This document shows positions 1 to 64,000 of a stretch of 64,000 bases of DNA, one piece after another. Each line of letters starts with the position of its first letter. Positions within the stretch are counted from its first letter, which is position 1. The position numbers were made by a program, and so were the translations under genes. Origin of the DNA: a virus; IMG/VR virus record IMGVR_UViG_3300044490_000250, positions 1-64,000 of that record; one strand, given 5' to 3'. The notes below the pieces were generated by a model, which saw only the letters and a program-made list of their open reading frames with translations, was not told the origin of the DNA and did not search any database.

Positions 1-21
1 AGAAGGGAGCTGGCGAGTGCG

Positions 22-68
22 AACCGGGAACGCCTCCGGTTGTGGTTCGAGTCCACACCGACCCCACC
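22..68 (+). ncRNA. 3' part of a tRNA/tmRNA-like RNA (truncated by window edge)
   Basis: T-arm TGTGG-TTCGAGT-CCACA (41-57), preceded by hairpin AACCGG..CCGGTT and followed by CCGACCCC-A-CC. The 5' half is not visible. Confidence 0.45.
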
Positions 69-73
69 TACCC

Positions 74-1618
74 ATGACTGTTACCATCCAGCCGTCCATC
101 GCCAACGGGCGGGTCCTCGCCCACCGCTGCCGCATTGACGACGAGCTGCCAGAGGACATCAGGTACAACCTGAAGCAGCAGCTCACCTACTGGGATGACG
201 AGATCGCCAAGGCTGTCTGCGCCGGCGACTTCCTCGTCTACTGCCGGCGGTGCGGAAAGCGGCTGGAGGGCAGCGACACCTGTACCAACTGTGCACAAGA
301 ATCTGGGGTCAGAGTTGCACTAACCTTCCCACGAGGTCTGCTCAACCGCGTCGTCCACATTCTCACCAAACGGGGCATGTCTGTACAAGTTCAGGCCGCC
401 AAACCTGAGCAAAGAGATACAGACATCGAGCTGTTCCCCCCGCTTCGGCCGTATCAGCAAGCAGCGGTGCTAGCTCTGGACAACTTTGGGTGGGGAATCC
501 TAGAAGCGCCGCCCCGCTCAGGGAAGACCTTGATGCTCGCCAGGGACTGGGCCCGGCGGGGCTGCCCGCCCGCCACGTGGCTCTGCGACACCATCATCCT
601 GGCCGAGCAGACGCGGCGTGTGTTCCGCGCTCTGTTCCCCCGCCGCACCATCGGCCTTGTGGGAGACGGCCTGTGCGAGATCGGGGACCTGACCATCATC
701 ACCGCACAGAGCGCCCACCTTGCGCTCAAGCAGCACAACCGGGTTCAGGCCGTCAACAAACGGCTGTTCTACGACTCGCAAGAAGCGGTGCCGACGCGGT
801 ACCAGGACATCGTGGAGCACCTCGACCGCAGCACCCATCTCTACCGCGACGAGGCTCACCACGCCGTCCAGCCGATCGACAGCGGCACGCTACGCAACAT
901 GCACAACGCCCACATCCGACGCTTCGCCAGCGGCACCCCGTGGGACACCAAGGCGGACGGCTTGAGGCTGGAGGCGCTGGGCGGCAGCGTGGTCTGGAGC
1001 GTGGACTACGAGTACCTGTTCACCCACGGCGACGACACCACCGGAGAGTGGATGCCCTACCTCATCCGGCCGCAGGTCACCGTGGCGCAGGTGCCCCCAC
1101 GGCGGTACCCCGGCCGCGCGGTCTGGAGCCAGATATACGCCGACTACATCCGAGGCAACGAGGACCGCAACCGCCTCATCGTCGACTGGACCAACCAGCA
1201 CGTGCGCGAGAACCGCAGCGTGTGCATCATCGTGCGCCAGACAACCCACGGCAACGTACTCGCCGAGCTGCTACCGGAGGCGGTGTTGCTCTACGGGAAG
1301 CACACCCGAGACCAACGCCACGCCGCCTTGACGGCCCTGGCGGAAAAGCGTAAGATGGTCGCCATCTCCACCGTGATGGGAGAGGGGGTGGATGTGCAAA
1401 GCCTGGACTGTGTGGTCAACGCCGCGGGAGAGCAAAGCGCCATCCCCGTCATGCAGCGACTGCGGTGCATGACGCCGGCGCCCGGTAAGCGAGCGGCGTA
1501 CATGCTGGACTTCTTGGATCAGGCGCGCTGGCTCAGCGGCCATGCCAAACGCCGCATTGAGCTGTACGAGAAGTTCGGGTTCATCGTCGACCGCCCTAAA
1601 ACTGAGGAAGAGAGGTGA
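74..1618 (+). CDS. Superfamily 2 (DEAH/UvsW-like) helicase with N-terminal Zn ribbon
   Basis: Q motif LRPYQ, Walker A APPRSGKT, DEAH, SGTP, GEGVDV; CRRC..CTNC. Start placed at ATG 74. Confidence 0.9.
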   Translation: MTVTIQPSIANGRVLAHRCRIDDELPEDIRYNLKQQLTYWDDEIAKAVCAGDFLVYCRRCGKRLEGSDTCTNCAQESGVRVALTFPRGLLNRVVHILTKRGMSVQVQAAKPEQRDTDIELFPPLRPYQQAAVLALDNFGWGILEAPPRSGKTLMLARDWARRGCPPATWLCDTIILAEQTRRVFRALFPRRTIGLVGDGLCEIGDLTIITAQSAHLALKQHNRVQAVNKRLFYDSQEAVPTRYQDIVEHLDRSTHLYRDEAHHAVQPIDSGTLRNMHNAHIRRFASGTPWDTKADGLRLEALGGSVVWSVDYEYLFTHGDDTTGEWMPYLIRPQVTVAQVPPRRYPGRAVWSQIYADYIRGNEDRNRLIVDWTNQHVRENRSVCIIVRQTTHGNVLAELLPEAVLLYGKHTRDQRHAALTALAEKRKMVAISTVMGEGVDVQSLDCVVNAAGEQSAIPVMQRLRCMTPAPGKRAAYMLDFLDQARWLSGHAKRRIELYEKFGFIVDRPKTEEER

Positions 1619-1881
1619 GCCTTGTGGAGGGCACCCATCGGAGGTGCCGCACGATCTGCGCGGTGTGGGTGTGGATCGTAGCGCTGAGCCCCGCCGCAAT
1701 CGCGCTGTACTGTCCGGTGTGGCTCTACGTTCACGTCCGCACCGCAAACCCACCCGGCTGGCCCACACCGGAGGCGCTGGTGGTAGGGTGGCTCGGACTG
1801 GCGGTGAGTTGGCTGCTCGTGCTTGTAGCTACAACGAAAGGAGAAAGCCAGTGCTCAACAAGATCGCCGCTGTGTGGTTGA
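1615..1881 (+). CDS. Small membrane protein
   Basis: GTGA overlap with helicase stop; two hydrophobic segments. Confidence 0.55.
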   Translation: MSLVEGTHRRCRTICAVWVWIVALSPAAIALYCPVWLYVHVRTANPPGWPTPEALVVGWLGLAVSWLLVLVATTKGESQCSTRSPLCG

Positions 1882-2081
1882 TCGGAGATGTGCTGCTCGT
1901 GCTGTGGCTCTTCACGTCAGCCATCGTCTGCCTCGCCGGCGGCCCACCCCTGTGGCTGGCCCCACAACACGTCGTTCTGGTCCTGCTCGGCTGGATTGTC
2001 GCGGCGCCGCTCGGCATCATCCTCGGCGCCTTCGTGTACACCCTGACAGACTACGCTGTCGAACTCTGGAGGAAGAAGTGA
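1851..2081 (+). CDS. Small two-TM membrane protein
   Basis: AAGGAG RBS then GTG at 1851; two long hydrophobic stretches. Confidence 0.6.
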   Translation: MLNKIAAVWLIGDVLLVLWLFTSAIVCLAGGPPLWLAPQHVVLVLLGWIVAAPLGIILGAFVYTLTDYAVELWRKK

Positions 2082-2614
2082 TGCGAGACCTACGGCCCCA
2101 GTGGGAGTGGTTGTACCGGCCCGTCGATCACCGCAACCCGCTCGACCCACCCGAGGCGATCCACGGCTACCGCCAAAACGCACTGCGGTACGTCATCCGC
2201 GACGCCGCTCGCGAGCTGGACCTGAGCCCCTCTCAGGCCGCGCGGCTGGCGCTCATTCTGATCGACCGCGGCGTTGCCAAGTGGCTGCGGAACCGGAAGG
2301 TGATGCTCTACACCAAGCACGCCATGCAGAAGGAACTTCGGATAGCCGACATCTTCCTGCGGGGCAGACTCGCTCCCAAGGTCCGAGAGTTCCTCAAGGG
2401 GTGGAGACAGTCTACGAACCTCCACCGCCAGACCCTCCGCAGGATCGGGCACAGCCCGCGGGTGTGCCTGGGCGCCGACCGGGCCGACGCCCGCTTCATC
2501 GCGGCCTTGCTCAAGCACGGAACGACACCGCAGCAGCGGGCGGCCGAGGCCCCCGGGATGCTGCGGCGCGCGGTGGACAAGCTGCGCCAGTTGCTCCAAC
2601 CCAGCGAGGCGTAG
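2081..2614 (+). CDS. Hypothetical basic protein
   Basis: TGATG coupling; MRDLRPQWEWLY... Confidence 0.6.
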   Translation: MRDLRPQWEWLYRPVDHRNPLDPPEAIHGYRQNALRYVIRDAARELDLSPSQAARLALILIDRGVAKWLRNRKVMLYTKHAMQKELRIADIFLRGRLAPKVREFLKGWRQSTNLHRQTLRRIGHSPRVCLGADRADARFIAALLKHGTTPQQRAAEAPGMLRRAVDKLRQLLQPSEA

Positions 2615-2631
2615 ACGGCGGCCACCACGCA

Positions 2632-2660
2632 AGGGGCCTAGACAAAGTTTCTAGGCCCCT
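2632..2660. terminator. 11-bp inverted repeat (terminator-like hairpin)
   Basis: AGGGGCCTAGA-caaagtt-TCTAGGCCCCT; no U-tract on the + strand. Confidence 0.45.
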
Positions 2661-2776
2661 ACAGCAAAAGATGAGCGCGATCAGCACCCAGGACGCCACT
2701 GGGAACGACAAGGCCCCCAGATCGGCTCAGAACGCCTGCTACTACAACCGGTAGTAGCAAGCATCGGAGGGCGGAG

Positions 2777-3106
2777 ATGACCAAGTCGGAGTTTGTACGG
2801 CACTGGTGGGCGCTCTCCACGCGCTACGGGGGCGTCCCTCGCCACACCACCCGAACGAGGATGCTGTGGGCTACGCTGCACACCGAGGCCCAGGCACTTC
2901 AGGCCGAGAGCCAGCTCAGCTGGGATACGCTGGCTTCGGCAGCGTCGTGGTGGTGGCCAAGGCAACGCAGCGACGTGCGGGCGGCGCCGGCTGAAATGCA
3001 GAAGGACCTGGAGCTCTGGACCAAACTCACCCAGCTAGCTGCGGTTCTGGGGTGCACCGTCGAGGAGGCCGAACAGCGGCTGGCCGCCATCGTTCGGCTG
3101 CCGTAA
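2777..3106 (+). CDS. Hypothetical protein (possible replication initiator-related)
   Basis: GGAGG RBS; 109 aa; adjacent to the structured ori-like region. Confidence 0.55.
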   Translation: MTKSEFVRHWWALSTRYGGVPRHTTRTRMLWATLHTEAQALQAESQLSWDTLASAASWWWPRQRSDVRAAPAEMQKDLELWTKLTQLAAVLGCTVEEAEQRLAAIVRLP

Positions 3107-3134
3107 AGTGAGCAGCCTCAACGTCGTCCCAACC

Positions 3135-3550
3135 TTCCAGGCGCCGGCGGCCGTTTGCCGGCGGCTGGAAGCGACGGCGGCCGTTTGCCGTCGCTGGTGT
3201 CTACATCTGTGCACGTGTGGCGTTTCTGTGAAGCCCGCGTATCCTTCCCCTTAAGCGTTTCCTCCTTCGGAGGAAACACTTAAGGGAAAGTCTACCTTTG
3301 AGAAGTCCTAACGACTTAACTACTACGACTAACGTCTTACGTCTTAACTACAGCAAGGAACTTGCCAAGTGTCGAACGGGTGTTCGATCGCCCCTGCTGG
3401 TTGGGCGGCGCTGGAGGTGGGTAGGCTGCAGGTGTCGGCCTCCTATCAGACCTCGGCGGCTTGCAACCCCGAGGGAGCGCCATGCGGACCCGGCCGGCGG
3501 GTACTGGTTCCCCGCCGGCCCCCGCAGAACCAGAGGCGTCCAGCGTACAC
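3135..3550. other. Structured non-coding region, candidate replication origin or ncRNA
   Basis: 16-nt direct repeat at 3145/3175, each forming a hairpin; 17-bp IR at 3248-3286; AT-rich tract at 3309-3351; further hairpins. Confidence 0.5.
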
Positions 3551-3554
3551 CCCC

Positions 3555-3583
3555 TTGACAGTCACCTGTGTTCCTGCTACACT
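3555..3583 (+). promoter_or_regulatory. Sigma70-type promoter
   Basis: TTGACA-N17-TACACT with extended -10 TG. Confidence 0.75.
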
Positions 3584-3652
3584 TGGGCGCTGATGAGGTA
3601 GATACCATGATCCTGGGCGGCTGTCGTTGTCGACCGAGGAGGTACTGACGCC

Positions 3653-4192
3653 GTGCATGAAGCGGACTGCGCCGCGTGCCAAGCCTCAGCGGAGCGTCTC
3701 TGCCCCGGGCTACTCCCGGTGGGCGACGGGAGGTGGCGGCGGTGTGAGCGGCGCCGGAACGATGACGCGCAGGAGTTGCTGCCCGGCAGTGGCTTGGAGC
3801 GGCTGGTCAACACCTGTGACCTGCGGGGGATCGACCCCTCCAAGGAGACCCTGCTGGTGGAGTGCGCGGAAGACCCGGCCTGGGCACGGCTGCTGCTGGA
3901 GCACTTGGTGTCGGTGGAGTTGCTGCACGGTCGGCAGGCGAGGTTCGTGCTCGTCCCCGCTTGGGCGGGGCGAGGCTGGGAGATGATGCGCCAGCCTTGG
4001 ATGGAGCCGACGTTGGTGGCCTGGGCCTACCCGGACTTGGCGCAAGCGGGTGATGTGTGGATCGACCAGATGGCGCAGCAGATGCTGGCTCGGGTGACGA
4101 GCGGGCAGCGCAGCGCCTTCTGTGCTTTTGGAGCGTGGCGTCCTCGGACCGCGATGGAGAACCTGCTGCTGCAGGAAATCAAAGGACGGTGA
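3653..4192 (+). CDS. Hypothetical Cys-containing protein, possibly a degenerate DnaC-like loader
   Basis: AGGAGG RBS; N-terminal CxxC..C..C; lies upstream of DnaB; no intact Walker A. Confidence 0.5.
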   Translation: MHEADCAACQASAERLCPGLLPVGDGRWRRCERRRNDDAQELLPGSGLERLVNTCDLRGIDPSKETLLVECAEDPAWARLLLEHLVSVELLHGRQARFVLVPAWAGRGWEMMRQPWMEPTLVAWAYPDLAQAGDVWIDQMAQQMLARVTSGQRSAFCAFGAWRPRTAMENLLLQEIKGR

Positions 4193-4195
4193 AGC

Positions 4196-4408
4196 ATGGC
4201 GCGTGTCAAGCCCCTGCCTACGAAGAGCGAAGCGCTGATCGACTCCGCGTCCGCCGCCAGTTTCGCGGCGGTGTTCTCTGACCCTGAGACCTGCGTCGTG
4301 CTTGACCACCCGGTCTCCGGGCCGCTCTTCATTGACCGCGGAGCGACAAGTCAGCTGTTCTCCCGACTGGCTCAATACGCTGCGGCGTTCGCCGCGCAGG
4401 AGGAGTAG
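4196..4408 (+). CDS. Hypothetical protein
   Basis: Tightly packed 70-aa ORF in the operon. Confidence 0.55.
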   Translation: MARVKPLPTKSEALIDSASAASFAAVFSDPETCVVLDHPVSGPLFIDRGATSQLFSRLAQYAAAFAAQEE

Positions 4409-4825
4409 ATGCTCATCAAGCGGATGGTGGCTGTCCAGGCCGTCGTCACGGAGACGTTGATCCAGGAGATCGTCAACGACCTCACCGCACAGATCACGCA
4501 CGCCCGCGCCGAGCTGGAACAACTGGACAAAGACGTGACGCACCGGATATACCAAGCCCAGTCGGGCCCATCCCCCCAGCACATCCAGGCTGCGCTGCAG
4601 ATGCGGCAGCAGTGGCACCAAGAGAAGCTGCGACGTGAGCAAGCCATCGCCGCGGCCGAGCAGCGCTGCGAGGAGGCCCGCGGCTTGGTCCTCGGCACGC
4701 TGGTGCACCGGGGGCAGGTGGAGGGCTGGGTGGAAGTGAGTGAGGGCACGCACCTGAAGGTGGCCCTGGAAGGTGGGAAGCTGATCGTGAGGGACGACAT
4801 CGTGTTGGAGGTCCGGGGGGCGTAG
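4409..4825 (+). CDS. ylqD: YlqD-family protein
   Basis: N-terminal IKRMVAVQAVVTE, central coiled coil and C-terminal GQVEGWVEV..LIVRDDIVLEVR match the YlqD pattern as recalled. Confidence 0.7.
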   Translation: MLIKRMVAVQAVVTETLIQEIVNDLTAQITHARAELEQLDKDVTHRIYQAQSGPSPQHIQAALQMRQQWHQEKLRREQAIAAAEQRCEEARGLVLGTLVHRGQVEGWVEVSEGTHLKVALEGGKLIVRDDIVLEVRGA

Positions 4826-4854
4826 CCAGCAATCCTCCCTACCGAGGCTGAGAC

Positions 4855-6204
4855 TTGACTCCGACTGCACGCCGGGCACTGCTACGTTACGCGTTGTGCG
4901 CCGAGGGGCTGCAGGCCCTCAGCGGACGGGACACCGAGTTCCTGAGCAACCTCCTGCAGGCATACGATGAATCGCGGCGGGCCTTCGTTCCGACACCGGA
5001 GTCGGTGGCCTTCGTGGAAGCGTTGGAGTACGCGCGGCAGCACGGGGCCCCGATGCCGCCGCTGGCCTTTGAGCGGCTGGGCGGAGACGCCGAGCAGCGC
5101 GCGCAGGTGATCGCAACGGTGGCGCAGGCGCTGCAGCAACCCCTCGTGGTCACCGACTTGGCCGCCTTGGAGCACGACCTCACCGCGTGGTGGGCGGCCA
5201 TGTCGCACAACCGTGTGGCGTATGCGTGCTCCCCCCAAACCCTCACCGATGTTCCTGACTCGCTGGATGCGACGATCAAGGGCCTCCAGGATGTACGCGA
5301 CCGGCTCCGCACCAACGGCCAGCACCCCGTGGTCAACTTGAAGGAGATCGCCCAAGCGCACTTGGCGGAGATGCTGGCCAAGCGCCGCAACCCTGACTTG
5401 GCGCGGGGGATCGGCAGCGGCTTTCCCACCTTCGACCAACGGAGGGGCGGGCTGTACAAAGGCCAGCTCGGGCTGCTGGCCGGGCGGCAGAAATCGGGGA
5501 AGTCCATGACCGCTTTGCGAATGGGTATCTCAGCGTGGACGCAAGGCCACGCCCCCCTCATCATCTGCCACGAGATGCTGACCGACCTGCAGGTGCGACG
5601 GTTCGCCGCGATCTGCTTGGCTGAGAAGCACGCCCTGAGCCACGGGCGCTGGGACCCTGACTTGATGGGGCAGCTCCGCCGGGCCCGGTTGGACGACGAG
5701 CAGTGGAAGGAGTACGAGGAGTTCTGGCACGCCGTCCGTGACTACCACACCCCCCTGCTCATTTCAGACCCACGTGCGGTTCGCAGCACGGGCGACATCG
5801 AGCGGTTGGTCAAACAGCACACCCAGGAGCACGGGGTCGAGGTGGTGGTGGTGGACAGTGGGCAGTCACAGACGCCGGCGGAGAAGTGGAGCGACGACCG
5901 GGACAAGCAGAAGGCGGTGGTCGAGCACCTGGACCGTATCGCCCAGGACTGCGAAGTGGCGATGGTCTGTGACCTGCAGACCACTCGCGATAAGGGCCTC
6001 GAAAAGAGCAGCGGGCCGGAGTGCATCGCCGAGGCCGACACCTGGGGACGGACCTGCTTCTGGGTGCTGCGTATCTGGCCCACCGGCCCCAGCACCGCCG
6101 ACCTCCAAGTGCTGATCGACCGCGACGGACCGTGCGGCTACAGCATCCCTCTGGTGTTCGACCTGAAGGCTGGGCTGATCTTCGAGCAGGCGACCGAGGT
6201 CTAA
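4855..6204 (+). CDS. dnaB: DnaB-like replicative helicase
   Basis: GIGSGFPTFD..GGL..GQLGLLAGRQKSGKS (Walker A), HEM, VVVVD (Walker B), DRDG. Confidence 0.9.
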   Translation: MTPTARRALLRYALCAEGLQALSGRDTEFLSNLLQAYDESRRAFVPTPESVAFVEALEYARQHGAPMPPLAFERLGGDAEQRAQVIATVAQALQQPLVVTDLAALEHDLTAWWAAMSHNRVAYACSPQTLTDVPDSLDATIKGLQDVRDRLRTNGQHPVVNLKEIAQAHLAEMLAKRRNPDLARGIGSGFPTFDQRRGGLYKGQLGLLAGRQKSGKSMTALRMGISAWTQGHAPLIICHEMLTDLQVRRFAAICLAEKHALSHGRWDPDLMGQLRRARLDDEQWKEYEEFWHAVRDYHTPLLISDPRAVRSTGDIERLVKQHTQEHGVEVVVVDSGQSQTPAEKWSDDRDKQKAVVEHLDRIAQDCEVAMVCDLQTTRDKGLEKSSGPECIAEADTWGRTCFWVLRIWPTGPSTADLQVLIDRDGPCGYSIPLVFDLKAGLIFEQATEV

Positions 6205-6205
6205 C

Positions 6206-6667
6206 ATGCGACCCTTGAAGCCGATCCTGGAAGTGGCGGAAGCGTGCGGGCTGACACTCGAACCCCGCGGTCTGGAGTACGCCACCATCTGCCCGAACCA
6301 TGACGACCGGAACGCGTCGTTGTTCATCCACTCGACCAAGGAAGTGTGGGTGTGCTACGGCTGCTCCCGGGGTGGTTCGGCGCTGGCCCTCGTCCGCTTT
6401 CTCGGTAAGCCCGACACGCTGGCGATCGACGGCGACGCCCCGGAGTTCGTGCTGCCCCCGACGACCACTCGCACGGTGGACTGGGTGCACCTGGGGGAGC
6501 GGTTCTGCGCCTTGTCCGTGCTGATCGACGAGGGACTCGTGGACCCCCGTCTCCTGCGGGACTTGGATGCCGCGGCGGTGAACGGGGACGACGGGCGGGT
6601 GGAGGGGCTGCTGGCGCTGGTGGAAGAACAGGTCTTGACACGCGCCGTGTTGTGTGCTACTGTGTGA
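6206..6667 (+). CDS. Stand-alone CHC2 zinc-finger (primase Zn-binding domain) protein
   Basis: CPNHDDRNASL...WVCYGC..GG; no TOPRIM domain. Confidence 0.8.
   Translation: MRPLKPILEVAEACGLTLEPRGLEYATICPNHDDRNASLFIHSTKEVWVCYGCSRGGSALALVRFLGKPDTLAIDGDAPEFVLPPTTTRTVDWVHLGERFCALSVLIDEGLVDPRLLRDLDAAAVNGDDGRVEGLLALVEEQVLTRAVLCATV
6635..6663 (+). promoter_or_regulatory. Sigma70-type promoter
   Basis: TTGACA-N17-TACTGT with extended TG. Confidence 0.6.
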
Positions 6668-6711
6668 AGCTGCCGTGGTGTACCAACCCATAGCCTTGAG
6701 GAGCCAATCAG

Positions 6712-7365
6712 ATGACCCGAGACGACCTGTTGCAGCAGGCGACGATGACGCCCCTGACGCCGCAGAACTTCCCACCCGGCACGCAGTTCGTGGGGGCGCA
6801 CGGCATCGGCGAGATCGTGCAGTGGGGGGACAACGGCCTGGAGGCCGGCGTGAAGGTGGCTGGCTGGGAAGGGTTCAACGCCCCCACCGGGCCCCCTGAC
6901 CGTGTGCGGCGTGAGACCCCGGCGACGTTGGACACCGAGCGCCAGCCGGAACTGCCGAAGCTGCCGGCTGGCTGGGGGACCAGCCCCGCGGCACCGGATG
7001 TGGATGGCGGGATCACGCTGCCCCCGGAGCCGCCGCCCCCGCCGCCCGTTTCCCAAGCGGCGCCGCTGAGCATCGAGTCGCCTCCAGAACTGCCCCACCC
7101 CGCCATCGAGTCCTTGCGGGACCTACTGCTGCACGGGGGCCACACCGCCTTGACCGAGCAGTGGGATGCGGTGTGCGGCAGCCCTCTCGTGGGCCAGGAC
7201 CCCATCGTGCTGTTGATCGCGGCCTTCCAGGCGATGTGCCGCCGCGGGGACTACCCGTGCCCATCCCTCTTCCGTCAGTTGCTCGCCCAGTGCGGCGGCC
7301 TGCCGGCCGGGTCGGTGCAGGCGCTGCGTCTCGGCGACCAGCTCGGACGGGCACTGGAGGGGTAA
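6712..7365 (+). CDS. Pro-rich hypothetical protein
   Basis: GAGGAG RBS; 217 aa. Confidence 0.6.
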   Translation: MTRDDLLQQATMTPLTPQNFPPGTQFVGAHGIGEIVQWGDNGLEAGVKVAGWEGFNAPTGPPDRVRRETPATLDTERQPELPKLPAGWGTSPAAPDVDGGITLPPEPPPPPPVSQAAPLSIESPPELPHPAIESLRDLLLHGGHTALTEQWDAVCGSPLVGQDPIVLLIAAFQAMCRRGDYPCPSLFRQLLAQCGGLPAGSVQALRLGDQLGRALEG

Positions 7366-7366
7366 C

Positions 7367-7987
7367 GTGGACTACGGCAAGTTCATCGTCTTCGATGGCG
7401 CGGACGGTGTCGGCAAGACGACGATGGCCCGTCGATTGACGCAGTGGCTCGTCGACGCAGGCGTCCCGACGATCCTGGCCAAAGAGTCGGAGTCGGCGGA
7501 CCCCGCGGCGGCGGCGCTGTACGAAGCGGCCGTGGGGGACGCGGTCGGGGGGCGGCTGGAGCCCGTGGCCCTCCACCTGCTGTTCGCCTCGATGCGGGCG
7601 CAGCACGTAGCGCGGGTGGTACGCCCGGCGCTGACCTCCGGTACGTGGGTGGTGGGAGACCGCCACTCACTCTCGGGTCTCGTCTACGCCGGGTACGGAC
7701 TGGCGTTGCCCCTCCGTAACGTCTGGGATGTCGAGCGGACCGCGTGCGGACCCTTCCGGTCCCCGTCGCTGACCATCGTGTTGTTCCGCCGGCGTGGGAA
7801 GGTGGACGGCGAGCAGTTCTTCGAGCGCAAAGGGGACGACTTCCAGCGCCGAGTGCGGTACGGGTACGCCCAAGAGGCCAAGACGTGGGGGCTCCCGATG
7901 GTGTCGACGGACTGTAGCGAGGACGAGACGTTCGACAAGGTGCTCCTACACGTGAAGCCTTTGCTGAGGGAGGCGGCTGGTGACTGA
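7367..7987 (+). CDS. tmk: Thymidylate (dTMP) kinase, copy 1
   Basis: FIVFDGADGVGKTT, LLFASMRAQH..RPAL, GDRH, FQRRVRYGY. Confidence 0.9.
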   Translation: MDYGKFIVFDGADGVGKTTMARRLTQWLVDAGVPTILAKESESADPAAAALYEAAVGDAVGGRLEPVALHLLFASMRAQHVARVVRPALTSGTWVVGDRHSLSGLVYAGYGLALPLRNVWDVERTACGPFRSPSLTIVLFRRRGKVDGEQFFERKGDDFQRRVRYGYAQEAKTWGLPMVSTDCSEDETFDKVLLHVKPLLREAAGD

Positions 7988-10769
7988 CGTGTGCGCGGAC
8001 TGCCCGCTTCGAGACACAACTCGCGTCGGCCCCAGCGGCCCGCCCCGTGCCGACTTGGCGATTGTCGGCCAGAGTCCCGGCGTGGACGAGGCGCGGCAGG
8101 GGCAGCCGTTTGTGGGCGTCTCTGGGCAGCTGCTGCGGGCCGCGCTGAAGCGGCTCAACGTCGACGCGACGCGGGTGTTCATCGCCAACGCCGTCTCCTG
8201 CGGGCCTCCACCAGACGGCTTCGAGTTCGACCACAAGACGGTCGTGGACTGCGCCCGCCGCCACCTGCACCCGGCGCTGTACGGGGTCCAGCCGAAGGTC
8301 ATCCTGACCCTGGGCAACGAGGCGCATGTTGCTCTCCACCACAGCGGGTCCATGTCGGGGGTCGAGCCGGGAGCGGGCCAGATCAGGTTGTGGGGCAAGG
8401 CGCGGACCGTCCGCGGGCTACACCCGGCGGCGGTGCTGCGTCAGCCTGACTTGTTTGGCGCCTTCTTCGCCTGCCTCGATCGGGCGGTTCAACTGGTGCG
8501 AGGGGAGTTCCGCCCCCTCGTGCTCCCTCGGATGCACGGCACCCTCAGCCGCGATGACTGTGTGGCGAAGCTGCGCCAGCTGCTGCAGCGGGGGGCGCCC
8601 GTAGCGTTTGACATCGAGACGCAGGGTGCATCGAAAACGGAAGCGCTCGACGAGTACCGGGGGGCGCTGGTGGGCGTGGCGTTCTCGGACGGCGACCTCT
8701 CCTTCTTTGTTCCGCTGTGCCACGCGGAGGGTGGGTACGGTGACGACGAGGAGCTGGGTGCTCTGCTCCGGCAGGTCCTCACGGAGCTCCCGACCATCAC
8801 GGCCAACGGCAAGTTCGACTGCCGCTGGATCGAGCGCCACCTGGGCTTCCGCCCCAACCTGACGGACGACGTGCTTCCGATGCACCACCTGTTTGACGAG
8901 ACCCGCCCGCACGGGCTGCAGTACATCAGCCGGTGGCTGCTGAACGCCCCGGACTGGAAGGACGAACTGCAGGAGGCGCTGAACGAGCAGGCACCGGAGC
9001 GCAAGGGCAACCACTACGTGGACCTGCAGTTGCTGGGGCAGTACGCGGCACGGGATGCGTACTGCACTTGGCGCTGCTGCGACACCATGCGTAACCACCC
9101 GCGCTTCTTCTCGTTTCTGCACCACTCGCCGATTCCGCTGTACACCGACCTCACACAGCCTTTGCTGAGTGTCCTACTCGACATCGAGACGGCCGGCCTG
9201 CGCGTGGACCGAGAGGCGCTGGCCCCGACGCACGACGCGATGCAGCGGTACATCCAGCAAGCCGACGCCGCCCTGAACGCGGTGGCGTTTGGCGGCGTCT
9301 CGCTCAGCGCCATCCGCCCGCCGATGATCCACAAGCGTCTTCAGCAGCGGGTGGAGCAGGCTCAGGAGAAGCACCCCGACTGGGGGGTGTCGTGGGATGG
9401 GCGGGGCGCCCCCAAGGTGGTCCCCTCCAGCAACAAGGCGAAGTCGGCCGCGAAGTGGTTGGACAAGACCGTGGAGTACATGGCCCCGGAGAACCTGGGC
9501 GGGACCACGTACATGGGCCTCGGCATCCAGCCCAGCAGCGACGCCCAGATGCGCTGGGTGCTGTACGAGTGGCTGGGCCTGTCGGCTCCCAAGAAGACAG
9601 ACAGCGGGGAGCCGAGTGTCGATCGGTTGAGCCTGGGGGAACTACGGGGTGCGCTGCGCCCCGACCCACTCGGGGACCCGGCCGCCTTCGAACGCGACGA
9701 CGCGGCGGTGCGGGTGATCGAGGCGCTGCAGCAACGTCGCAAGATCGCTAAGCTGGACGGCACCTACGTGCTGCGGTTGCTGAACAAGGGTCTCATAAAA
9801 GACGACGGGCGGGTGCATCCCTACTTTGGGTTCGACCCTGACACCGAAACCGTAGCGCGGACGGGGAGGCTCGCCGCACGAGACCCCAACCTGCAAAACC
9901 AGCCCGAGTCGTTGCGCCCACTGTACGTGCCGGAGCCGGGGTGCAAGTTCATCGAGGCGGACTTCGGGCAGATGGAGCTCCGCTGCTTGGCCTCCATCTC
10001 GCGCGATCGACAACTGCTCGACGCGCTGGCCGCGGAGGATGTACACACCGCGGTCACCAGCCAGATATTCGAGGTGCCCTACGAGCAGGTCGACAAGGAC
10101 CTGCGGAAGACCGGCAAGACCATGAACTTCGCCATCCTCTACGGCATGGGTGCGGGGAAGATGGCCACGACGCTGAACATCACGAAGGAGCGGGCGGAGG
10201 CGCTCATCGCGAAGCACCGGCAGCAGTTCCCTGAGGTGAACCGCCTCATTGACTACACGCACCAGCAGGTCAAGGATGTGGGGTTTGTCGTCAGCCCACT
10301 GGGTCGTGTGCGTCGTCTGCCGGCCGCGTTGTTCCTGAAGGACTTGCCTAAACGCTGGGACGATCTCGATGGGAAGGGAGGGCTGTCTGAATGCCTGCGG
10401 CAAGGGTTTAACTCCCTCGTGCAAGGGCTCGCGGCGGACATCACCAACCTCGCGCTGATCCGTTTGTCGCGAGAGATCACGGGGTATAAGGACTGGTGGC
10501 GGATTGTCAACACCGTTCACGACTCGGTGTTGGTGGAAGTTGAGGCGGGGCGGGCGGAGGAGCTGGCGGAGAAGATGCAGGACGTGCTGACCGCGGAGCC
10601 GTACCCTGGTTTCGGGGTTCCGTTGGTGGTGGACGTGACGATCAACGAGCGGTGGGGCGGGGAGCTGCGGCTGGACAACCTGCTACAAGAAGGGGACGAC
10701 GTTGAGGAAGACGAAGAAGAAGACGAAGGTCTCAGTGATGGAGATGCGGGTCACCGCGAGCCGCATTGA
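7980..10769 (+). CDS. polA: Family A DNA polymerase with N-terminal family-4 uracil-DNA glycosylase domain and 3'-5' exonuclease
   Basis: UDG: CxxC, VGQSPG, PFVG, HPAAVLR. Exo: FDIET, NGKFD, YAARD. Pol: TGRL..PNLQN, ADFGQMELR, KTMNFAILYG, VHDS. Confidence 0.95.
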   Translation: MTDVCADCPLRDTTRVGPSGPPRADLAIVGQSPGVDEARQGQPFVGVSGQLLRAALKRLNVDATRVFIANAVSCGPPPDGFEFDHKTVVDCARRHLHPALYGVQPKVILTLGNEAHVALHHSGSMSGVEPGAGQIRLWGKARTVRGLHPAAVLRQPDLFGAFFACLDRAVQLVRGEFRPLVLPRMHGTLSRDDCVAKLRQLLQRGAPVAFDIETQGASKTEALDEYRGALVGVAFSDGDLSFFVPLCHAEGGYGDDEELGALLRQVLTELPTITANGKFDCRWIERHLGFRPNLTDDVLPMHHLFDETRPHGLQYISRWLLNAPDWKDELQEALNEQAPERKGNHYVDLQLLGQYAARDAYCTWRCCDTMRNHPRFFSFLHHSPIPLYTDLTQPLLSVLLDIETAGLRVDREALAPTHDAMQRYIQQADAALNAVAFGGVSLSAIRPPMIHKRLQQRVEQAQEKHPDWGVSWDGRGAPKVVPSSNKAKSAAKWLDKTVEYMAPENLGGTTYMGLGIQPSSDAQMRWVLYEWLGLSAPKKTDSGEPSVDRLSLGELRGALRPDPLGDPAAFERDDAAVRVIEALQQRRKIAKLDGTYVLRLLNKGLIKDDGRVHPYFGFDPDTETVARTGRLAARDPNLQNQPESLRPLYVPEPGCKFIEADFGQMELRCLASISRDRQLLDALAAEDVHTAVTSQIFEVPYEQVDKDLRKTGKTMNFAILYGMGAGKMATTLNITKERAEALIAKHRQQFPEVNRLIDYTHQQVKDVGFVVSPLGRVRRLPAALFLKDLPKRWDDLDGKGGLSECLRQGFNSLVQGLAADITNLALIRLSREITGYKDWWRIVNTVHDSVLVEVEAGRAEELAEKMQDVLTAEPYPGFGVPLVVDVTINERWGGELRLDNLLQEGDDVEEDEEEDEGLSDGDAGHREPH

Positions 10770-10899
10770 GTCGCCCCACGTTGGGTGGCTGCTGCGACGT
10801 GCGGCTGACGAAATTAGTCGCTTGCGAAAGGCCGAGCGTGTCCGATCGCAGGAGGCTAAGCTACGCGCCACCGACCAACTGACGTTCGGCGCTGAGTAG
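10738..10899 (+). CDS. Small hypothetical protein
   Basis: Short ORF overlapping the polA end. Confidence 0.35.
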
Positions 10900-10966
10900 T
10901 CGAGACGCACCCCGCGCTTTAGCGTGGGTACACGTGCCCCTTGAGTGGGCGTTGGAGGACGGAACC

Positions 10967-11626
10967 ATGCGACGTGGATTCACACTAGTCGAGCTGCTGG
11001 TTGTGATCGCGATTATCGCGATCTTGGCAGCGATCCTGTTTCCCGTGTTCGCGAAGGCGCGCGACAAGGCGAAGGTCCCTTCGTGCGCCAGTAACCTGCA
11101 TCAGGTCGCCCTTGCGATTATGATGTACGTGGAGGACCACGACCGCTTCGGCCCCTATAACGACTGCGGCAACTTCGTCTCAAAGCGCGTCGAAGCCTAC
11201 AGCGCGGCGCGGCAGACCTCAACGCTGTGGTCGTGTCCGTCTGGTGGCTCCTACGCACTCCACCCCTACCGAGGTGGGAAGTGCCGCTCGTCGTCCTGCC
11301 CCAGCGCGCCGCCGTGGAATTACGACTACAACAACTGCGGACGTGTGGTGCACCCCTCTGAGGTAATGCTGATCGCCGACGCGAGCACGAGCATCCCACC
11401 GAAGGCCGAACCTGCCGGGCCCAACTGCTTCATCGATGCGAACGGCAACGGCACTGCCCGACACCTCGGCGTGAACAACATCGCCTACCTGGACGGGCAC
11501 GTTCGTGGTGTCACCCCTGGCGAGATGAGGCGCTCGCTGTCCACCGGAGACGCAGACGCAGACGGTGATGGTCAGCCTGACGGGAAGACCACGGGAGACG
11601 GAGCGTGGTACCGCTGGTACTACTGA
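10967..11626 (+). CDS. Prepilin-type N-terminal cleavage/methylation protein, DUF1559 / H-X9-DG type
   Basis: MRRG^[34 protein letters not shown]; C-terminal [14 protein letters not shown]; GGAGG RBS. Confidence 0.92.
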
Positions 11627-11627
11627 G

Positions 11628-11640
11628 CACACACACACAC
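11628..11640. repeat. (CA)6C microsatellite
   Basis: CACACACACACAC between the pilin stop and the next RBS. Confidence 0.6.
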
Positions 11641-11658
11641 CAAAGGAGACTCGGAGAC

Positions 11659-11898
11659 ATGAACCAGACACAGAAGGCCGTTATCGTCGGAGCCGTTATC
11701 CTCGTGGCGGTGATCCTTGTCGCCGTTCAGGTGCACCATCGGTCTGCCGCGGCGAAGGCCTTGCAGGAACTCGACTCAGCCCCAACTGCCGATGAGGTTC
11801 AGCAGATGACCGTGGACGAGCGCGCCGAACTGAGCGCGCAGCGTCAAGCGGAAGACGCGTTGGCCGGCCCCCCGCCGGGCTCGGAGAAGGGTAGGTAA
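11659..11898 (+). CDS. Small single-TM protein
   Basis: AAGGAG RBS; N-terminal TM helix. Confidence 0.7.
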   Translation: MNQTQKAVIVGAVILVAVILVAVQVHHRSAAAKALQELDSAPTADEVQQMTVDERAELSAQRQAEDALAGPPPGSEKGR

Positions 11899-11901
11899 CC
11901 G

Positions 11902-12885
11902 GTGCATCAGATCGTCCTGCTCGTTGCGACTCTCGTCTCTGCCGACCCGACGCTCTACGGCTGCTACGAGTCGGTCAACCGGTCCATGTACCCGGACCTT
12001 GCGCGTCTGTACTTTCGCGACCAGTACCGTCACGGGATGCGGAACGGGACAGTGAGCGGCAACACCTGCCACGCCTTCGGGCCGAACCAAGTGATCGGCC
12101 TCGCACGGCAGGTTGACATGATGGTGGAGGAGGGGATCGCGACGCCGGGCGCGCCGATGCTGGCGTTGAGCCTGGACCCCAAAGACATCGCGGCGTCGAA
12201 GGCCAGCGCGCGCTACCCGGCGCGCTGGCCTGAGCTGGTCTGCGGCAACGTGGACGAGCCAAACCCGACGCTGATCGGAGCCGTGCGCGCGAACGGGTCG
12301 GCAGCCTGGGCGGCGGGTGTCCGCAGCGGTACAGCGATCGCGGGCTACAACCTCTACCTGGACCCCGAGAGCGTCAAGTACGACGGACACCTTGCCGACT
12401 GGTTGGATATGTGGATCGTGCTGGCGTCAACGTGGCAACCCGACCTGCGCCGGAAGGCGCTGGAGGCGACTGCCGACCTGTGTGCCTACTGGGCGTACCC
12501 GCGCGAGCCCGACCGCGACCGCTACGTGGCCGGGCTGTGGTGCTGGAAGACGAACCCGAAGGTCTTCTACTACTGGGCGTACACACACGACCCGAACACG
12601 GGCATCCTGCCGAACGGCGTCAAGCAGCACGCGAAGGACGACGAGTTCTCGTTCGTGTATCCGTCGCCGACTGGGCCGGTGAGTACCCCGGCGTGGGAAG
12701 CGGCAGCGGAGGGCATTCGGGACCACGAGTTGCTCGACCGGCTGGCGGCGCAGGGCGGGAGTGAGGCATGGCTGTCAGAGCTGGCCGACAGCCTGCCGAC
12801 CGTCTGCCCCGTTCCGCCGAAGCCGGTGCCGTTCACAGACTGGAAGCGGTTGCGACGTGAATGCCTGAGGAGGCTGCACGGATGA
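11902..12885 (+). CDS. Secreted GH123/DUF4091-like glycoside hydrolase homolog
   Basis: Signal-peptide-like N-terminus; VDEP; FYYWAY; STPAWEAAAEGIRDHELL resembles the DUF4091 S.RWE..REG..D motif. Confidence 0.6.
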   Translation: MHQIVLLVATLVSADPTLYGCYESVNRSMYPDLARLYFRDQYRHGMRNGTVSGNTCHAFGPNQVIGLARQVDMMVEEGIATPGAPMLALSLDPKDIAASKASARYPARWPELVCGNVDEPNPTLIGAVRANGSAAWAAGVRSGTAIAGYNLYLDPESVKYDGHLADWLDMWIVLASTWQPDLRRKALEATADLCAYWAYPREPDRDRYVAGLWCWKTNPKVFYYWAYTHDPNTGILPNGVKQHAKDDEFSFVYPSPTGPVSTPAWEAAAEGIRDHELLDRLAAQGGSEAWLSELADSLPTVCPVPPKPVPFTDWKRLRRECLRRLHG

Positions 12886-13934
12886 TCCACTTTGGCTTCT
12901 ACTCTGCCCTGGGCCGGTTCGCCTACCCGTTCCGGTACCGCGAAGTCTACGGACACATGGCCGAGCTCGGCATGACGACCGGCACCGTGGAGGGCGGCTA
13001 CGCGCAACTGTGCCCGCAGGAGCCGCAAGTCGGCATGGTTCTGCAGGTGGAAGCCATGATGGACGCTGGGCTCGCGCGCCCAGGGGAGCCGATGCTGTTC
13101 ATCGCCGACACGGATGTCATTCGGGCCGCCATGCGGGCGAAGGAGCGCAAACTCAAGGAATCGCTGCCCGTGGCCGAGTCCAACCCGAGGCTGATCTACG
13201 ACGCGATGCAGCGGTCAAACCGGCTCCCCTGGCCGGCGCCGGTGTTGCACATCGCCGACGACCCGGCGCCGGTTGCGGGGATGCTCGATTGGCTCGCCCG
13301 CGAGCGCCTCAAGGCGCACAACTGCCACTTCCAGGTCGGCGGGAACCTCGCCGGGTACTTCCTGATGGAGGCGAAGACCGTCCGTGAGGGCGAGCCTCCG
13401 CAGACGCTCGGAGAGCAACTGGACGTGTGGATCGTCACCGCGAAGACGTGGCAGCAGGACACGGCAAAGAACGCCCGCGCCTTCGGCAAGCGCCTCTGGG
13501 CGCTGCACACCGACGGCTCGACCGGCAGCTACGAGAGGATGCGGTACCTGGGCCTGTGGGCCTGGGCCAACGGGCCGGAGCAAGTCCTGGTGTGGTCATG
13601 GACACACACCGCCGAGACGATGGTGCGGTGCGACGGCTCCCTGTGTGTGCCCAAGGACGACCACCACACCTACGCGATCCCGTCGCCGGATGGCTGGCAC
13701 GACACGCCGGGGCTGCTCGGCTACGCACAGGGCGTCAAGGACTGTCGGGCCATCGAGGCCGCAGAGCAGGCCGGGCTCCCGGCGGTCACGGCCTACTTGG
13801 CCGACCTGCGCCGGTCGGTTCCGTTCGCGTTCCCGCGCGAAGGGCGGCCGCTGCCCGCGCCGGAGGTGCGTGGCGAGGCGGTCGTCGCACAACTGGAGAA
13901 GCTGGCGCGCCAAGGACGGAAGAGAGGGGGCTGA
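12882..13934 (+). CDS. Paralog of the preceding GH123/DUF4091-like protein
   Basis: ATGA overlap; collinear motifs HM.E.GM..GTV, ADDP, LDVWIV, GLWAW, VWSWTH, YAQGVKD. Confidence 0.6.
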   Translation: MIHFGFYSALGRFAYPFRYREVYGHMAELGMTTGTVEGGYAQLCPQEPQVGMVLQVEAMMDAGLARPGEPMLFIADTDVIRAAMRAKERKLKESLPVAESNPRLIYDAMQRSNRLPWPAPVLHIADDPAPVAGMLDWLARERLKAHNCHFQVGGNLAGYFLMEAKTVREGEPPQTLGEQLDVWIVTAKTWQQDTAKNARAFGKRLWALHTDGSTGSYERMRYLGLWAWANGPEQVLVWSWTHTAETMVRCDGSLCVPKDDHHTYAIPSPDGWHDTPGLLGYAQGVKDCRAIEAAEQAGLPAVTAYLADLRRSVPFAFPREGRPLPAPEVRGEAVVAQLEKLARQGRKRGG

Positions 13935-13939
13935 GTCCC

Positions 13940-14929
13940 GTGCATCCCGAGCCGCTGCACACACGGTTCCGGTTGTCGCCCTCCGGCCCGGTTCACATCG
14001 GACACGCGGCGTTGGCGTGGCTGTCTCAACAGGCCGCGCGCGCCACAGGCGGGACCTTCACGATCCGCGCGCAGAGCCTGTGGAACTCGCGCAGCGCCGA
14101 GAACTGGAAGAAGTACCAGAAGTGGGCGAAGGAGAACCTGGAGGCGCTGGTCGCCTGCGGCCTCGGGCCGTCTTCGCGCGAGTCGTTCCTCCTGCACGGC
14201 ATGGACCCCCAGTGGGCTCAGCAGCACATGGACGACCGCGCAACGGTCGACTGGTACTGGGAAGGCTGCAACTACGGCATCCCTGGGTTCAGCTTGGCGA
14301 AGCTGTTCGGCGGGTGGCCACCATTGGGCGATGTAGAAGTGGAGGACGACCGGCAAGCCCAGTACCTCGGCCCGCTGGCGCACAGCAGCGTCTACGCACC
14401 CTACGTGCGGATCGCGCAGATCGTGGGGGACATCACTACGGGGCGGAACTGCCTGCTGCGGGGGCAGGACCACTTCCAGGAGAAGGTCTTCGGGGATTAC
14501 TTCTACGCCCTGATCGCCAAGGAGCACTACCGCCTCGGTGATTTCGACCAGAGCGGGAGGTACGCTCCTGTGCAGTATTTCCTGCCCTTCGTGCGGATCG
14601 ACGACGACGCGAAGGTGAGTAGCTCCGACCAGAACACAGGGCGTGGGTTCTTCCTGCGGGACGTACTGGAGGCGGGCGTCCCGAACGAGGCGCTCCACGC
14701 GATGCTCGGCAAGATCATGTTCGGGTCCGTCGAGGCGGCGCAGATCGCCAACGCCACGTGGTCTACGGAGCCGGTCGCCAAGCCCAAGGACGCGACGGGC
14801 GCTGGAGTGTACCGGTACCCGGTGCAGGCCGGCGCCTGCTACGTGGTGGAGAGCCTCATCGTGCGGCAGCCGCGCATCAGCCGCGCCGAGTGGTTGCGTT
14901 TCCTACAGACCAGAGAGGTGCCGGAGTAA
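13940..14929 (+). CDS. Glutamyl-tRNA synthetase catalytic-domain paralog (GluQ-RS-like, degenerate)
   Basis: TRFRLSPSGPVHIGH, GGTFTIR, LLRGQDH, LPFVRIDDDAKVSSS; about 329 aa, no anticodon-binding domain. Confidence 0.8.
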   Translation: MHPEPLHTRFRLSPSGPVHIGHAALAWLSQQAARATGGTFTIRAQSLWNSRSAENWKKYQKWAKENLEALVACGLGPSSRESFLLHGMDPQWAQQHMDDRATVDWYWEGCNYGIPGFSLAKLFGGWPPLGDVEVEDDRQAQYLGPLAHSSVYAPYVRIAQIVGDITTGRNCLLRGQDHFQEKVFGDYFYALIAKEHYRLGDFDQSGRYAPVQYFLPFVRIDDDAKVSSSDQNTGRGFFLRDVLEAGVPNEALHAMLGKIMFGSVEAAQIANATWSTEPVAKPKDATGAGVYRYPVQAGACYVVESLIVRQPRISRAEWLRFLQTREVPE

Positions 14930-15828
14930 TGGTGCTTCGCACATGCCACTACCCCCCAGGGGACTGGCCGTGGACCACGTGGCCCGCCGGCCGGCTGTTT
15001 CTGCTCCCTCTGTGTGTCACCCCAGGGGGAGGTCGGGTGGACGCGCTGGCCCCGGGGGCGTTCGTCCAGCTGATGCGGCGTGGGCTGGAGCAAGACGCGG
15101 CGGTGGCCGCCCAGCCAGACTTACAGTGCATCAGTCGCAGCGACGTGCTCTGCGTACCCTTAGTGCACGAGGTCCTCTCTCGCTCCAGACGTGATTTACT
15201 GCTGGAGGAGCGTGAGGACTACGACGAGACCTGGGGGCTGGTGACGGAGTTGGGGCCGAAGTTGAGGGGCGTGTTGGTGGGGAACCAGCAAGGCAACTCG
15301 GAGTTGTCGTTCCGCCACCAGTACGGAACGTGGAGCGGGGACGCGGCGGGCAACTGCCGTGCCGTTGCCAAGTTCGTGCTAGAGCTCGGTGGACGGCTGC
15401 GCGAGGCGGGCGTGCAGCCGTTCTTCGGGGTCATCAACTGGGACTTGATCCAGGATGCCTACCTGGGCGGCGAGGTTGTGTTGCGCGCGCTGAACAAGGT
15501 GGGAGCCATCAACATCTGTTTTTGTGGGTACGGGCTCGCGCCCGGCGCCTTCATCAAGCCCCACAAGGACCACCCTCAGGACTGTCGGCGCTGGTTGTGT
15601 GAGCTGGAGGGTAGAGGGTGGAGAGACCCAGCGGATGATGAGGCCTTCCCCACCATGAGTCAGTACCTTCGTCGGGGCCAGTTCTGGTCGGGGCTGTGCG
15701 GCACCGAGGGAGTGCGCGCGGGGAACCTCACGATCCTCTCCCAGTTTGGCTTCCAAGGGTACGCCACAAAGGTGGACGAGCCGGCCCGCGACGATCTGGT
15801 GCGGGAGTTCGGTGAGTGGTGGAAATAG
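14929..15828 (+). CDS. Hypothetical protein (possible alpha/beta barrel)
   Basis: TAATG coupling to the GluRS-like gene; 299 aa. Confidence 0.65.
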   Translation: MVLRTCHYPPGDWPWTTWPAGRLFLLPLCVTPGGGRVDALAPGAFVQLMRRGLEQDAAVAAQPDLQCISRSDVLCVPLVHEVLSRSRRDLLLEEREDYDETWGLVTELGPKLRGVLVGNQQGNSELSFRHQYGTWSGDAAGNCRAVAKFVLELGGRLREAGVQPFFGVINWDLIQDAYLGGEVVLRALNKVGAINICFCGYGLAPGAFIKPHKDHPQDCRRWLCELEGRGWRDPADDEAFPTMSQYLRRGQFWSGLCGTEGVRAGNLTILSQFGFQGYATKVDEPARDDLVREFGEWWK

Positions 15829-15858
15829 CGCGTAGCGCAGATACGAGAGATTGAGACG

Positions 15859-16431
15859 ATGCCCCCCGACCCAGACTTCACGAACCCTGAGGCTGAGTAC
15901 CGCTGGCTCACCAGCTTGACGCCTGGGCAACGAACGCCCGATCGGACGACACGGGAGCTGCAGCTGAAGACGCACCTCCTGTCCGAGGCGGCTCGACGGC
16001 TGCACCAGCAGTACGATCTGCCGGCCCTCCAGCGCCTCCCTCCAGACCACGACCTCTGCTACCAGTTGCTGCGCGTGGCGGCGGACGTGCGCCTGCCGGA
16101 AGACCCGGCGATCCTGTCGAGCATGAGCAGCAACCTCTACCTCGAACTCAACAACCTGCGCGCCAACGTCGACTGCTACCGCGCCGCAGCCGCCGAGACA
16201 GCCACTGTGCTGGCCCGGCAGGTGGACATGCTCAAGGCGTTCTGGGCGACGGTCTGTCCGCTCGACGAGAAGTTCCGGCGCGACGCGGTGTTCGAACACG
16301 AGGCCGCGGCCGTCCTGGACATCCAGGCGAAAGCGCAAGCCCTCTCGGCCACCGCCGAGACGGTTCGGTGGTCGTTGCTGAATCACATCACCACGATCGA
16401 TCGTGTGTTGGGGAGGAACAACCGGGACTAA
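15859..16431 (+). CDS. Hypothetical helical protein
   Basis: 190-aa ORF with phage-like codon use. Confidence 0.6.
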   Translation: MPPDPDFTNPEAEYRWLTSLTPGQRTPDRTTRELQLKTHLLSEAARRLHQQYDLPALQRLPPDHDLCYQLLRVAADVRLPEDPAILSSMSSNLYLELNNLRANVDCYRAAAAETATVLARQVDMLKAFWATVCPLDEKFRRDAVFEHEAAAVLDIQAKAQALSATAETVRWSLLNHITTIDRVLGRNNRD

Positions 16432-16447
16432 AAACGTGGCAGCGGCG

Positions 16448-16477
16448 TTGACAATCACGTGGGAATATGCTTATAGC
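16448..16477 (+). promoter_or_regulatory. Sigma70-type promoter
   Basis: TTGACA-N17/18-(T)TATAG(C) with TG; intergenic. Confidence 0.55.
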
Positions 16478-16522
16478 CTAATGGCCCGAAAACAGGGCGA
16501 CACCGCATAAGGAGAAGCACGC

Positions 16523-17326
16523 ATGAGCATGGTAGGTGGAGTGAACATCGGAGGCCAGCCGGAGTACGCAGAGAAGGGACGTAGCCGTTGGCGCTTGAGT
16601 CTGGGGGATGTCGACGGGTCGAAGAGCTACTTTCGGATTCTCACGATCGATCAGGTCCCGGGGCTGAGTGCCATCACCCCCACCGTCCCGCGGTACTACT
16701 ACGCCCACGCCGTTCCGTGGCAGGACCTGGGGCGCAAGAAGGGCCAGTGGCCGATTCCTGTGTACTGCCTCTGCTCCCCCACTGCCCCCAACCCCAAGGG
16801 GGACTGGCCGAAGGACCCGGCGGGGGCGCAGGAGTGCGCGTCCATCGTACTCCCCAGCGGCCGTGGGCTGCACAGCTACGGGGAACCGGACCCGTTCGCG
16901 GTCTTCGCGGTCTACCAGTACACCGACAGCAACACGCCGGTGGAGGAACTTCGCAACTGGTCGTTCAAGGCGACGCAGCACCCCAAGGGGATGATGGAGC
17001 GCTTTCGGGCGCTGTTCCGTGAAAGCGCCGAGAACGGCGGGAACGCGAACAACATGGTCTGGTCGCTGGAGCGGCAGGGCCAGTTCCTCAGCTTGGGGTG
17101 TCAGGTCGCACTCCCCAACTCGAACTACGCTGAGCGCTTCCCGTGGGGCCCGCAGCAGCAGGCCAACGTTGCTCGCTGCGCCCCCGACTGTCTCGCGTGG
17201 TTCCTGCCGAAGCACACCAAGGAGAGCATCCTGGAAGACCTGCGGATCGAAAACAAGGCCGGCGTGACCTACGACGGCGGCACCGGCGGCCCCGGCGCGC
17301 AGTCGACGGTTCAGATGGAGGTGTGA
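16523..17326 (+). CDS. Hypothetical protein, possible ssDNA-binding protein
   Basis: AAGGAG RBS; aromatic-rich; lies upstream of the RecA-like gene (function inferred from position). Confidence 0.5.
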   Translation: MSMVGGVNIGGQPEYAEKGRSRWRLSLGDVDGSKSYFRILTIDQVPGLSAITPTVPRYYYAHAVPWQDLGRKKGQWPIPVYCLCSPTAPNPKGDWPKDPAGAQECASIVLPSGRGLHSYGEPDPFAVFAVYQYTDSNTPVEELRNWSFKATQHPKGMMERFRALFRESAENGGNANNMVWSLERQGQFLSLGCQVALPNSNYAERFPWGPQQQANVARCAPDCLAWFLPKHTKESILEDLRIENKAGVTYDGGTGGPGAQSTVQMEV

Positions 17327-17327
17327 T

Positions 17328-17606
17328 GTGCCAGTGCGCGTGGTGGTCGGGATGTGCGCGGTGTTCCTGCTGATGGTTGTGGCCTTCGGGCTGGCGCTGA
17401 ACAACGCTGAGGTGCTTCAGCGGGAGCGGGCGCAGCACCGCCTGGACGTGCGCCCAAACGTGGCAGGAGCGTTCTCGGCTCGCTGGGAGTACCTGGACGG
17501 GAATCCGACGACCACTGTGGTCGGGGTGCTGTACCAGAACGGCGCAGTCGAATACTTCCGTGTGTCGTGGCCAGAGGAGGGCGTGGATGCCAAAGCAAGC
17601 CACTGA
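17328..17606 (+). CDS. Small membrane-anchored protein
   Basis: GGAGG RBS; N-terminal TM. Confidence 0.55.
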   Translation: MPVRVVVGMCAVFLLMVVAFGLALNNAEVLQRERAQHRLDVRPNVAGAFSARWEYLDGNPTTTVVGVLYQNGAVEYFRVSWPEEGVDAKASH

Positions 17607-18498
17607 CCAGCAGAGTGTGCTGGGAGTGCTCCTGCGGAAGGGGCGCCGCCAAGGCCTCAGTCGGGGCAGCATCGCAACCGGGGTCCCCGCCCTTGACGGG
17701 TTGTTCACCAACACGTCTGGGGATGCACTGGGTGGGTTTCCTCGTGGGACCCACTGGGTGTTCGCCGGGAAGCCGAAGATCGGCAAGAGCCTCTTTCGGA
17801 CTCACATGATCGCTGGCTGCCAGCGCCAAGGGCTGCGTGTGGCGCTGGTCGCCAGCGAGCGGGATGTGACCACGACAGGCGACGCGGCCTTGGAGGCGTT
17901 GGGGGTCGACGTGGAGGCGCTGCTACATCTCGGCGAACGTGAGGACGGCGGGATGTCCTACGTGCTGGAGGACACCCTGGGGGCTGTCGCTCAAGCCGCT
18001 CGCGCTGACCTGCTCGACGCGGTGTTCGTGGACAGTATGCCGTACCTTATCACCCGCGCGCAGGCGGAAGCGATCGTCCGCGGGGACAAGGCCAACGACG
18101 CCGACGACTACCTGAGCCGGCAGGCCAGGGCGTCGCAAGCGGCCGTGCTGGGGCAGTGGCTTCCAGGCATCGCGGGGGTGTGCGCGGACTACGGCGTCTC
18201 GCTGTTCATGGTGACCCACTACCACGAGAAGCCCGACGCTCAGCCCTACACCGACCCCCGCTACCTGACTGGAGGGTACGCGTTTCAGCATGTGGCCAGC
18301 GGCATCTTCTGGGTGAACAAGTGGCCGAAGAGCGAACTGAGAAAGGCTGAGAAGGAGGTGGCCGACAACCACTGGTTCTTCAAGCTGCAACTGAAGGAGT
18401 CGCGACTCAGCCCCAAGGTGGGCGAGGAGATCAAAGTAGCGCTCCCACTAAACTGCCCGCTGTGGGAGAGCACACTATATCAGCAAGGAGCAGACTGA
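17587..18498 (+). CDS. recA: RecA/UvsX-like recombinase
   Basis: IATGVPALD..GGFPRG..FAGKPKIGKS, SE, VFVDS, TGGYAFQHVAS. Confidence 0.85.
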   Translation: MPKQATDQQSVLGVLLRKGRRQGLSRGSIATGVPALDGLFTNTSGDALGGFPRGTHWVFAGKPKIGKSLFRTHMIAGCQRQGLRVALVASERDVTTTGDAALEALGVDVEALLHLGEREDGGMSYVLEDTLGAVAQAARADLLDAVFVDSMPYLITRAQAEAIVRGDKANDADDYLSRQARASQAAVLGQWLPGIAGVCADYGVSLFMVTHYHEKPDAQPYTDPRYLTGGYAFQHVASGIFWVNKWPKSELRKAEKEVADNHWFFKLQLKESRLSPKVGEEIKVALPLNCPLWESTLYQQGAD

Positions 18499-18695
18499 TG
18501 GTCAAGGTCGGAGACACAGTCGTCATCAACGGCAAGACGATGGAAGTCACGAAGGTGCACTGCGTCGACCTAGAGGACGGTCAGGTGGAGGCGCGGGCCG
18601 TGCTGGACAACCGCCGCGGGCGCCCGATGGCGGGGCGAGGGGCCACCGCGCAGAAGGCGATGGGGGCACTGACCCAGCGGCTGGGCCTCAAGTGA
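18498..18695 (+). CDS. Small hypothetical protein
   Basis: AAGGAG RBS; TGATG coupling. Confidence 0.6.
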   Translation: MVKVGDTVVINGKTMEVTKVHCVDLEDGQVEARAVLDNRRGRPMAGRGATAQKAMGALTQRLGLK

Positions 18696-18704
18696 CCACG
18701 CTGA

Positions 18705-18734
18705 GAGAGTGGGCCCCCCTCAGGGCCCACTCTC
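18705..18734 (+). terminator. 12-bp hairpin
   Basis: GAGAGTGGGCCC-ccctca-GGGCCCACTCTC after a stop codon; no U-tract. Confidence 0.5.
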
Positions 18735-18749
18735 CACTGGAGCGCGCCT

Positions 18750-19397
18750 GTGCTGACCCCCGAGGCCTTCGTTGAACGCTGCCAGCAGGAGTACAGGGGC
18801 TCCCCCGCAGAGGCTTACGTGCGGGCCCGAGGATGCTACGACGAGCAGCAGTTCGGCTACGCGGGCGCGTGGGCGCCAGGGCAGTGGGCTGAGCGGCTGG
18901 TTCTCCCGTTACTGCACCCCTACCACGCTGAACTTGTCACCGTGACCGGACGCACCATCGATGCTGCCGACAGCCGCCAGAAATACTACATGGCGCAGGG
19001 TACGAAGAAGCAGCGGGTGATCTACGGCCGGCCCCGCCCACAACGTCTATCTGGTCCTGTGGTGGTTGTCGAGGGCCAGCTAGACGTGTGGGCCCTGGAA
19101 GCACTGGGCATCCCAGCCTACGCGGTGCTGGGAGCCACCAGCGCCGCCAACGCCAACGCGCCTCGCTGCCTCATCACTCCGTGGCAGGCGGGGTTGCTGC
19201 GCCGCATCACCGACACCGTCATCGTCTGGCCAGACCAGGACGTGTTCGCCACGACTGCGCCCATCTGGGAGCGTGATCTGCAGAAATCCGGACTGCGCGT
19301 CTTGCGCTGGAGCTACCCCGATGCGGGGGGAGACCCCGATACGACGGCTCAGCGCCACGGGGCTGACCTACAGGCTGCCTACCGGAGGTTGCTGTGA
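18750..19397 (+). CDS. DnaG-type primase catalytic core (TOPRIM), lacking Zn finger
   Basis: YVRARG, RLVLP, TGRTI, KYY, VVVVEGQLD, WPDQD, GDPD. Confidence 0.85.
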   Translation: MLTPEAFVERCQQEYRGSPAEAYVRARGCYDEQQFGYAGAWAPGQWAERLVLPLLHPYHAELVTVTGRTIDAADSRQKYYMAQGTKKQRVIYGRPRPQRLSGPVVVVEGQLDVWALEALGIPAYAVLGATSAANANAPRCLITPWQAGLLRRITDTVIVWPDQDVFATTAPIWERDLQKSGLRVLRWSYPDAGGDPDTTAQRHGADLQAAYRRLL

Positions 19398-19735
19398 CCC
19401 GCTATGTCTACTTTCACGATGTGTGGCTCGACCGCCGTTTGTTGACCGTCCACCGCGCGATGCTCATGCTTTGGGGGTCGGCCACTGCGCTGTTTGTTCA
19501 GTCCCAGCTACTCAACATCCGTGTCTCCCAGATCGAAGGGAAGCCCACCAACGTGTCGGTGGGGTTCGTGGGAGGCGGCTACGATGTGGCAGGCGAGCTG
19601 CACCTTGACAACCCAGACCCCAACGTGGTAACCTGCGCTCAGGCGACTTGGCGCAAGCACGGGGAGCAGCACCAGCTGCTGCTGTGCGGCCCCATCATTC
19701 GACGCGCCCCGGGGGAGAGACGTAGTGGCAGCTAA
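19394..19735 (+). CDS. Hypothetical protein
   Basis: GTGA overlap; 113 aa. Confidence 0.55.
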   Translation: MTRYVYFHDVWLDRRLLTVHRAMLMLWGSATALFVQSQLLNIRVSQIEGKPTNVSVGFVGGGYDVAGELHLDNPDPNVVTCAQATWRKHGEQHQLLLCGPIIRRAPGERRSGS

Positions 19736-20954
19736 ACTCCAGCGCTTGACGGCGAGTAACCTGGGTCCCTACGAGCAGCTCGACGTTCCGCTTGGGGAGG
19801 GCCTGACCGCGGTACTAGGCGCGAACATGGCGGGGAAGACGTGGTTGCAGATCGCCGCCCGGGAAGTCCTGCTCAACGACGGCCGAAGCTACGAGCGGCT
19901 GGCGCACACCCCGGGCGCTCCGGTGGAGATGGGGCTTGAGTTCGACAACGGCCTGCGGGTCGTGAGGCGGCGCACTGGACGGCAAGACAAGGACGGCCGG
20001 TGGACCACCGCCAAGAACGAGATAGAGGTCTGGGCCCCAGACGGGCAGCACCTGCAGCTGAGCCCAGGGCAGGGCCCCAACGGTACGGTCACTGAGCTCA
20101 CGGGCGTGGACGTGCAGGTGTTGGCGAAGGACTGGAAGGACTGCTTGACCTTCCAGGGCGCCAACGACCCCAAGTTCTTGCTGGCCGAGGGAGCGGGGCG
20201 GCAGGAAAGCGCGTTGGCCAGGGTGATGGGCGTGGACGTACTCGAAGCGGCCAGTGACATCCTGAGCACCCAGCTAACCGCAGCCCGGCGTAAAGAAGGG
20301 GCAGTCCGCGAACAGGTCAAGGCGCTGCAGACACAGTTGGAACCGTTGGCTGTCCTGGACGACGCGGAAGTCTTCGTCGTTGAGGCGGAGCGGCAGGAGC
20401 AGCTGGTCCACCAGCTGTCGCAGGACTTGGAATGGGCGGTCCCCCGCGTAGCTGCGTGGGAAGCCGGCGGCGTATGGGTGCGCCGCGCTCGCGCCGCGCT
20501 GAGCGACGTGAAGGTGGTCGAAGTCGGCCCGTTGATGGAGCAGCAGCGGGAGGTGGCTCAGGCCAGAGCCAAGGTCGCCGAGGTGCAGAGCGGGCGTGCT
20601 GCGCTCGAACAGCTACGTCTGGTCTCCCAGGTGGCTGTGCCCCAGCCGATACCGACTGACTCCACCCTCCCAGCCGCGCGTCGGCACTGCGCCGCGGCCG
20701 AGAGCGTCGGCCGCTTCCGTGGTTTCGTGGAAGCGGCGGGTGCCGTGCTGAGCGGGGTGCCTCCCCTGGTCGACGAGACGGCGAGCGGGGCGCAGCACGC
20801 CCTGTCGTTGGCGGCGCTCCGGCAGGCAGAGGTGGACGTGGAACAGACGGAGCGCGCGCTGTCCCAGACGAGGCGCAGACACACTCAGGCGCTGGTCGAC
20901 CTTGGTACTTGCCCGACGTGTGGGCAGGCCACGGCGCCGATGGTTGAGGTGTGA
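19725..20954 (+). CDS. Rad50/SbcC-like ATPase, N-terminal half with Zn hook
   Basis: NLGPY, GLTAVLGANMAGKT (Walker A), Q-loop FQG, coiled coil, terminal CPTCGQ. Confidence 0.85.
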   Translation: MAAKLQRLTASNLGPYEQLDVPLGEGLTAVLGANMAGKTWLQIAAREVLLNDGRSYERLAHTPGAPVEMGLEFDNGLRVVRRRTGRQDKDGRWTTAKNEIEVWAPDGQHLQLSPGQGPNGTVTELTGVDVQVLAKDWKDCLTFQGANDPKFLLAEGAGRQESALARVMGVDVLEAASDILSTQLTAARRKEGAVREQVKALQTQLEPLAVLDDAEVFVVEAERQEQLVHQLSQDLEWAVPRVAAWEAGGVWVRRARAALSDVKVVEVGPLMEQQREVAQARAKVAEVQSGRAALEQLRLVSQVAVPQPIPTDSTLPAARRHCAAAESVGRFRGFVEAAGAVLSGVPPLVDETASGAQHALSLAALRQAEVDVEQTERALSQTRRRHTQALVDLGTCPTCGQATAPMVEV

Positions 20955-20957
20955 TCG

Positions 20958-21953
20958 ATGCCCACCTTCGTAGGCATCACCGACATCCACATGGCTCAGC
21001 GACTGAGTCGCTACCGCCCGAACGCCGCAGGCGACATCATAGCGAAGGTGAGCTACGCCGCCCACCGCGCCTACGAACTGGACGCGGCCTTGCTGTGCGC
21101 CGGGGATTGGTTCCACCGCGCCGACTGCTCATTCGGTACGGTCAGCCGACTCGCGGATGTTGTTGCGGGGGTCCCAAACCACGTAGTGGGGGTTACAGGG
21201 CAGCACGATCTCCCGGATCATGGGGACTGGCGCAGAGGACCCACGTACTCGATGTCATGGCGCGTCGGTCCTGGGGGTTTAACTGGAGACCCAATTCCGT
21301 CGATTCTAAGACTGGGTTCTCCACACGGACTGTCGGGTTGGCCATCCTTTTTGCTCCTGCCTTACGGGGCCCCGCTCACGCCAGAGGCCCTCGCTGACGC
21401 AGCCTTCGCGATGCCAGAGCGTGCGGGATGTTCGGTGGACTACGGTGTCGGTATCATCATCGTCCACGCCATGCTGACGCCCAAGCCGGTGGCGTTCGAC
21501 CACATCCTGCTGAGCGACTTTGAGCAGCGGTTGCCCCAGGACGGCCGAGAACGCGTGGTGTTCAGTGGCGATCTTCACAACGGGTACGACGTGCAGAAGA
21601 TCAACGATACGTGGTTTTGCAACCCTGGGGCTCTCACCCGCACCAGCCGCGATGACGCCCAGCGCCAACCTCAGTTGCTGGTGCTGGAGTGGAGCAACGG
21701 GGTCCAGAACCTGTGGTACGAGCCCGTGCCATGCCGGCCCGCCGAGGAGGCGTTTGACATGGAGGGGTACGGCGTGGAGCAGGAGTCGCCGGTTGAGCGA
21801 GACTCCGAGTTCGCCGCGGCGCTGCAGCAGCTGGGAGAGCGCGCGGCGGCCGGCATGGAACTCTCGATGGCCAGCCTGGACGTGTCCGAAGAGGTACGTG
21901 ACGCGATCGAGGCAGCGCTCGGTGTCGCCCGGGAACGGCTCGGGTACAAGTAG
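20958..21953 (+). CDS. Mre11/SbcD-like nuclease
   Basis: TDIH, AGDWFH, GQHD, VHAM, SGDLH, NPGAL.R. Confidence 0.88.
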   Translation: MPTFVGITDIHMAQRLSRYRPNAAGDIIAKVSYAAHRAYELDAALLCAGDWFHRADCSFGTVSRLADVVAGVPNHVVGVTGQHDLPDHGDWRRGPTYSMSWRVGPGGLTGDPIPSILRLGSPHGLSGWPSFLLLPYGAPLTPEALADAAFAMPERAGCSVDYGVGIIIVHAMLTPKPVAFDHILLSDFEQRLPQDGRERVVFSGDLHNGYDVQKINDTWFCNPGALTRTSRDDAQRQPQLLVLEWSNGVQNLWYEPVPCRPAEEAFDMEGYGVEQESPVERDSEFAAALQQLGERAAAGMELSMASLDVSEEVRDAIEAALGVARERLGYK

Positions 21954-21994
21954 CGGGGCCGGTCAGGCCCCGTAGAAGAAGAAGGAGACCCCTG

Positions 21995-22282
21995 ATGGGC
22001 TCGGTCGATCTCAACGCCATCAACCAAGAGGCGGAACAGTTGCAGCGGCGCCTGGGGGCGCTGCAGGCTACGCTGAAAGAGCGGGAACGCCAGCACCAAG
22101 AGCTGGAGGAGCACCTGCGCGCGGCCGGCTACCCGGTGGACAGCGGACCGGAGGCCGTCGCGGCCGAATGCGCGCGCCGTGAGCAGCAACTCGAAGCCGC
22201 AGCGCAGGCCGCACAGGAGGCCAACCGCAGGGCGGCGCTGTTGCTAGATCAGGCTGAGGGGAAGGTGGAGATTGCTGTCTAA
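21995..22282 (+). CDS. Short coiled-coil protein
   Basis: AAGGAG RBS; heptad-rich; overlaps the next gene. Confidence 0.65.
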   Translation: MGSVDLNAINQEAEQLQRRLGALQATLKERERQHQELEEHLRAAGYPVDSGPEAVAAECARREQQLEAAAQAAQEANRRAALLLDQAEGKVEIAV

Positions 22283-22892
22283 CGCGCGTCAGCGACTTTC
22301 GCTACTGCAGGGCAGCCGAGCCACGCTGCGGGGGCAGCTGGCCGCCGCTGAGGCGCAGTTGGCTGCGATCGACACCGAGACCCGCGTGGGGGCGGAGGCG
22401 CTCCGTGTGGTGGAGGAGCTGGCGCAGGGCACCCGCCAGACGACGGGGCAGAGCGTCAGTGCGCTTTGCACCAGCGCCATGCGTGACGTGTTCGGGGACA
22501 CCGCCGGCTGCTCCTTGCGCTGGGTTCCGGTCGGGTCACGGGGGGAGTACCAACCTCAGTTCCTCAGCTGGGATCGGGACGGTGTGGCCCAGGACCCACT
22601 GGACGGCAACGGCAACAGCGCGGCGTGTATCATCGCGCTCGCCCTGCGTGTGTGGTTCCTCGTAAGGATGGGTGGCCCCCGTCTGCTGTGGTTGGACGAG
22701 CCGTTGGCTGGCGTCAGCATCGAGAACCAGCCAAGGGCGGTGAGCTGGCTGCGGCAGTTGGCCGAGGACCTCGACATCCAGATCGTGCTGGTGTCGCATA
22801 CCGATCCCGAGGTGATGCGGGCCTCCTCCAACCAAGTGCTGGAGGTCACTCGTCAAGGGCTTGTCAGTGAGGTGCGCCTTGTCGAAAACTGA
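22272..22892 (+). CDS. Rad50/SbcC-like ATPase, C-terminal half
   Basis: Coiled coil, degenerate signature NGNS, ALALR, Walker B LWLDEP, H-loop LVSH. Confidence 0.85.
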   Translation: MLSNARQRLSLLQGSRATLRGQLAAAEAQLAAIDTETRVGAEALRVVEELAQGTRQTTGQSVSALCTSAMRDVFGDTAGCSLRWVPVGSRGEYQPQFLSWDRDGVAQDPLDGNGNSAACIIALALRVWFLVRMGGPRLLWLDEPLAGVSIENQPRAVSWLRQLAEDLDIQIVLVSHTDPEVMRASSNQVLEVTRQGLVSEVRLVEN

Positions 22893-22896
22893 GCGG

Positions 22897-23277
22897 ATGG
22901 TCATGCGGCTGGTTGGGGAGTGGAAGGAGCGCCTGGGGCTGGTGGGGTGGGAGGTGCAGGTGTTCTTCATCAACGACCGGTACATCGAAGTAGATGAGGA
23001 AGGGTTGACGGTGCAGGCCAGGGTGACGTGCCGCGCGGCGCTCAAGCATTGCTCGCTTGAGCTCGCCATGCTGGAGGTGTCAGACGAGTGCGTGCGGTGG
23101 CTGGTGTGCCATGAGATGCTGCACGTGGCCCTCACCAACCTACGCGAGGTGACGAAGACAGCGGTGCAGGAGTTGTCCCCTCAGGCGGCGTCTGTGGTGC
23201 AGCGGCTACACGATCTCCACGAGGAGGCGTTGGTTGTGACGCTCACCCACGCCTTCGAGCAAGGAGCGCCTCAATGA
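22897..23277 (+). CDS. HExxH zincin-like small protein
   Basis: LVCHEMLHV..HEE. Confidence 0.65.
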   Translation: MVMRLVGEWKERLGLVGWEVQVFFINDRYIEVDEEGLTVQARVTCRAALKHCSLELAMLEVSDECVRWLVCHEMLHVALTNLREVTKTAVQELSPQAASVVQRLHDLHEEALVVTLTHAFEQGAPQ

Positions 23278-23450
23278 GGTGTCGAGTGCAGGATGGAGGT
23301 GTTCGAGTGGACGGCGTTTCTGGGCTACTCCCCGGACAGGTCATCACGTTTACGGTGGAGGAGATCGAGATACTGGAGGAGTGCCTGCAGCAACTACAGA
23401 TCGAGGCGTTGGCCGAGATCGTGGAACTGGACGAGCTCGGTCTAGGCTGA
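23274..23450 (+). CDS. Small acidic hypothetical protein (58 aa)
   Basis: AAGGAG RBS, ATGA overlap; below the ORF-track cutoff. Confidence 0.5.
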   Translation: MRCRVQDGGVRVDGVSGLLPGQVITFTVEEIEILEECLQQLQIEALAEIVELDELGLG

Positions 23451-23510
23451 GCCGCCCCATCGCCGGCGCGCCCTCTTCCTGGGTGGGCGCCGCAGAAGGG
23501 ACAACCACAC

Positions 23511-24341
23511 ATGATGCCAGCGTTGCGGAGAGTGGCGGAGATCGCGGAGCAGGTCGCACGAGAGGGGAAGCAGCGGAAGGTTGTCACGGTCAACGGAGTG
23601 CCATTCAACACCGCGGAGCGGGGCTACTGCTTGCGGTTTGTGCGGCTGGCGCTCACGGCCGCCATCCGAGAGGTCGACCCCAGCTACGTGTTCGGCGCGC
23701 AGTGGGTGGCCGACCCAGAGTGGAGCTACTTTCCGTGGTTTGCCCAGTACGCCAGCCAGTCTTGCCAGAAGCTGCAGAAGGGCGGGGAGGGGCTGTTCGG
23801 GCACTACGGCCACATCAGCACGCCGTCACCAGGGGACATCGTGGGCTTCGAGCCGTACAGCCGACCCCCAGGCCACATCGCGATCTTCCTGGGGGGCGGT
23901 CGGATAGCGGAGAACACCAGCAGCGCAGAGCGAGGGCCGGGCACCGTCATCTCAAGCCTGGAGCACCCCACCTTGCAGGGACGAGCGCACTTCTTCCGGG
24001 TGCTGCCGCAGCAGGTGGGGGGGACGGACCTGCTGGTGGTGGGGCCTGACGGCAAGCCGATTGTCTGCGCTCCCACCGAGGAGGACGGTGTGACCACGGC
24101 CGACTTGCAGCCGTTGGTGGAGGCGCTCAACCTTCAACTGCAGGCCAGCATCGGGGTAGGGGGTTACGGGCAGATGCTAACCTCCACCGTCGTTTCCTGG
24201 ACCGCGCGCGTGCGCCTGCGCCGGTTGCTGGAGGCGTGCGGCTACGCTGTCAACTTCGTAGTCCACCCCGATGGCCGGCAGCGCATCTACGTGCAGCACA
24301 AGGAACAGAGGCTGGACATCCCGGAGGGGGCGCACCTGTAG
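23511..24341 (+). CDS. CHAP/NlpC-P60-type peptidoglycan hydrolase (probable endolysin)
   Basis: GYCLRFV, PGDIVGF, GHIAIFLG; C-terminal putative wall-binding region. Confidence 0.7.
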   Translation: MMPALRRVAEIAEQVAREGKQRKVVTVNGVPFNTAERGYCLRFVRLALTAAIREVDPSYVFGAQWVADPEWSYFPWFAQYASQSCQKLQKGGEGLFGHYGHISTPSPGDIVGFEPYSRPPGHIAIFLGGGRIAENTSSAERGPGTVISSLEHPTLQGRAHFFRVLPQQVGGTDLLVVGPDGKPIVCAPTEEDGVTTADLQPLVEALNLQLQASIGVGGYGQMLTSTVVSWTARVRLRRLLEACGYAVNFVVHPDGRQRIYVQHKEQRLDIPEGAHL

Positions 24342-24395
24342 CCCTACAACACACCGTGTTGTTGGACGAGATTGTCAACATCTGCGAACAGCGAC

Positions 24396-24426
24396 GCCCG
24401 GTAGGACCATCCTACCGGGCTTCGTT
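24396..24426. terminator. Hairpin terminator at convergence of the two arms
   Basis: GCCCGGTAGG-accat-CCTACCGGGC-TTCGTT. Confidence 0.7.
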
Positions 24427-24433
24427 ACTGGAG

Positions 24434-24516
24434 AGGGGCAGGGCCGGATTCGATACCGGCACTTGGAGTCCCCTTTCAAGAGGGGCGCGTGTCGCTGCTT
24501 TTGGACTACCTGCCCC
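24434..24516 (-). tRNA. Non-canonical tRNA-like element (Ser-UGA-type anticodon loop)
   Basis: GGGGCAGG/CCTGCCCC acceptor, T8A9-like TA, CCCCT-CTTGAAA-GGGGA arm, GCCGG-TATCGAAT-CCGGC T-arm; D-arm aberrant, no CCA. Confidence 0.6.
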
Positions 24517-24519
24517 ACG

Positions 24520-24984
24520 CTAGCTGCGCCCGGCGACCTCACGGAACTGCTCCAACGTCCACAGCCGGCCGTCAGCGGTGAGCACTAGGCTTTGCTCAAA
24601 CGCGCGTGTACCTTTCGCTACGAGACAGGCAAACGGTGAGGCCTCCTTGCAGACCGACTGGCACTGCTTGAGCGCGTCCCGCAGCACCGACAACACCCCG
24701 CCCTTGGCGCCGATCGTCTCCCAGCTGTACGCCTTCACTTCCCCGACCCACCCGTTGCCGCTGATGTCGTGCAGGGCCTCCCAGTCTCGCAGGTTCCCCC
24801 ACAGGTACCGTGATACGCGGTTCTCCACCGTCTTGCTGCGGGAGAGGGTGGACGTGCGCTTGGGGGTCACGCGGAGGCGAGGGAGCAGCGCGTCTAAGCA
24901 GCAGCGCCACACGTCGGGTTCCTCGCCACTCTTCATCCTCCGCAGCCAGTCCTCAGGGTCCCCGCCGCACCCAGGACATCTCAT
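24520..24984 (-). CDS. PD-(D/E)xK nuclease, probable Holliday junction resolvase
   Basis: SKTVENRV, HDISGNGWVGEVKA, ALKQC. Confidence 0.65.
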   Translation of the reverse strand: MRCPGCGGDPEDWLRRMKSGEEPDVWRCCLDALLPRLRVTPKRTSTLSRSKTVENRVSRYLWGNLRDWEALHDISGNGWVGEVKAYSWETIGAKGGVLSVLRDALKQCQSVCKEASPFACLVAKGTRAFEQSLVLTADGRLWTLEQFREVAGRS

Positions 24985-25019
24985 CTCGTGTGCTCCTTAT
25001 CTAAGGGCGCGCCGCTCGC

Positions 25020-25247
25020 TCACAGTCCGAGGGCCGCCTTGACATCCTCCGGCGTCGGGGTTCCGTGCTCGATGACCCACTTCGCGGCCGCCTTCGCTAG
25101 CTTCAGCGCCTTCTTGGTCGAACCCGCGTCGTAGCCCTGCGTCACCGCGTGCAGCACGAACAGCCCTGCGTCCTCGCACTGCCGTAGCATGTACTCCTGC
25201 GCGGGCTTCCGCAGCCCGTCAAGCAAGTCACTCAGCGACATCGCCAT
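25020..25247 (-). CDS. Hypothetical protein
   Basis: AAGGAGG RBS; 75 aa. Confidence 0.55.
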   Translation of the reverse strand: MAMSLSDLLDGLRKPAQEYMLRQCEDAGLFVLHAVTQGYDAGSTKKALKLAKAAAKWVIEHGTPTPEDVKAALGL

Positions 25248-25644
25248 TGACCTCCTTCTGGTGTTGGCTCTTCCTCCACGGCAGCTCGTCCAACTCCAAC
25301 GGGTGTGGGTTCTGCGGCAGTTTGTCAGCCATGCGTTTCAGATTCCCGTTCAGCACGGCCAGCCCGATGTGGGTCTCCTCCACAAATGTCTGAAGCCGTG
25401 TCTCGAAGGACCGCAGGGTTTTCCCCGTCGACTCATGCTGTTCCCGGCAGAAGGTGGTCGTCACGGTCTCGCCGTGGCTTCGCAGGCAGTCGGTCACGGC
25501 CACCTTGTCCCGCTCGATGGCCTCGATCCTCGCCATCGTTTGCGCCCGCCACACCGCCCACGACACGATCGCTCCAACAAAGCCCAGTGCGATCGTCCCC
25601 ACCGTCAGCAGGTTTCCGAGCGTTACGGTGCTGTCGAACGTCAT
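25228..25644 (-). CDS. Single-TM coiled-coil protein (holin/antiholin candidate)
   Basis: GGAGGG RBS; N-terminal TM followed by coiled coil. Confidence 0.55.
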   Translation of the reverse strand: MTFDSTVTLGNLLTVGTIALGFVGAIVSWAVWRAQTMARIEAIERDKVAVTDCLRSHGETVTTTFCREQHESTGKTLRSFETRLQTFVEETHIGLAVLNGNLKRMADKLPQNPHPLELDELPWRKSQHQKEVNGDVAE

Positions 25645-25694
25645 ACCAAACCCTCCGTGGGCGGGCGCCAGCAGGAGTCTACCTTGGATGTCAT

Positions 25695-28061
25695 CTACGA
25701 CAGCCCCAGCAGGTTGACCGAGGACAAGTCGTCGGTGTCCAGCTCAAACCTCACCGTCAGCTTCGCGGCTGGGATATGGGCGACGTACTCCGCCGGCTTG
25801 TTCTCGTCGAAAGGTGTCATAGTGTCGGTGGGCAGCAGATCACAGTAGGCGTAGCTGTGGTCATCGGCCTCGGTGCTCTCCACCTTTTCCATCGAGACCA
25901 CTGTGTCATCGTCCACGGAGGCAGCGTTCTTGAGCCGCACCGTGAAGACCGGGCGCTCCGACGTGTCCTCGGACGGGTACTGCGCCTGGATGTCTCGCAG
26001 GCGCACGTAGACCCTCCGCTGAGCTGGGTCGGCGGCTTGGCCTGGGTTGAACGCGGCCATGCTGAGTTCGAAGGTCTCGGGCGACTCGTCCACGACGACC
26101 GACTCCGGGTTGTGCTCGTAGCCCGTCACTCCGAACGCGTGTAGCCACCACGTGCCGTCGTCCAGCCGCAGAGTGCACTGACCGGAGGAGTTGCTCGTGG
26201 CTCGGGCGACCGGCAGGCCGTCCTCGGTGGCCGCAGCGGCGACCCTCGCGCTCATTATAGGCACGTCGCCTGTTCCCAGTACGGTGACGATGACGGTGCG
26301 CGCTCCGGTGCCGGGGCCCAGCGCATCGAGTAGCTCAGGCAGCGTCGTTCCTGTGTCTTCCAAAATGTCGTCGAGATGCTCGTCAATGCTGTCGGCGGCG
26401 GGCGCCCCCGCGCTCGGCGCCAGCTTCATGGCATCGCGGATGTCTTGTGCGTTCGGAACCGTAGTCACTGGGGCATCAAGGTTGTCGAGTTTCGCGGCAC
26501 GAGCAGAGGTCCATACGGTACGGTCGAGCCACTGTGACGCATTCGATAGTGCATCCAGAGGGAACCCTTCCGGCGGGTGCCCGTCCGCCCATATGTCGCT
26601 GACCGCTACGTCGTTCAAGGCCGCGATTAGGGATTGGATGTCGTCGAGCGTGTTGAGTGTGCCGCTGACCTCGATACGACCATCCGTGTCCACAAGCAGG
26701 CTGCGCCCGGCGGTGACTGCCGTGAGGGCGGGGCGTTTCACGTTCACATACAACGTCTCGCTCCGCGCCTCGTTGGAGGAGATGGTGAGCACCAGTTGAG
26801 CCGACTGCACCCCATCCCCCAGCGTAACCATGCCCGCCTCGTCGATGGCAAGTGAGTGAACGCCAGGTTGATTGGCCGCGTCTACCGCCTGAACGGTCGG
26901 CGTCGTCATAGCCGTGTTGGCTCCGCCGTCCAGCGAGTAGTTGACCGCGACCCCGGTCAACGAGGTCTCGGGCGTCTCCAGATCGGTCGAGTCCACGGCC
27001 TTGAAGTACACGTACCTTCCGTCGTCCGCGTGAGCAATCTCCGCAACCATAGGGGAGACAACCGCCGGGGCTCCCCAGGCTGCCGTGATGGTGTCCACGA
27101 GCAGGACAACGCATGGGTATGCGGTCGCGGTGTCAGTCCACGCCCCGGAGCCGGTGCGCTGCGTGAGAATGTAGTTCGCGGGCAGCCCGGCCCAATCTAC
27201 AACGGTCAGAGTACGGATAGAGTTACTGACCGCCGAGGTCGTATAGAAGACGACCCGGTACGTCTGCCCTGACGACAGGGAGATGGGTGTGAAGAACTGA
27301 GACCACCGCAGCCCGTTGCCGTCGAGGAGGTCGGGAATGGTAGCCGAGCCAAGGAGGTTTGACGCATAGTCGTAGACCCGCACCTCATTGGTCTGCCCCG
27401 TCGCCCCGAAGGACAGCGCGGTCTTGACACCCGTCAGGGTCATGTCTGCAGGAGCCGTAAACTTGACACCAATGTGGTCAGGTCCTGACGAACTGTACCC
27501 AGCCGACGCAAGTGCCGAGACGGCCAGCCCCCCGTAGTATGTCGTGCCTGCAATCGCCGAGAAGACGGGCGGATTAGCAGGGAACGCCGTCCAGGATGCG
27601 CCGTCATAACGCCTCGCTAGGCAAGATGCCCCGACACCCGACCCCGTAGTCGTCTGATCGGTAATGGTCACCTTGTTGGATGCGTTGATCGTACCGCTAC
27701 TGTAGCGGATGGTCACATGGATGACCGTTCCCGCCGCGATGGAGCCCGTGTTGCTGTCCAGCGTGATCTCGGTCCAGCCCGCTGCCAGGGTCTGCGAGTG
27801 ATATGCTCCACCGCCGTTCAGGTACGTCCCGCTTGCCACGCCCGATCCGTTGTCCGACTCGATACCGATAGTATAGGTCGGAGAAGACCCTGTGACGGAC
27901 GCCACAAGGATGCCGACCTTGGTCACGGTTGCCGTGGTGGGCATGGTCAGCCGCCACGAGACAACCTTCCCTGAGGCGTCCAAGGCATAGTTCGATGCCG
28001 TTGAGCCCCACAGGTCCCACCACGATGGGAGGCCGGAGTTGACGGTGAGCGTCTGTTGCAT
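25695..28061 (-). CDS. Tail fibre / receptor-binding-type structural protein
   Basis: 788 aa, S/T/G-rich; N-terminal tandem beta-sandwiches resembling DUF4082 (GVKFTAP..TLTGV; FFTPISL.SGQTY); C-terminal Ig-like region. Confidence 0.6.
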   Translation of the reverse strand: MQQTLTVNSGLPSWWDLWGSTASNYALDASGKVVSWRLTMPTTATVTKVGILVASVTGSSPTYTIGIESDNGSGVASGTYLNGGGAYHSQTLAAGWTEITLDSNTGSIAAGTVIHVTIRYSSGTINASNKVTITDQTTTGSGVGASCLARRYDGASWTAFPANPPVFSAIAGTTYYGGLAVSALASAGYSSSGPDHIGVKFTAPADMTLTGVKTALSFGATGQTNEVRVYDYASNLLGSATIPDLLDGNGLRWSQFFTPISLSSGQTYRVVFYTTSAVSNSIRTLTVVDWAGLPANYILTQRTGSGAWTDTATAYPCVVLLVDTITAAWGAPAVVSPMVAEIAHADDGRYVYFKAVDSTDLETPETSLTGVAVNYSLDGGANTAMTTPTVQAVDAANQPGVHSLAIDEAGMVTLGDGVQSAQLVLTISSNEARSETLYVNVKRPALTAVTAGRSLLVDTDGRIEVSGTLNTLDDIQSLIAALNDVAVSDIWADGHPPEGFPLDALSNASQWLDRTVWTSARAAKLDNLDAPVTTVPNAQDIRDAMKLAPSAGAPAADSIDEHLDDILEDTGTTLPELLDALGPGTGARTVIVTVLGTGDVPIMSARVAAAATEDGLPVARATSNSSGQCTLRLDDGTWWLHAFGVTGYEHNPESVVVDESPETFELSMAAFNPGQAADPAQRRVYVRLRDIQAQYPSEDTSERPVFTVRLKNAASVDDDTVVSMEKVESTEADDHSYAYCDLLPTDTMTPFDENKPAEYVAHIPAAKLTVRFELDTDDLSSVNLLGLS

Positions 28062-28082
28062 CGTGGCCTTCGCCTCCAGGTA

Positions 28083-29084
28083 TTATGGGTAGGCGGGACT
28101 GTACGTGTTCCCAGACAGGTAGAGTTGCGGACTGCCGGAAACGACTAGGCTATCCGTCACCCCAGTGACAACGGATTCGACCAACTCAAGCGGCGCTGTC
28201 CCTGTGTGCTGAACACCGTAGGTGTCGCCTATGATCGAGCACCCACGCGCCTTCACCAGCCCACTCCCTGCAATCCACACGCCGAGAGCGCTGTCGATGT
28301 CACAGCGTTCGATGAGTACGGTCCCCTCCCCATAGCACTTGACCCCATGTGTTCCACCGCTGATTAGGCAGCGGTGCAGCTCGCACATGAAGTCCTCCTC
28401 AACCTCCACGTTCAGGACGCAATCGCGGATGAAGCAACCCCACAGGGTAGCCTTCCCGCGCCTCCAGTTGGCGTCCGCGTTCGTCAGTTGGACCCCCCTC
28501 GCCGAGCAGTCAACGATGGTCAGCCCTGATACTCGGAGGATGGAGTTGTCGATGTTGTTGATGCCGTTGACCGAGTTGGCGAAGACGCCGCCGATGATCT
28601 CGGCGGTCGTGTCGGAATGTTGGCTGAAGCAGTCGTCCCCTGCTCCGGTCCCCATGATGTCGCGGAATACGGCGTCGCTGGTGCCGTCCATGTGGAAGCA
28701 GTCGTTGGGGGAGTCGCGGACCTCAACGCGCTGGACCAGGATGCCGGTGGCTCCGTCTCCGATGCCGATGCCATTCGCGTTGGCACCCGTCACTAGGAGG
28801 TCCTGGACGGTGAGGTTGGCGACCGAGGTGATTGAGATCGACGAGGACGAGGACGAGTTCACGATGGGGCGCGCTCCAGTGCCGTAGGCTCCCCACACAG
28901 TCCCGTTCCGAGCCGCGCCGGTCAGGATGAGTGCGGCGTTGAATGTGCTTCCGCGCTTGAGCAGAATGTGGTCTCCAGAGGTGTACGTCTGCTGCCGCGC
29001 CCAGTTCAGCGTTTCCCAGGCGTTCGCATCGGAGGTACCGTCAGCAAAATCGGAACCGCCGTTCTTGACGTAGTAGGTTGCCAC
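28083..29084 (-). CDS. Right-handed parallel beta-helix (pectate lyase-like / depolymerase) protein
   Basis: ATYYVKNGGSD..G.S...AW.TL, GDHILLKRGSTF, GAYGTGARP; Asn/Asp ladders. Confidence 0.8.
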   Translation of the reverse strand: MATYYVKNGGSDFADGTSDANAWETLNWARQQTYTSGDHILLKRGSTFNAALILTGAARNGTVWGAYGTGARPIVNSSSSSSISITSVANLTVQDLLVTGANANGIGIGDGATGILVQRVEVRDSPNDCFHMDGTSDAVFRDIMGTGAGDDCFSQHSDTTAEIIGGVFANSVNGINNIDNSILRVSGLTIVDCSARGVQLTNADANWRRGKATLWGCFIRDCVLNVEVEEDFMCELHRCLISGGTHGVKCYGEGTVLIERCDIDSALGVWIAGSGLVKARGCSIIGDTYGVQHTGTAPLELVESVVTGVTDSLVVSGSPQLYLSGNTYSPAYP

Positions 29085-29085
29085 T

Positions 29086-29394
29086 CTACCCCTCCGACTT
29101 CGGTTTGCGTGTTAGCGTGTGCAAGCCTGTGGCACCCAACCAAGCCAACGCAACCGCCGCGACAAGCTCGCCCCAGTCCACGGGCGTTCCCGACACCTGG
29201 AACGCCACCCACGACGAGACGAGGCCGATCGTCGCCGCCGTCACCGCTGCCGTGACCCGCTTCGGCCAGTCGGCTCCCTGCTGCGGGATTACGCCCAACG
29301 CCTTCAACCCTCGCATGATCGCCCAGGTCAACGCGCCGATTACGGCGACCTGGAGTTCGGGGCTGTCCATAAACGCCTTGGCGAGATGTAGCAC
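29086..29394 (-). CDS. Holin-like 3-TM protein
   Basis: GGAGGG RBS, three hydrophobic helices, basic C-tail. Confidence 0.65.
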   Translation of the reverse strand: MLHLAKAFMDSPELQVAVIGALTWAIMRGLKALGVIPQQGADWPKRVTAAVTAATIGLVSSWVAFQVSGTPVDWGELVAAVALAWLGATGLHTLTRKPKSEG

Positions 29395-29420
29395 GGGGTC
29401 CCTCCGTAGACAAACAGCAA

Positions 29421-29450
29421 AAGGCAGGCGCTGAGAACAGCGCCTGCCTT
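29421..29450 (-). terminator. Intrinsic terminator ending the glycan cassette
   Basis: 13-bp perfect stem AAGGCAGGCGCTG/CAGCGCCTGCCTT followed by T-rich TTGCTGTTTG on the - strand. Confidence 0.75.
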
Positions 29451-29474
29451 GATAGTACCCACTCACCCAGCGGT

Positions 29475-30818
29475 TCAACCGGTAGGAATACCCGTTTCGT
29501 GCGGGGTGTAAACACCGTGCTCATCGGCGCTGGGCTCAGGCATCTGCGCCAAGTAGACCGGGTAGTGCCAGACCGCCCCGTGCTCGGGGTGAAACCCCAA
29601 GAACCACTGACGTGGTACGCTCCCTGTCTTCAGCGGCCCGGTGCTGAACGGACTAGGACCTGTGAGGCAGCCGTTGATGATCTTCTCGCCGTACATGTTG
29701 TCCAAGGTGGACGCGGCGTGGAAGTGCCCCATGTGGATGTAGTGGACGGGGATGTTGGCCAGCGTGGCCATCTTCGCGGATTCGCGGTTGATCCCGTAGT
29801 AGGGGATTCCCAAGTTGTTGGGGATGTCGTCCCCGTGTAGGATCACGTGGTTGAACCTGGGGGCCAGCGGGAGGGTGTACGCCATCCACGGCCCTTCACT
29901 GATGCACCACTTGAGCCTATCTTCGTCTCTGAACCACCCAGCCAGGAACTGGTAGAGCAGCTGGTCCCAGTTGTTCTTCGGGTGCTGCTCCCCCTTCTTG
30001 GCTGACATGCGCCCGTGGTTTCCTCGCACACAGTAGCAGGTGATCGTCTCGTAGTAGGGGAGCAACGACTCCAGCAGTTCCCGAGCCGCCGAGGCGCACG
30101 CCCACATCTGTTCGCTGGTGGGGGTGTCGATATGGACCCCCTGCCCCCGGAAGATGATCTCGCCCTCGACGAAGTCCCCTAGCCAGTTGATGACGAGGTG
30201 GCGCACATCCCCCGTTGCCTGCTCCTTCTGAGTGAGGCGGAGCACATGCCTACCCAGCAGTCTCACCCGCTCTGTGAGGATGGGCGTTGACGCCTCCCCC
30301 AGCCCAGCCACATCGTTCGCCGTCCAGTAGCTGCCCATCTGCCAATCGCTAAGTTCGAGGATCGCGTAGTGCGGCCGGCCGCGTCCCTCGTGGTTAGGGG
30401 CGGAGTAGGGTCTGGGGGTGTACCGGCCGACGTGGCTTAGCACCCCGTCCACCACCGCGTCGACGATCACTGCTTTGCGCGCTAGCTCGTCTTGGAGAGC
30501 ATCGATGGTCTTCTGCTGAGCGTCGGCGCGGCGTTGGTACCGCTGCGCCACAGGCGTGTACTGCTCGTGTGCGTACCCGCCCTCCAGTGTCGTGAGCACC
30601 TCCTCAGGCGTCATGTTGGCTGCTTGGTGCACTTGCGCGAACGCGTGCAGAGCGTGCATGACAGCACGGTGGCTCATGCCTAGCTCGTTTGCGATCTGCC
30701 GACGACTGCGGCCGTCTACTTTCATGCGAGCCACGGTGAGGTCCCGTGACTTTAGACCGATCCCGTTAGCGATCTGCTGCAACGAAACGGCAGGGCGTAC
30801 TTGATCGGCGGAAGGCAT
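29475..30818 (-). CDS. Calcineurin-like metallophosphoesterase with N-terminal HTH and coiled coil
   Basis: LSDWQMG, LGDFVEG, GNHG, HGD, GHFH, NGCL; GAGGAGG RBS. Confidence 0.85.
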   Translation of the reverse strand: MPSADQVRPAVSLQQIANGIGLKSRDLTVARMKVDGRSRRQIANELGMSHRAVMHALHAFAQVHQAANMTPEEVLTTLEGGYAHEQYTPVAQRYQRRADAQQKTIDALQDELARKAVIVDAVVDGVLSHVGRYTPRPYSAPNHEGRGRPHYAILELSDWQMGSYWTANDVAGLGEASTPILTERVRLLGRHVLRLTQKEQATGDVRHLVINWLGDFVEGEIIFRGQGVHIDTPTSEQMWACASAARELLESLLPYYETITCYCVRGNHGRMSAKKGEQHPKNNWDQLLYQFLAGWFRDEDRLKWCISEGPWMAYTLPLAPRFNHVILHGDDIPNNLGIPYYGINRESAKMATLANIPVHYIHMGHFHAASTLDNMYGEKIINGCLTGPSPFSTGPLKTGSVPRQWFLGFHPEHGAVWHYPVYLAQMPEPSADEHGVYTPHETGIPTG

Positions 30819-30828
30819 GTAGTCCTCC

Positions 30829-31770
30829 TCAGGACCAGCAAAAGCATCCAGTGCGCGCAGCGTGGGAAGCGGTGTCCACGGCGGCCTGGACTGCGTGGTG
30901 TAGGCTGAACCCCTGAACCAGCTCCGACGTGAACTTGGCCACAAACACGTCGCCGGCTCCACAGGTGTACCGGCCTGGAGTGGCATCCCCCGGCCGCACC
31001 CACACTGGCTGGGGGATCGGGGTGCCGCAGGAGTTGTACACAGCCCCGCTTGCGCCTTGCGTCACCACCACCGCCCCCAACCTGCGGTACCGTGCAAAGG
31101 CGGTCGTCCTGCCGGCGAGAGCGTGCAGCACGTCCACAGGGCGCGCCGGTCTGCGCGCCGACCGGCGGCGTTGGACTCTGGCGACAGCGTCTGCGTACTC
31201 GGCGGCGTTGGGGGTGGCGTAGTCCACGTGGCAAGGCAGGGGGATCAGCGGTGGCGTCTTGATGTCCACCACCACCAGCACCTCCTTCGGGCAGCCCTCA
31301 AGCAGCCAGCCCAGCCGCTCCAGCGCCCCACGGCCGTACCCACTCACCACGAGCGCGGCCACGCCAGTCCAATCAAGCGGCGCCGAGTAGACGGCCTCTC
31401 GGGAGGTGGCGGGGTTGTAGTCCCAGCGCCCAGAGATGACCGGGGTGCCGTCAGGTTCTCGGCGACCCGTGCGTATGCGAAGCAGCGTCTCCCCGGCTCG
31501 CAGGTAACTCCTCCGCTGCACTCCCACAGCCTGTAGAAGCTGATCCAGAGTGTCCCCGTAGGCGTCGGTGCCCAACTCGGCGCAGAGAAACACCGGGTGG
31601 TAGTTGACAGCGAGCACCCGTGCGACGTTGGATGCCATCCCCGGGCTGTACTCTGGAGGCGTGGCCATCTCGTGGAGGATGCAGGGGGCCTCCTGAGCCA
31701 GCCTTTGCGGAGCCCCCATCATCCAAACGTCCAAAGCTACGTCACCCAGCACGACAATCTTCGGTGGCAT
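30829..31770 (-). CDS. PfkB-family sugar kinase, HldE/RfaE (heptose-7-P kinase)-like
   Basis: VVLGDVALD..G..RLAQEAP, PGMASNVA, SGYGRG, TPNAAE, TCGAGD. Confidence 0.8.
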   Translation of the reverse strand: MPPKIVVLGDVALDVWMMGAPQRLAQEAPCILHEMATPPEYSPGMASNVARVLAVNYHPVFLCAELGTDAYGDTLDQLLQAVGVQRRSYLRAGETLLRIRTGRREPDGTPVISGRWDYNPATSREAVYSAPLDWTGVAALVVSGYGRGALERLGWLLEGCPKEVLVVVDIKTPPLIPLPCHVDYATPNAAEYADAVARVQRRRSARRPARPVDVLHALAGRTTAFARYRRLGAVVVTQGASGAVYNSCGTPIPQPVWVRPGDATPGRYTCGAGDVFVAKFTSELVQGFSLHHAVQAAVDTASHAARTGCFCWS

Positions 31771-31825
31771 CAGTGAGCGCCTCCCGTTTCTGAGACATCT
31801 ACGAACCGCGTGTTGAGCAGCGGGT

Positions 31826-32677
31826 CTACAGTCGGGCACCCTGCTCGTCGTAGTTCATCAGCAGCAGCTCCGTGCGGCGCGCCTCCGAGGGCTGGTGAGA
31901 GCGACTGGCGCAGAACACGTCACGCTCGACACGCCTCCAGCCGGCGTAGAGTGTGTCCACCAAAGGGCAGATGTAGTTGCTGACCATGACGCGAGCCTGA
32001 CACTCGTTCAGCGCAGCGGCGAGCCGACGATCGTCAGCCTCAACCCACGGGTATCGGTAGTACGGGTTCGTGTCGGAGTCGCGGTAGACGGTTGTGGTGT
32101 ACGGGCTGTCCACGTAGAATAGGGTGTCGCGGTGGTCGTACTTGGTGATGATCTTCGCGAAGTCCAGATTCTCGAAGAGCACCTCTTGGATGCGTTGACT
32201 GACCGCCGCGATCCTGGCTGTCGCGCTACGAAACGCCCGCGGGGCCCAGCTCTTCTGGTCCAGGTCCGGGTGGTGGTGGAACCCCGCGTTGTCCTTGGCG
32301 ATCCAGGAGCTAAACGAGGTTCGTAACAGGTAGAAGAACCGAACCGCGCGCTCCATGTCGCTCAGTTGGCGCCAGTCGTCTGGGGTGTAGAGGTACTGAC
32401 GCCGCCACTGCCGGAAACGGTTCCGGGAGTAGGGCAGCCGGTTGAGGTGCGAGATCAGCTCTTCCGGCCGGAGGCGCACCACTTCCCAGAGGTTGATGAG
32501 GCTGTCATCCAGGTCGTTGACCACCTCACGCACCTCACTGTTGTAGGGCCGGGCCAGCAGGATACCGCAGGCACCGGCAAACGGCTCGACGTACATTCGA
32601 TAATCTGTGGGCAGATGCGGGAGAATCCACCGAGCGTGGCTGGCCTTCCCACCCACCCAGGCAAACGGGGGTCTCAC
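31826..32677 (-). CDS. dam: Dam-type (D12 class) DNA adenine methyltransferase
   Basis: WVGGK, YVEPFAG, NDLD..LIN, FYVDSPY, ELLLMNY. Confidence 0.88.
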   Translation of the reverse strand: MRPPFAWVGGKASHARWILPHLPTDYRMYVEPFAGACGILLARPYNSEVREVVNDLDDSLINLWEVVRLRPEELISHLNRLPYSRNRFRQWRRQYLYTPDDWRQLSDMERAVRFFYLLRTSFSSWIAKDNAGFHHHPDLDQKSWAPRAFRSATARIAAVSQRIQEVLFENLDFAKIITKYDHRDTLFYVDSPYTTTVYRDSDTNPYYRYPWVEADDRRLAAALNECQARVMVSNYICPLVDTLYAGWRRVERDVFCASRSHQPSEARRTELLLMNYDEQGARL

Positions 32678-33699
32678 AGAGCAAGCACCTCTCGGTAGAG
32701 ATCAACGCACGCCGCCGCAGCGTCATCCCACCTGTAGAGGCGGGCCCGACGCGCCACGTCGAAGTTGCGGAGCTGGCAGCTCTCGGGCTGCCAAGTCATC
32801 ATCTGCGCCATCCCGGTAATGACCGCGGCGGGGTCGAACGGGTTGGCGTACTCCGCCGCCGTACCGAAGACTTCCCGCTCCGACGCTTGGTTTCCTACCA
32901 GGACGGGCAGCCCCACCGTCATCATCTCCAGCGCGGCCAGCCCGGGGGTCTCGTAAAGGCTGACCTGCCAGCCGAAGCGCGCGGAGGCCATCGCCGCCGC
33001 CAGACAGGCCCGGTCCAGGATGGGGGGCCAGAACGAAACGCGCCCTTGACGCTCACGACGAGCGTGGCCGATCACCACCCCTTTGCACTTGAGCTCGTCG
33101 CACGCCTCAACGAAGAGCCACCCGTTCTTGCGGTCTTCGAAGCGGCCCACGTAGAGCCACGCGCCCTGCAGGTCCTCCTTCAGCTGAGGGTCCAACGGCG
33201 CCTGCGCCATGCCAAACAGGTCCTCCACGGCGTTGTACTGCACCCGCCACGGAGGACAGGCACCCTCAAGCATCTGAGCGATGACGCCCTGCTCGGTGTA
33301 GCTGTTCGGCAGCGCGCCGGCGCACGCCCGTAGGAGCTGCGCCAAGTGCCTCTCGTGCCGCATCCCCTCCTCCGTCCCCTCAAGGTACGCCCGCTCCGCA
33401 GAAACCCCAGCACGCTGCTTCTGGTACGTCGCGAAGGCGTGCATGGGCCAGTAGATGGTGCTCAGCACAAACTGCTTGCGGTGTTCCTCGCACCAGTCCA
33501 CCACCTGCTGCTCCGCGCGACTGCTCGCGAAGCGCACAAGGTGGATAATGTCAGCGTCGACCGCCTCGGCGATGTCCGCAACTTCGACGTGGCTCACACA
33601 CTGCACGGCGGGGTGCTTCGCCACGGCGCTCACTAGCTGCCGCGCGACCTGTTGGCTTCCACCTAAGGCCCCCGTCGCGCCTACCATGACCACCTTCAT
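32674..33699 (-). CDS. GT4-family glycosyltransferase
   Basis: LSTIYW, LPNS..E, VGRFEDRKN, SLYETPGLAALE. Confidence 0.85.
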   Translation of the reverse strand: MKVVMVGATGALGGSQQVARQLVSAVAKHPAVQCVSHVEVADIAEAVDADIIHLVRFASSRAEQQVVDWCEEHRKQFVLSTIYWPMHAFATYQKQRAGVSAERAYLEGTEEGMRHERHLAQLLRACAGALPNSYTEQGVIAQMLEGACPPWRVQYNAVEDLFGMAQAPLDPQLKEDLQGAWLYVGRFEDRKNGWLFVEACDELKCKGVVIGHARRERQGRVSFWPPILDRACLAAAMASARFGWQVSLYETPGLAALEMMTVGLPVLVGNQASEREVFGTAAEYANPFDPAAVITGMAQMMTWQPESCQLRNFDVARRARLYRWDDAAAACVDLYREVLAL

Positions 33700-34748
33700 A
33701 GCACATCGTCTCCTCTGATTCTCGCAAGGATGCGGGGGGAGTCGCTCCGCACAATCTGTAGATGAGACAGCACGTAGTCCAGCACCTTCAACCGCTGCCA
33801 GGACATCCCGGGGTCCTGCTCCTCCCTGGTCTTACCATAGAACGTTGAGCCGTAGACGAGGGTCTCCTGAGCGTAGAACCACGCCTCCAGCGCGACGTTG
33901 GAGCAGAGCGTCAGCACCTTGATGTGCGGCAGAGACAGGATGCTGTGGATGTTGAGGTCGGCCGCCAGACGACGCGAGTACCCGACAGCCACCGCAGGAC
34001 TCGGGCACCGAGGGTGAGGCTTGAACCACGCACCCTCCCGCTCAGCCGCGCTCCGCAGGTCAAGCAACACCTGCTCGACGTTGGGCTGCACGTAGAGCGC
34101 GTTGTCCCACTCCACCTGCCCGAACCAGACTGTGTCCCCCGGCTCGACCACCGTTTCTCGCAGGGCCACAAGCCGCTGGTGCCCTGGCTTGGTCTGCTGG
34201 AGGCGGCGCCACCACCGCCCGTAGTCACGCACCCGCTGGGTGTGTGGCTCCCAAGAGGCAAACCACTCCGCGCGGTCGAGCGACGCCCCCAACACGTAGT
34301 AGGGCACGTCCCGCGTGATGATGACCGGCACGTCCCCGTCTTGTGAGGGGAAGAGCCCGTTCTCCAGGAAGGCGACAGGGACGCCCGCCTCCGCGGCGGC
34401 GAGCCTTGCACTCCAACTCACCACTTCGTGCGTCGCCCAGATCAGAACCACATCTGGCCGGCTCTCCTCCAGGCGTTGACGCCAGCAGTTCAAGTACCAC
34501 TGCGCGCGCCGCTCCCACCACGGCACAGAGTTGGGGGCGTCACGGTACCGCGAGTAGCGGTGGTTCGCCGCCCACAGCATGTACTGCACCGCACACTGCG
34601 TCAGCGGCTCGATGTCGCCCGCTGCCCCAGAGACAGGCGGCACGTCGGCCCACACCTCCACTGCCTCCCCTTCCCGCATCAGCGACTGCGCCAGGGGGGC
34701 CATGACGTGCTTCTCGATGTCGTAGTTCTCAGGGACCAGCGCGATCAT
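33696..34748 (-). CDS. KpsS/KpsC-like capsule glycosyltransferase (beta-Kdo transferase-like)
   Basis: FLENGLFP, FGQVEWD, FKPHP, TLCSNVALEAW, YGSTFYG. Confidence 0.75.
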   Translation of the reverse strand: MIALVPENYDIEKHVMAPLAQSLMREGEAVEVWADVPPVSGAAGDIEPLTQCAVQYMLWAANHRYSRYRDAPNSVPWWERRAQWYLNCWRQRLEESRPDVVLIWATHEVVSWSARLAAAEAGVPVAFLENGLFPSQDGDVPVIITRDVPYYVLGASLDRAEWFASWEPHTQRVRDYGRWWRRLQQTKPGHQRLVALRETVVEPGDTVWFGQVEWDNALYVQPNVEQVLLDLRSAAEREGAWFKPHPRCPSPAVAVGYSRRLAADLNIHSILSLPHIKVLTLCSNVALEAWFYAQETLVYGSTFYGKTREEQDPGMSWQRLKVLDYVLSHLQIVRSDSPRILARIRGDDVL

Positions 34749-35020
34749 CGGACGACCTTGGCGAGGTAGTGGCCACACTCAGGGGCCACGGCCTCTTCCA
34801 GCCACTCCTGCATACTCTCAGCGAGCGTCCCCCAGTCAACCGGCTGCGGCAGCGCCTCAGCGAGGTCCTGCAGCATCTGGGTGAGCTGGTCCGCGACGGT
34901 GTGGTAGTCCACACACTTAGGCTGAAGGATGCACGTGGCACAAGCGGGGACCCCAGGCTGCGCTGGCAGCGGGTCGCCCTGGTACGTGTTGGGCAGCGCC
35001 CTTTCGAGTTGGAGATACAC
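34745..35020 (-). CDS. Small Cys-rich protein
   Basis: CATCILQPKC (Cx2Cx5C). Confidence 0.55.
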   Translation of the reverse strand: MYLQLERALPNTYQGDPLPAQPGVPACATCILQPKCVDYHTVADQLTQMLQDLAEALPQPVDWGTLAESMQEWLEEAVAPECGHYLAKVVR

Positions 35021-35022
35021 TC

Positions 35023-35895
35023 CTACACCTCCCTCATCCCTACGTCAGTGGCCACCCTGCGTGCCCACACCCACACGGGGGTGAGTAGCTCGCCCACTGA
35101 GTAGTCCTGTTCAGTCAGCCAGTAGTCGAACATCCACTGTGCATCCCAGTGCGGGGGGATGTCGGTGGCCCACTCATAGGGAGCGGGGTGCACCCACGTC
35201 ACGATCAACGGAAGACCACGGTGGAGTTGCTTCAGCGTGTCGCAAAAGTCGTGCATGGCGGCGCGCGCCTGCGGCGAAGTCCACGCGCCCGGCACCACTG
35301 TCCAGCAGTTGACGAGCGTCTGGTGGCCCGCCGTCAACAGGGCGCGTAAGGTGTCCAACGGGTCGGGCTGTTCCTCCACGCCGCTGTTCCACCGGCGGAG
35401 CTCCGGGGTGAGCCCCTTGATGCTCAACTCAGGGAACACCCGTCGCGGGTACACTGGGATGCGCTCCGGGTGGGCACCGTTGGTGTTGACGACCACGATG
35501 TGGTTGTCCCCCGCGGCGTGCTGCAGTGCCGTAATCAACTCGGGGAGCTCGGGTTCCAACGTGGGCTCTCCTCCGCTCACCCGCCACACCGGGCAGTCCC
35601 CCGCCGTCTGCACAAAGTCGTCCACGATCTCCCGCGGCGTCCGCAGTACCGTCTCTGTGCTACGCCCCCTCCAGTAGCATCCGTGACACCGCATCTGGCA
35701 GGTTGCGGTGTCGATCATCGCCACGTCGTTTGCCTCCGCGATCGTGTACGCGCGGGGCAGCCACGCACACGCCACTTCCGGCCACGGAGCGAATGCCTCC
35801 ACGTCCTCCGGCTCCTTGTAGTACGTCTTGACTCGCACGATGTCGCTTCGCTTGCCGTTCCCGCTGCGCTGCTCCGGCACCACTTCGAGTATCAT
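35023..35895 (-). CDS. Radical SAM protein
   Basis: CQMRCHGC (Cx3Cx2C), RVSGGEP, NTNG, LSIKG. Confidence 0.9.
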   Translation of the reverse strand: MILEVVPEQRSGNGKRSDIVRVKTYYKEPEDVEAFAPWPEVACAWLPRAYTIAEANDVAMIDTATCQMRCHGCYWRGRSTETVLRTPREIVDDFVQTAGDCPVWRVSGGEPTLEPELPELITALQHAAGDNHIVVVNTNGAHPERIPVYPRRVFPELSIKGLTPELRRWNSGVEEQPDPLDTLRALLTAGHQTLVNCWTVVPGAWTSPQARAAMHDFCDTLKQLHRGLPLIVTWVHPAPYEWATDIPPHWDAQWMFDYWLTEQDYSVGELLTPVWVWARRVATDVGMREV

Positions 35896-36875
35896 CCGTC
35901 CAGCACCTCATTTAGAGTGACACCTCTGGTCTTCAACAGAAAGTCCACGCCCCGAACGACCCTGTCCACCCTGTGCGCGGTTTGACACCGGGCGCCGCAC
36001 CCAGCCACTTGGTACCGGTACTCGCAAGGAGAGCACGTCAAGTCCTTAGGTTCCAGCGCCAGCAGGGGACCGGGGCAGTCCGGTAGGCGGAGCGCCGCTG
36101 ACGACACCCCCATGAGCGCCAGCAGTTTGATGGGCAGCCCGCCGGCCTTCAGCGCGGCGCACAGATGAAGAGGACTGGAGTCCGCCGAAATGACAACGTC
36201 GCACGCCGCGATGGCCGCCGCGCACTTGCGAAGGGCGCTCCTTCCGTCCATCACAGCGTCCACGGCCGGCGGAGCGTTGTCCCCAATCCACACCACCGAC
36301 CCCCGTTCCTGGAGGGGCGCCACTGCATCGGCAGCCGCCGCCCACCGCCGTTCCGCGGAAGAGGACTCCGCACAGACACCGATCAACGGCCGACGCAGGC
36401 TGCTCAACGAGCGCTGCGCGTCGACCAGCTCCTCGCGTTCGATGTAGTAGTCCAGGTGCAGACTGCTCAGTCGCAGCCCGAGTGCCTCGGCAAACAAGCG
36501 AGCGCGTGGGGTCTGGCAGCATTGAGGGTGGCGCTCCGGGTAGTGGCGTAGATCGGCCAGCACACCGGGCGCGGTGTGGTCCAGCTCACCAAAGTCGCGT
36601 ACCTCATGGACGTTGGGGTTCCCCCGCAGCACCTCGGCGCTTCTGGGGGAAGTGTAGTAGGTCACTCGCAAGCCTGGGTACTGACGTTGCAGCTGGCGCA
36701 GAGCGGGCGTCGTCATTAGCACGTCCCCGGCACCGCCTGGACGCACAATCGACAGCCCCACCTCTTGTGCACGCATCAAGTCCACCGGCAGCAGCACACG
36801 CCGGTCACGTTGACGTAGAAAGGTCTGCACGAAACTCGCAGCTTGGTTGGGGATGTCGGTGCGTTGAAAGCGCAA
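35892..36875 (-). CDS. GT9 (ADP-heptose:LPS heptosyltransferase-like) glycosyltransferase, copy 1
   Basis: RPGGAGDVLMTTPALR, NPNV, RRW, ISADSSPLHL.AA. Confidence 0.85.
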   Translation of the reverse strand: MRFQRTDIPNQAASFVQTFLRQRDRRVLLPVDLMRAQEVGLSIVRPGGAGDVLMTTPALRQLQRQYPGLRVTYYTSPRSAEVLRGNPNVHEVRDFGELDHTAPGVLADLRHYPERHPQCCQTPRARLFAEALGLRLSSLHLDYYIEREELVDAQRSLSSLRRPLIGVCAESSSAERRWAAAADAVAPLQERGSVVWIGDNAPPAVDAVMDGRSALRKCAAAIAACDVVISADSSPLHLCAALKAGGLPIKLLALMGVSSAALRLPDCPGPLLALEPKDLTCSPCEYRYQVAGCGARCQTAHRVDRVVRGVDFLLKTRGVTLNEVLDG

Positions 36876-36943
36876 CCCTCGGTCTCCTCAACACGGTGTT
36901 TGTCCGCGCCCCAGCAGGAGGCTCCTGCGTTGGCGGACAGTGG

Positions 36944-36972
36944 ATTGTAGCACACCCACCCTTGAGTGTCAA
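36944..36972 (-). promoter_or_regulatory. Sigma70-type promoter of the glycan cassette
   Basis: TTGACA-N17-TACAAT with extended TG; leader hairpin at 36901-36939. Confidence 0.8.
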
Positions 36973-36975
36973 CCC

Positions 36976-37194
36976 CTACTTCCGCAGCGCCGGGTGGCCC
37001 TGATGGAAGTCCTCCCAGCCACGACAGCCGTCGTTCGGCCAAACCCAAGGATCACCAAACTCCCGCTCGTCGCGAACGTCCACGTCGGGGTTCGCTCGCT
37101 CCCAGCGTCGCCGCCTCCGATGTGCCAGCCGCCTCCACCAACGCTCGCTTTCGCAGTTTCCCCACTGCCCGTGCTTCTTGTAAGACCGGCTCAT
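36976..37194 (-). CDS. Small basic phage protein (MSRSYKK...)
   Basis: GGAGGG RBS, own promoter; 72 aa, Arg/Trp-rich. Confidence 0.7.
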   Translation of the reverse strand: MSRSYKKHGQWGNCESERWWRRLAHRRRRRWERANPDVDVRDEREFGDPWVWPNDGCRGWEDFHQGHPALRK

Positions 37195-37268
37195 GGGTAC
37201 CCTCCGTAATGCTAAGAGGGCGGGTTCCCCCGCCCCCTCAGCGTCTCCCGACCAAGGAGAACTGCCCC

Positions 37269-37297
37269 AGTATAGCAAGCCTCGCCGGTTGTGTCAA
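37269..37297 (-). promoter_or_regulatory. Sigma70-type promoter
   Basis: TTGACA-N17-TATACT with extended TG. Confidence 0.8.
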
Positions 37298-37301
37298 GAC
37301 C

Positions 37302-38321
37302 TCAAAGCGTCTGACTTTGCCGGCCGGTGATGGTGGCCGTCAGCGTCCCCTGCCGCACGTAGTCGCCATCGTTGCTGATCGTCAGGATGCAGCGATTCGC
37401 TTGCCACATCTCCGTCAAGACCACAGTACAGTCGGTGATGGGGTCGCCCAGGTCGTCGGTGAGCTCGACCACCCGCCCAGGCACGTGGGTGTACGTCTCA
37501 TGGTCAATCGTGATGGGGGCCGTCACTTCGTCGGGGTCGAGCGGCCCCCACTCGTAGGTCTGCACCTCTGTGTCTTGGCGGCCGACCCCGGGGAGTAGAC
37601 GGCGGGCCGCCCCAGAGGGTGAGTTGCTGTACGCCGTCACCGTGCCGCCGCCATCCAAGGTCACCGTGGCGATAAGGATGTCGGTGTCCGCGGCGACCGC
37701 GTTGGTGGTGGCGACGAACCGCACCATGCCGTAGTAGTTCTGCTGAGTGTCCCCGCCCTCCCGGATGTAGATGTAGTTCAGCGCGCCGTTCGTCAGGCCC
37801 TGCACGTAGAAATGCGTCAAGGTGAAGGTGTCCCCTACCTCCACCGCTACCGGCAGGACGGTCTCCCAGTTCACCTGCTTCGTGGTGCTGTTGTAGCTCT
37901 GGATCGCGCGCACCAGCCCGTCGTTGGACCCGCTCGTGAAGACGATGTACCCGCCCGCCGGCCAGAAGGCATCATCCGCGGCGTCCAGGCTGCTGTCACG
38001 CACGTAGGTGGTGCTGCCGGCAGTGGCGACGCCATCCTCCTCCATGTCGTTCGTCATGTAAAAGGGCCGCCCACCCACGAGCCCAACGATCGGCGAGGAG
38101 CCGTCAGGCGGCGCGATCCGTAGCGTGGTGTCGTCGAACTGGCAACGTTCGGGGTCGGCGAGCACCACACCCTGCTCGAACACCATCTGCAAAACGCTGC
38201 GGCAGACGTGTTCCAGCACATGCGCCGCGCGGTTGTAGTCGGTGGCCGCGGTGCGTCCAGTTGCGGCACGCGCCCAAGGCAGCTGGAAGTTGGGGCCAGT
38301 GGCTCCGGTGGATACACCCAT
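37302..38321 (-). CDS. Tail/baseplate structural protein
   Basis: AAGGAG RBS; acidic and beta-rich; tail-region position. Confidence 0.6.
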   Translation of the reverse strand: MGVSTGATGPNFQLPWARAATGRTAATDYNRAAHVLEHVCRSVLQMVFEQGVVLADPERCQFDDTTLRIAPPDGSSPIVGLVGGRPFYMTNDMEEDGVATAGSTTYVRDSSLDAADDAFWPAGGYIVFTSGSNDGLVRAIQSYNSTTKQVNWETVLPVAVEVGDTFTLTHFYVQGLTNGALNYIYIREGGDTQQNYYGMVRFVATTNAVAADTDILIATVTLDGGGTVTAYSNSPSGAARRLLPGVGRQDTEVQTYEWGPLDPDEVTAPITIDHETYTHVPGRVVELTDDLGDPITDCTVVLTEMWQANRCILTISNDGDYVRQGTLTATITGRQSQTL

Positions 38322-38332
38322 GTCGCCGCTCC

Positions 38333-38530
38333 TTACGCGTACTCGTCGTAGGTCATCAGGAAGTCCCCGTTGGCGTCCTGCGTCTCGTCCCACACAATGG
38401 TGCGTGAGGCCTCAACGTGGTCATCCCTGCGCGAGCCCAGTGTCGCAGCGGCCGCCGCCCGTGGGGCGACCTTGAGGTCCAGGTGGCGTAGAATGACAGC
38501 CAACTCGTCCGCCGTCACGTAGCGACTCAT
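38333..38530 (-). CDS. Small hypothetical protein
   Basis: ATGA overlap; 65 aa. Confidence 0.5.
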   Translation of the reverse strand: MSRYVTADELAVILRHLDLKVAPRAAAAATLGSRRDDHVEASRTIVWDETQDANGDFLMTYDEYA

Positions 38531-41382
38531 GGCGTCAAGTCTCCGATGTAGATGCCGGTCAGTGTGGTGGTCGACGACTTCACCAACGGCGACCCCTGGT
38601 GGCGCACCTTGACGATACGCCATTTCGTGTGGTTCAGGTCTTGGCGCTCCCCTCCGTGAATCGCGAAGACGTGCGTCTTCTTCGCGATCGGCAGCAAGGG
38701 GACCTTGACCTCTATGTAGCGCGGTAGCGTGGTGTGTCGGTAGAACAGCTGGTAGATCACCCTCATCGCGGTGTCGTAGTCCACGATCCAGCTGCGCTGA
38801 TACTCCAGCTCCCGGTACGCCGCTTCCGGGTTCAAGCGATCCGCCTGCGGCAGCTCCGCCGCCAGGGCGATCTGGTCTGGCGCGCCCTTAACCCGGGAGC
38901 GGGGCCCCTTGACCACGATGCGCTCGTAGTAATCCTGCAGCGGGCTCTGTCGGACAGGGAAGGTGTCCAGGATGTACTGCCGGGTGCCCTCCCCTTCCAT
39001 GCTGCTGTGCCGCTCCTCAGCACGGGTGTGCAAGTGGTAGTCTACCCCGTCCGTGGCGTCCCCACTCCGCGCCTTGTCGTAGGCCAGACAGCCAACCGAC
39101 CCAGGCCCCGACAGGTGGTCCCAGTAGTAGTCGGTGCCGTCGCTGAGCGGGCTGCGCTTCTGGTGGCACCACCGGCAGCCCGTGTGCACCCGCGGCAGCG
39201 CCTCGTGGCTGGCGCTGTCGCTGTGCTCCACCCACAAGTCGGCGTCAGCGGCGTAGGCGAGCACTTCCTGCAACGCGAGCATCCAGCTTCGGCCGGCCTC
39301 CGGTTCCCACAGCGGCCGCGTCAACCCCTTCGGCAGACGCCCCGGCCCCCACGGGACTCCCGGTCCAGGCGGGGGAATGCTGCCATCGGTGCCTCGGTAG
39401 AGGTCCTCCAGCGTCCCGGTGTACTGCGCCTCAACGAACCCCGCGCTGCTGAGCATGTACTCCACGTAGCTCCGCACTTCCCAGCTGTCCCCCGGCACGA
39501 TCAAGCGCCCGTCAATGGTGCCATCCAGCAGCCTAGCCACGTCAGTGATGAGGTCAGCGGTGATCCTGGTGCCGTCGTCGCGGGACTCCGGCAACGTCGC
39601 CATGCCCTTGAAGACCGTCTCCTCCTCCAGCTCGTCCCCGTCGTCGTTGGTGTTCCAGACGCGCAGAGTCACCCGGCGGTCGTCCTGCCCCTGCATCCAC
39701 TCCGCCAAGCTCTCGTTGCGCCACGCCGGAACGCCTGTCTCGACCCGCCCCTCCAGCTCGATCCCGCCTTTGTCTGACGGCTCACCGATCTCTGAAGTGA
39801 CCTCCCAGCTACGAAGCTGCTGGTTGTCGATCGTCGTGTCCTGGGTGGGCGGGGCGGGCACCGTCAGCGCCGCCGGAACCTCCTGCCATATCTCAAACCA
39901 GTGGAGTAGAGGCGTCGTGGAGAAGTCCACGTGCACGTCCGTGCCGCACAGGCCGTCGCTGTTGTACTTGGTCGCGTCCGAGTCAGGGAACGTCGTGAGC
40001 ATCCACGACGCGCTCGGCATGGTGAAGATCGAACGGTGCATCGCGGTGGCCAAGTCCAGCACCGGGACCATGTACCGCTCTGCGCTCGTCAGCGGCACTT
40101 GATGCAGCAGCCCATCGGTGTCGTTCTCCTGGCACGCAGCCACCAAACGGATGGTCGCGTCCAACAAGTTGTTGTCGGGCCACTCCGCTGAGTACGCCAC
40201 CTGCACGTCCCCCGCCGCGTACCAGTCGTGCGGAGTGCGTGTGACGGGCCCCTGCATCCGCGCCGGCCGCAGCCACGCGTCGCCGTTCACGAAGAACCGA
40301 CCCGTGGCGGGGGCCAAGGGGAACAGCTGGAAGCCCCACCTTCCGACGTTGCTCGCAAACGAGATCGGCGCCGATGGCACCCAGAACGGCGTCCCCTGGG
40401 GCCACTCCGCGCTGGGCGTCAGCCGCCCATCCGTGTTGCTGGCGGGCCGCTCCCAGTACATGAGATCGGTACCGCTACCGCTCGTGCTGATCGCCACTCC
40501 GTAGGTCGTCGTGTACACCGTCGCCGCTTGCCACGTCTGGGCCTTCGTCTGCACTGGGTTGTTCTTGTGGATGCTGCCGCCCTTGATCTCCTGCAGCGCC
40601 ACCCACGACCAGTCGCCCCCCGGGTTCTGCCAGTTCTGGAAGACGTGGATGCGGCCGCTGGCCATGATGCGAATGCACATGCACCCGCCGTAGATAATGT
40701 CGATCGACGGCACGTAGTCCCCCCGCAGCTTCCACGGCTCAGCGAAGAACACGCTGAAGCTGAACTGCGGGTTGGCCGGCAACGTAAAGCGACTGGAGAG
40801 CCCACTGAAGCCAGAGTTGTAGCCGCTCGTGCCCTCGTCGTACTCCCCCTCGCACCACGCACCGCTTCCGGCCGTCCACAGCAGCACCGGCCAGCCGCCC
40901 GGGGGGGCCGACACCACGTCTGTCCAGTACCGAGCGGAACCGCTTGAGCCGATCGGCAGGTACGAACGCAGGTCGAGCTGGTAGTCTACGCCGCCGTTGT
41001 CGATCCCCCACGGCACCCCCATGCTCACCGCCAGGGCGTTGATGGGGTCTTCCAGGTACTGCATCGAGAGCAGAGTGTCATTGGCGTTGGCTCCGATGAG
41101 CCCCAGGTACTGAGGATCGATGGGCCGCTGCACGTCGCTCTTCGCCCAACACTCGCTCGCCCGAATAGTGCTGAACCTCGGCCCCCACGGGAAGTAGGTA
41201 GCGATGTCCCCTTCCGTCATCCCAGCGTACTGGTAGCTGTCCAAGCCGCGGGCCAGTTGCTCGGCGGTCCACACCACCGACCACGGCCGATGTCCGTAGC
41301 CGTTGCCGTCCGCCAGCCGATCGCCAAAGTAGCCGGCGTTGTAGAACTTGAACAGCGCGTCGGTGGCTGTGCGTACATTCAT
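38527..41382 (-). CDS. Large tail/baseplate hub protein
   Basis: About 951 aa, downstream of the tape measure. Confidence 0.6.
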   Translation of the reverse strand: MNVRTATDALFKFYNAGYFGDRLADGNGYGHRPWSVVWTAEQLARGLDSYQYAGMTEGDIATYFPWGPRFSTIRASECWAKSDVQRPIDPQYLGLIGANANDTLLSMQYLEDPINALAVSMGVPWGIDNGGVDYQLDLRSYLPIGSSGSARYWTDVVSAPPGGWPVLLWTAGSGAWCEGEYDEGTSGYNSGFSGLSSRFTLPANPQFSFSVFFAEPWKLRGDYVPSIDIIYGGCMCIRIMASGRIHVFQNWQNPGGDWSWVALQEIKGGSIHKNNPVQTKAQTWQAATVYTTTYGVAISTSGSGTDLMYWERPASNTDGRLTPSAEWPQGTPFWVPSAPISFASNVGRWGFQLFPLAPATGRFFVNGDAWLRPARMQGPVTRTPHDWYAAGDVQVAYSAEWPDNNLLDATIRLVAACQENDTDGLLHQVPLTSAERYMVPVLDLATAMHRSIFTMPSASWMLTTFPDSDATKYNSDGLCGTDVHVDFSTTPLLHWFEIWQEVPAALTVPAPPTQDTTIDNQQLRSWEVTSEIGEPSDKGGIELEGRVETGVPAWRNESLAEWMQGQDDRRVTLRVWNTNDDGDELEEETVFKGMATLPESRDDGTRITADLITDVARLLDGTIDGRLIVPGDSWEVRSYVEYMLSSAGFVEAQYTGTLEDLYRGTDGSIPPPGPGVPWGPGRLPKGLTRPLWEPEAGRSWMLALQEVLAYAADADLWVEHSDSASHEALPRVHTGCRWCHQKRSPLSDGTDYYWDHLSGPGSVGCLAYDKARSGDATDGVDYHLHTRAEERHSSMEGEGTRQYILDTFPVRQSPLQDYYERIVVKGPRSRVKGAPDQIALAAELPQADRLNPEAAYRELEYQRSWIVDYDTAMRVIYQLFYRHTTLPRYIEVKVPLLPIAKKTHVFAIHGGERQDLNHTKWRIVKVRHQGSPLVKSSTTTLTGIYIGDLTP

Positions 41383-42338
41383 CGCTGCACCCACGTCTCC
41401 CCGAGATCGGTGCTGACCCACGTCTCCTCGCCGGTGTCAACGACGAGCGCGTTGCCGCTGTAGTCCAGCGAGGCTGAGTCCGCGGTGCAGACAACCTTCG
41501 TGTTCTCCCCATCCGAGAAAGGAACGGCGGCGCCGTTGATCTGGGCGTAGCGGGTCAGCACGATCTGCCCGTCACCGTCAGGCATGATGAAGTACCGGAG
41601 CAACCCGTCGTAGGCCATGCTTGGATTGGTACCCGGCATGTCGAAGCCTCCTCGCCAAGTATACCCAGTATCAGTGCTGTAGCGATAGTGAACTCCGTCG
41701 TCATCCTGCCACGTCAGCATTAGGTAATTACCGTGGCTGATTAGCGTCAGATGACTAGCCTCACCGCTCGGCGCCAGTTCGCCCCAAGGCCCCAACCAGT
41801 CCGGGCGGAAGATGTCACGGTACTGGATGCGGATGTCGGTGCTCTGGTCGGTGTCGAAGAGGGCTCTCCACATACCCCCGGCGTGGTCAATGTCGATCGC
41901 TGACGCCAGCCAGCGCAGGAGCACATCTGAGGCCCACGGTGAGTGTGCATGGTGTTCTACGATGCAGCCGGTGGATGAGCGCCAGGACGGACCGTCGTTC
42001 ACGACGCGCATTTCGAGCCCCGCCGTGTCCCCGTCTGCGGTTATGTCCGTTACGTCGGTGAACCAACGGACCGGGTCCCCAGGGTATTCGTCGTGCGTAG
42101 CCCAGCGCAGAAAGAACAGGTCCCCGGCAGCCGAGCCCGATGGTATGGTCGCCGTAAGGTTGACCGAACCCGACCCGTCTGCCGCCGTGGCCGTGACGGT
42201 AACGGTTACTCCGGTCCCGCTGTAGTCGGCGAGAAGCTCGATCTTGAGTTGCACCGGCCCGATGGTATCGCCGACGCGCGCTTCGGCGTCCGCGATGGAC
42301 TCGGAGTCGATGAAGTTTCCGTACCCGAAGAGCAGCAT
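41379..42338 (-). CDS. Tail structural protein with Asp-box motifs
   Basis: YSTDTGYTW and VSTDLGETW (BNR/Asp-box). Confidence 0.6.
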   Translation of the reverse strand: MLLFGYGNFIDSESIADAEARVGDTIGPVQLKIELLADYSGTGVTVTVTATAADGSGSVNLTATIPSGSAAGDLFFLRWATHDEYPGDPVRWFTDVTDITADGDTAGLEMRVVNDGPSWRSSTGCIVEHHAHSPWASDVLLRWLASAIDIDHAGGMWRALFDTDQSTDIRIQYRDIFRPDWLGPWGELAPSGEASHLTLISHGNYLMLTWQDDDGVHYRYSTDTGYTWRGGFDMPGTNPSMAYDGLLRYFIMPDGDGQIVLTRYAQINGAAVPFSDGENTKVVCTADSASLDYSGNALVVDTGEETWVSTDLGETWVQR

Positions 42339-42343
42339 GGCCC

Positions 42344-43357
42344 CTACTCGTACCAGCCCTCAAAGGAAGCGGAGCAGATGGCGTTGGCGGTTATAGAGTC
42401 CGATACCGCGCTGATCTTGATATCGGTCTTAGCCGGGCAGGCTATCGGTATATCGAACTCCACCTTGTTGGCCATGTCCTGCAATACGACAAGCGAGGTG
42501 ACCTGGAACACGCCAGCCAAGTACACGCCCTCATTCATGGTGGCCCGCAGTCTGAAGGTCGCCATACGGTTTCCCGCGGCGTTGCCGACGCCTTGGCCCC
42601 ATCCCGTGATAAAGAGCGTCTTCCCCGCCGGGACCGTCCAGACAGCCGAAAGCGCGTTGTTGTACCCCAGCGGGATGCGCGCGTACACCGGCGAGTCGTC
42701 CACTTCGCGCAGGTCGATGTTCCCCGCCGCAACCCCTCCCGACCCCACGGCCACGGCGTGCATGGACTGGACGCGGTAGATGTCCGTCGCGACGGTGGCG
42801 ACGGCGGTCGTGCCGTTGAGCGTTACCGTCTCCTCCTGCTCCTCCCACGAACCATCGAGATAGTGAATCTCGACCTGTTGCACTCCGGTACCCGCAGGCG
42901 ACCCGTCGTCATCGACCGATGAGGAAATGACCTCCATCTGCATCGCGGAAGGCGGGAAGACGTACTCGCCTCCGTAGGGCCAGAGGGTCTCGCTCGCGTC
43001 GTCAATGTCGGCGTTGTAGCCGACCTTGTGCAGCGGGTAGTGCCCGGAGACATCGCCTTCGGCAATCGCGTAGAGGTAGGGTGTCGCCACGACGCGCGGT
43101 CTGTTCGTGATGTGCTGGACGCCGTAGAGTGTCCCGCCGTCATCGACGAGCTTTACGCCACCGATGACGGCCGATCCCGTGACCAGCGCAGGCAGGCGAG
43201 TTACATCTACGTCGAGCCCATTGGTGGCGTCTCCGGCGATTGCCCCTTCTCCCTCTGCCGTCCCGTCTACGAGCTTGACCCTCTGGTAGTGGGTCGAGCC
43301 GACTTGGTCGGTAGCGATTACGGAACCAACCGCTGGTATAGTGACGTTGTCTGCCAC
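42344..43357 (-). CDS. Virion structural protein (tail-associated)
   Basis: GAGGAGG RBS, GTG start VADNVTIP; beta-rich. Confidence 0.6.
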   Translation of the reverse strand: MADNVTIPAVGSVIATDQVGSTHYQRVKLVDGTAEGEGAIAGDATNGLDVDVTRLPALVTGSAVIGGVKLVDDGGTLYGVQHITNRPRVVATPYLYAIAEGDVSGHYPLHKVGYNADIDDASETLWPYGGEYVFPPSAMQMEVISSSVDDDGSPAGTGVQQVEIHYLDGSWEEQEETVTLNGTTAVATVATDIYRVQSMHAVAVGSGGVAAGNIDLREVDDSPVYARIPLGYNNALSAVWTVPAGKTLFITGWGQGVGNAAGNRMATFRLRATMNEGVYLAGVFQVTSLVVLQDMANKVEFDIPIACPAKTDIKISAVSDSITANAICSASFEGWYE

Positions 43358-43368
43358 GGAAAGCCTCC

Positions 43369-43731
43369 TCAGGAACCGTAGTAGTAGCCAAGCACAATGT
43401 GAGCCGCGACCCAGCGGGGCAGGCCGTCCTCCCACGGGTCTACGAGGTAGGCATCGGTCTCGTAGTATTCGGCGGGACGCGGCCAGCCGGTAACGAGGCG
43501 ATCGATGTGGCCGCCGGCAGTCGTGTTCTTGACGAGGCGAGTCGTCCAGTCCTCGACCGCCGCGAGGGTCTTGGTGAGGAAGTAAGTGCGACAATCGACT
43601 AGATACCCGTTCGCGGCACAGGGGATGCAGTACCCTCGCTGATAGGTGCCCGTATCCGGTTCGGTCCAGGCGGGGCCTCCACAAAATGGGCACTCCAGGG
43701 CGGTCATCGTCGTCGGATGCGGAGCACTCAC
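43369..43731 (-). CDS. Small Zn-ribbon protein (CPFC..CIPC)
   Basis: GTGA overlap with the HNH stop. Confidence 0.55.
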   Translation of the reverse strand: MSAPHPTTMTALECPFCGGPAWTEPDTGTYQRGYCIPCAANGYLVDCRTYFLTKTLAAVEDWTTRLVKNTTAGGHIDRLVTGWPRPAEYYETDAYLVDPWEDGLPRWVAAHIVLGYYYGS

Positions 43732-44330
43732 GCCGCCTTCTCCTGAAGCCATGCGTCAACGCACAAGGCCTCTGTCTCCAGGGCCTCGCGCATAGCCTTC
43801 CCCGAGTTCGAGTGAAGCCAATAGTGCCCGCGCCCATCAGGGCATTTCCGACAGACGGCTATCCCGTTCCAGTCTGCGCTACGCAGATCAGGGCGATCCA
43901 TCCACGGGATACGATGGTGAACAGTAAGCCTACGGTCGTTGGACTCGTGCCGTTCTCCGCACAGGCCACAGCGGAAGTCATGTTGTTCCTTGACGCGCTG
44001 TCTCCATTCTCGCCCTTCAACGCGCCAGTACCAGAGAAGGTCCTCACGGTGCATTCCGCCCTTCCAGTTCGCAACCCGAGAACCGCGCAAGTGTACACTT
44101 TGCCATGCGTCATAGTGCTCCCGCGTGCAGAAGACATTGTGGTCTGTGCCCATAGACTTCGGCACCGTTCTCGCTTGTCCACACCAGGGGCACCGCACTA
44201 CAACGCGGTTTGCGGAGCGAAGGCACTCGCGTGAGCAGTGCACTCTCTCGCCATGCAGTTGCGAGGGGGGCTTGTCCACGACAATCCCGCAGTGATCGCA
44301 TGTCTTCACCCGTTCCTTCTTGGCAGACAC
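43728..44330 (-). CDS. Free-standing HNH homing endonuclease with N-terminal Zn fingers
   Basis: Two Cx2C..C-S/T-x2-C/H repeats, NWKGG, CGLC, LTVHHRIP, NGIAVCRKC..H..H. Confidence 0.85.
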   Translation of the reverse strand: MSAKKERVKTCDHCGIVVDKPPSQLHGERVHCSRECLRSANRVVVRCPWCGQARTVPKSMGTDHNVFCTREHYDAWQSVHLRGSRVANWKGGMHREDLLWYWRVEGREWRQRVKEQHDFRCGLCGERHESNDRRLTVHHRIPWMDRPDLRSADWNGIAVCRKCPDGRGHYWLHSNSGKAMREALETEALCVDAWLQEKAA

Positions 44331-44333
44331 TTT

Positions 44334-46124
44334 TCACTCCTCGTCGGCTGTCGCTGACGCCGAACGGATTTCCAGCGGGACGAACCTACCTGTCTCGATG
44401 CCAACGCGCGCCGCCTCGCGCAGGTTGTCCACGGTCACTAGGTCCCCGCGCGAGGCCTCGACAACGTTGCCCACGATCTTGCCGCCGACTGCCCCGTAGA
44501 CCGGACGCCCCTCGGTCAGGTTCTCCCACCAGGACGGAGAGGCCGGAGTCCACGGAGGGTCCGCGACCGGCCACATTTCCCAGCCGGACGAAATGAGCGT
44601 GTCGTCCATGTCGTACAGGCTGTAGGACTGCAGGGCCGAGGCAGGAATGGTCGTCCCCGAGAGATCAAGCACCGTATGCGGCAGCGGCTCGCTCACGTAC
44701 CCGTTCCCGAGGCTTGCATCTGCGAACTGGTACTGGTCCCCGCTGGACTCGTTCTGCATGTACGCGGGAGGCCCGCCGAGTTCTAGGTTCGGGTGAACCC
44801 CAGCGTTCCCCCACGGCAGCAGTCCCTCTGTGTAGGCGGGCTGGGGCGACCACGTCGCCGACCGGCAGACTCCAATCCGGAAGGTAATCTGCGGGTCCCA
44901 CACTTCTCCCGCGCTGAGGACCTGCGTTGTGACCGCGCACCCTCGGTCGTCGATAATCCGAATCTGCGTGACGCCGCCCGTCATCGAGACGGTGACCTCT
45001 CCGTTAGCGTCGGTAGTCCCGGCCTGCTCCCAGACGGAGGGGGTGCCGCGACGCTTCCAGACCGCCGCCCCGACCGCGCGGTCAGCCGAGCCATCCAGGT
45101 AGGCCCGCACGAGGATTACGCTGTCTGCGCTATGGTCTACCCAGGAGCCCAGCGCGACGGTTCCGGTCCCGCCGTTTGCGGCCAGCGTGGTAGACCCGCG
45201 CGGAACCTCCTTGGTCGTGTCAGTCGGGTGAAATGCGGCAACCGCGTACTCGCCCGGCGGCAGGCCAGTCAGCGTGCGCGACCCGCCAATCGGGATGGTA
45301 TGGGCCGCCCTCCGTTGTGCGCCCTCCCAGTAGGCGATGATCTGAGCCCCGACCGGGCCGGTTACGGTCAGCTCGCAGGAGGCCACGTTCAGCGTCGTGC
45401 TCGCTCCCTCGCTCACAGGCGCGGACTCCTGCAGGTACCAGACCTCTACCTCGGTTAGCAACCGTTCGGCATCCGGGCAGTCAGTCCAGCCGTCCGTCTC
45501 TGTTGACCTGTAGCCAAGCGCCCCGAACCCGCGCGGCACGATGATCGGCTGCAGTGTGCCAGTTGTCACATCCCACAGGACCCCGTCCACGTCCGTCTGG
45601 AAGCGCCCGGTCGCCGCGCCCCACGTCGCCCCCGCCTTGCTCGGGTACGCGGGCTGCCACCACGCATCGTGCGCCCCATCGGAGGTTGAGTAGGTGAACA
45701 CGAGATCGGCATACACGCCCGCCTCCAGCACCCCGCCCTTCTTGATCGTGATTTCCCCGGGAGCCCAACCCATTGTGAAGACCCCCGAGTCCTCGGCGGC
45801 GTACTCGGAGGCCTCGGCCCAGGTCCCCGCGACTCCGACAACCGACCGGCCCCAGCCCCACGGGGCCGGTCCGTCATCAAGGACGAGGCAGAACAGCGCA
45901 GGGTCGGCATCCTGCTGTAGGACGCCGACCCTGAACACAGCGTCTGATGCCGCAACGAGTGGGTAGTCGGTACCGTCAACCGTCGCCTTCAGGGCACGGA
46001 AGCTGAACGTGTTGCCGGCGTAGGTGACGGTGCCCCGCCCGTCCTCGTCGGTCGTGTTGGTGACGGCGCGGATGGTCCCGGCGGCGTCTGCGAAGTTGAG
46101 TTGATCCCCGATGTTGAGAGGCAT
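44334..46124 (-). CDS. Minor tail protein with Ig-like domains
   Basis: 596 aa; TDEDGRG, LTGLPPGEY, TTDANG motifs; follows the tape measure. Confidence 0.65.
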   Translation of the reverse strand: MPLNIGDQLNFADAAGTIRAVTNTTDEDGRGTVTYAGNTFSFRALKATVDGTDYPLVAASDAVFRVGVLQQDADPALFCLVLDDGPAPWGWGRSVVGVAGTWAEASEYAAEDSGVFTMGWAPGEITIKKGGVLEAGVYADLVFTYSTSDGAHDAWWQPAYPSKAGATWGAATGRFQTDVDGVLWDVTTGTLQPIIVPRGFGALGYRSTETDGWTDCPDAERLLTEVEVWYLQESAPVSEGASTTLNVASCELTVTGPVGAQIIAYWEGAQRRAAHTIPIGGSRTLTGLPPGEYAVAAFHPTDTTKEVPRGSTTLAANGGTGTVALGSWVDHSADSVILVRAYLDGSADRAVGAAVWKRRGTPSVWEQAGTTDANGEVTVSMTGGVTQIRIIDDRGCAVTTQVLSAGEVWDPQITFRIGVCRSATWSPQPAYTEGLLPWGNAGVHPNLELGGPPAYMQNESSGDQYQFADASLGNGYVSEPLPHTVLDLSGTTIPASALQSYSLYDMDDTLISSGWEMWPVADPPWTPASPSWWENLTEGRPVYGAVGGKIVGNVVEASRGDLVTVDNLREAARVGIETGRFVPLEIRSASATADEE

Positions 46125-46396
46125 CCTCTCATGTCCTCCCCGCTAGCCGCTCTCAGTGCGGCATCGCGGCGCGCTACATCGAAATGCTCACGACTCAGAC
46201 GGTGAACGCACTCCACGTGGACTCGAAGAGGTTCCTCGGCGCTGCTGCGATAGCCCCCGCACAAAGCGCATTGAATGTCCACCGCGGCCGTTGCATCCCG
46301 CTCCGCATTCCACGTCCCCACCAACACACCCGTCAGGAACAACACCCCGAACCACACCACATTGACCCGTACATACAACGGCTGGCCGCGACACAT
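45989..46396 (-). CDS. Moron-like membrane protein with own promoter
   Basis: AGGAGG RBS, TM segment, CxxC..HxxC; 3' end overlaps the next gene by about 135 nt. Confidence 0.5.
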   Translation of the reverse strand: MCRGQPLYVRVNVVWFGVLFLTGVLVGTWNAERDATAAVDIQCALCGGYRSSAEEPLRVHVECVHRLSREHFDVARRDAALRAASGEDMRGCLSTSGINSTSQTPPGPSAPSPTRPTRTGGAPSPTPATRSASVP

Positions 46397-46417
46397 GAGA
46401 GCCACCTCCTACTCGAC

Positions 46418-46446
46418 AGTATACCAGAAGCCGGCCCTCACTGCAA
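46418..46446 (-). promoter_or_regulatory. Sigma70-type promoter
   Basis: TTGCAG-N17-TATACT with extended TG. Confidence 0.6.
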
Positions 46447-46450
46447 GCGG

Positions 46451-49243
46451 CTACCTAGCGTGCTGGCGCAACGTCTGCACCGCCGACTGCGAGCCGCGGC
46501 GCGCTGCGGCCTCGACGGCCGCAGGGTCAGTGGCGCCACGCGCGTCCACGTTGATGACGACCGGCCCCTGCGTCTCTCGCAAGTGCTCCTGCAGCGCCTC
46601 CAAGGAGCGCGCGCGGGACGACGACTCAGGAGGCACCCCCATCCACTCCTCGGTGCTCTCGATGACCCTCGCGGCGCTCGCACCCTCCTCGTAGTTGCTG
46701 TTGCCCCAGCCGAAGTTGTTCTGATCGAGCGCCTTACGCGCGGCAGCCATCCGCGCGTTCTGGCGGGCGATGACGCCGCCGCCCGTCGTCGCGATCCGCC
46801 GCCCCCAGCCCCTGTCCCGTCGAACGTAGTTCTGGTGGGCGGTGTCTATACCCCCCAGCGCCATGAGCCACCCTACCTGCCCCGCGTTCATCCCATAAGA
46901 CGACGCCGCGATCTGCTCGTTGCGCGCCTGGATTTCCGCGTCTCGCTCCTGCCACCCCGCAGCGCGCGGCCCTCCCTGCATCCCCCAGAACTGGCTGCTA
47001 CGCCAGCGCGGGTTGTACACCCCCGCGGGGACCCCGGAGGGCAGCGCCGCGCCTCCAACACCATCCCCGCTGATGCCGGCGTCGGCCAGCGCCGCCTTAG
47101 TGCCTTGGTACGTCCCGCGCTCGACGCTCCCCTCCACCCGATCGTAGTAGTCCAGGTCGGAGGTTGGCACTGCGCCCATGACGCCCTTGCCGAAGAACGC
47201 CGCACTCCGGCCCCCAGGAACCACCCCCTCAGCCAACCCAGCATCGAGGGTAGACCCAAGCGCCGTCTTACTCTTCCGCCAACCCGCGTACTGCTGCAGG
47301 CTCATGTAGGACGGCGACTCGGTGGCCCTGAAGCCAACCGCCCTCCCAGTGGCGTCCCGCACCGTCGTGATGTTTTGCTGCAGTGACGCGTTGACCTCGG
47401 TAAGCATCTTTTCCAAGGACCCGCTCAGGTCGTCCAGGCTTTTCGCCGTGGTCTGCAGGTCACGGCTTGTGATACCCCCGGTGTCCCGTGCCCACTGCAT
47501 CCCCGTCTGCGCCGCCGCCGCTGATGGTCCGACACTGATGCCAGCCGCCAGCAGCAACGCCCGTTTCATCGGCTGCTTCCCTGGCTCGGCTGTCAACGTG
47601 TCCGTGGCGCGGAGGATCATCCCCCAGACGGACAGAACGACCTTCGTCAGTCCCTGGAACAAGTTCAGCAGGTTGGGCAGCAGCGCGGTCAGCACCGGCA
47701 CCACTTCGGTGATGGCGGCCGCGATCTTGTCAGAGGCGGTCAGCAAGTTCAGCGCGATCGCGTACACTGCATCAACGCCACCCAGTCGGTCGTACAGCGT
47801 CACTGCCCGATCGTAGATGCTGTAGAAGGCATTGATCCCGGCGGTGACAATGTACGGGGCCCGCTCTAGCAAATCCAGCACAAGCGGCTGCAGCTTCTGG
47901 TAGGCGGCAGTGATGGTGTTGGCCCAGGTATTGGTTAGCTGATCCTTCTCCAGTTGATCGAACAGCGCCATCGCCGCCTTGACCGCCCCGCCCACTACGT
48001 CGGTGATCCCGGTCTCCTTGAGCGTCAAGGCGAACCGCAACCACAAGTCCTCGATGTTGGTCATCAGCTGTTCGAGGTTGTTGGCCATCCGCTCGGTGGC
48101 ACTGCCGAAGTTCGCTTCAACGTAGCGCACCGCCGCCAGCAGGTTCTTCTCACGCACCCCCGGGGACGACTCCAGCCCTCCAGTGTTGGGCCGCAACGTG
48201 GCCCCGAACGGCACCAGCTGCGGCGCCCGAATGCCAAAGCGTCGGGTGAAGATGTCCATGCGGCCTGCGTACACACCCTGCAGGCCCTTGACGGCCGTCT
48301 CCACGTCCACCTTGAACGTGACCGCGAGGTCGCTCGCCGCCTTGAACGCCCGGTTGATGTCCCCCAGCGCGCCCGACACACCGCTAGCCTTCAGACGGAT
48401 GAACGCGGAGATCATGTCATCGATGGTGTACGGAACCTTCTGCGCCCACTCCACGATGTTCTTCAGCATGACGGGCGCTTGGTCGCGGAACACAGCCTCC
48501 AGCCGACTCTGCAGCGACTCCAAACTGGCGGCTTGCTGCACCATGCTCACCGTCGCCTCGGCCAGCTTGGCACCCACACCTACGATGCTCTGCAGGATGC
48601 GAGACCAGTATTCATGGATGGTGCGGCTCAGACGCAGGAACATGAGACCGCCCAGCACCAGCGTACCCTGGATGCTCTGAGCAATCGCAGCCACGCCCTG
48701 CAGCGCACTCAGCCCAAGACCAATCGGCGCGGCGAACCGAGCCGCGAAGCCTCCTGCTCCTCCCAGCATACCACCCCGCGCTTGCAGCCCTGTTCCCCAC
48801 GTTCGAATGGATTGGACGGTGGGCGTGTTCGCAGCAACACCGAGCATCCCTCGCAGGGTCGGTGCCTCCCCCCTCATCCGCGCGGCCTGGAGGTAGGCCG
48901 CCACGCGCCGAGTGGCGCTCGCCGCGTTTTCCATCTGCCGCGCCAGCCGCGCTGCCTGCGCCGCCTGTCGTTGCGTCTCGGCGGATAGCGTCTTGCTGGC
49001 CTTCACCTGCTCGTTCTGCACCCTGAGGACATCCCGTGCGGCCTGCGCTTGCTTCGCGGTTGCCGCGGCGGCAGCGCGTGCGTTGGTTGCCACCGAACCG
49101 TCCGCGCGCACACCACTTCCCATCGTGTGTGCCGTGCGCTGAGCCAACCCCTCCAGGCGGTTCACGGCAGCCAGCAACTGAGCACTCAAGCCGCCGTCAA
49201 TAGTCAAACCAAGGGTCTTGTTGAAGTCACCAGCGAACTCCAT
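46451..49243 (-). CDS. Tape measure protein
   Basis: About 930 aa, Ala-rich helical; WAQKVPYTI, FGSATERMA..L.Q..TNIED; C-terminal VVINVDARGA. Confidence 0.88.
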   Translation of the reverse strand: MEFAGDFNKTLGLTIDGGLSAQLLAAVNRLEGLAQRTAHTMGSGVRADGSVATNARAAAAATAKQAQAARDVLRVQNEQVKASKTLSAETQRQAAQAARLARQMENAASATRRVAAYLQAARMRGEAPTLRGMLGVAANTPTVQSIRTWGTGLQARGGMLGGAGGFAARFAAPIGLGLSALQGVAAIAQSIQGTLVLGGLMFLRLSRTIHEYWSRILQSIVGVGAKLAEATVSMVQQAASLESLQSRLEAVFRDQAPVMLKNIVEWAQKVPYTIDDMISAFIRLKASGVSGALGDINRAFKAASDLAVTFKVDVETAVKGLQGVYAGRMDIFTRRFGIRAPQLVPFGATLRPNTGGLESSPGVREKNLLAAVRYVEANFGSATERMANNLEQLMTNIEDLWLRFALTLKETGITDVVGGAVKAAMALFDQLEKDQLTNTWANTITAAYQKLQPLVLDLLERAPYIVTAGINAFYSIYDRAVTLYDRLGGVDAVYAIALNLLTASDKIAAAITEVVPVLTALLPNLLNLFQGLTKVVLSVWGMILRATDTLTAEPGKQPMKRALLLAAGISVGPSAAAAQTGMQWARDTGGITSRDLQTTAKSLDDLSGSLEKMLTEVNASLQQNITTVRDATGRAVGFRATESPSYMSLQQYAGWRKSKTALGSTLDAGLAEGVVPGGRSAAFFGKGVMGAVPTSDLDYYDRVEGSVERGTYQGTKAALADAGISGDGVGGAALPSGVPAGVYNPRWRSSQFWGMQGGPRAAGWQERDAEIQARNEQIAASSYGMNAGQVGWLMALGGIDTAHQNYVRRDRGWGRRIATTGGGVIARQNARMAAARKALDQNNFGWGNSNYEEGASAARVIESTEEWMGVPPESSSRARSLEALQEHLRETQGPVVINVDARGATDPAAVEAAARRGSQSAVQTLRQHAR

Positions 49244-49857
49244 CACACCCTCCAAACTTGGACGCCGATCGTCTCGTAGGCCGCGCCCAGCAGGTCCTCA
49301 GCCAAGCTGTGCACGGTGTCGAACGCCCAGTGGTGAGGTTGGACCTGTACGTTGATCCACGGAGGACGCCCACCCTTGGCCGGGCCCCCCGCCCTCCGCA
49401 GGGCTTGGCGTAGCGTCGGGATGTCGGCTGTGTCTGCCGTGGACCCCAGCACGAGGCGCGCCAACTTGTGCCGCACCGTGTTGGTTCGCATGTTCCACAG
49501 CCACACCCGGTGCGCCGCCGTCCCCGTGTGCACCCCCGCCGGAATGTTGAAGGGCACAGGGCCGTCCACGGACTCGCTGCGGTCCTGCATGATCGAGCTG
49601 CCCACTCGCGCCCGCAGCCACGACCCCCCGCCGAAGTTCCCTACCTCCAGCCGCTGCGTACCCCAGTCGTCCCCCATGTGCGGGTCGCCGGTGTTGGAAC
49701 GCGGAGCGGCTCGCCTGACCCGCTCGTTGAAGCGGTCAATGGCGAGCCGCGCACGCGACTGCATCAACGTTGAGCCCAGGGCTGTCTCAAGGCGGGAACG
49801 CAGATTCCGCAACCACGACGCGGACGCCTCGTCCCACCTGACCTGGAGGTGAAGCAT
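49243..49857 (-). CDS. Tail completion / HK97 gp10-like protein
   Basis: Basic; AAPRS, VHTGT, VQPHHW; tail-module position. Confidence 0.5.
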   Translation of the reverse strand: MLHLQVRWDEASASWLRNLRSRLETALGSTLMQSRARLAIDRFNERVRRAAPRSNTGDPHMGDDWGTQRLEVGNFGGGSWLRARVGSSIMQDRSESVDGPVPFNIPAGVHTGTAAHRVWLWNMRTNTVRHKLARLVLGSTADTADIPTLRQALRRAGGPAKGGRPPWINVQVQPHHWAFDTVHSLAEDLLGAAYETIGVQVWRV

Positions 49858-50288
49858 CAGGAACCCTCGTCGTCCGCGTCCAGCTTATCCGACTGGCCCT
49901 GTTGGTACGCCAACCACAGCCGCACACGCCACCACGCCTGCTTAGCCCACGGCCTCCCGTTCGGCGTGACTCCGGTGTCGAAGAAGATCGTACTCGCCAA
50001 GCACTCGTTCGACGCCAGCCGGCAGAGCTCGTAGACCCACAGCGGCGGTTCGTACTGCAGCTCGTCCCCGTCATTCCAAGTCACTCGCCACTGCAGGCCC
50101 TCCTGCTCGACCGTAGGCTCGACATCCCAGCGGTGCTTGAGGTACACCTCGTAAGCACGGTCGGACGTGAAGTCCTCTCGGCGGTGACGGTTGGGGCGTA
50201 GGTGCTCAAACAATGATCGGGCGTTAGCCGCGACAAAGCAGGTTACTGGGTCTCTTCGCTGCTTGCCGACGGCTCGGACGAGTTTCCC
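49857..50288 (-). CDS. Tail assembly chaperone, -1 frameshift extension (gpT-like)
   Basis: The -1 frame is open from slippery G GGA AAC (50288-50282) to the stop at 49857. Confidence 0.8.
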   Translation of the reverse strand, partial: GKLVRAVGKQRRDPVTCFVAANARSLFEHLRPNRHRREDFTSDRAYEVYLKHRWDVEPTVEQEGLQWRVTWNDGDELQYEPPLWVYELCRLASNECLASTIFFDTGVTPNGRPWAKQAWWRVRLWLAYQQGQSDKLDADDEGS

Positions 50289-50800
50289 GCGGAGTCCACC
50301 AAGTCATTGACCTCGGTCTGCCCGCTGATCCCCAACGCGGCGTCGATCGTTGCGAACGCCGCGCCAGCGATGCCCTGGTCGAGCTGGCTGTTCAGCAGCT
50401 CCTCCGCCTTCTCCTTGCCCACCTTCAGCACGTCGCAGTGGACCGCCACCACCTCGTCGTTCCCGTCCTCGCCCGTGCGCTTCGCCGGCAGCCGCCACCC
50501 CAACAGCAGCCCATGTCGGATCATCAGTTGCAGTGACGTAACCGGCCGGCTCTGAACATGGAGGCGCCCCGCGTCGTCCCGCATGTGCTGAAGCGTCGCC
50601 AGTCGGATCAGCTCCTTGATGTCACAGTCCGCGTCCCGCACCCTCACGTGGAAGGAACCACTCACGCCCGGCACGGTGCTGATGTCCACCAAGGTGTCAC
50701 TCCCGGCCACCCCCGTCTTCAACGGCAGGTCCTCTGGATCGTCGGTCCGCAACCGCCGCGCCATGCTCAGTACCAACTTCAGCTTATCTTGATCTGTCAT
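50243..50800 (-). CDS. Tail assembly chaperone (gpG-like)
   Basis: Between tail tube and tape measure; ends ...AGNSSEPSASSEETQ. Confidence 0.8.
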   Translation of the reverse strand: MTDQDKLKLVLSMARRLRTDDPEDLPLKTGVAGSDTLVDISTVPGVSGSFHVRVRDADCDIKELIRLATLQHMRDDAGRLHVQSRPVTSLQLMIRHGLLLGWRLPAKRTGEDGNDEVVAVHCDVLKVGKEKAEELLNSQLDQGIAGAAFATIDAALGISGQTEVNDLVDSAGNSSEPSASSEETQ

Positions 50801-51089
50801 CTGTGGTCTCCCGGTACGCGCGGTGCATCGCGTACATATTGTCGAGCAGCGCCCGTCTAGTCTGCTCGTACTGGCTGATCTCAACCAACGCCTGTCCGCT
50901 GCGCCACACTTCCAGCAGCGCGTGCAGCGAACGAGTGCAACAACTCACATCGATGGTGAACATCGAGCGCAGTTGCGGCCCGCGCCCGGGGCGCGTCTCG
51001 ATGTTCGTGCAAGACGCGCCCTCTTGGTACAGCAACCACGTCGCCAAGTGCAAGTTGGGCGTGGTGAGCACGGAAGTCTGATCTAGCAT
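50784..51089 (-). CDS. DUF5659-like small protein
   Basis: TTPNLHLATWL..V..SQY..TRR.L pattern. Confidence 0.5.
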   Translation of the reverse strand: MLDQTSVLTTPNLHLATWLLYQEGASCTNIETRPGRGPQLRSMFTIDVSCCTRSLHALLEVWRSGQALVEISQYEQTRRALLDNMYAMHRAYRETTDDRSR

Positions 51090-51102
51090 GATGGACCGCC
51101 TA

Positions 51103-52071
51103 TCAGGAGACATCCCACGAAATCGGGTCAGTGGTGCCGTCCACGCTCCGCAGAGCACTCGCCCGCATCGTCTCGGGGATCACACTGTCCGACCCGCCAG
51201 GGTAGCTACGCGGGTGCTCGTTCAGGACCACACACGGCAGCGTGATCGTCAGGGTGCTCGTCCCCGTGATGATGAACTTAAACCCCAGGCTCGGAGTGGT
51301 CCCGTCCCCCTCCCGGTACGCGACGCTCCGCAGATGCGCCTTGTACTCCGTGAAGAACGCATCCGTGAGGTACTTGCGGTCCAGGTCCAGCGTCGCCCGG
51401 AACCCACCGCGCGCGAAGATGTACGACGGGCTGAGGCTGCCGGCGCACGTGAACCCGTCACCCACATCCTCCAGCATGTTGTCGTGCACGATGGTCGCCG
51501 TCTTGAAGGTCGTGTCGTCGGCGTAGGCGCCCCCAGCCCACGAGGTCTGCACCGAGGCAGCATCGAAGTTGTAGGGGACCCCGAGATCGGTGATCGCCGG
51601 GGCCGACACTCCGTGCCCCACGTTCTCCTCACGGCCCAACAGGCTCAGCGTGTAGTGCACCGGCTCCCGCGTGCGAATCTCCAGCTGGGCCTGCCTCACC
51701 GCCACATCGCTCCAACCCTCCACCTCGTAGGCCCCGTCAACCATCCGAACGACGTACACAGACGCGTAGGTCGGCTGGTTGTAGGCGTCGCGATCCGCGA
51801 TCCACGAGACCAAGTCCTCCAGCGCCGTCTCATCCGCGTACAGCGGCCCGCCAACGTCTCCCTCGCCCCAGTCCCCGGTGCTCGTCGCCTCGCTCGGCGA
51901 CTCACGGCCGTCGCTGACGTTCAGCAGCTCCAGCTGCCCGGCGTGACCATACGTGAGGTTGCCGTCATACGGCATCCAGTTGATGTCACCCTCTGTCTCG
52001 TTGGGCGTGCCGAAGGCTGACTGTAGGGCGAAGCCCCATCTCGTATGCTTGCTCATCGTCGGGATAGGCAT
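51103..52071 (-). CDS. Major tail tube protein
   Basis: GGAGG RBS; GFALQSAFGTP; beta-rich 322 aa; precedes the chaperones. Confidence 0.75.
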   Translation of the reverse strand: MPIPTMSKHTRWGFALQSAFGTPNETEGDINWMPYDGNLTYGHAGQLELLNVSDGRESPSEATSTGDWGEGDVGGPLYADETALEDLVSWIADRDAYNQPTYASVYVVRMVDGAYEVEGWSDVAVRQAQLEIRTREPVHYTLSLLGREENVGHGVSAPAITDLGVPYNFDAASVQTSWAGGAYADDTTFKTATIVHDNMLEDVGDGFTCAGSLSPSYIFARGGFRATLDLDRKYLTDAFFTEYKAHLRSVAYREGDGTTPSLGFKFIITGTSTLTITLPCVVLNEHPRSYPGGSDSVIPETMRASALRSVDGTTDPISWDVS

Positions 52072-52083
52072 GGTCCGTACCTC

Positions 52084-52854
52084 CTAGACCCACAGGGCCT
52101 TCGGGTTGACACGACTCAAACGCCCCCATACCTCGAAGCGACCGATGTCAAACGGGCCGCCTGGGCTGTCCTGGGGCACCAACCTCTTCGCTCCACGGAC
52201 GAAGCACTCATCCAGCTCTCCGCCGCAGCGGGAGTCCTCTTCGATCTGGTTGAGCACCGACTGGAAGTCCGTAACGAAGCCTTCCACCAAGTCCTCATGC
52301 GGGACACGCAGACGGTAGTAGTGCCCCTCCCAGATGTAGTAGTACGACCAGTTGCCGGCGCCATCGTGGTCGTGCCGCACCTCCGGCGCGTTGAACCACA
52401 CCGCCGGAAACTTGAGCGTCCCAGGGTCGGCCGCCGGTAGCGTCTGGTCGTGCTGCACCACCTTCAAGTCCTCCACTGCCGCCGGCAGCACCTGCCACGT
52501 CACGTAGGCCCCTCGATCCACGGTGTACTCCAGCGACGCCGGCTCAGTCAACGTGAGGTTCAGCGGCCAAGCGTGCACCTCTTCGATCTCTACGTCCTCC
52601 TCGTGGTCCACCGACAGCCCGTCCGCTGACGGCTCCACGAGTTTGAGGTTCAAGCTGTTGCCGCGAAACATCCCAGTGCCCTGCAGCCCGTCGTTGGTCA
52701 CCTCGTTCGTGGGGCGCCCCACTGGGATCGTCAGCCCGCCGGTGTAGTCAGACTTCAGCAGCACCCGCCCCTGCACCAGCGCCCTCAACGCCTTCATCGG
52801 GCCCACCAGCGCCCAGGTCGTCTGAAACTGCACGCCCGCCAGATCGTCGCTCAT
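52084..52854 (-). CDS. Tail terminator-like protein
   Basis: FPAVWF motif; position in the module. Confidence 0.5.
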   Translation of the reverse strand: MSDDLAGVQFQTTWALVGPMKALRALVQGRVLLKSDYTGGLTIPVGRPTNEVTNDGLQGTGMFRGNSLNLKLVEPSADGLSVDHEEDVEIEEVHAWPLNLTLTEPASLEYTVDRGAYVTWQVLPAAVEDLKVVQHDQTLPAADPGTLKFPAVWFNAPEVRHDHDGAGNWSYYYIWEGHYYRLRVPHEDLVEGFVTDFQSVLNQIEEDSRCGGELDECFVRGAKRLVPQDSPGGPFDIGRFEVWGRLSRVNPKALWV

Positions 52855-53432
52855 GTAGGCCACCACCCCGGCTGCTGACGCACCCGCACCTGGAGCGGCC
52901 CGTGCCACCCCTGGGGGCGCACGGTCGTCTCGGCCAGCCACAGCGTCTTGCACTCCACGAGCGTGTCCTCCGCAGCCGCAACCTCCAACGCCTGATCGGC
53001 GTACAGCCCCAGCACATCGTCCTCCGCGCTGGCTATCCGCACCATCTGCCCGTCCGTGTCCAGCACACACTGGTCGCCGGGCTCAAACCCTACGGAGGTG
53101 TCCACCGTCAACGACGTGGCCCCGATAGAGGCACTGGCAGCCAACCGGGCAGTCACCGTCTCGCGCACGCCGCCAACCGTCCGTAGCTTCCACGTGACAA
53201 TCGCGTAGCCCCGGTCGACATCCTGCCCCCGCGGGAGCCTCAGGTTCGCCAGCACGACGTTCGTGGTCTCGGCAACAAACTGAGTGGCCTCGTCCACTGG
53301 CATCAGGCGACATGGGACATCCTCATCAGTCGTAGCTTCGAACGACGACGCACGAAACGAGTGCCCCTCGTCCAACCTCTGGATCGGACGGTAGATGCGG
53401 CACATCGCGTTTCGGTCGCCGAACCATCCCAT
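52851..53432 (-). CDS. Head closure/stopper-like protein
   Basis: CRIYR, VPCRL; position in the module. Confidence 0.5.
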   Translation of the reverse strand: MGWFGDRNAMCRIYRPIQRLDEGHSFRASSFEATTDEDVPCRLMPVDEATQFVAETTNVVLANLRLPRGQDVDRGYAIVTWKLRTVGGVRETVTARLAASASIGATSLTVDTSVGFEPGDQCVLDTDGQMVRIASAEDDVLGLYADQALEVAAAEDTLVECKTLWLAETTVRPQGWHGPLQVRVRQQPGWWPT

Positions 53433-54217
53433 CAGGTTGCCAACTCCGGGTCAACCAGCGCCGCCCTCACACGAGGCGCGCGGTTCTGGCACAGACTCAC
53501 AGCCGTGGTGTAGCAGTGCCGAACGAACCGGCTGTACCGACTCTCGGTCGCCTTCTGCGTCACCCGCATGTCGCCCATCTGGATGTTGATGTCCCCGCCT
53601 GCGAGATCGTCGTCGGTGTTGCTGTCGAACGCCTCCGCAAACGGGATGATGTAGGCGCAGACGAACAACGCCGCAGCGGTGGCGATGTTGGCGGGGACCT
53701 CTTCGTACCCCCAGGTCATCGTCACCGCCACATTGAGGAACCCATGCGGGAACAGCGGACCGCCCCGACGCAAGGTCGGGTAGGCATCGGTGAGTGTCAG
53801 CTCCCCGGTGTAGATCAGCCAACCGTCGCCCGTCACGTAGTAGGCATCGTCAGACACCGTCACGTCATCCACCACCAGCGCGGTGACCTCGATGATCCGC
53901 TTCGCCGGTATCCCAAAGTCCTTGAGGTCCAGCCGGTCCGTGCCGGCGCCGTTGATGTAGAGCGTCTCCTCCTCGTAGTACCCAAACCCCTGCTTGGCCG
54001 TCTGCCGCACCTTCTCAGCCGCCACGGGCAACCAGAGATCGATCAGCGCGTTGCGGGCCGCCTCGTCACCGAGGTTCGCTAGCGGGTCGCCGTCGCCGCC
54101 GCCCACCACCGTCCCCCGGTTGATCCCGGCCAGCAACTGCAGCACCGCGTCGCGCGTGCAGTAGGTCTCATCCTCGTCGACCAGCTGGCTCGCGTGTGTC
54201 AGTTTCGGAGTCGCCAT
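53432..54217 (-). CDS. Head-tail connector (adaptor) protein
   Basis: YCTRD.V, NVAVTMTWGYEEVPANIATA. Confidence 0.7.
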   Translation of the reverse strand: MATPKLTHASQLVDEDETYCTRDAVLQLLAGINRGTVVGGGDGDPLANLGDEAARNALIDLWLPVAAEKVRQTAKQGFGYYEEETLYINGAGTDRLDLKDFGIPAKRIIEVTALVVDDVTVSDDAYYVTGDGWLIYTGELTLTDAYPTLRRGGPLFPHGFLNVAVTMTWGYEEVPANIATAAALFVCAYIIPFAEAFDSNTDDDLAGGDINIQMGDMRVTQKATESRYSRFVRHCYTTAVSLCQNRAPRVRAALVDPELAT

Positions 54218-54843
54218 CACCGCACCTCAAGCAGCGGACGAACCAGCGTTTGAATGTCCTGCAGCACCCGCCCCCTCGAACGTGAGGCGTCCACCACCAT
54301 CACTGACATCGTGGGGCACGCCCGCACCGCATCCAGGTAGCCCTCACGCATCTCTTCCAAGAACGCCGTCCCTCTCGCTTCCCAGTAGTCTGGGTCGGAG
54401 AGCCGCTGCAACGCCGTGCGTCCAGGGCAGTCCAACACCACCGTCAGGTCCGGGAGCAGGCCGCCGTTCGCTGCGGTCTCCAGCATCTGCACTGCCACGC
54501 TCCCCACCCCGCACAGCATCCCCTGGTTCACAAGGTTCGTCAGATGATAGCGGTCCGCCACAACCGCTGCGCCCCGCGTCAGCGCTGGGCGGATGATCGT
54601 GTCTACCATGTACGCCCGGTCGGCCGCGACAGCCAACGCCCGAGCCAGAGGCGGCAACGCCCCCGCGATCTCCGCAGAGGCGACCAGACTTCGCAAGTGC
54701 GCCCCGGCGGGTGTGGCCTCCGCCGCCGCACGCACATCCACTGTATCGTACCCCAGCTCAGCCAACCACAATCGCAGAGCCGTACCCTGCGTGGTCTTCC
54801 CCGCTCCACAGATGCCTTCCAAGGCTATGAACAAGCCGCTCAT
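54217..54843 (-). CDS. tmk: Thymidylate (dTMP) kinase, copy 2
   Basis: FIALEGICGAGKTTQ, AADRA..IRPAL, ADRY, PDLTVVLD, MREGY. Confidence 0.9.
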   Translation of the reverse strand: MSGLFIALEGICGAGKTTQGTALRLWLAELGYDTVDVRAAAEATPAGAHLRSLVASAEIAGALPPLARALAVAADRAYMVDTIIRPALTRGAAVVADRYHLTNLVNQGMLCGVGSVAVQMLETAANGGLLPDLTVVLDCPGRTALQRLSDPDYWEARGTAFLEEMREGYLDAVRACPTMSVMVVDASRSRGRVLQDIQTLVRPLLEVR

Positions 54844-56033
54844 CGCTTCGACTCCAACGCGGCGATTACGCTCTCCACCGAAATCGCGTCGAAGCACTTC
54901 GCCTTGGTCGCCGCGGTACACCGGTCTCCACGAGACTGACAGCTACGGCACGGACTCGGACTCTCAAGCACCGTGCAGTGCGGCTGGCCCACCACTCTCA
55001 AGTTCGCCGCTACCGGCCCGAAGAGCCCCACCGAAGGCCGCCCCAACGCGTTGGCCAAGTGCAGAGTTCCGGTGTCCACCGCCAGTACCACGCTACGACT
55101 CATCAAACGGATGGCTGTTCGGTAGTCGCAGCCGTTGTAGTTCAACCCCACGTCGTCAGGCCACCACGGAAGCGGCTCGTTGAACACCCCCACAGGCGTC
55201 CAGCCGGCGCTCGCCGCGGCCTGTACCAACGCCCTCGCATGACCGAAGCTGGGCCCGCGCGTCCAGGTGCTCCCGCTGAGGTCCACACACAACGGGTGGA
55301 CCACACCCTCCAACTCCGGCACGTCCTCGCTGTGCGGTCGGCACACCATCTGGTAGTCGCCACCGCACGACACCCCCAGCCCATCCGCGAACTGCTCCAT
55401 ACGGTTGGTCTGAGCACGACGTGGGTGCGCCTCCACCCACAACCGCAAGTCTACGTCGACATCGAAGGGGGCTGCATCGTACACGTCCGATGGGGCGTAG
55501 ACCTGCTCAAACAGCCCCGTGTCTTCCATGAACGGCCGAGTGGCGGTGCTTGTCGCAAGCGACAGATTGACGTTTGGGTGCTGCTTCCTCAAGGCCCGCA
55601 CAGCGGCCGTGAGGAACATCAAGTCCCCGCAGCCCCCGTGCCGCTGGATCAACGCCCTCGCGTTGGGCTCTCGCTGCAACTGCTCATGGAGCGTCACCCG
55701 CCGCACTTGGGTTCGCCGCACCAAGTGCAGGAACTCCACCCGGTCCACCCCCAACCAGCTACCCGGAGACAGCACAAACTCCCGCAGCGTCTGGTCGATC
55801 CGAACTCGCACCCGCTCCCGCCGCGAGGTCGAGGTGGTCACATAGTATGCCGGAGCCAGCTCGCTATCGGTGCGGACGATGATGTTCGCCATCCTGGGGG
55901 CCAGGAGCCAGAACAGGTCCGTCTCCGACTCCACATCGGTCCACTCACCACGCCGCAGTGTAAGCCGGCCCCCTCCCGCTGTGCGAACCGTCAACGTGGT
56001 GGCCCCGGTGGTGGTCACCCGGGGTCTCATCAC
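54840..56033 (-). CDS. GT9-family glycosyltransferase, copy 2, with N-terminal extension
   Basis: RHGGCGDLMFLT, AVDTGTLHLANALG..VGLFGP, C-terminal C..C..C..C. Confidence 0.88.
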   Translation of the reverse strand: MMRPRVTTTGATTLTVRTAGGGRLTLRRGEWTDVESETDLFWLLAPRMANIIVRTDSELAPAYYVTTSTSRRERVRVRIDQTLREFVLSPGSWLGVDRVEFLHLVRRTQVRRVTLHEQLQREPNARALIQRHGGCGDLMFLTAAVRALRKQHPNVNLSLATSTATRPFMEDTGLFEQVYAPSDVYDAAPFDVDVDLRLWVEAHPRRAQTNRMEQFADGLGVSCGGDYQMVCRPHSEDVPELEGVVHPLCVDLSGSTWTRGPSFGHARALVQAAASAGWTPVGVFNEPLPWWPDDVGLNYNGCDYRTAIRLMSRSVVLAVDTGTLHLANALGRPSVGLFGPVAANLRVVGQPHCTVLESPSPCRSCQSRGDRCTAATKAKCFDAISVESVIAALESKR

Positions 56034-56338
56034 ACGCTCTCCTGCGGCCGCTGTCCACCCTGCATCGCGTCCACGCGCGCCTTGTACTCCGCCAGCTCAG
56101 CGAGCGCCGCTTCAAACCGCGCCTCCAACGTCTGCGGCCGGCCGGTCACGTCGCTGTTGGGTGCCCCGAAGATCGGGTAGGAATGCCGCCCCCGCTGAAC
56201 CACCGCATCCTTGAGCGCCGCCCCCACATCATCCGGCACCGCCTTAGACTCGCCCTGCTTCCAGCGGTATACGGCCCCGCCGACACGCCGCCCATACCCA
56301 CGCGGCAGCACAGAGTCCTCACGCATACGCAGAACCAT
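56030..56338 (-). CDS. Small head-associated protein
   Basis: AGGAG RBS; directly after the capsid gene. Confidence 0.6.
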   Translation of the reverse strand: MVLRMREDSVLPRGYGRRVGGAVYRWKQGESKAVPDDVGAALKDAVVQRGRHSYPIFGAPNSDVTGRPQTLEARFEAALAELAEYKARVDAMQGGQRPQESV

Positions 56339-56364
56339 CGCCGTACTCCTCTGATCTGTGGTTC

Positions 56365-56388
56365 GGCGGGCCCCCTCGGGGGCCCGCC
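56365..56388 (-). terminator. GC-rich hairpin after the capsid gene
   Basis: GGCGGGCCCC..GGGGCCCGCC. Confidence 0.55.
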
Positions 56389-56398
56389 GTTACTCCGC

Positions 56399-57433
56399 TC
56401 AGGACACCGCCACAGGATCGACGTTGACCGCCAGCGAGGTCCACTCAGGAACCGCCAGCATGATGCCAAGCCGACCCACCCAGTGTGCGTGCACGACCTT
56501 CCCGTCGCGAGCCCTGACGCCCCGATGGTAGATCATCTCGGGCTTGTAGCCGAGGAAGAACTCCTCGTCACGCGCCAGCGCCACATAGGTGTACTCGTCC
56601 TCCGAGTCCGACAGGCTGTCCACGCCCGCGGCGTCGTCCGGGATGTAAGGCTCAGGGAGCAGCTTGATGCCGCGATACGCTGGGATGTTCCCATCGATCA
56701 GCTGCATGTCGCCGAGCCCAGTCGCCCGCTCCTGGAGGTACTGACACCACGCGTACCACACGCGGTACGAGACCAGGAAGTTGTAGCCCTTGGTGTCCCC
56801 GCCAATCGGCTGCATCGGCTTCGGCAGCGCCTCGATCAGCGTCTGGAACAGCGCGGGACCCACGCCCACACCGGCGTAGTCCGTGAGGTTGCCCTCACCC
56901 AGCAGCACACGCCACCCGTCATAGTCCGTAGTCCACGACTCACCGGCAGGCACAGCCCCACCAGCGGTGTCGGACTTCCACGCCGACTCGGCCAAGTTGT
57001 TGGCGATGGTCTTCAGTGCCGCCGCGACGAGGTTCTGCTCCTCCGCGGGACCCTGCAGATTATCCATCAGCGCGTACCGCGTCATGTCGAGGTGGGCCTC
57101 CCACGCGTACACCGTGAGAGACTTGCTGTCATAGGACGGGACGATGTACTGCGCCGGGTCCATCTCCTCCAGGTCATCCAAGCCCCACTGGATGGCCACC
57201 GCCGGCAGCGACCGACGACTCACGTCCAGAGACGTGGACCCCATCGCGATACGGTTCGCCGGAGGAATCCTCCGCATCACACCGTTCGCGGTGTAGTCCA
57301 ACACCAGATCAATGAACGTCTTGACCTGCTCCGTACCCCACTCCTGAGAACCATCCCCCGTTGCGAGATTGAACAGCTCGCTCGAAGACGGCTCAGGGTA
57401 CGTCCCTGCCACTTCCTGCAGCTCCGGGTCCAT
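56399..57433 (-). CDS. Major capsid protein (HK97 fold)
   Basis: AGGAGG RBS; TFIDLV, LMDNLQG, IANNL, YDGW, ALPK, YRGIKL.PEPYIP. Confidence 0.85.
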   Translation of the reverse strand: MDPELQEVAGTYPEPSSSELFNLATGDGSQEWGTEQVKTFIDLVLDYTANGVMRRIPPANRIAMGSTSLDVSRRSLPAVAIQWGLDDLEEMDPAQYIVPSYDSKSLTVYAWEAHLDMTRYALMDNLQGPAEEQNLVAAALKTIANNLAESAWKSDTAGGAVPAGESWTTDYDGWRVLLGEGNLTDYAGVGVGPALFQTLIEALPKPMQPIGGDTKGYNFLVSYRVWYAWCQYLQERATGLGDMQLIDGNIPAYRGIKLLPEPYIPDDAAGVDSLSDSEDEYTYVALARDEEFFLGYKPEMIYHRGVRARDGKVVHAHWVGRLGIMLAVPEWTSLAVNVDPVAVS

Positions 57434-57506
57434 GCGTGGAACCCTCCTAAACTCGGCCGGGTGGCCGTGTGTTGGGACGCGCCTGTTGTCAGCGCGCAGC
57501 GTGGGC

Positions 57507-58997
57507 TTACCGACCGAAGATGCTGCGCGTCACCTGACTCAACGGCGTGCCCTTATCTTCCGGCGCCCCGCCCGGCACGACGGGCTTAACCGGATGCTGG
57601 CCCACAACGGGAACCGTGCCCTTGAGGCTCTCAATTGTGGCGTCCAGTGCGGCCACCTGCTCGACCAACGACGCGACCCGCGCCTCCAGCTCGGACGGCG
57701 CGGCCTCCACTGCAGCCTCCGTCTCGACCTCGGCCTCAGCCTCGGCCTCCACAGTCGGCTCGGCTTCCACCTCAGCCTCCGGCTCCTCCGGCTTGATGTC
57801 CGCCCGCAGCTTCTCGTACAGCCCGTCAACGATGGCTTGGCGGTCCTCGTCGGACATCGCCGCAACCGTCGACCCGATGGCTGCCTCTCCCACAACTACC
57901 TCGGCCGCCGCAACATCGCCGGAAAACACCGACGCGACCGCGGCGAGGGCCCGCTGGAACAGCCCAGCCTTCTCCTTCTCGTCCATGAGAGGTTCCTCCC
58001 CTTGGGGTGTGGCGCCGGCGACCGGCGCTTCGGTCTCCACGGCGGCCTGAGCGGCAAGCGGCGAGGCTTGCGTGTCCGACCACCCAAGCAGCACGGAATA
58101 CGGACGAACCAGGGTGTACACCTTCTTCCCCTGCGTGATCTTCACGGGGGTGCCTTCCTGCGTCCAAACCACCGTCGAACCCTTCTGGAACGGCGCGTCC
58201 TTCGGGGCGGCGACAACAACCCCCACCCCGCCCGACGCCTTGAACTTCACCTCGGACGCGTAGCCGCTCGTCGCAGGTGACACCTTCACGCCAGAGCCGG
58301 CATCCTGCAGGACGTAGGCACGCAAGTCCACCGCTTCGCTTGGCGCAGCCTCGCCCTCCCCCTGGAGAATCGACGCCGCCAAGTCCTGCTCAGCCTGCGT
58401 GATCTCGGACTCCACATCCTCCCGCAGCGCAGCCTCAGCGGCCGCCACCGCCTGCTCCATGCCGCCCCACGCCACGCTCGTGTCCGTCCAGGCCGCCACG
58501 TCGCTGGGCAGCAGCATGATGTTCTTCCAGCGCCAGCCACCGTCAAACTCCACGTACTCGCCTTGCTCGTCGCTGCCGGCGCGCACCTGATCCTTCGCCA
58601 CATCCAGCGAGCCCCGGATGCTGCACCCTACCATCGCGCGGTAGTTCGGGTCCGCCTGGGCGTTCTCCCACAACTGCCGCGCCTTCGGGTCGGTCTTGAG
58701 CAGATACGCCTCTGCCACCAAGTCTTCCCCATCCACCCGGCGCGTCTCGCTGAAGCCCACTGTGTGCAGCACGTTGACATCGGCCTGCGCGTGGGTGTCC
58801 CCCAGCACCAGCCGAACAGGCCCGCCCCCTACCATGCTCTCCAGGCCCTTCGTGGAGAACTTCAGGCGCTTCCCATCCGGCGACTTCTCTGGCTTCACCG
58901 CCCGTCGCGAGTTCACCGCCCGCAACGTCACGTTCCACTTCTCGTCTCCGCCGTCCGCGAACTGCACCTCAACCGGGATGGTCAGGTCGTGCGCCAT
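57507..58997 (-). CDS. Prohead protease/scaffold fusion
   Basis: N-terminal H..VG, GCSIRG; acidic Ala/Glu-rich C-terminus; between portal and capsid. Confidence 0.75.
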   Translation of the reverse strand: MAHDLTIPVEVQFADGGDEKWNVTLRAVNSRRAVKPEKSPDGKRLKFSTKGLESMVGGGPVRLVLGDTHAQADVNVLHTVGFSETRRVDGEDLVAEAYLLKTDPKARQLWENAQADPNYRAMVGCSIRGSLDVAKDQVRAGSDEQGEYVEFDGGWRWKNIMLLPSDVAAWTDTSVAWGGMEQAVAAAEAALREDVESEITQAEQDLAASILQGEGEAAPSEAVDLRAYVLQDAGSGVKVSPATSGYASEVKFKASGGVGVVVAAPKDAPFQKGSTVVWTQEGTPVKITQGKKVYTLVRPYSVLLGWSDTQASPLAAQAAVETEAPVAGATPQGEEPLMDEKEKAGLFQRALAAVASVFSGDVAAAEVVVGEAAIGSTVAAMSDEDRQAIVDGLYEKLRADIKPEEPEAEVEAEPTVEAEAEAEVETEAAVEAAPSELEARVASLVEQVAALDATIESLKGTVPVVGQHPVKPVVPGGAPEDKGTPLSQVTRSIFGR

Positions 58998-60688
58998 TAG
59001 CTCCCTCCTGGCGTCAACACAGGCGACGCTCCGCGCGCTGGGGTCTTCGCCCCACCGCCCGGTAGCAAGTCACCCTTGGGCTCGTTGGTCACGGTGCGCT
59101 GCCCGATCTGCCGCAGTAGATCGATGAGGACCACGCCCGTGCCCTGGATCGTCAAGAAGAGGTCGTCGGCGCCGCTCTGCGCGCGCAGGCCCAGCTCCCG
59201 CCGAACCTCGTTGATGCTGATGACGCCCCGCAGCAAAAGCCGCTCCCACATCTGCACGCGGGTCGCAAGGTCCTCCGCCTCCACAGGGCGCCACGCGATC
59301 TTCCAGTCGGTGATGCCCATGTGCTCGCGGAGCACCCGGTTCCAAAAGGCCGCCAACCACTCGCGCAGCGGCTGGACCACCCCAGCCATGAAGATGCGAA
59401 CGGCTTCCTTGAGCACGCCCTCGCTGCTCGCCGCGTCCTGGTTCACGTAGCTGTACGGCACCCGCAACACCGCGAAGACGCGCCGCCCGCTCTTGCCCTG
59501 CAGCTCCAGGAAGTGCCCCTCGTGCTGCCGCTCCGATTCCAGCTTGTGTATCTGCACGTCCACGTCCTGGCCCACTTCCAACAGCAGCGTCTTGTGGGCC
59601 GCGCTCGCCCCAGCCCCCCGGCGAGCCAGCGTATCCTGGATGACCTTCATCCCCTCGTCGCCGACCCCCTCGCCCTGCGTCACGATCGCCAGCGGGGGCA
59701 CCGTGTTGTTGTCGAAAAACGCCCGGTTGTAGCGGCCGATGCTACGAATCAGCACATGATCCAGCAACGCCGGCAGCAGCGGGGGGCGGCCGTAGTAGTC
59801 ATTGAGTGGGTCCTGGAACGCCAGGAACCCAACCTCCGGGATGCTCTGCACATCCAGCTCATCCGCTACAGTGGTCGCCGCGGCCACCGCTTCGCCGTGG
59901 GCATCCACCCAACCCACGTCGAACCCACTCAGGCCGTCCACGCCAGCCGTGTACGCAGCCACATCATTCGGCGAACGATGAGGGTCACGCGGCTTGAGAG
60001 CCAGCACCACGTCCAAGTCCAACTTCTGCCCCGCGTGCACGATCGAGACACCCTGTGAAACCGCTACCTCGTCCGCACCGATGTACCGATACGGCTCGTA
60101 CTTCTGCCCACTGACCCGGTAAAAGAGCCTCGGGTCCTCCGCCCGCCGCATGTACGCCGACGAGAGGTAGCTGGCGGAGGACACCGGCTGGCCAGACCCA
60201 GGCCGACCAAACGCTGGGTACGCCTGTCCCGTCACTAGCACGTCCCGCATCAAGGCGAAGTTGAGACTGGAGAAGGTCACCGACAGATCGAAGTTCGGCG
60301 CGTCCAGAAACGCCTTCAGTCGCGCCCGCTGCTTCAAGTCCGGAGTGGAGATCGGCTGGTAGTCCTCGGCCCCAGACGGGCCCAGCGCGTCCGTGGCGTC
60401 GGCCGGCTTCACGACGACCCCGCCCCCGACTACCGCCCACGCCAGGGCGTCTACCGCAGCCGCGATGTCTGGGTCGGAGTTGTAAGCGACAAACAGCTTG
60501 GAGGGATCATAGGGAGGTGTTACAATGCGCGCCGACGCCGCGGCCGAGTCCGCCAGCTGGCGAGTTGCAGCGTCCTGCTGGGAAAGCAGCGACATCCCCG
60601 CAAGCTCACGCAGCTGGGGGGGCGGCAGCGCGCCCACATCCAGCACACGGACCGTAGCCCGGTTGATGGCCTCAAGTTCAGCAGACAA
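58997..60688 (-). CDS. Portal protein
   Basis: TPPYDP, TGQAY, DYYGRP, YNRAFFDNNTVP, VVQPL, GVISINEVRRELGL..GAD. Start uncertain. Confidence 0.88.
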   Translation of the reverse strand: MSAELEAINRATVRVLDVGALPPPQLRELAGMSLLSQQDAATRQLADSAAASARIVTPPYDPSKLFVAYNSDPDIAAAVDALAWAVVGGGVVVKPADATDALGPSGAEDYQPISTPDLKQRARLKAFLDAPNFDLSVTFSSLNFALMRDVLVTGQAYPAFGRPGSGQPVSSASYLSSAYMRRAEDPRLFYRVSGQKYEPYRYIGADEVAVSQGVSIVHAGQKLDLDVVLALKPRDPHRSPNDVAAYTAGVDGLSGFDVGWVDAHGEAVAAATTVADELDVQSIPEVGFLAFQDPLNDYYGRPPLLPALLDHVLIRSIGRYNRAFFDNNTVPPLAIVTQGEGVGDEGMKVIQDTLARRGAGASAAHKTLLLEVGQDVDVQIHKLESERQHEGHFLELQGKSGRRVFAVLRVPYSYVNQDAASSEGVLKEAVRIFMAGVVQPLREWLAAFWNRVLREHMGITDWKIAWRPVEAEDLATRVQMWERLLLRGVISINEVRRELGLRAQSGADDLFLTIQGTGVVLIDLLRQIGQRTVTNEPKGDLLPGGGAKTPARGASPVLTPGGS

Positions 60689-60894
60689 TGGTGTACACCC
60701 TGTCAACGCAGGGGGCTCCGCGGCCTCTTCGCCCCGATGGCATGGACCCACAATATGTGGCCGCCGGGTCCGTCCAAAGACAAAGCGGCACACTCGTCAG
60801 TGCCAGCCTATGCCCTTGCATAGGCGCGGTACTGAGAGTCTACCCGCAGTTCCTGCAGGCTAACCAGCAGAATCACAAGTTTGGGGCGGGAAAC

Positions 60895-62820
60895 CTACAC
60901 AGGGTTGAGCGCCTGCTTCAGCTCACGCAAGCGGCGCTCCAAGAGGCTCAGCTTCTCGACAGGGTTCATCTCGCGCAGACGCTGCGCCGCGGCGTCCGCG
61001 TCCACCCCAAACGTGTCCACCGCCCGCACCCGAGCCGGCCGCCGAACCGTCAGCACGTCCGGGCGAGCGTACAGGTGAACATGCAACGCAGCAGTCAGCG
61101 TGTCGTCGTGGGACCCCCGGCTGCCCCCCGGCGTGTACTCGTCCATCTCCTGCTCAAACGGCTTGACCATCTGCCGGCAGTCCGACTCCGCCCCCACGTA
61201 GTACAGCAGCCCGGCGTCAATCACATCCGCCATGCCTTGCAGGTACTCTGCCTTGTTGGGCGGCATCGGCTGCTTGGTGAACGGCACGCCGAACTGCTGC
61301 TCCCAGTCCGTGGCGACCAAGTGCTGGAACACGTTGCTCTCGAACAGCACCTTATCCGGCGTGAACGCGTGCAGCCACTCCTTCAGGGTGGGCTTCAGAA
61401 TCTTAACGGGGTCCCCTTGCCGCCGCCACAGCGCCACCAACACCCGACGCCCATCAGGGAACAGCACCCACAGCTCCAGCACGTTGTAGTCCCGCCGCTC
61501 CACTCGCTTCCCCGTCCCGCCAGCTGTCGCGTCCACAGACAGGAGCACCTGCGCGCCTGTCAAGTCGAAGCCTTGATCCGCGTACTGCTGCCACAGCCAG
61601 TGCACAGCGCTCGTCGGGCGCCCCACCCCCAACGACCACCTCCGCAGCCGCGGGCGGAACGAGCCGTCCGACGCCGCTTGTCCATCCGCGCGGCAGCGAT
61701 CGCGCAGCACCTCCAGCGGGAACAGCCGCGAAGAAGGATCGAGGGGCTGGTTCTGGCGCTCCGCCCAGAACGCGTTGGGCGACTTCAACCAGTCGATAAA
61801 CAACTTGGGCGCCGACCAGAACTCCGGCCACAGCACCTTCGTGCGGCTGAAGTCCATCCTGGCTTCGTCCCCCGCTCGCCACTCCGTCCGACCATCGGGA
61901 GGCGGAGGGGGCCACGGCACCTCGTCGGTGTTCAGCACCGCCGGCTTACGCACAAACCTCCAGGTGCCCGTGCTCTGCGCCAACGCCTCGATGCGCTGGT
62001 AGGCATCGTCTGCGTGGTAGCTGGTCCCGATGACGAACATCACCCGGTTGTCGGCGTCAAGCCGAGCGTGCACCGTGTTCGTGATGAAGTCGAAGACCTC
62101 GAACCTGGACTTCTCGGTGGTAATATTGAGTTTGGTTACGGCATCGTCAACAATCGCCACGTCCGCCCGGACCCCGACCACGTCCGAGGTCAGCCCAAAC
62201 GCACGCAGGGTGGGGTTGGCTCTCCGCTTCGGCCGCTCCACCGTGGCCTTCTCGGTCGTCCAGCTGTCACCGGGCAGCGGCTTGTCTGGACGGAGGTAGC
62301 CGAACATTTCGATGAAGCGCTCGTTGGCCTCGATGTGACCAACCACACGCCCTACACGATCGCTGGCAAAGTCAACCTTCGGACTGGCCATGAGGATGAC
62401 GACACTGGGGTCACGCGCGATGAGCCACAACGGCAGTCCCACCGCAAACATCGTCGTCTTGAAGTGGCCCATCGGCTCCAGGTAGCACAGCTGGTACTCT
62501 GGCAGCAGGCTGGCCAAGCGACCCGCGGCGACCAACGCGGAAGCGTGCGGGGTCATCGCCTGCGCGGTGAACAGCGCGTTCGCCATGAACGCGGGCAGCA
62601 CCTCAGGCCAGGGCTTGCTTTCCGCTTCCGACTCCTGCGGCAGCACAATGTGGTGGAAGAAGTACGGCAAGCTGGCGTGGCACATATAGACGTGCCGCTG
62701 GGTCACCTCGTCCAACGCGTACCAAGTGTTCGGCGTCCACCTGGGGTGCGCCAGCTGCACGTCCCCCCACGGCCCAGGGACCACCAACGAGCCCTCGGGG
62801 TCAATGAGTTCCTGCTGCAT
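60895..62820 (-). CDS. terL: Terminase large subunit
   Basis: PMGHFKTT, GVRADVAIVDD, IGT.YH.DD.Y, LWPEFWS, QNQP, VDAT, DY, FESN.FQ, HDD. Confidence 0.92.
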   Translation of the reverse strand: MQQELIDPEGSLVVPGPWGDVQLAHPRWTPNTWYALDEVTQRHVYMCHASLPYFFHHIVLPQESEAESKPWPEVLPAFMANALFTAQAMTPHASALVAAGRLASLLPEYQLCYLEPMGHFKTTMFAVGLPLWLIARDPSVVILMASPKVDFASDRVGRVVGHIEANERFIEMFGYLRPDKPLPGDSWTTEKATVERPKRRANPTLRAFGLTSDVVGVRADVAIVDDAVTKLNITTEKSRFEVFDFITNTVHARLDADNRVMFVIGTSYHADDAYQRIEALAQSTGTWRFVRKPAVLNTDEVPWPPPPPDGRTEWRAGDEARMDFSRTKVLWPEFWSAPKLFIDWLKSPNAFWAERQNQPLDPSSRLFPLEVLRDRCRADGQAASDGSFRPRLRRWSLGVGRPTSAVHWLWQQYADQGFDLTGAQVLLSVDATAGGTGKRVERRDYNVLELWVLFPDGRRVLVALWRRQGDPVKILKPTLKEWLHAFTPDKVLFESNVFQHLVATDWEQQFGVPFTKQPMPPNKAEYLQGMADVIDAGLLYYVGAESDCRQMVKPFEQEMDEYTPGGSRGSHDDTLTAALHVHLYARPDVLTVRRPARVRAVDTFGVDADAAAQRLREMNPVEKLSLLERRLRELKQALNPV

Positions 62821-62830
62821 CTGAGTCCGC

Positions 62831-63085
62831 CTACTCCGTCACCGCGATGCTGGGGTACGCCCGCTTGACCATCCGCTTGACGTGCGCCACCAACTCCGGC
62901 AAACTCCCCGACCACCAGACGGGCTTCGCGTCGTACTGCGCCACTCGTGCCAGCGCGTTTCGAGCTCGGCCGATGGTGTCCAACGGGAAGTGGTCCTGCC
63001 CGTCTGTGACCTTCGCGTGGGACCTCGGACAAGCGAACGCTCCACCCTTCGCCGCCGCAACCTCTCGTAGCCGCTCGTAGACCAC
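62831..63085 (-). CDS. Small phage protein (HFPL..RARNALAR; DUF6582-like)
   Basis: AGGAGG RBS, GTG start. Confidence 0.55.
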   Translation of the reverse strand: MVYERLREVAAAKGGAFACPRSHAKVTDGQDHFPLDTIGRARNALARVAQYDAKPVWWSGSLPELVAHVKRMVKRAYPSIAVTE

Positions 63086-63086
63086 C

Positions 63087-63629
63087 CTACACCTCCTGCT
63101 CCGCAGCAACCGGAGGTGGAGCCGGCGCCGCTCCTTCCAGTGAGAACTCGCCCTCCACGTCTTCCACCGTGACGTTCACCCTATGGGTCGACACCGCGAG
63201 TTTCTGTTGGCGCTCCCGTCTGGCCTCCGACTTCTCCCGCTGTCGCGTCCGCTCGCGCTCCCCGGCCTTCAGCTCCTTGTGCAGAGCCTGGACCGCCCGC
63301 ATCGCTCGCGCCTCGCCTTCGGCGATCTCTGGGATGCCGTCCCCGGCCGCCTGCACTCGCTCACGCAGACGCGCGCCCACCTTGGCCGCCATCTCTCGCG
63401 TCGCCGCGCCTTGGTAGGAATCCACCAACGCCTGAAAGCCACCATGTCCAGCCAACGTCGCCAGAGCCGAGTCTGCGTCCACCCCCAGCTGCTCAGCGGC
63501 CTCTGCGACGGTGTACCCTTCATAGCCCACCAGTCGCGCGACTTCCTGCACAAGCCGAGGATCGTTCCCCAGGAACGGGGCCAGCGCCTCTTCGGCTAGG
63601 CTGCGCGCAAGCGTGTTGGTACTGTCCAC
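63087..63629 (-). CDS. Probable terminase small subunit
   Basis: HTH-like YTVAEAAEQLGV, coiled coil; upstream of terL. Confidence 0.5.
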   Translation of the reverse strand: MDSTNTLARSLAEEALAPFLGNDPRLVQEVARLVGYEGYTVAEAAEQLGVDADSALATLAGHGGFQALVDSYQGAATREMAAKVGARLRERVQAAGDGIPEIAEGEARAMRAVQALHKELKAGERERTRQREKSEARRERQQKLAVSTHRVNVTVEDVEGEFSLEGAAPAPPPVAAEQEV

Positions 63630-63988
63630 CCGTTATCCTCCAGCACGTCTATCAGATCGAAGAACTCCACGCCATCCTCCGACACGGCCCGCGGCGCCGT
63701 CCGCACCAAGTCGAAGCACCGCAACTGCGCCCGTGTCGCCCAGCGGAGCACCGACCACAAGTCACGCAAGTCCACCCGCGTGCGGGCAGTCGTAAACGTC
63801 CGCGCCTGCCACAGCATGAACCACAGGTCGCTGACCCCAACGAGCTGCGCCGCGTCCTTGACACCCATCAGGTAGGTCGGTGCGGTCGACGCCTCCACCC
63901 GAGCGAGCAGCTCATTCGCCACCCTACACCCCGCTGTCACCGGCGGCAGCGGCCCCGTCCGAATCAGGTCCTGTGCTTGCACCTTCAA
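63596..63988 (-). CDS. Hypothetical protein (HTH-like)
   Basis: GGAGG RBS; VKDAAQLVGVS. Confidence 0.5.
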   Translation of the reverse strand: MKVQAQDLIRTGPLPPVTAGCRVANELLARVEASTAPTYLMGVKDAAQLVGVSDLWFMLWQARTFTTARTRVDLRDLWSVLRWATRAQLRCFDLVRTAPRAVSEDGVEFFDLIDVLEDNGWTVPTRLRAA

Positions 63989-64000
63989 GGACCTCCGCGA

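Follow-up and report, generated by a model that had tools for sequence, protein, structure and literature searches.

Six consecutive genes at positions 10967-15828 of a phage genome probably work together at the surface of the host cell, as a unit not described before. Their tight, co-oriented packing is by itself not above chance, because phage genomes are normally packed and co-oriented; what does rise above chance is that other phages have kept the same gene set. The recurring core consists of a pilin, an exported GH123-like protein and a GluRS-like protein. We found no description of this module in the literature, in PHROG families or in GenBank phages.

Organization of the six-gene block

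The window, the whole stretch of 64,000 nucleotides analysed here, belongs to a 79.6-kb IMG/VR phage record in which terminase, portal and tape measure genes are present. The source phage is uncultured and comes from a lake. All six open reading frames of the block were confirmed, and the features are as follows:

10770..10966, + strand: spacer between the UDG-PolA gene and G1, 197 nt, the widest gap near the block
10967..11626, + strand: G1, prepilin, 219 aa; ATG start, GGAGGA 7 nt upstream
11659..11898, + strand: G2, TM protein, 79 aa; ATG start, AAGGAG upstream
11902..12885, + strand: G3, GH123-like, 327 aa; GTG start
12882..13934, + strand: G4, GH123-like, 350 aa; ATGA overlap at 12882
13940..14929, + strand: G5, GluRS-like, 329 aa; GTG start, 5 nt past the G4 stop
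14929..15828, + strand: G6, unassigned family, 299 aa; TAATG, with the stop at 14927-14929 and the ATG from 14929

An earlier reading of the sequence alone (hereafter the sequence-only reading) had described six co-oriented genes with gaps of 33 nt or less, and the junctions from G1 to G6 indeed measure +32, +3, −4, +5 and −1 nt. The ATGA at 12882 and the TAATG at 14927 that it pointed out are both present, the ATG of the latter itself beginning at 14929. The block is flanked by 197 nt on the 5′ side, where the neighbouring gene is a UDG-PolA fusion, and by 30 nt on the 3′ side. GC3 ranges from 0.75 to 0.89 across the six frames and is similar in the flanking phage genes; the value of 0.75 for G2 supports its coding status. 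Scanning of 10400-17000 revealed no sigma-70-like promoter and no convincing terminator, and the block therefore looks like a segment of a long + strand transcription unit.

The family labels given by eye were borne out, with N_methyl and DUF1559 domains in G1, a paralogous pair of GH123-like fold in G3 and G4, and PF00749 in G5. None of the genes had been taken for a standard phage gene; in agreement, none of G2-G6 matched a PHROG family, and no GenBank phage was matched when G1, G3 and G5 were searched by tblastn.

Recurrence of the gene set in other phages

The sequence-only reading had proposed a search for co-occurrence of the families, and other phage contigs were indeed found to carry the genes, with their order unchanged. 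Three to four metagenome contigs carry the same ordered genes: pilin, two to three GH123-like genes, the GluRS-like gene and G6 in L008; two GH123-like genes, the GluRS-like gene and G6 in L007; and a pilin followed directly by the GluRS-like gene in L010. With the pilin as bait, a pilin and a GH123-like gene were found together in 8 further distinct phage loci of IMG/VR:

Pilin + GH123-like loci: L050 (contig end cut), L051, L052/L053, L054, L056, L064, L080/L086, L085

The GluRS-like gene is also present in seven of these eight loci (all but L050; weak in L054), and it directly adjoins the pilin gene in L010, L052 and L064. A GH123-like gene accompanied 9 of the 11 pilins matched over their full length, and only 1 of the 69 loci that matched the generic pilin N-terminus alone. 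Altogether, the core trio occurs in about a dozen phage contigs with its order mostly kept, a count that exceeds the number of independent loci because L052/L053 and L080/L086 are near-duplicates and some of the phages may be related. Outside the module, the similarity of these phages to the window is confined to GT9, plus one tail gene in L056.

The idea of a six-gene unit held for the core trio, but not for the remaining genes: G2 has no counterpart in the loci compared (none by tblastn in L007, L008 and L010), and G4 and G6 are confined to one module type, a GH53-like family being found in the other. The core is accompanied by one or two cytoplasmic glycosidase-like barrels, here G4 and G6. 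Signals are lacking in G4-type proteins, G6, family X and the GluRS-like proteins, and the predicted layout is one of two compartments, with the pilin and a GH123-like protein exported and the GluRS-like protein and one or two GH-like barrels in the cytoplasm. Inserted genes vary by locus (a methyltransferase, a HEAT-repeat protein, a ClpP-like protein). G3 alone was recently exchanged with L056, where its copy is 88% identical at the nucleotide level and the neighbouring genes are divergent.

Insertion after polA, as previously described, applies to this phage, in which the block lies in the replication arm, far from the structural/tailspike region, but not to the others. Elsewhere the module follows head genes (L050, L051, L064, L080, L085) or the tape measure gene (L056), or stands beside amidase and holin genes (L007, L008), and in L010 a capsid gene lies upstream; most other phages carry it among late structural genes.

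The prepilin

G1 matched PF07963 (N_methyl, 33.5 bits) and PF07596 (DUF1559, 24.4 bits), both above cut-off, while TIGR04294 gave 13.6 bits, below its cut-off of 19. Besides a class III signal (MRRG/FTLVE), the protein has a stretch rich in Asp and Gly, and its C-terminal tail (…GAWYRWYY) is rich in Trp and Tyr. The H-X9-DG motif (H166…D176 G177) is invariant across the phage pilins aligned, and the aromatic tail, C-terminal of this motif, is common to the module-linked ones. Orthologues in L008 and L010 share 47% and ~39% identity with G1. The nearest Atlas clusters are DUF1559 proteins, mostly of Armatimonadota; as a lead only, this agrees with the Armatimonadota tie suggested earlier. No assembly ATPase, platform or prepilin peptidase gene was found in the phage record.

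The GH123-like pair

G3 and G4 are paralogous (28% identity, E 3e-29). The AF2 model of G4 (pLDDT 92.8, pTM 0.91) has GH123 enzymes as its best PDB matches, the top one being 5fqh of C. perfringens (Z 20.8, rmsd 4.2 over 316 residues; Foldseek E 7e-7), aligned over chain residues 174-584, whereas other GH barrels gave Z of about 17. The GH123/DUF4091 assignment, a guess by eye in the sequence-only reading, was upheld by this match. A profile of the GH123-like family and its bacterial relatives also found NgaDssm (E 8.9e-11), the DEP motifs of the two coinciding in the alignment; direct searches at E 0.1 gave no Pfam GH123_cat match for G3 or G4.

The catalytic Asp-Glu pair is kept in G3 (VDEPNP), the DEP column of which aligns with the DEP of NgaDssm and NgaP2. 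Its N-terminus is a short, hydrophobic, signal-like segment, MHQIVLLVATLVSA/DP, of only 14 aa and without a basic n-region; the segment is evidently real, since the GTG is the sole possible start 5′ of the homologue-aligned region. Clearer Sec-type signals were found in the relatives P0021, P0023 and L008a and in the pilin-adjacent GH123-like copies of L051, L052, L054, L056, L064, L080 and L085. The signal is lacking in the DEP-type first gene of L007 and probably also in P0024. WPE…DEP is kept in six of the nine pilin-adjacent copies scanned, the L050 copy being cut by the contig end.

G4 has no signal peptide, and its catalytic pair is Asp-Asp (ADDPAP); this DDP subtype is a derived clade nested within the DEP-type proteins. 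A third subtype, in L008, has Glu-Thr instead of Asp-Glu. The DE pair of GH123 has a catalytic role and Glu-to-Asp mutants are less active (PMC11087588), so the L008 subtype would be inactive as a GH123 hydrolase.

The GluRS-like protein

G5 comprises the Rossmann catalytic core only, the anticodon domain being absent. Its match to PF00749 (30 bits) is confined to residues 9-59, and GluQRS models also gave 30 bits, against model cut-offs of 250-380. Comparison of its profile with GluRS structures revealed correspondence in three places, the HIGH region, IRGxDH/VIRGEDH and xLSSS/KLSKR. The family is rare: 12 relatives, with 33-48% identity and 40 invariant columns, were found among 5.8 billion clusters. 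HIGH, TGGTF and IRGxDH, including its Arg, are invariant in it, and an Arg and a Ser aligned to GluRS Arg5 and Ser9 are conserved.

Compared with two canonical GluQRS, RIEDTD is changed to R.Q.L, with Gln at the first acidic position, and KLSK to K/x-V/L-S-S-S. The second KMSKS lysine is missing in G5 and its 12 closest relatives, and ATP-dependent activation by G5 may therefore be weak, different or lost; xxSKx is mostly retained in the wider set of module-linked GluRS-like proteins.

G2 and G6

G2 has a single hydrophobic segment, AVIVGAVILVAVILVAV, and is charged in its C-terminal half; it matched no Pfam, PHROG or NCBIfam family. G6 has no signal peptide and only 3-4 distinct relatives (40-45% identity), and its gene stands 3′ of the GluRS-like gene in L007, L008 and L056. 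Its AF2 model is poor (pLDDT 50.4), with weak Foldseek rows that are mostly TIM barrels. Language-model look-alikes, as a lead only, are all clan GH-A barrels (GH53, GH10/42, Glyco_hydro_cc; score 0.91), and a GH1-like stretch, 'WD..LQD.Y.GG', is non-significant (E ~1). G6 is possibly a TIM-barrel, glycosidase-like protein.

Glycan genes near the module

Glycosyltransferase genes are found beside the module in other phages. GT4 and GT9 genes lie directly upstream of the pilin in L008, in the same direction of transcription, the GT9 resembling both GT9 genes of the window, and a GT4 gene lies downstream of the module in L054. An RmlD-like gene stands beside the module in L007, and the methyltransferase gene is within it in L008. 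The window itself has a second glycan operon:

30829..36875, − strand: second glycan operon, possibly linked; Pfam: PfkB sugar kinase, Dam methylase, two GT4-like, radical SAM, GT9

Its possible link to the six-gene block is one of association only.

Proposed function and alternatives

We tentatively propose that the block represents a conserved accessory module of phages that moves horizontally and exists in several versions. Its target would be a HexNAc-containing glycan of the host envelope or pilus, on which it would act from two compartments. G1 would be cut by the host prepilin peptidase, and mature G1 would be built into a fibre of the host, either a type IV pilus or one resembling that of type II secretion, or would remain anchored in the inner membrane. 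G3, exported beside it, would trim or remove beta-linked N-acetylhexosamine residues of a glycan in the periplasm or on the surface, with G4 and G6 acting in the cytoplasm on a precursor or product of that glycan. G5 might bind glutamate and ATP and pass the glutamyl group to an acceptor other than the tRNA 3′ end, by analogy with GluQRS, which acts on the queuosine diol, or MshC, which acts on an amino sugar. The net effect would be a cell surface or pilus altered during infection, for example so as to block further phage adsorption. The surface or pilus role put forward in the sequence-only reading fits the signal-like peptides of the pilin-adjacent GH123-like copies and the recurrently adjacent glycosyltransferases, and its overall interpretation is partly supported.

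It is unlikely, though worth weighing, that the module acts late, in release or progeny protection. The glycosidases would then break down glycans of the receptor or envelope, those in the periplasm directly and those in the cytoplasm once the holin has acted, which would aid lysis or stop new virions sticking to debris; the pilin would help to deliver or anchor the exported enzyme. This agrees with the amidase and holin genes abutting the module in L007 and L008, with its orientation, the same as that of the head genes it directly follows, or the tape measure gene it follows, elsewhere (probably meaning late expression), with the capsid gene upstream in L010, and with the absence of signals from most barrels, as in canonical endolysins. 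It does not account for the position of the window block in the replication arm, and a GluRS-like enzyme, the most faithful partner of the pilin, has no evident role in lysis.

Somewhat less probable is a role in scavenging glycans, the module being an auxiliary metabolic unit. The DUF1559 protein would then bind glycan while anchored in the membrane, HexNAc units would be freed by the exported GH123-like enzyme, and the cytoplasmic barrels would finish the breakdown, which would feed phage replication. The Pfam name of the DUF1559 family is SBP_bac_10, exported and cytoplasmic glycosidase-like sets are combined in the module, and the Trp/Tyr-rich tails of the pilins could stack on sugars. However, no transporter gene was found in the module loci examined; the adjacent glycosyltransferases, RmlD-like gene and methyltransferase suggest that a glycan is being made, not degraded, and the GluRS-like protein is left unexplained.

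We consider it improbable that G5 is a GluQRS-type protein that modifies or binds tRNA, for phage translation or against tRNA-directed defence, and merely travels with the surface genes. No relatives other than GluRS, GlnRS and GluQRS are recognisable for it, the anticodon-binding domain is missing as in GluQRS, and bona fide GluQRS genes occur in phages, e.g. in L005 beside EF-Ts and AspRS. The CP/Zn insertion of GluRS and GluQRS holds the tRNA end; in G5, however, as aligned with the two canonical GluQRS, a shorter stretch of unrelated sequence takes its place, and the second lysine of KMSKS is missing. In addition, the window has no tRNA or other Rfam RNA, the phage record has no TGT or QueC, and the linkage to pilin and GH123-like genes across many mosaic contexts argues against hitch-hiking. 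Least probable of all is a set of independent morons held together by genome compactness and recombination hot spots: co-oriented packing is usual in phages, G2 lacks counterparts, inserted genes vary and G3 was exchanged alone, but three families, one of them otherwise very rare, stay together in varied positions with their order mostly kept.

Comparison with known systems

Like the DUF1559/H-X9-DG prepilins of Armatimonadota/PVC and the T2SS pseudopilin GspG, G1 has a prepilin cleavage/methylation motif that includes Glu5, together with the N-terminal region of DUF1559 and H-X9-DG; it differs in being phage-encoded and in its Trp/Tyr-rich tail. The GH123-like proteins resemble the GH123/Nga groups 1-4 (CpNga123, BvGH123, NgaDssm, NgaP2; DUF4091 / PF13320) in the (beta/alpha)8 barrel with a C-terminal helical part and, for G3, in the consecutive Asp-Glu pair, as in substrate-assisted catalysis. 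However, they are 310-350 aa long, compared with 500-600 aa, and lack the N-terminal beta-sandwich domain of all characterised GH123 enzymes; Asp-Asp and Glu-Thr subtypes occur, and the proteins are phage-borne and paired with a pilin and a GluRS-like gene.

G5 is similar to GluQRS (YadB) and the catalytic domain of GluRS in its class I Rossmann core, RF.x.PSG..HIGH, TGGTF, IRGxDH and the position of the KMSKS loop, and to GluQRS also in its size of about 300 aa. It is set apart by R.Q.L, K/x-V/L-S-S-S, a 2-residue deletion before HIGH, the replaced and shortened CP/Zn insertion and ~70 extra C-terminal residues conserved within its family. In mycothiol synthesis, the CysRS paralog MshC joins cysteine to the amino sugar GlcN-Ins, in a step that follows that of a GT4 glycosyltransferase. 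It offers a possible precedent for G5, by analogy only, because in this paralog of a class I synthetase the adenylated amino acid goes to a sugar, not to tRNA, and the GT4 neighbours of the module in L008 and L054 are a further likeness. Apart from the class I fold the two sequences are unrelated, MshC retains KMSKS whereas G5 lacks the second lysine, and inositol/thiol pathway genes are absent here.

The Gtr O-antigen glucosylation cassettes and Tip and Aqs1 of Pseudomonas phages are surface-conversion or pilus-directed exclusion functions; known exclusion systems consist of glycosyltransferases and flippases, or of small inhibitors of the pilus motor. Like them, the module would be a set of accessory genes by which a phage alters the pilus or a glycan of the surface and so keeps further phages from adsorbing, the effect proposed here. 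It shares no families with them, and none of them is known to use a pilin, a glycosidase and a synthetase paralog.

Genomic setting of the six-gene block

The IMG/VR phage record is 79.6 kb long with a G + C content of 65% and is estimated to be 73% complete; the window is its first 64 kb. The minus-strand arm of the window encodes the terminase, portal, tape measure and other structural proteins, and the plus-strand arm encodes a DnaB-like helicase, a UDG-PolA fusion and a UvsX-like recombinase. The fusion protein (window 7980-10769, +; 929 aa) has three parts: a family-4-type uracil-DNA glycosylase, a 3'-5' exonuclease and PolA. The same DNA was present in seven lake-water metagenome runs, all of DNA, with no RNA run among those found. 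ARAGORN found no tRNA gene in the window, and no Rfam family was found there. Neither an integrase nor a prepilin peptidase was found in the record, at its estimated 73% completeness.

Genes of the block in the window
10967-11626, +: G1, prepilin
11659-11898, +: G2, membrane protein
11902-12885, +: G3, GH123-like protein, copy with a signal-like N-terminus
12882-13934, +: G4, GH123-like paralog of G3
13940-14929, +: G5, GluRS-like protein
14929-15828, +: G6, protein of unknown family

The sequence-only reading had placed these six genes (10967-15828) correctly: their starts are backed by ribosome binding sites, or in G3 by there being no other possible start, and the ATGA and TAATG overlaps that it noted were confirmed, with junction gaps of -4 to +32 nt. 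GC3 values of 0.75-0.89 indicated that all six frames are coding and fit this phage in composition. Neither a promoter nor a convincing terminator was found to bound the block, and tight gene packing alone says little in a phage. The PolA relatives in IMG/VR reach at most 33% identity in the best segment and none has the cassette genes; the block is therefore not tied to polA. Further glycan genes lie elsewhere in the window. Adjoining the glycan operon, at 25695-29084 (-), are genes for a 788-aa DUF4082 protein and a 333-aa right-handed beta-helix protein, which are probably a tail fibre or tailspike.

Other glycan genes in the window
30829-36875, -: second glycan gene set (PfkB kinase, Dam methylase, two GT4-like, radical SAM, GT9)
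54840-56033, -: further GT9 gene, beside the capsid genes

A core module recurs in other phages

Related blocks were located by tblastn on three other contigs, L007, L008 and L010, all of which are phages. L008 has the order pilin, three GH123-like genes, a 100-aa gene, GluRS-like, methyltransferase and G6-like; L007 has two GH123-like genes followed by GluRS-like and G6-like genes; and L010, which also carries a capsid gene, has the pilin followed directly by a GluRS-like gene at the contig end. GT4 and GT9 genes lie just upstream of the module in L008, and L007 carries an RmlD-like gene. Beyond the module, only GT9 similarity to the window was detectable in these three contigs; the L008 GT9 gene, directly upstream of the pilin, resembles both GT9 genes of the window. 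The methyltransferase encoded between these last two families in L008 (GluRS-like and G6-like; L008:10970-11731) is of class I. The related proteins P0004, P0005 and P0010 sit on contigs of up to 73 kb.

IMG/VR was then searched with an alignment of three pilins as bait; 80 loci were returned, on contigs that are partly non-independent, and module genes were called in them with local HMMs. A GH123-like gene adjoined the pilin in 10 of the 80 loci (eight distinct), and eight or nine of those ten also had a GluRS-like gene. The module was found in 9 of the 11 loci with a full-length pilin match, versus 1 of the 69 that matched the generic pilin N-terminus alone. It directly follows the portal, protease and major head genes in five of eight loci (L050, L051, L064, L080 and L085), and the tape measure gene in L056. 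The possibility that the genes never co-occur elsewhere and have unrelated origins, which the sequence-only reading had named as fatal to its proposal, is defeated, since the core of pilin, exported GH123-like and GluRS-like genes recurs in other phage contigs. The module was recovered across IMG/VR by the pilin bait and not by the enzyme families: single-protein scans (G4, G5) and profile scans with the G5 and G6 family alignments (A2 and A5) returned no close relatives there. Among GenBank phages, no match to G1, G3 or G5 was obtained by tblastn.

Only two segments of the window recur in L056, an IMG/VR phage of 32.9 kb, at 87-88% nucleotide identity.

Segments shared by L056 and the window
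L056:6648-7585, window 11941-12878: mature part of G3
L056:11133-12603, window 44638-46111 (-): tail gene adjoining the tape measure gene

The L056 pilin (38%), GluRS-like and G6-like genes are divergent from those of the window, and L056 is a mosaic; the sharing of just these two segments points to recent mosaic exchange in one phage gene pool. Some modules contain additional genes: a weak ClpP-like protein is inserted in that of L056 (L056:7472-8155), and a HEAT-repeat protein is encoded directly after the GH123-like gene in L080 (L080:7811-8362) and after a weak GluRS-like gene in L054 (L054:8995-9552).

The pilin and the small membrane protein

G1 has a prepilin cleavage/methylation motif, G|FTLVE, with scores of 33.5 bits to PF07963 (cut-off 21.2) and 34.4 to TIGR02532 (cut-off 16.3). 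The DUF1559 model PF07596 scored 24.4 bits against a cut-off of 23.3, with only profile positions 2-40 of 268 matched. The nearest Atlas clusters (score 0.97-0.98) have PF07596 in 87-93% of their members; they are DUF1559 proteins, mostly of Armatimonadota, which is taken as a lead. The motif H166-X9-D176-G177 is invariant in three phage pilins, with a TIGR04294 score of only 13.6 bits, under the cut-off of 19. The motif does not close the protein; a tail of 30-40 residues comes after it. The tails of the module pilins are rich in Trp and Tyr (…GAWYRWYY, …GAWWWWWR, …SPWYWWGIQ, …NWQWWTYP). An Asp/Gly-rich, calcium-loop-like stretch precedes the tail in the pilins of the window and L008.

Trp/Tyr-rich pilin tails
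window 11540-11626
L008:6090-6179
pilins of L050, L052, L054, L056 and L080

G2 is a 79-aa single-pass membrane protein, and no relatives of it were found in the related loci compared.

The GH123-like proteins

G3 and G4 are paralogs (28% identity, E 3e-29). Neither has a Pfam family at E 0.1 or a PHROG match, and PF13320 (GH123_cat) is reached only by their larger bacterial relatives, at 17-28 bits around a cut-off of 23.1. In an exhaustive profile search, about nine relatives were stand-alone proteins of 310-345 aa and some 250 others were more distant. The distant ones are proteins of 400-1000 aa in which the homology lies in the C-terminal part, starting at residue 100-600; several of these carry weak GH123 domains. 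A model of G4 built from a 48-sequence alignment (pLDDT 92.8) matched 5fqh with Z 20.8 over 316 residues; GH123 entries took the top ranks and other glycosidase barrels scored about 17. The profile of the family with its bacterial relatives (A4) matched 8k2j (E 8.9e-11) and 8k2l (E 1.3e-7), and that of the short phage-type proteins only (A3) matched 8k2f at E 5.7e-4. In the alignment to NgaDssm (E 8.9e-11), the family DEP is in register with the enzyme DEP.

Compared with CpNga123, the whole 350-aa G4 model aligns to chain residues 174-584 only and the N-terminal beta-sandwich is missing. Because this beta-sandwich of the characterised enzymes is absent, G3 and G4 are placed as a minimal branch of GH123. 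The earlier GH123 assignment thus holds at superfamily level, on profile, fold and the DEP of G3, but not as ordinary membership, given the absent beta-sandwich and the lack of a direct Pfam match.

The consecutive Asp-Glu pair is the catalytic motif of GH123, in which Asp is the stabiliser and Glu the acid/base; among mutants of the characterised enzymes, Glu-to-Asp reduces activity and Asp-to-Glu is nearly dead (PMC11087588). G3 has DEP (VDEPNP), G4 has DDP (ADDPAP), and a third subtype in L008 has ETP. WPE…DEP is retained in six of nine pilin-adjacent copies scanned. In the tree the DDP and ETP forms branch together from inside the DEP forms, as a derived clade. One DEP and one DDP copy are kept in each of the window, L007 and L008. 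The pilin-adjacent copies have clear Sec-type signals, of which the G3 N-terminus (MHQIVLLVATLVSA|DP) is a short version; no signal peptide was found in the GluRS-like proteins, the G4-type copies or G6. The first GH123-like gene of L007 (L007:16-1012; DEP type, no signal) is split into two overlapping frames, through either a frameshift or an assembly error.

The GluRS-like protein

The G5 family has 12 relatives among 5.8 billion clusters. Three places in G5 align with GluRS, GlnRS and GluQRS: the HIGH strand, IRGxDH (which is VIRGEDH in GluRS) and the KMSKS loop. PF00749 matches residues 9-59 of 329 only, and the NCBIfam GluQRS models score 18-30 bits against cut-offs of 250-380. The N-terminal strand RF.PSP.G and HIGH are present in G5, and all 13 sequences share H19, G21 and H22; unlike GluRS, the family has a 2-residue deletion before HIGH. 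Compared with two canonical GluQRS, G5 keeps HIGH and TGGTF, but RIEDTD is replaced by R.Q.L and KLSK by K/x-V/L-S-S-S, and about 70 family-specific residues are added at the C-terminus. Arg5, Ser9, Glu41 and Arg205 of Thermus thermophilus GluRS are its glutamate-binding residues; by sequence alignment only, the corresponding Arg and Ser and the IRGxDH Arg are invariant or nearly so in the G5 family, and the Glu41 position is Glu or Gln (Gln in G5).

The KMSKS loop of G5 is KVSSS, with the second lysine missing, and its family has xLSSS, AAS or GAS versus the KLSKR or KLSKS of the two GluQRS and one GluRS structure. The lysine is lost in the G5 subfamily and L051; in the wider module-linked GluRS-like set xxSKx is mostly kept (KLSKS in L056, KISKS in L052).

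Two apparent relatives of G5 were set aside: L006 is a Xanthobacter GluQRS-like gene, and L005, the only match to the A2 profile in IMG/VR, is a normal GluQRS from a phage that also carries translation genes. In that 100-kb phage a canonical GluQRS (PF00749, E 6e-62) directly follows EF-Ts, in a translation-gene island (L005:2291-15056) with PRPP synthetase, an APS kinase-cytidylyltransferase fusion and AspRS that is unrelated to the module. Glutamylation of a queuosine-like DNA base by G5 was also dropped, as the record has neither TGT/DpdA nor QueC.

G6 and a fourth conserved family

G6 has only three or four distinct relatives, and its AF2 model (pLDDT 50) was unusable. Foldseek returned nothing at E <=0.001 for it; its weak fold rows, mostly TIM barrels, and its language-model neighbours, all clan GH-A barrels, are no more than a lead. 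The predicted complex of G5 and G6 scored 0.01. In modules of the other type, the GluRS-like gene is followed by a member of a fourth conserved family (A8) of about 350 aa, which has no signal and no Pfam match, resembles the GH53 galactanase 7osk (E 6.6e-5) and has the motifs WExWGE and TEWG. This family holds the same module position as G6, though hhalign related G6 neither to it (also termed family X) nor to the GH123-like family.

Genes of the fourth family
L080:9480-10562
L080:10507-11493
L064:7457-8503
L052:3995-5440
L051:8914-10356
L085:9935-10696

Possible function of the module

The module has a two-compartment layout, with a pilin-like protein and a DE-bearing GH123-like protein exported, and a GluRS-like protein and one or two glycosidase-like barrels in the cytoplasm. 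Glycosyltransferases, a sugar-nucleotide reductase or a methyltransferase are repeatedly found near it. We tentatively favour, at somewhat less than even confidence, the reading that the module edits a HexNAc-containing envelope or pilus glycan and so alters adsorption, which would be the likely benefit to the phage. The pilin would be processed by a host peptidase, none being present in the record; G3 would trim the glycan outside the cytoplasm; and G5, by analogy with GluQRS and MshC, might activate glutamate for transfer to a non-tRNA acceptor. The lost KMSKS lysine of G5, the short signal of G3 and the altered catalytic pairs of G4 and the ETP subtype are weak points of this glycan-editing reading.

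In L007 and L008, holin and amidase genes lie just downstream of the module, and a role in late release or receptor destruction may be considered, though we think it unlikely. About as unlikely is a bolder reading, in which the module-linked GluRS paralogs would be a new aminoacyl ligase class that glutamylates a glycan or the pilin-like protein instead of tRNA, forming with the pilin and the exported GH123-like enzyme a hitherto unknown phage system that marks a host surface fibre or envelope polysaccharide with an amino acid and controls adsorption. Glycan scavenging appears doubtful. That G5 is directed at tRNA, independently of its neighbours, is improbable; the Zn-binding CP insertion, which holds the RNA substrate in GluRS and GluQRS, is replaced in G5, compared with the two canonical GluQRS, by a shorter stretch with no conserved Cys. 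That the block is no unit at all is very improbable: the three core families stay together despite changing position and neighbours, and this is the chief reason for seeing a functional unit in them.

Comparison with known systems

Each part of the module is in a known superfamily but is not an ordinary member of it. The combination was found in no described system, paper, PHROG family or GenBank phage, and the literature on DUF1559 and on GluQRS with phage gave nothing relevant; the module is therefore regarded as a candidate system of a new kind. Even with no function assigned, the linkage of the three families can serve as a marker. If the module acts as one unit, it would offer a first way into the function of the DUF1559/H-X9-DG pilin-like proteins, a very large family in Armatimonadota/PVC bacteria, and a new route to host-surface manipulation by phages of poorly studied freshwater bacteria. 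It would also define a minimal single-domain branch of GH123, without the beta-sandwich of the characterised enzymes. G5 would then be a viral addition to the short list of synthetase paralogs with a non-tRNA acceptor, beside GluQRS and MshC, the latter being itself such a paralog.

Follow-up and report, generated by a model that had tools for sequence, protein, structure and literature searches.

A phage-borne glutamyl-tRNA synthetase core with a rewritten KMSKS loop, encoded beside DUF1559 prepilin and glycosidase-like genes: a candidate non-translational glutamate-adenylating transferase

The window analysed here, a stretch of 64,000 nt that comprises positions 1 to 64,000 of the IMG/VR virus record IMGVR_UViG_3300044490_000250 (79,558 bp, 73% complete), carries phage hallmark genes, namely terminase, portal, tape measure and a replication module, and occurs in 7 lake-water metagenome DNA runs, with no RNA run among those listed. 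It contains a cassette that encodes, in this order, a DUF1559 prepilin, a secreted GH123-like protein, one or more cytoplasmic GH123-like paralogs, a protein resembling glutamyl-tRNA synthetase (GluRS) and a TIM-barrel protein (Table 1). The GluRS-like open reading frame is a real gene of the length given in the initial annotation; its GC content at codon positions 1/2/3 (0.64/0.46/0.89) matches that of other genes of the window, and an RBS-like GGAAGAGAGGGGG lies ~10 nt 5' of its start codon. The spacing fits the translational coupling that had been proposed for the gene: the upstream stop leaves a gap of 5 nt, and the ATG of the downstream gene shares one base with the GluRS-like stop codon (TAATG).

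Table 1. Genes of the cassette and motifs of the GluRS-like protein, in window coordinates
Feature	Position	Strand	Remarks
Protein with prepilin-type N-methylation motif and DUF1559	10967..11626	+	Cassette partner
Small predicted transmembrane peptide	11659..11898	+	In cassette; not conserved in other loci (tblastn)
GH123-like paralog 1	11902..12885	+	N-terminal signal-peptide-like segment, VDEP motif
GH123-like paralog 2	12861..13934	+	Directly 5' of GluRS-like gene; no signal peptide, no DE pair
RBS-like GGAAGAGAGGGGG	13917..13929	+	Within 3' end of upstream gene; read directly from sequence
GluRS-core paralog gene	13940..14929	+	329 aa; GTG start at 13940, TAA stop at 14927-14929
TRFRLSPSG (residues 8-16)	13961..13987	+	R9 = GluRS Arg5(Tth)/Arg100(Mth); R11 where GluRS has Ala
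HIGH signature (H19-H22)	13994..14005	+	Invariant in 13/13 close homologs
GGTFTIRAQSL	14048-14080	+	IRAQSL aligned to RIEDTD
GGWP (G124-x-W126-P127)	14309..14320	+	Family-specific; in remodelled connective-peptide/acceptor-binding insertion
VGD...TGRN...RGQDH (residues 162-178)	14423..14473	+	D164 = Asp195(Tth), R174 = Arg205(Tth); RGQDH at 14459-14473
KVSSS	14612..14626	+	Aligned to KLSKR (KMSKS loop) of GluRS
Downstream 299-aa beta/alpha (TIM-barrel-like) protein	14929..15828	+	Start overlaps GluRS-like stop

Examination of the neighborhoods of homologs on five phage or metagenome contigs and one fragment indicates that the cassette is kept in the window and on contigs L003, L004 and L006, as well as in deep clades of the family on L012 and L013, with the TIM-barrel-like gene accompanying the GluRS-like gene on L003, L004 and L013. 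The upstream paralog resembles clusters of GH123_cat (PF13320) with an Atlas feature score of 0.97 and a structure TM of 0.76 and has no Pfam match, and the DEP motif is confined to those GH123-like copies that bear a signal peptide. Together with the downstream TIM barrel, this agrees with the earlier description of the neighbors as glycosidase-like; the GH-like assignments, which come from the Atlas and from weak Foldseek matches of a model with pLDDT 63, are nevertheless leads and not family memberships. Further putative sugar-related genes are found around the cassette: GT4 and GT9 genes upstream on L004, where a SAM-methyltransferase gene lies within the cassette, an RmlD-like gene nearby on L003, a GNAT gene after the GluRS-like gene on L013, and, elsewhere in the window, two GT4 genes and a PfkB kinase gene. 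The DUF1559 domain is restricted to the PVC group and Planctomycetes (PMC4807772, PMC10632474).

Profile and structural comparisons concur that the protein is related to GluRS, and the matches greatly exceed chance expectation. The Pfam domain tRNA-synt_1c (PF00749) is matched with an E-value of 3e-7 (30 bits; cut-off 23.4) over residues 6-56 only, and is matched by 28 of the 38 members of the wider family, whereas hhalign reports 98.9% (E 1e-17) for a GluRS alignment. Foldseek searches with an AF2 model (pLDDT 82.7, pTM 0.84) yield top matches that are all bacterial GluRS, and VIA superimposes residues 1-326 of the model onto residues 1-~325 of the catalytic half of bacterial GluRS (domains 1-3; PDB 2ja2, 1j09 and 8i9i), with ~240 aligned residues and Z 18-19 (e.g., 18.9). 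Pfam, hhalign and VIA all identify the Rossmann-fold domain of the class I aaRS Glu/Gln catalytic-domain superfamily, in line with the GluRS origin and Rossmann HIGH fold that had been read from the letters. The predicted fold is that of the N-terminal half of bacterial GluRS; on this model, the protein is a GluRS-derived catalytic core equivalent to domains 1-3, made up of a Rossmann fold, an insertion that has been remodelled and the helices of the stem-contact fold. Unlike bacterial GluRS, it has no counterpart of domains 4-5, so that, as the initial annotation had it, the anticodon-binding domain is missing, and a search for longer or fused relatives gave none (weak evidence).

With respect to the active site, all of the landmark strings first picked out by eye (TRFRLSPSG, HIGH, GGTFTIRAQSL, RGQDH and KVSSS) are present, and the changes ascribed to them are reproduced by a profile alignment to E. 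coli GltX, in which RFRLSPSG corresponds to RFAPSPTG, IRAQSL to RIEDTD, RGQDH to RGEDH and KVSSS to KLSKR, and by a HMMER alignment to P. aeruginosa GluRS, which gives the same correspondences. HIGH and RGxDH are common to the GluRS-like protein and bacterial GluRS. So is the strictly conserved glutamate-recognition triad, Arg5/Asp195/Arg205 in T. thermophilus, the first member of which (Arg100 in Mth) binds the side-chain carboxylate of glutamate (PMC2978374); alignments to 3aii and GltX identify it as R9/D164/R174. Among the 13 close homologs, R9, H19, H22, R174 and D177 are each found in 13/13, as is D or E at position 164; the corresponding counts in the wider family (n = 38) are 34 for R9, 29 for H19, 32 for H22, 29 for R174 and 38 for D/E164. 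Since none of the 13 close homologs has lost the triad, the substrate is most likely glutamate, which runs counter to the new amino acid envisaged in the initial annotation.

Other parts of the site have been rewritten. The signature lysines of the KMSKS loop are gone, as originally noticed: both catalytic basic residues of KLSKR are replaced by Ser in KVSSS. Position 228 is Ser in 10 and Ala in 3 of the close homologs, position 229 is Ser in all 13, and the position of the second lysine is occupied by Ser or Ala across the entire family. In class I synthetases, this second lysine is important for adenylate formation. Three residues, R11, R169 and N170, are additional family-specific invariants, and R11 is a candidate for a basic residue compensating for the lost lysine. 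RIEDTD has become RAQSL in the window protein, with Q, E or D at the equivalent of Glu41 in the family. Finally, the connective-peptide module of bacterial GluRS, which binds Zn and the acceptor, is replaced by an insertion with the family's invariant GxWP (W126 and P127 each kept in 37 of the 38 members); no Zn-binding Cys cluster is conserved in the family, the sole frequent Cys being C171 in RNC.

The family is rare, with ~40 representatives among 1.84 billion, all of them metagenomic, and homologs of the window protein show 33-48% identity. A pattern scan of species-representative genomes detected no member, the only hit, in Xanthobacter (L010), being the N-terminus of an ordinary protein of the GluRS/GluQRS type, and viral contigs scanned with the pattern of the HIGH-less clade (A5) yielded nothing. 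The protein, its neighbors and distant family members match no PHROG, and a literature search retrieved no paper on the family or on DUF1559-bearing phage cassettes. As far as these searches reach, the GluRS-like proteins are a rare, undescribed, phage-borne clade. In a tree of 113 rows, obtained by a quick search and rooted on GlnRS, the family forms a clade of 42 rows (SH-aLRT 99) outside the group that unites GluRS with GluQRS (91) and outside truncated phage GluRS. The dN/dS ratio of the closest pair (L003 vs L004) is ~0.17, and all homologs have intact frames of 321-345 aa free of stops; judged from these sequences, the family is under purifying selection. The invariant motif residues likewise speak against decay. 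Neither of the outcomes that had been named as damaging was encountered: the protein does not nest among cellular GluRS/GluQRS with a dN/dS near 1, and its predicted fold is a Rossmann HIGH domain.

These observations leave next to no room for a working translational GluRS or a decaying captured host gltX or gluQ. Apart from the Pfam match over residues 6-56, everything speaks against this possibility: the loss of the anticodon-binding domain and of KMSKS, the deep separate clade, the low dN/dS with intact frames and conserved lengths, and the scores against the canonical equivalog models, which are 16.5 vs 289.95 bits for TIGR00464 (gltX_bact) and 22.2 vs 401.75 for TIGR00463 (gltX_arch). In addition, ARAGORN and Rfam (gathering thresholds) detect no tRNA or tRNA-like RNA in the window, and the sole phage tRNA, located outside the window elsewhere in the genome, is tRNA-Leu(CAA); the phage thus provides no tRNA-Glu and, in the window, none of the tRNA-like RNAs that the initial annotation had counted on. 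The GluRS-like protein is not a translation enzyme. Separately, 7-deazaguanine/queuosine DNA modification was considered and rejected, as TGT/DpdA and QueC are absent from the 79.6-kb record (73% complete).

Could the protein instead act on tRNA at a site other than the 3' end? Glutamyl-queuosine tRNA(Asp) synthetase (GluQRS/YadB; PDB 4a91, 1nzj) is likewise a truncated GluRS paralog of ~300 aa that combines the catalytic core with the stem-contact fold and lacks the anticodon domain, and it sets a precedent for the transfer of Glu by a GluRS core to a cis-diol away from the 3' end. A protein of this kind would glutamylate host (or phage) tRNA on a modified base or elsewhere away from the 3' end and thereby retune translation during infection. 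The retained Glu triad is compatible with such a role; the N-terminal motif block aligns with GluQRS (hhalign 97.8%), VIA gives Z 16.1, and the best NCBIfam matches are GluQRS models. These matches, however, cover the N-terminal 50 residues only and fall far below the equivalog cut-offs (TIGR03838 and NF004315, 30.3 vs 250 and 26.1 vs 276.7 bits), and the family is placed outside the GluQRS clade. The insertion domain of GluQRS contains a Zn-binding Cys cluster, as seen in the YadB structures, whereas the GluRS-like family has neither this cluster nor a KLSKQ-type lysine, and its insertion is not alignable by hhalign to that of GluQ. The family is also mildly acidic (median pI ~6), as are GluRS cores, in contrast to the basic GluQRS-like set (8.5), net charge being a proxy for tRNA binding that is not decisive. 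Phages do encode truncated GluRS beside translation genes; those of phrog_35649 (e.g., L001:9995-10888) are, similarly, ~300-aa proteins with the GluRS catalytic core, but they keep APSPTG, RIDDTD and KLSKR, group with true GluRS in the tree and adjoin EF-Ts. The conserved partners of the GluRS-like gene, by contrast, are pilin and sugar-enzyme-like proteins, and neither TGT/DpdA nor QueC accompanies it in the phage record, an absence that has only an indirect bearing on the glutamylation of queuosine-34 in tRNA(Asp). On balance, we consider a GluQRS-like modification of tRNA quite unlikely.

The ATP and glutamate pockets are kept, the anticodon domain and one catalytic loop are lost, and the gene, unlike that of bacterial GluRS, sits among phage and glycan/pilin genes with pilin-like and sugar-enzyme-like partners; the acceptor is therefore probably something other than the 3' end of a tRNA. 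Thus, we propose, with a probability of roughly 0.42, that the protein works outside translation, adenylating glutamate and transferring it to a glycoconjugate or another acceptor that is not a tRNA 3' end. Under this proposal, it would bind ATP together with L-glutamate, or an acidic compound closely resembling it, and form the acyl-adenylate, with the Ser-rich loop taking over the phosphate-binding role of KMSKS, and the glutamyl group would then pass to a hydroxyl or amine of the acceptor. The likeliest acceptor would be a sugar or glycoconjugate on which the TIM-barrel enzymes of the cassette act and which is attached to the DUF1559 pseudopilin or to the cell surface of a host from the PVC superphylum; the chemistry could be of the GluQRS kind (an ester to a cis-diol) or of the kind performed by the mycothiol enzyme MshC (an amide to an amino sugar). 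We infer the glycan link solely from the gene neighborhood. Several facts count against the proposal: the second KMSKS lysine is lost throughout the family, and part of the wider family lacks HIGH and/or R174 as well; GluRS requires tRNA for the activation of glutamate, and a tRNA may yet be the acceptor; and some of the cassette partners are predicted to be exported whereas the GluRS-like protein has no signal peptide. The fully specified version is somewhat doubtful. In it, the phage-borne core with its Ser-rich loop would make Glu-AMP and attach glutamate to a glycan, to an amino sugar or to the DUF1559 pseudopilin itself, as one of the steps by which the cassette would alter the surface, the pili or the secretion apparatus of hosts from the PVC superphylum (Planctomycetes-type).

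A further possibility is that no adenylation takes place and that the GluRS core serves as a subunit of the cassette that binds Glu, ATP or a nucleotide or acts as a scaffold, for instance, as a chaperone or regulator of the GH123-like and TIM-barrel proteins or of the prepilin. The loss of both basic residues of KMSKS throughout the family and the tight linkage of the gene to those of partner proteins are consistent with such a function. Moreover, roughly one in four members of the wider family also lacks HIGH and/or R174, and these members may not adenylate; whole subclades without HIGH (T-I-G-N) and without the arginine of RGxD still retain GxWP, HPY, G175 and W318. This pattern suggests that the core could be conserved for something other than catalysis, and it makes an ancestral role in binding more probable. 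Nevertheless, in the subfamily of the window protein, the canonical positions that contact ATP and Glu are all invariant apart from the KMSKS lysines, despite identities of 33-48%, and this is hard to account for without substrate binding in catalytic geometry. The replacement of KMSKS, too, has a parallel among related enzymes, given that PanC, an adenylate-forming ligase with a HIGH-type Rossmann fold, employs HxGH and a Ser-Ser loop on the ATP phosphates (in the M. tuberculosis enzyme, Ser196/Ser197/Arg198 contact ATP; PMC5772511). We therefore regard a non-catalytic function of the window protein as unlikely.

The same parallel raises the question of whether the substrate might be a different carboxylate. 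PanC activates its acid as an acyl-adenylate, which is then passed on to an amine, and by analogy the Arg pair of the GluRS-like protein could bind a sugar acid (uronic or Kdo-type) or another acidic metabolite that would be adenylated and joined to an amine. The PanC-like Ser-rich loop, the newly invariant residues next to the pocket (R11, R169 and N170), and the GT9, PfkB kinase and other sugar-pathway genes on the phage and related contigs could all be accommodated by such a ligase. PanC is related to the GluRS-like protein only at the superfamily level, and the Arg that follows its Ser pair is absent in the family. Since the protein still has the whole Glu triad along with the GluRS-type residues of the pocket around it, glutamate itself is the simplest reading, and a ligase for another carboxylate appears very improbable.

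Aminoacyl-tRNA synthetase paralogs with non-translational functions are, to our knowledge, few (GluQRS, MshC, EpmA/PoxA and the cyclodipeptide synthases), and each of them revealed new chemistry. The family described here is a branch of its own from the GluRS core, maintained by selection, in which one class-defining motif is rewritten and the acceptor-binding module is replaced, and its conserved association with DUF1559 prepilin, GH123-like and TIM-barrel proteins points to the Planctomycetes-type cell envelope. Should the glutamate-adenylating transferase have a non-RNA acceptor, it would be the first such GluRS paralog, opening a new branch of aaRS-derived enzymology, and would offer a first way into the function of the huge DUF1559 family; should it be a non-catalytic binding module, it would present a clear case of phages recruiting an aaRS core for that purpose.

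For the proposed transfer to a sugar, MshC (Cys:GlcN-Ins ligase) offers a purely functional analogy. This paralog of a class I synthetase, which belongs to mycothiol synthesis, activates an amino acid by adenylation and then transfers it to an amino sugar; unlike the GluRS-like protein, it stems from the CysRS subfamily, and it keeps KMSKS. Its pathway includes a GT4 glycosyltransferase and a GNAT, a combination that the GT4 and GNAT genes neighboring GluRS-like genes on L004 and L013, respectively, might be taken to recall.

Comparative searches place the GluRS-like protein on the catalytic core of glutamyl-tRNA synthetase. The Pfam tRNA-synt_1c model scores 30 bits (cut-off 23.4) and the NCBIfam GluQRS/GluRS equivalogs 16-30 bits (cut-offs 250-400), all matching the N-terminal 50 residues only. 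Profile-profile comparison of a 13-sequence alignment of the protein and its close homologs gives 98.9% probability against bacterial GluRS (E 1e-17, 287 columns) and 97.8% against GluQRS. With the AF2 model (pLDDT 82.7, pTM 0.84), every top Foldseek match is a bacterial GluRS, and VIA-align superimposes residues 1-326 on GluRS residues 1-~325, i.e., the Rossmann domain, insertion and stem-contact fold (Z 18-19, ~240 residues, rmsd ~3.3 Å; Z 16.8 for GlnRS and 16.1 for GluQRS). Thus, the Rossmann HIGH fold presumed in the initial annotation is recovered, and all the motif strings quoted there occur at the expected positions.

Residues were mapped by alignment to E. coli GltX, the T. elongatus and P. 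aeruginosa GluRS and M. thermautotrophicus GluRS 3aii. The phage protein has R9-F-R11-L-S-P-S-G at R-F-A-P-S-P-T-G, H19-I-G-H22 at HIGH, I-R-A-Q45-S-L at R-I-E-D-T-D (with the Glu-equivalent position Q7/E5/D1 in the subfamily), V-G163-D164 at V-D-D, R174-G-Q-D177-H at R-G-E-D-H, and K225-V-S-S-S229 at K-L-S-K-R. In GluRS, glutamate is recognized by a network that is strictly conserved: Arg5, Arg205 and Asp195 in T. thermophilus, equivalent to Arg100, Arg292 and Asp282 in M. thermautotrophicus (PMC2978374); the 3aii alignment equates this network with R9, R174 and D164. Among 13 close homologs (33-48% identical), R9, R174, H19, H22 and D177 never vary and position 164 carries D or E, so the ATP-site and Glu-site residues are retained. 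This triad disfavors the previously suggested new amino acid; adenylation of another acidic substrate is distinctly improbable. Serine takes the place of both basic residues in the KMSKS loop (S228, S10/A3; S229, 13/13), and R11, G124-x-W126-P127 in the insertion, H153-P-Y, R169-N170, Q212 and W318 are invariants peculiar to the family. With no Cys cluster conserved, the family has lost the Zn module of GluRS/GluQRS.

A word-indexed search yielded 12 relatives of 321-345 aa. With a profile run exhaustively over 1.84 billion representatives, 21 sequences reached E<1e-30 and 36 reached E<1e-10, each ~270-390 aa long; matches beyond the latter set are GluQRS/GluRS, via the N-terminal block only. 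The sampled members derive from metagenome assemblies and mostly form singleton clusters that are unnamed or labeled 'hypothetical protein'; the family falls outside every PHROG, NCBIfam and full-length Pfam model, and our literature search found no paper on it. In a 113-row maximum likelihood tree (quick IQ-TREE, rooted on E. coli GlnRS), all members form one clade (42 rows, SH-aLRT 99), sister (95) to other short 'NTRF[RN]PT...HxGH' GluRS-like clades that retain an x-L-S-K-S/T loop. The whole assemblage falls outside the group of GluRS, truncated phage GluRS and GluQRS (91), and hence the family is not nested among intact cellular enzymes. It is best classed among aminoacyl-tRNA synthetase paralogs with non-canonical roles. 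At least two sister clades of short (230-300 aa) GluRS-like proteins are present among P0050-P0159 (e.g., P0051, P0056, P0068, P0090); they match PHROGs only weakly (phrog_35649), and the literature searched yielded no description of them.

The gene itself is an intact reading frame of 329 codons that starts at a GTG, ahead of which lies GGAAGAGAGGGGG, and ends in TAA. Its predicted N-terminus, (M)HPEPLHTRFR, agrees with those of the homologs, and its GC content by codon position (0.64/0.46/0.89) is the coding signature of the window (65% GC). Five nucleotides separate it from the upstream gene, and the ATG of the downstream gene overlaps its stop (TAATG). The dN/dS ratio is 0.17 for the L003 and L004 loci, the closest pair with DNA (67% amino acid identity), other pairs being synonymously saturated so that their ratios mean little; none of the family genes compared contains a stop codon. 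The gene is under selection rather than in decay. A translation enzyme or a decaying capture, the outcome to which a ratio near 1 would have pointed, is extremely improbable.

The window belongs to a tailed phage (IMG/VR virus record of 79,558 bp, completeness estimate 73%) and was seen again in seven lake-water metagenome runs. Its plus strand encodes a helicase, DnaB, a primase Zn-finger, dTMP kinase, a UDG-PolA fusion, RecA-like and Toprim proteins, and its minus strand terminase, portal, tape measure and virion proteins. The fusion is a single 929-aa protein in which DNA polymerase A carries a family-4-type UDG domain at its N-terminus as well as a 3'-5' exonuclease; the dTMP kinase gene lies just upstream.

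Coordinates of the features discussed
Feature	Locus	Positions	Strand
GluRS-like gene	window	13940-14929	+
Downstream 299-aa protein	window	14929-15828	
dTMP kinase	window	7367-7987	+
UDG-PolA fusion	window	7980-10769	+
GH123-like proteins	window	11902-13934	
GH123-like proteins	L004	6074-9698	
GH123-like protein	L012	6170-7987	
GH123-like protein	L013	6166-7971	
Cassette region	L012	46-10138	
GNAT acetyltransferase	L013	8945-9493	
Sugar kinase to GT4 genes	window	30829-34778	-
tRNA-Leu(CAA)	L011 (same phage, beyond window)	9285-9361 (genome 73285-73361)	-
EF-Ts-like protein and truncated GluRS	L001	9201-10888	

The gene neighborhoods, surveyed in five contigs and one fragment, show conserved pilin and GH123-like partners. 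By tblastn of window proteins against loci retrieved with the family alignment, both L003 and L004 repeat the order DUF1559 prepilin, two or three ~320-390-aa paralogs, GluRS-like gene and 299-aa downstream protein, and L006 has the prepilin directly before the GluRS-like gene at the contig end. Scans with deep subclades added two viral contigs whose GluRS-like proteins are only 25-30% identical to that of the window: L012 (prepilin, 605-aa protein that has a signal peptide and faintly matches the GH123 N-domain, GluRS-like gene, 406-aa protein) and L013 (prepilin, 601-aa homolog of that signal-peptide protein, GluRS-like gene, GNAT and, farther along, a homolog of the window's downstream protein). 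The cassette moves as a unit, since it lies between an HK97-type capsid gene and head-tail connector genes in L012 and in the replication module in the window. In the Atlas, the upstream paralog falls in with GH123_cat clusters (feature score 0.97; TM 0.76 by structure). A signal-peptide copy in each cassette keeps a DEP/DEW motif that the cytoplasmic copies lack, and the paralogs directly upstream of the GluRS-like gene have neither feature, which suggests one exported hydrolase accompanied by cytoplasmic copies with perhaps no hydrolytic activity. The downstream protein is a beta/alpha barrel (Atlas lead; AF2 pLDDT 63.5; weak, mixed TIM-barrel Foldseek matches). Genes related to glycans recur around the cassette: in L004 it is preceded by GT4 and GT9, contains a SAM-methyltransferase and is followed by Amidase_3; L003 has an RmlD-like reductase; and elsewhere in the window a PfkB-family sugar kinase, a Dam-type N6-adenine methyltransferase and two GT4 glycosyltransferases are consecutive. 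According to published reports, DUF1559 occurs only in the PVC superphylum/Planctomycetes (PMC4807772, PMC10632474), which points to the host lineage.

Taken together, the protein keeps the HIGH motif and glutamate pocket intact, its KMSKS loop is rewritten and its acceptor-binding insertion replaced, it has no anticodon domain, and its partnership with prepilin and sugar-enzyme-like proteins is conserved. We tentatively propose, with a probability of about 40%, that the enzyme activates glutamate and hands the glutamyl group to an acceptor other than the tRNA 3' end. Within the GluRS lineage, a ribose 2'-OH serves as acceptor and, with GluQRS, so does the cyclopentenediol of queuosine; MshC is a class I paralog able to acylate an amino sugar. 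Given these precedents, a sugar hydroxyl or amine would be the chemically nearest alternative, in agreement with the gene neighborhood. The Ser-rich loop would substitute for KMSKS, and R11 may be the basic residue that compensates; ATP is contacted by Ser196, Ser197 and Arg198 in PanC, a related HIGH-type ligase (PMC5772511). The initial claims of a new acceptor and of a non-translational role are consistent with everything seen. That the protein is instead a non-catalytic binding or scaffold subunit is somewhat unlikely; this reading is kept alive mainly by wider-family subclades in which HIGH (T-I-G-N) and the RGxD arginine are no longer present. In L013, and in this locus only, the GNAT gene directly follows and overlaps the end of the GluRS-like gene, an order recalling MshC-MshD (ligase then N-acetylase) of mycothiol synthesis.

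A GluQRS-like tRNA modifier is unlikely; queuosine/7-deazaguanine genes are absent from the phage record, in which tRNA-Leu(CAA) is the sole tRNA found. The phage tRNA-like RNAs invoked earlier were not detected in the window by ARAGORN or by Rfam at gathering thresholds. The only family-alignment match in IMG/VR outside the lineage, in the 100-kb contig L001, is an ordinary truncated GluRS (phrog_35649): this 297-aa protein directly follows an EF-Ts-like protein, keeps canonical APSPTG, RIDDTD and KLSKR and represents a distinct, translation-linked phage GluRS fragment.
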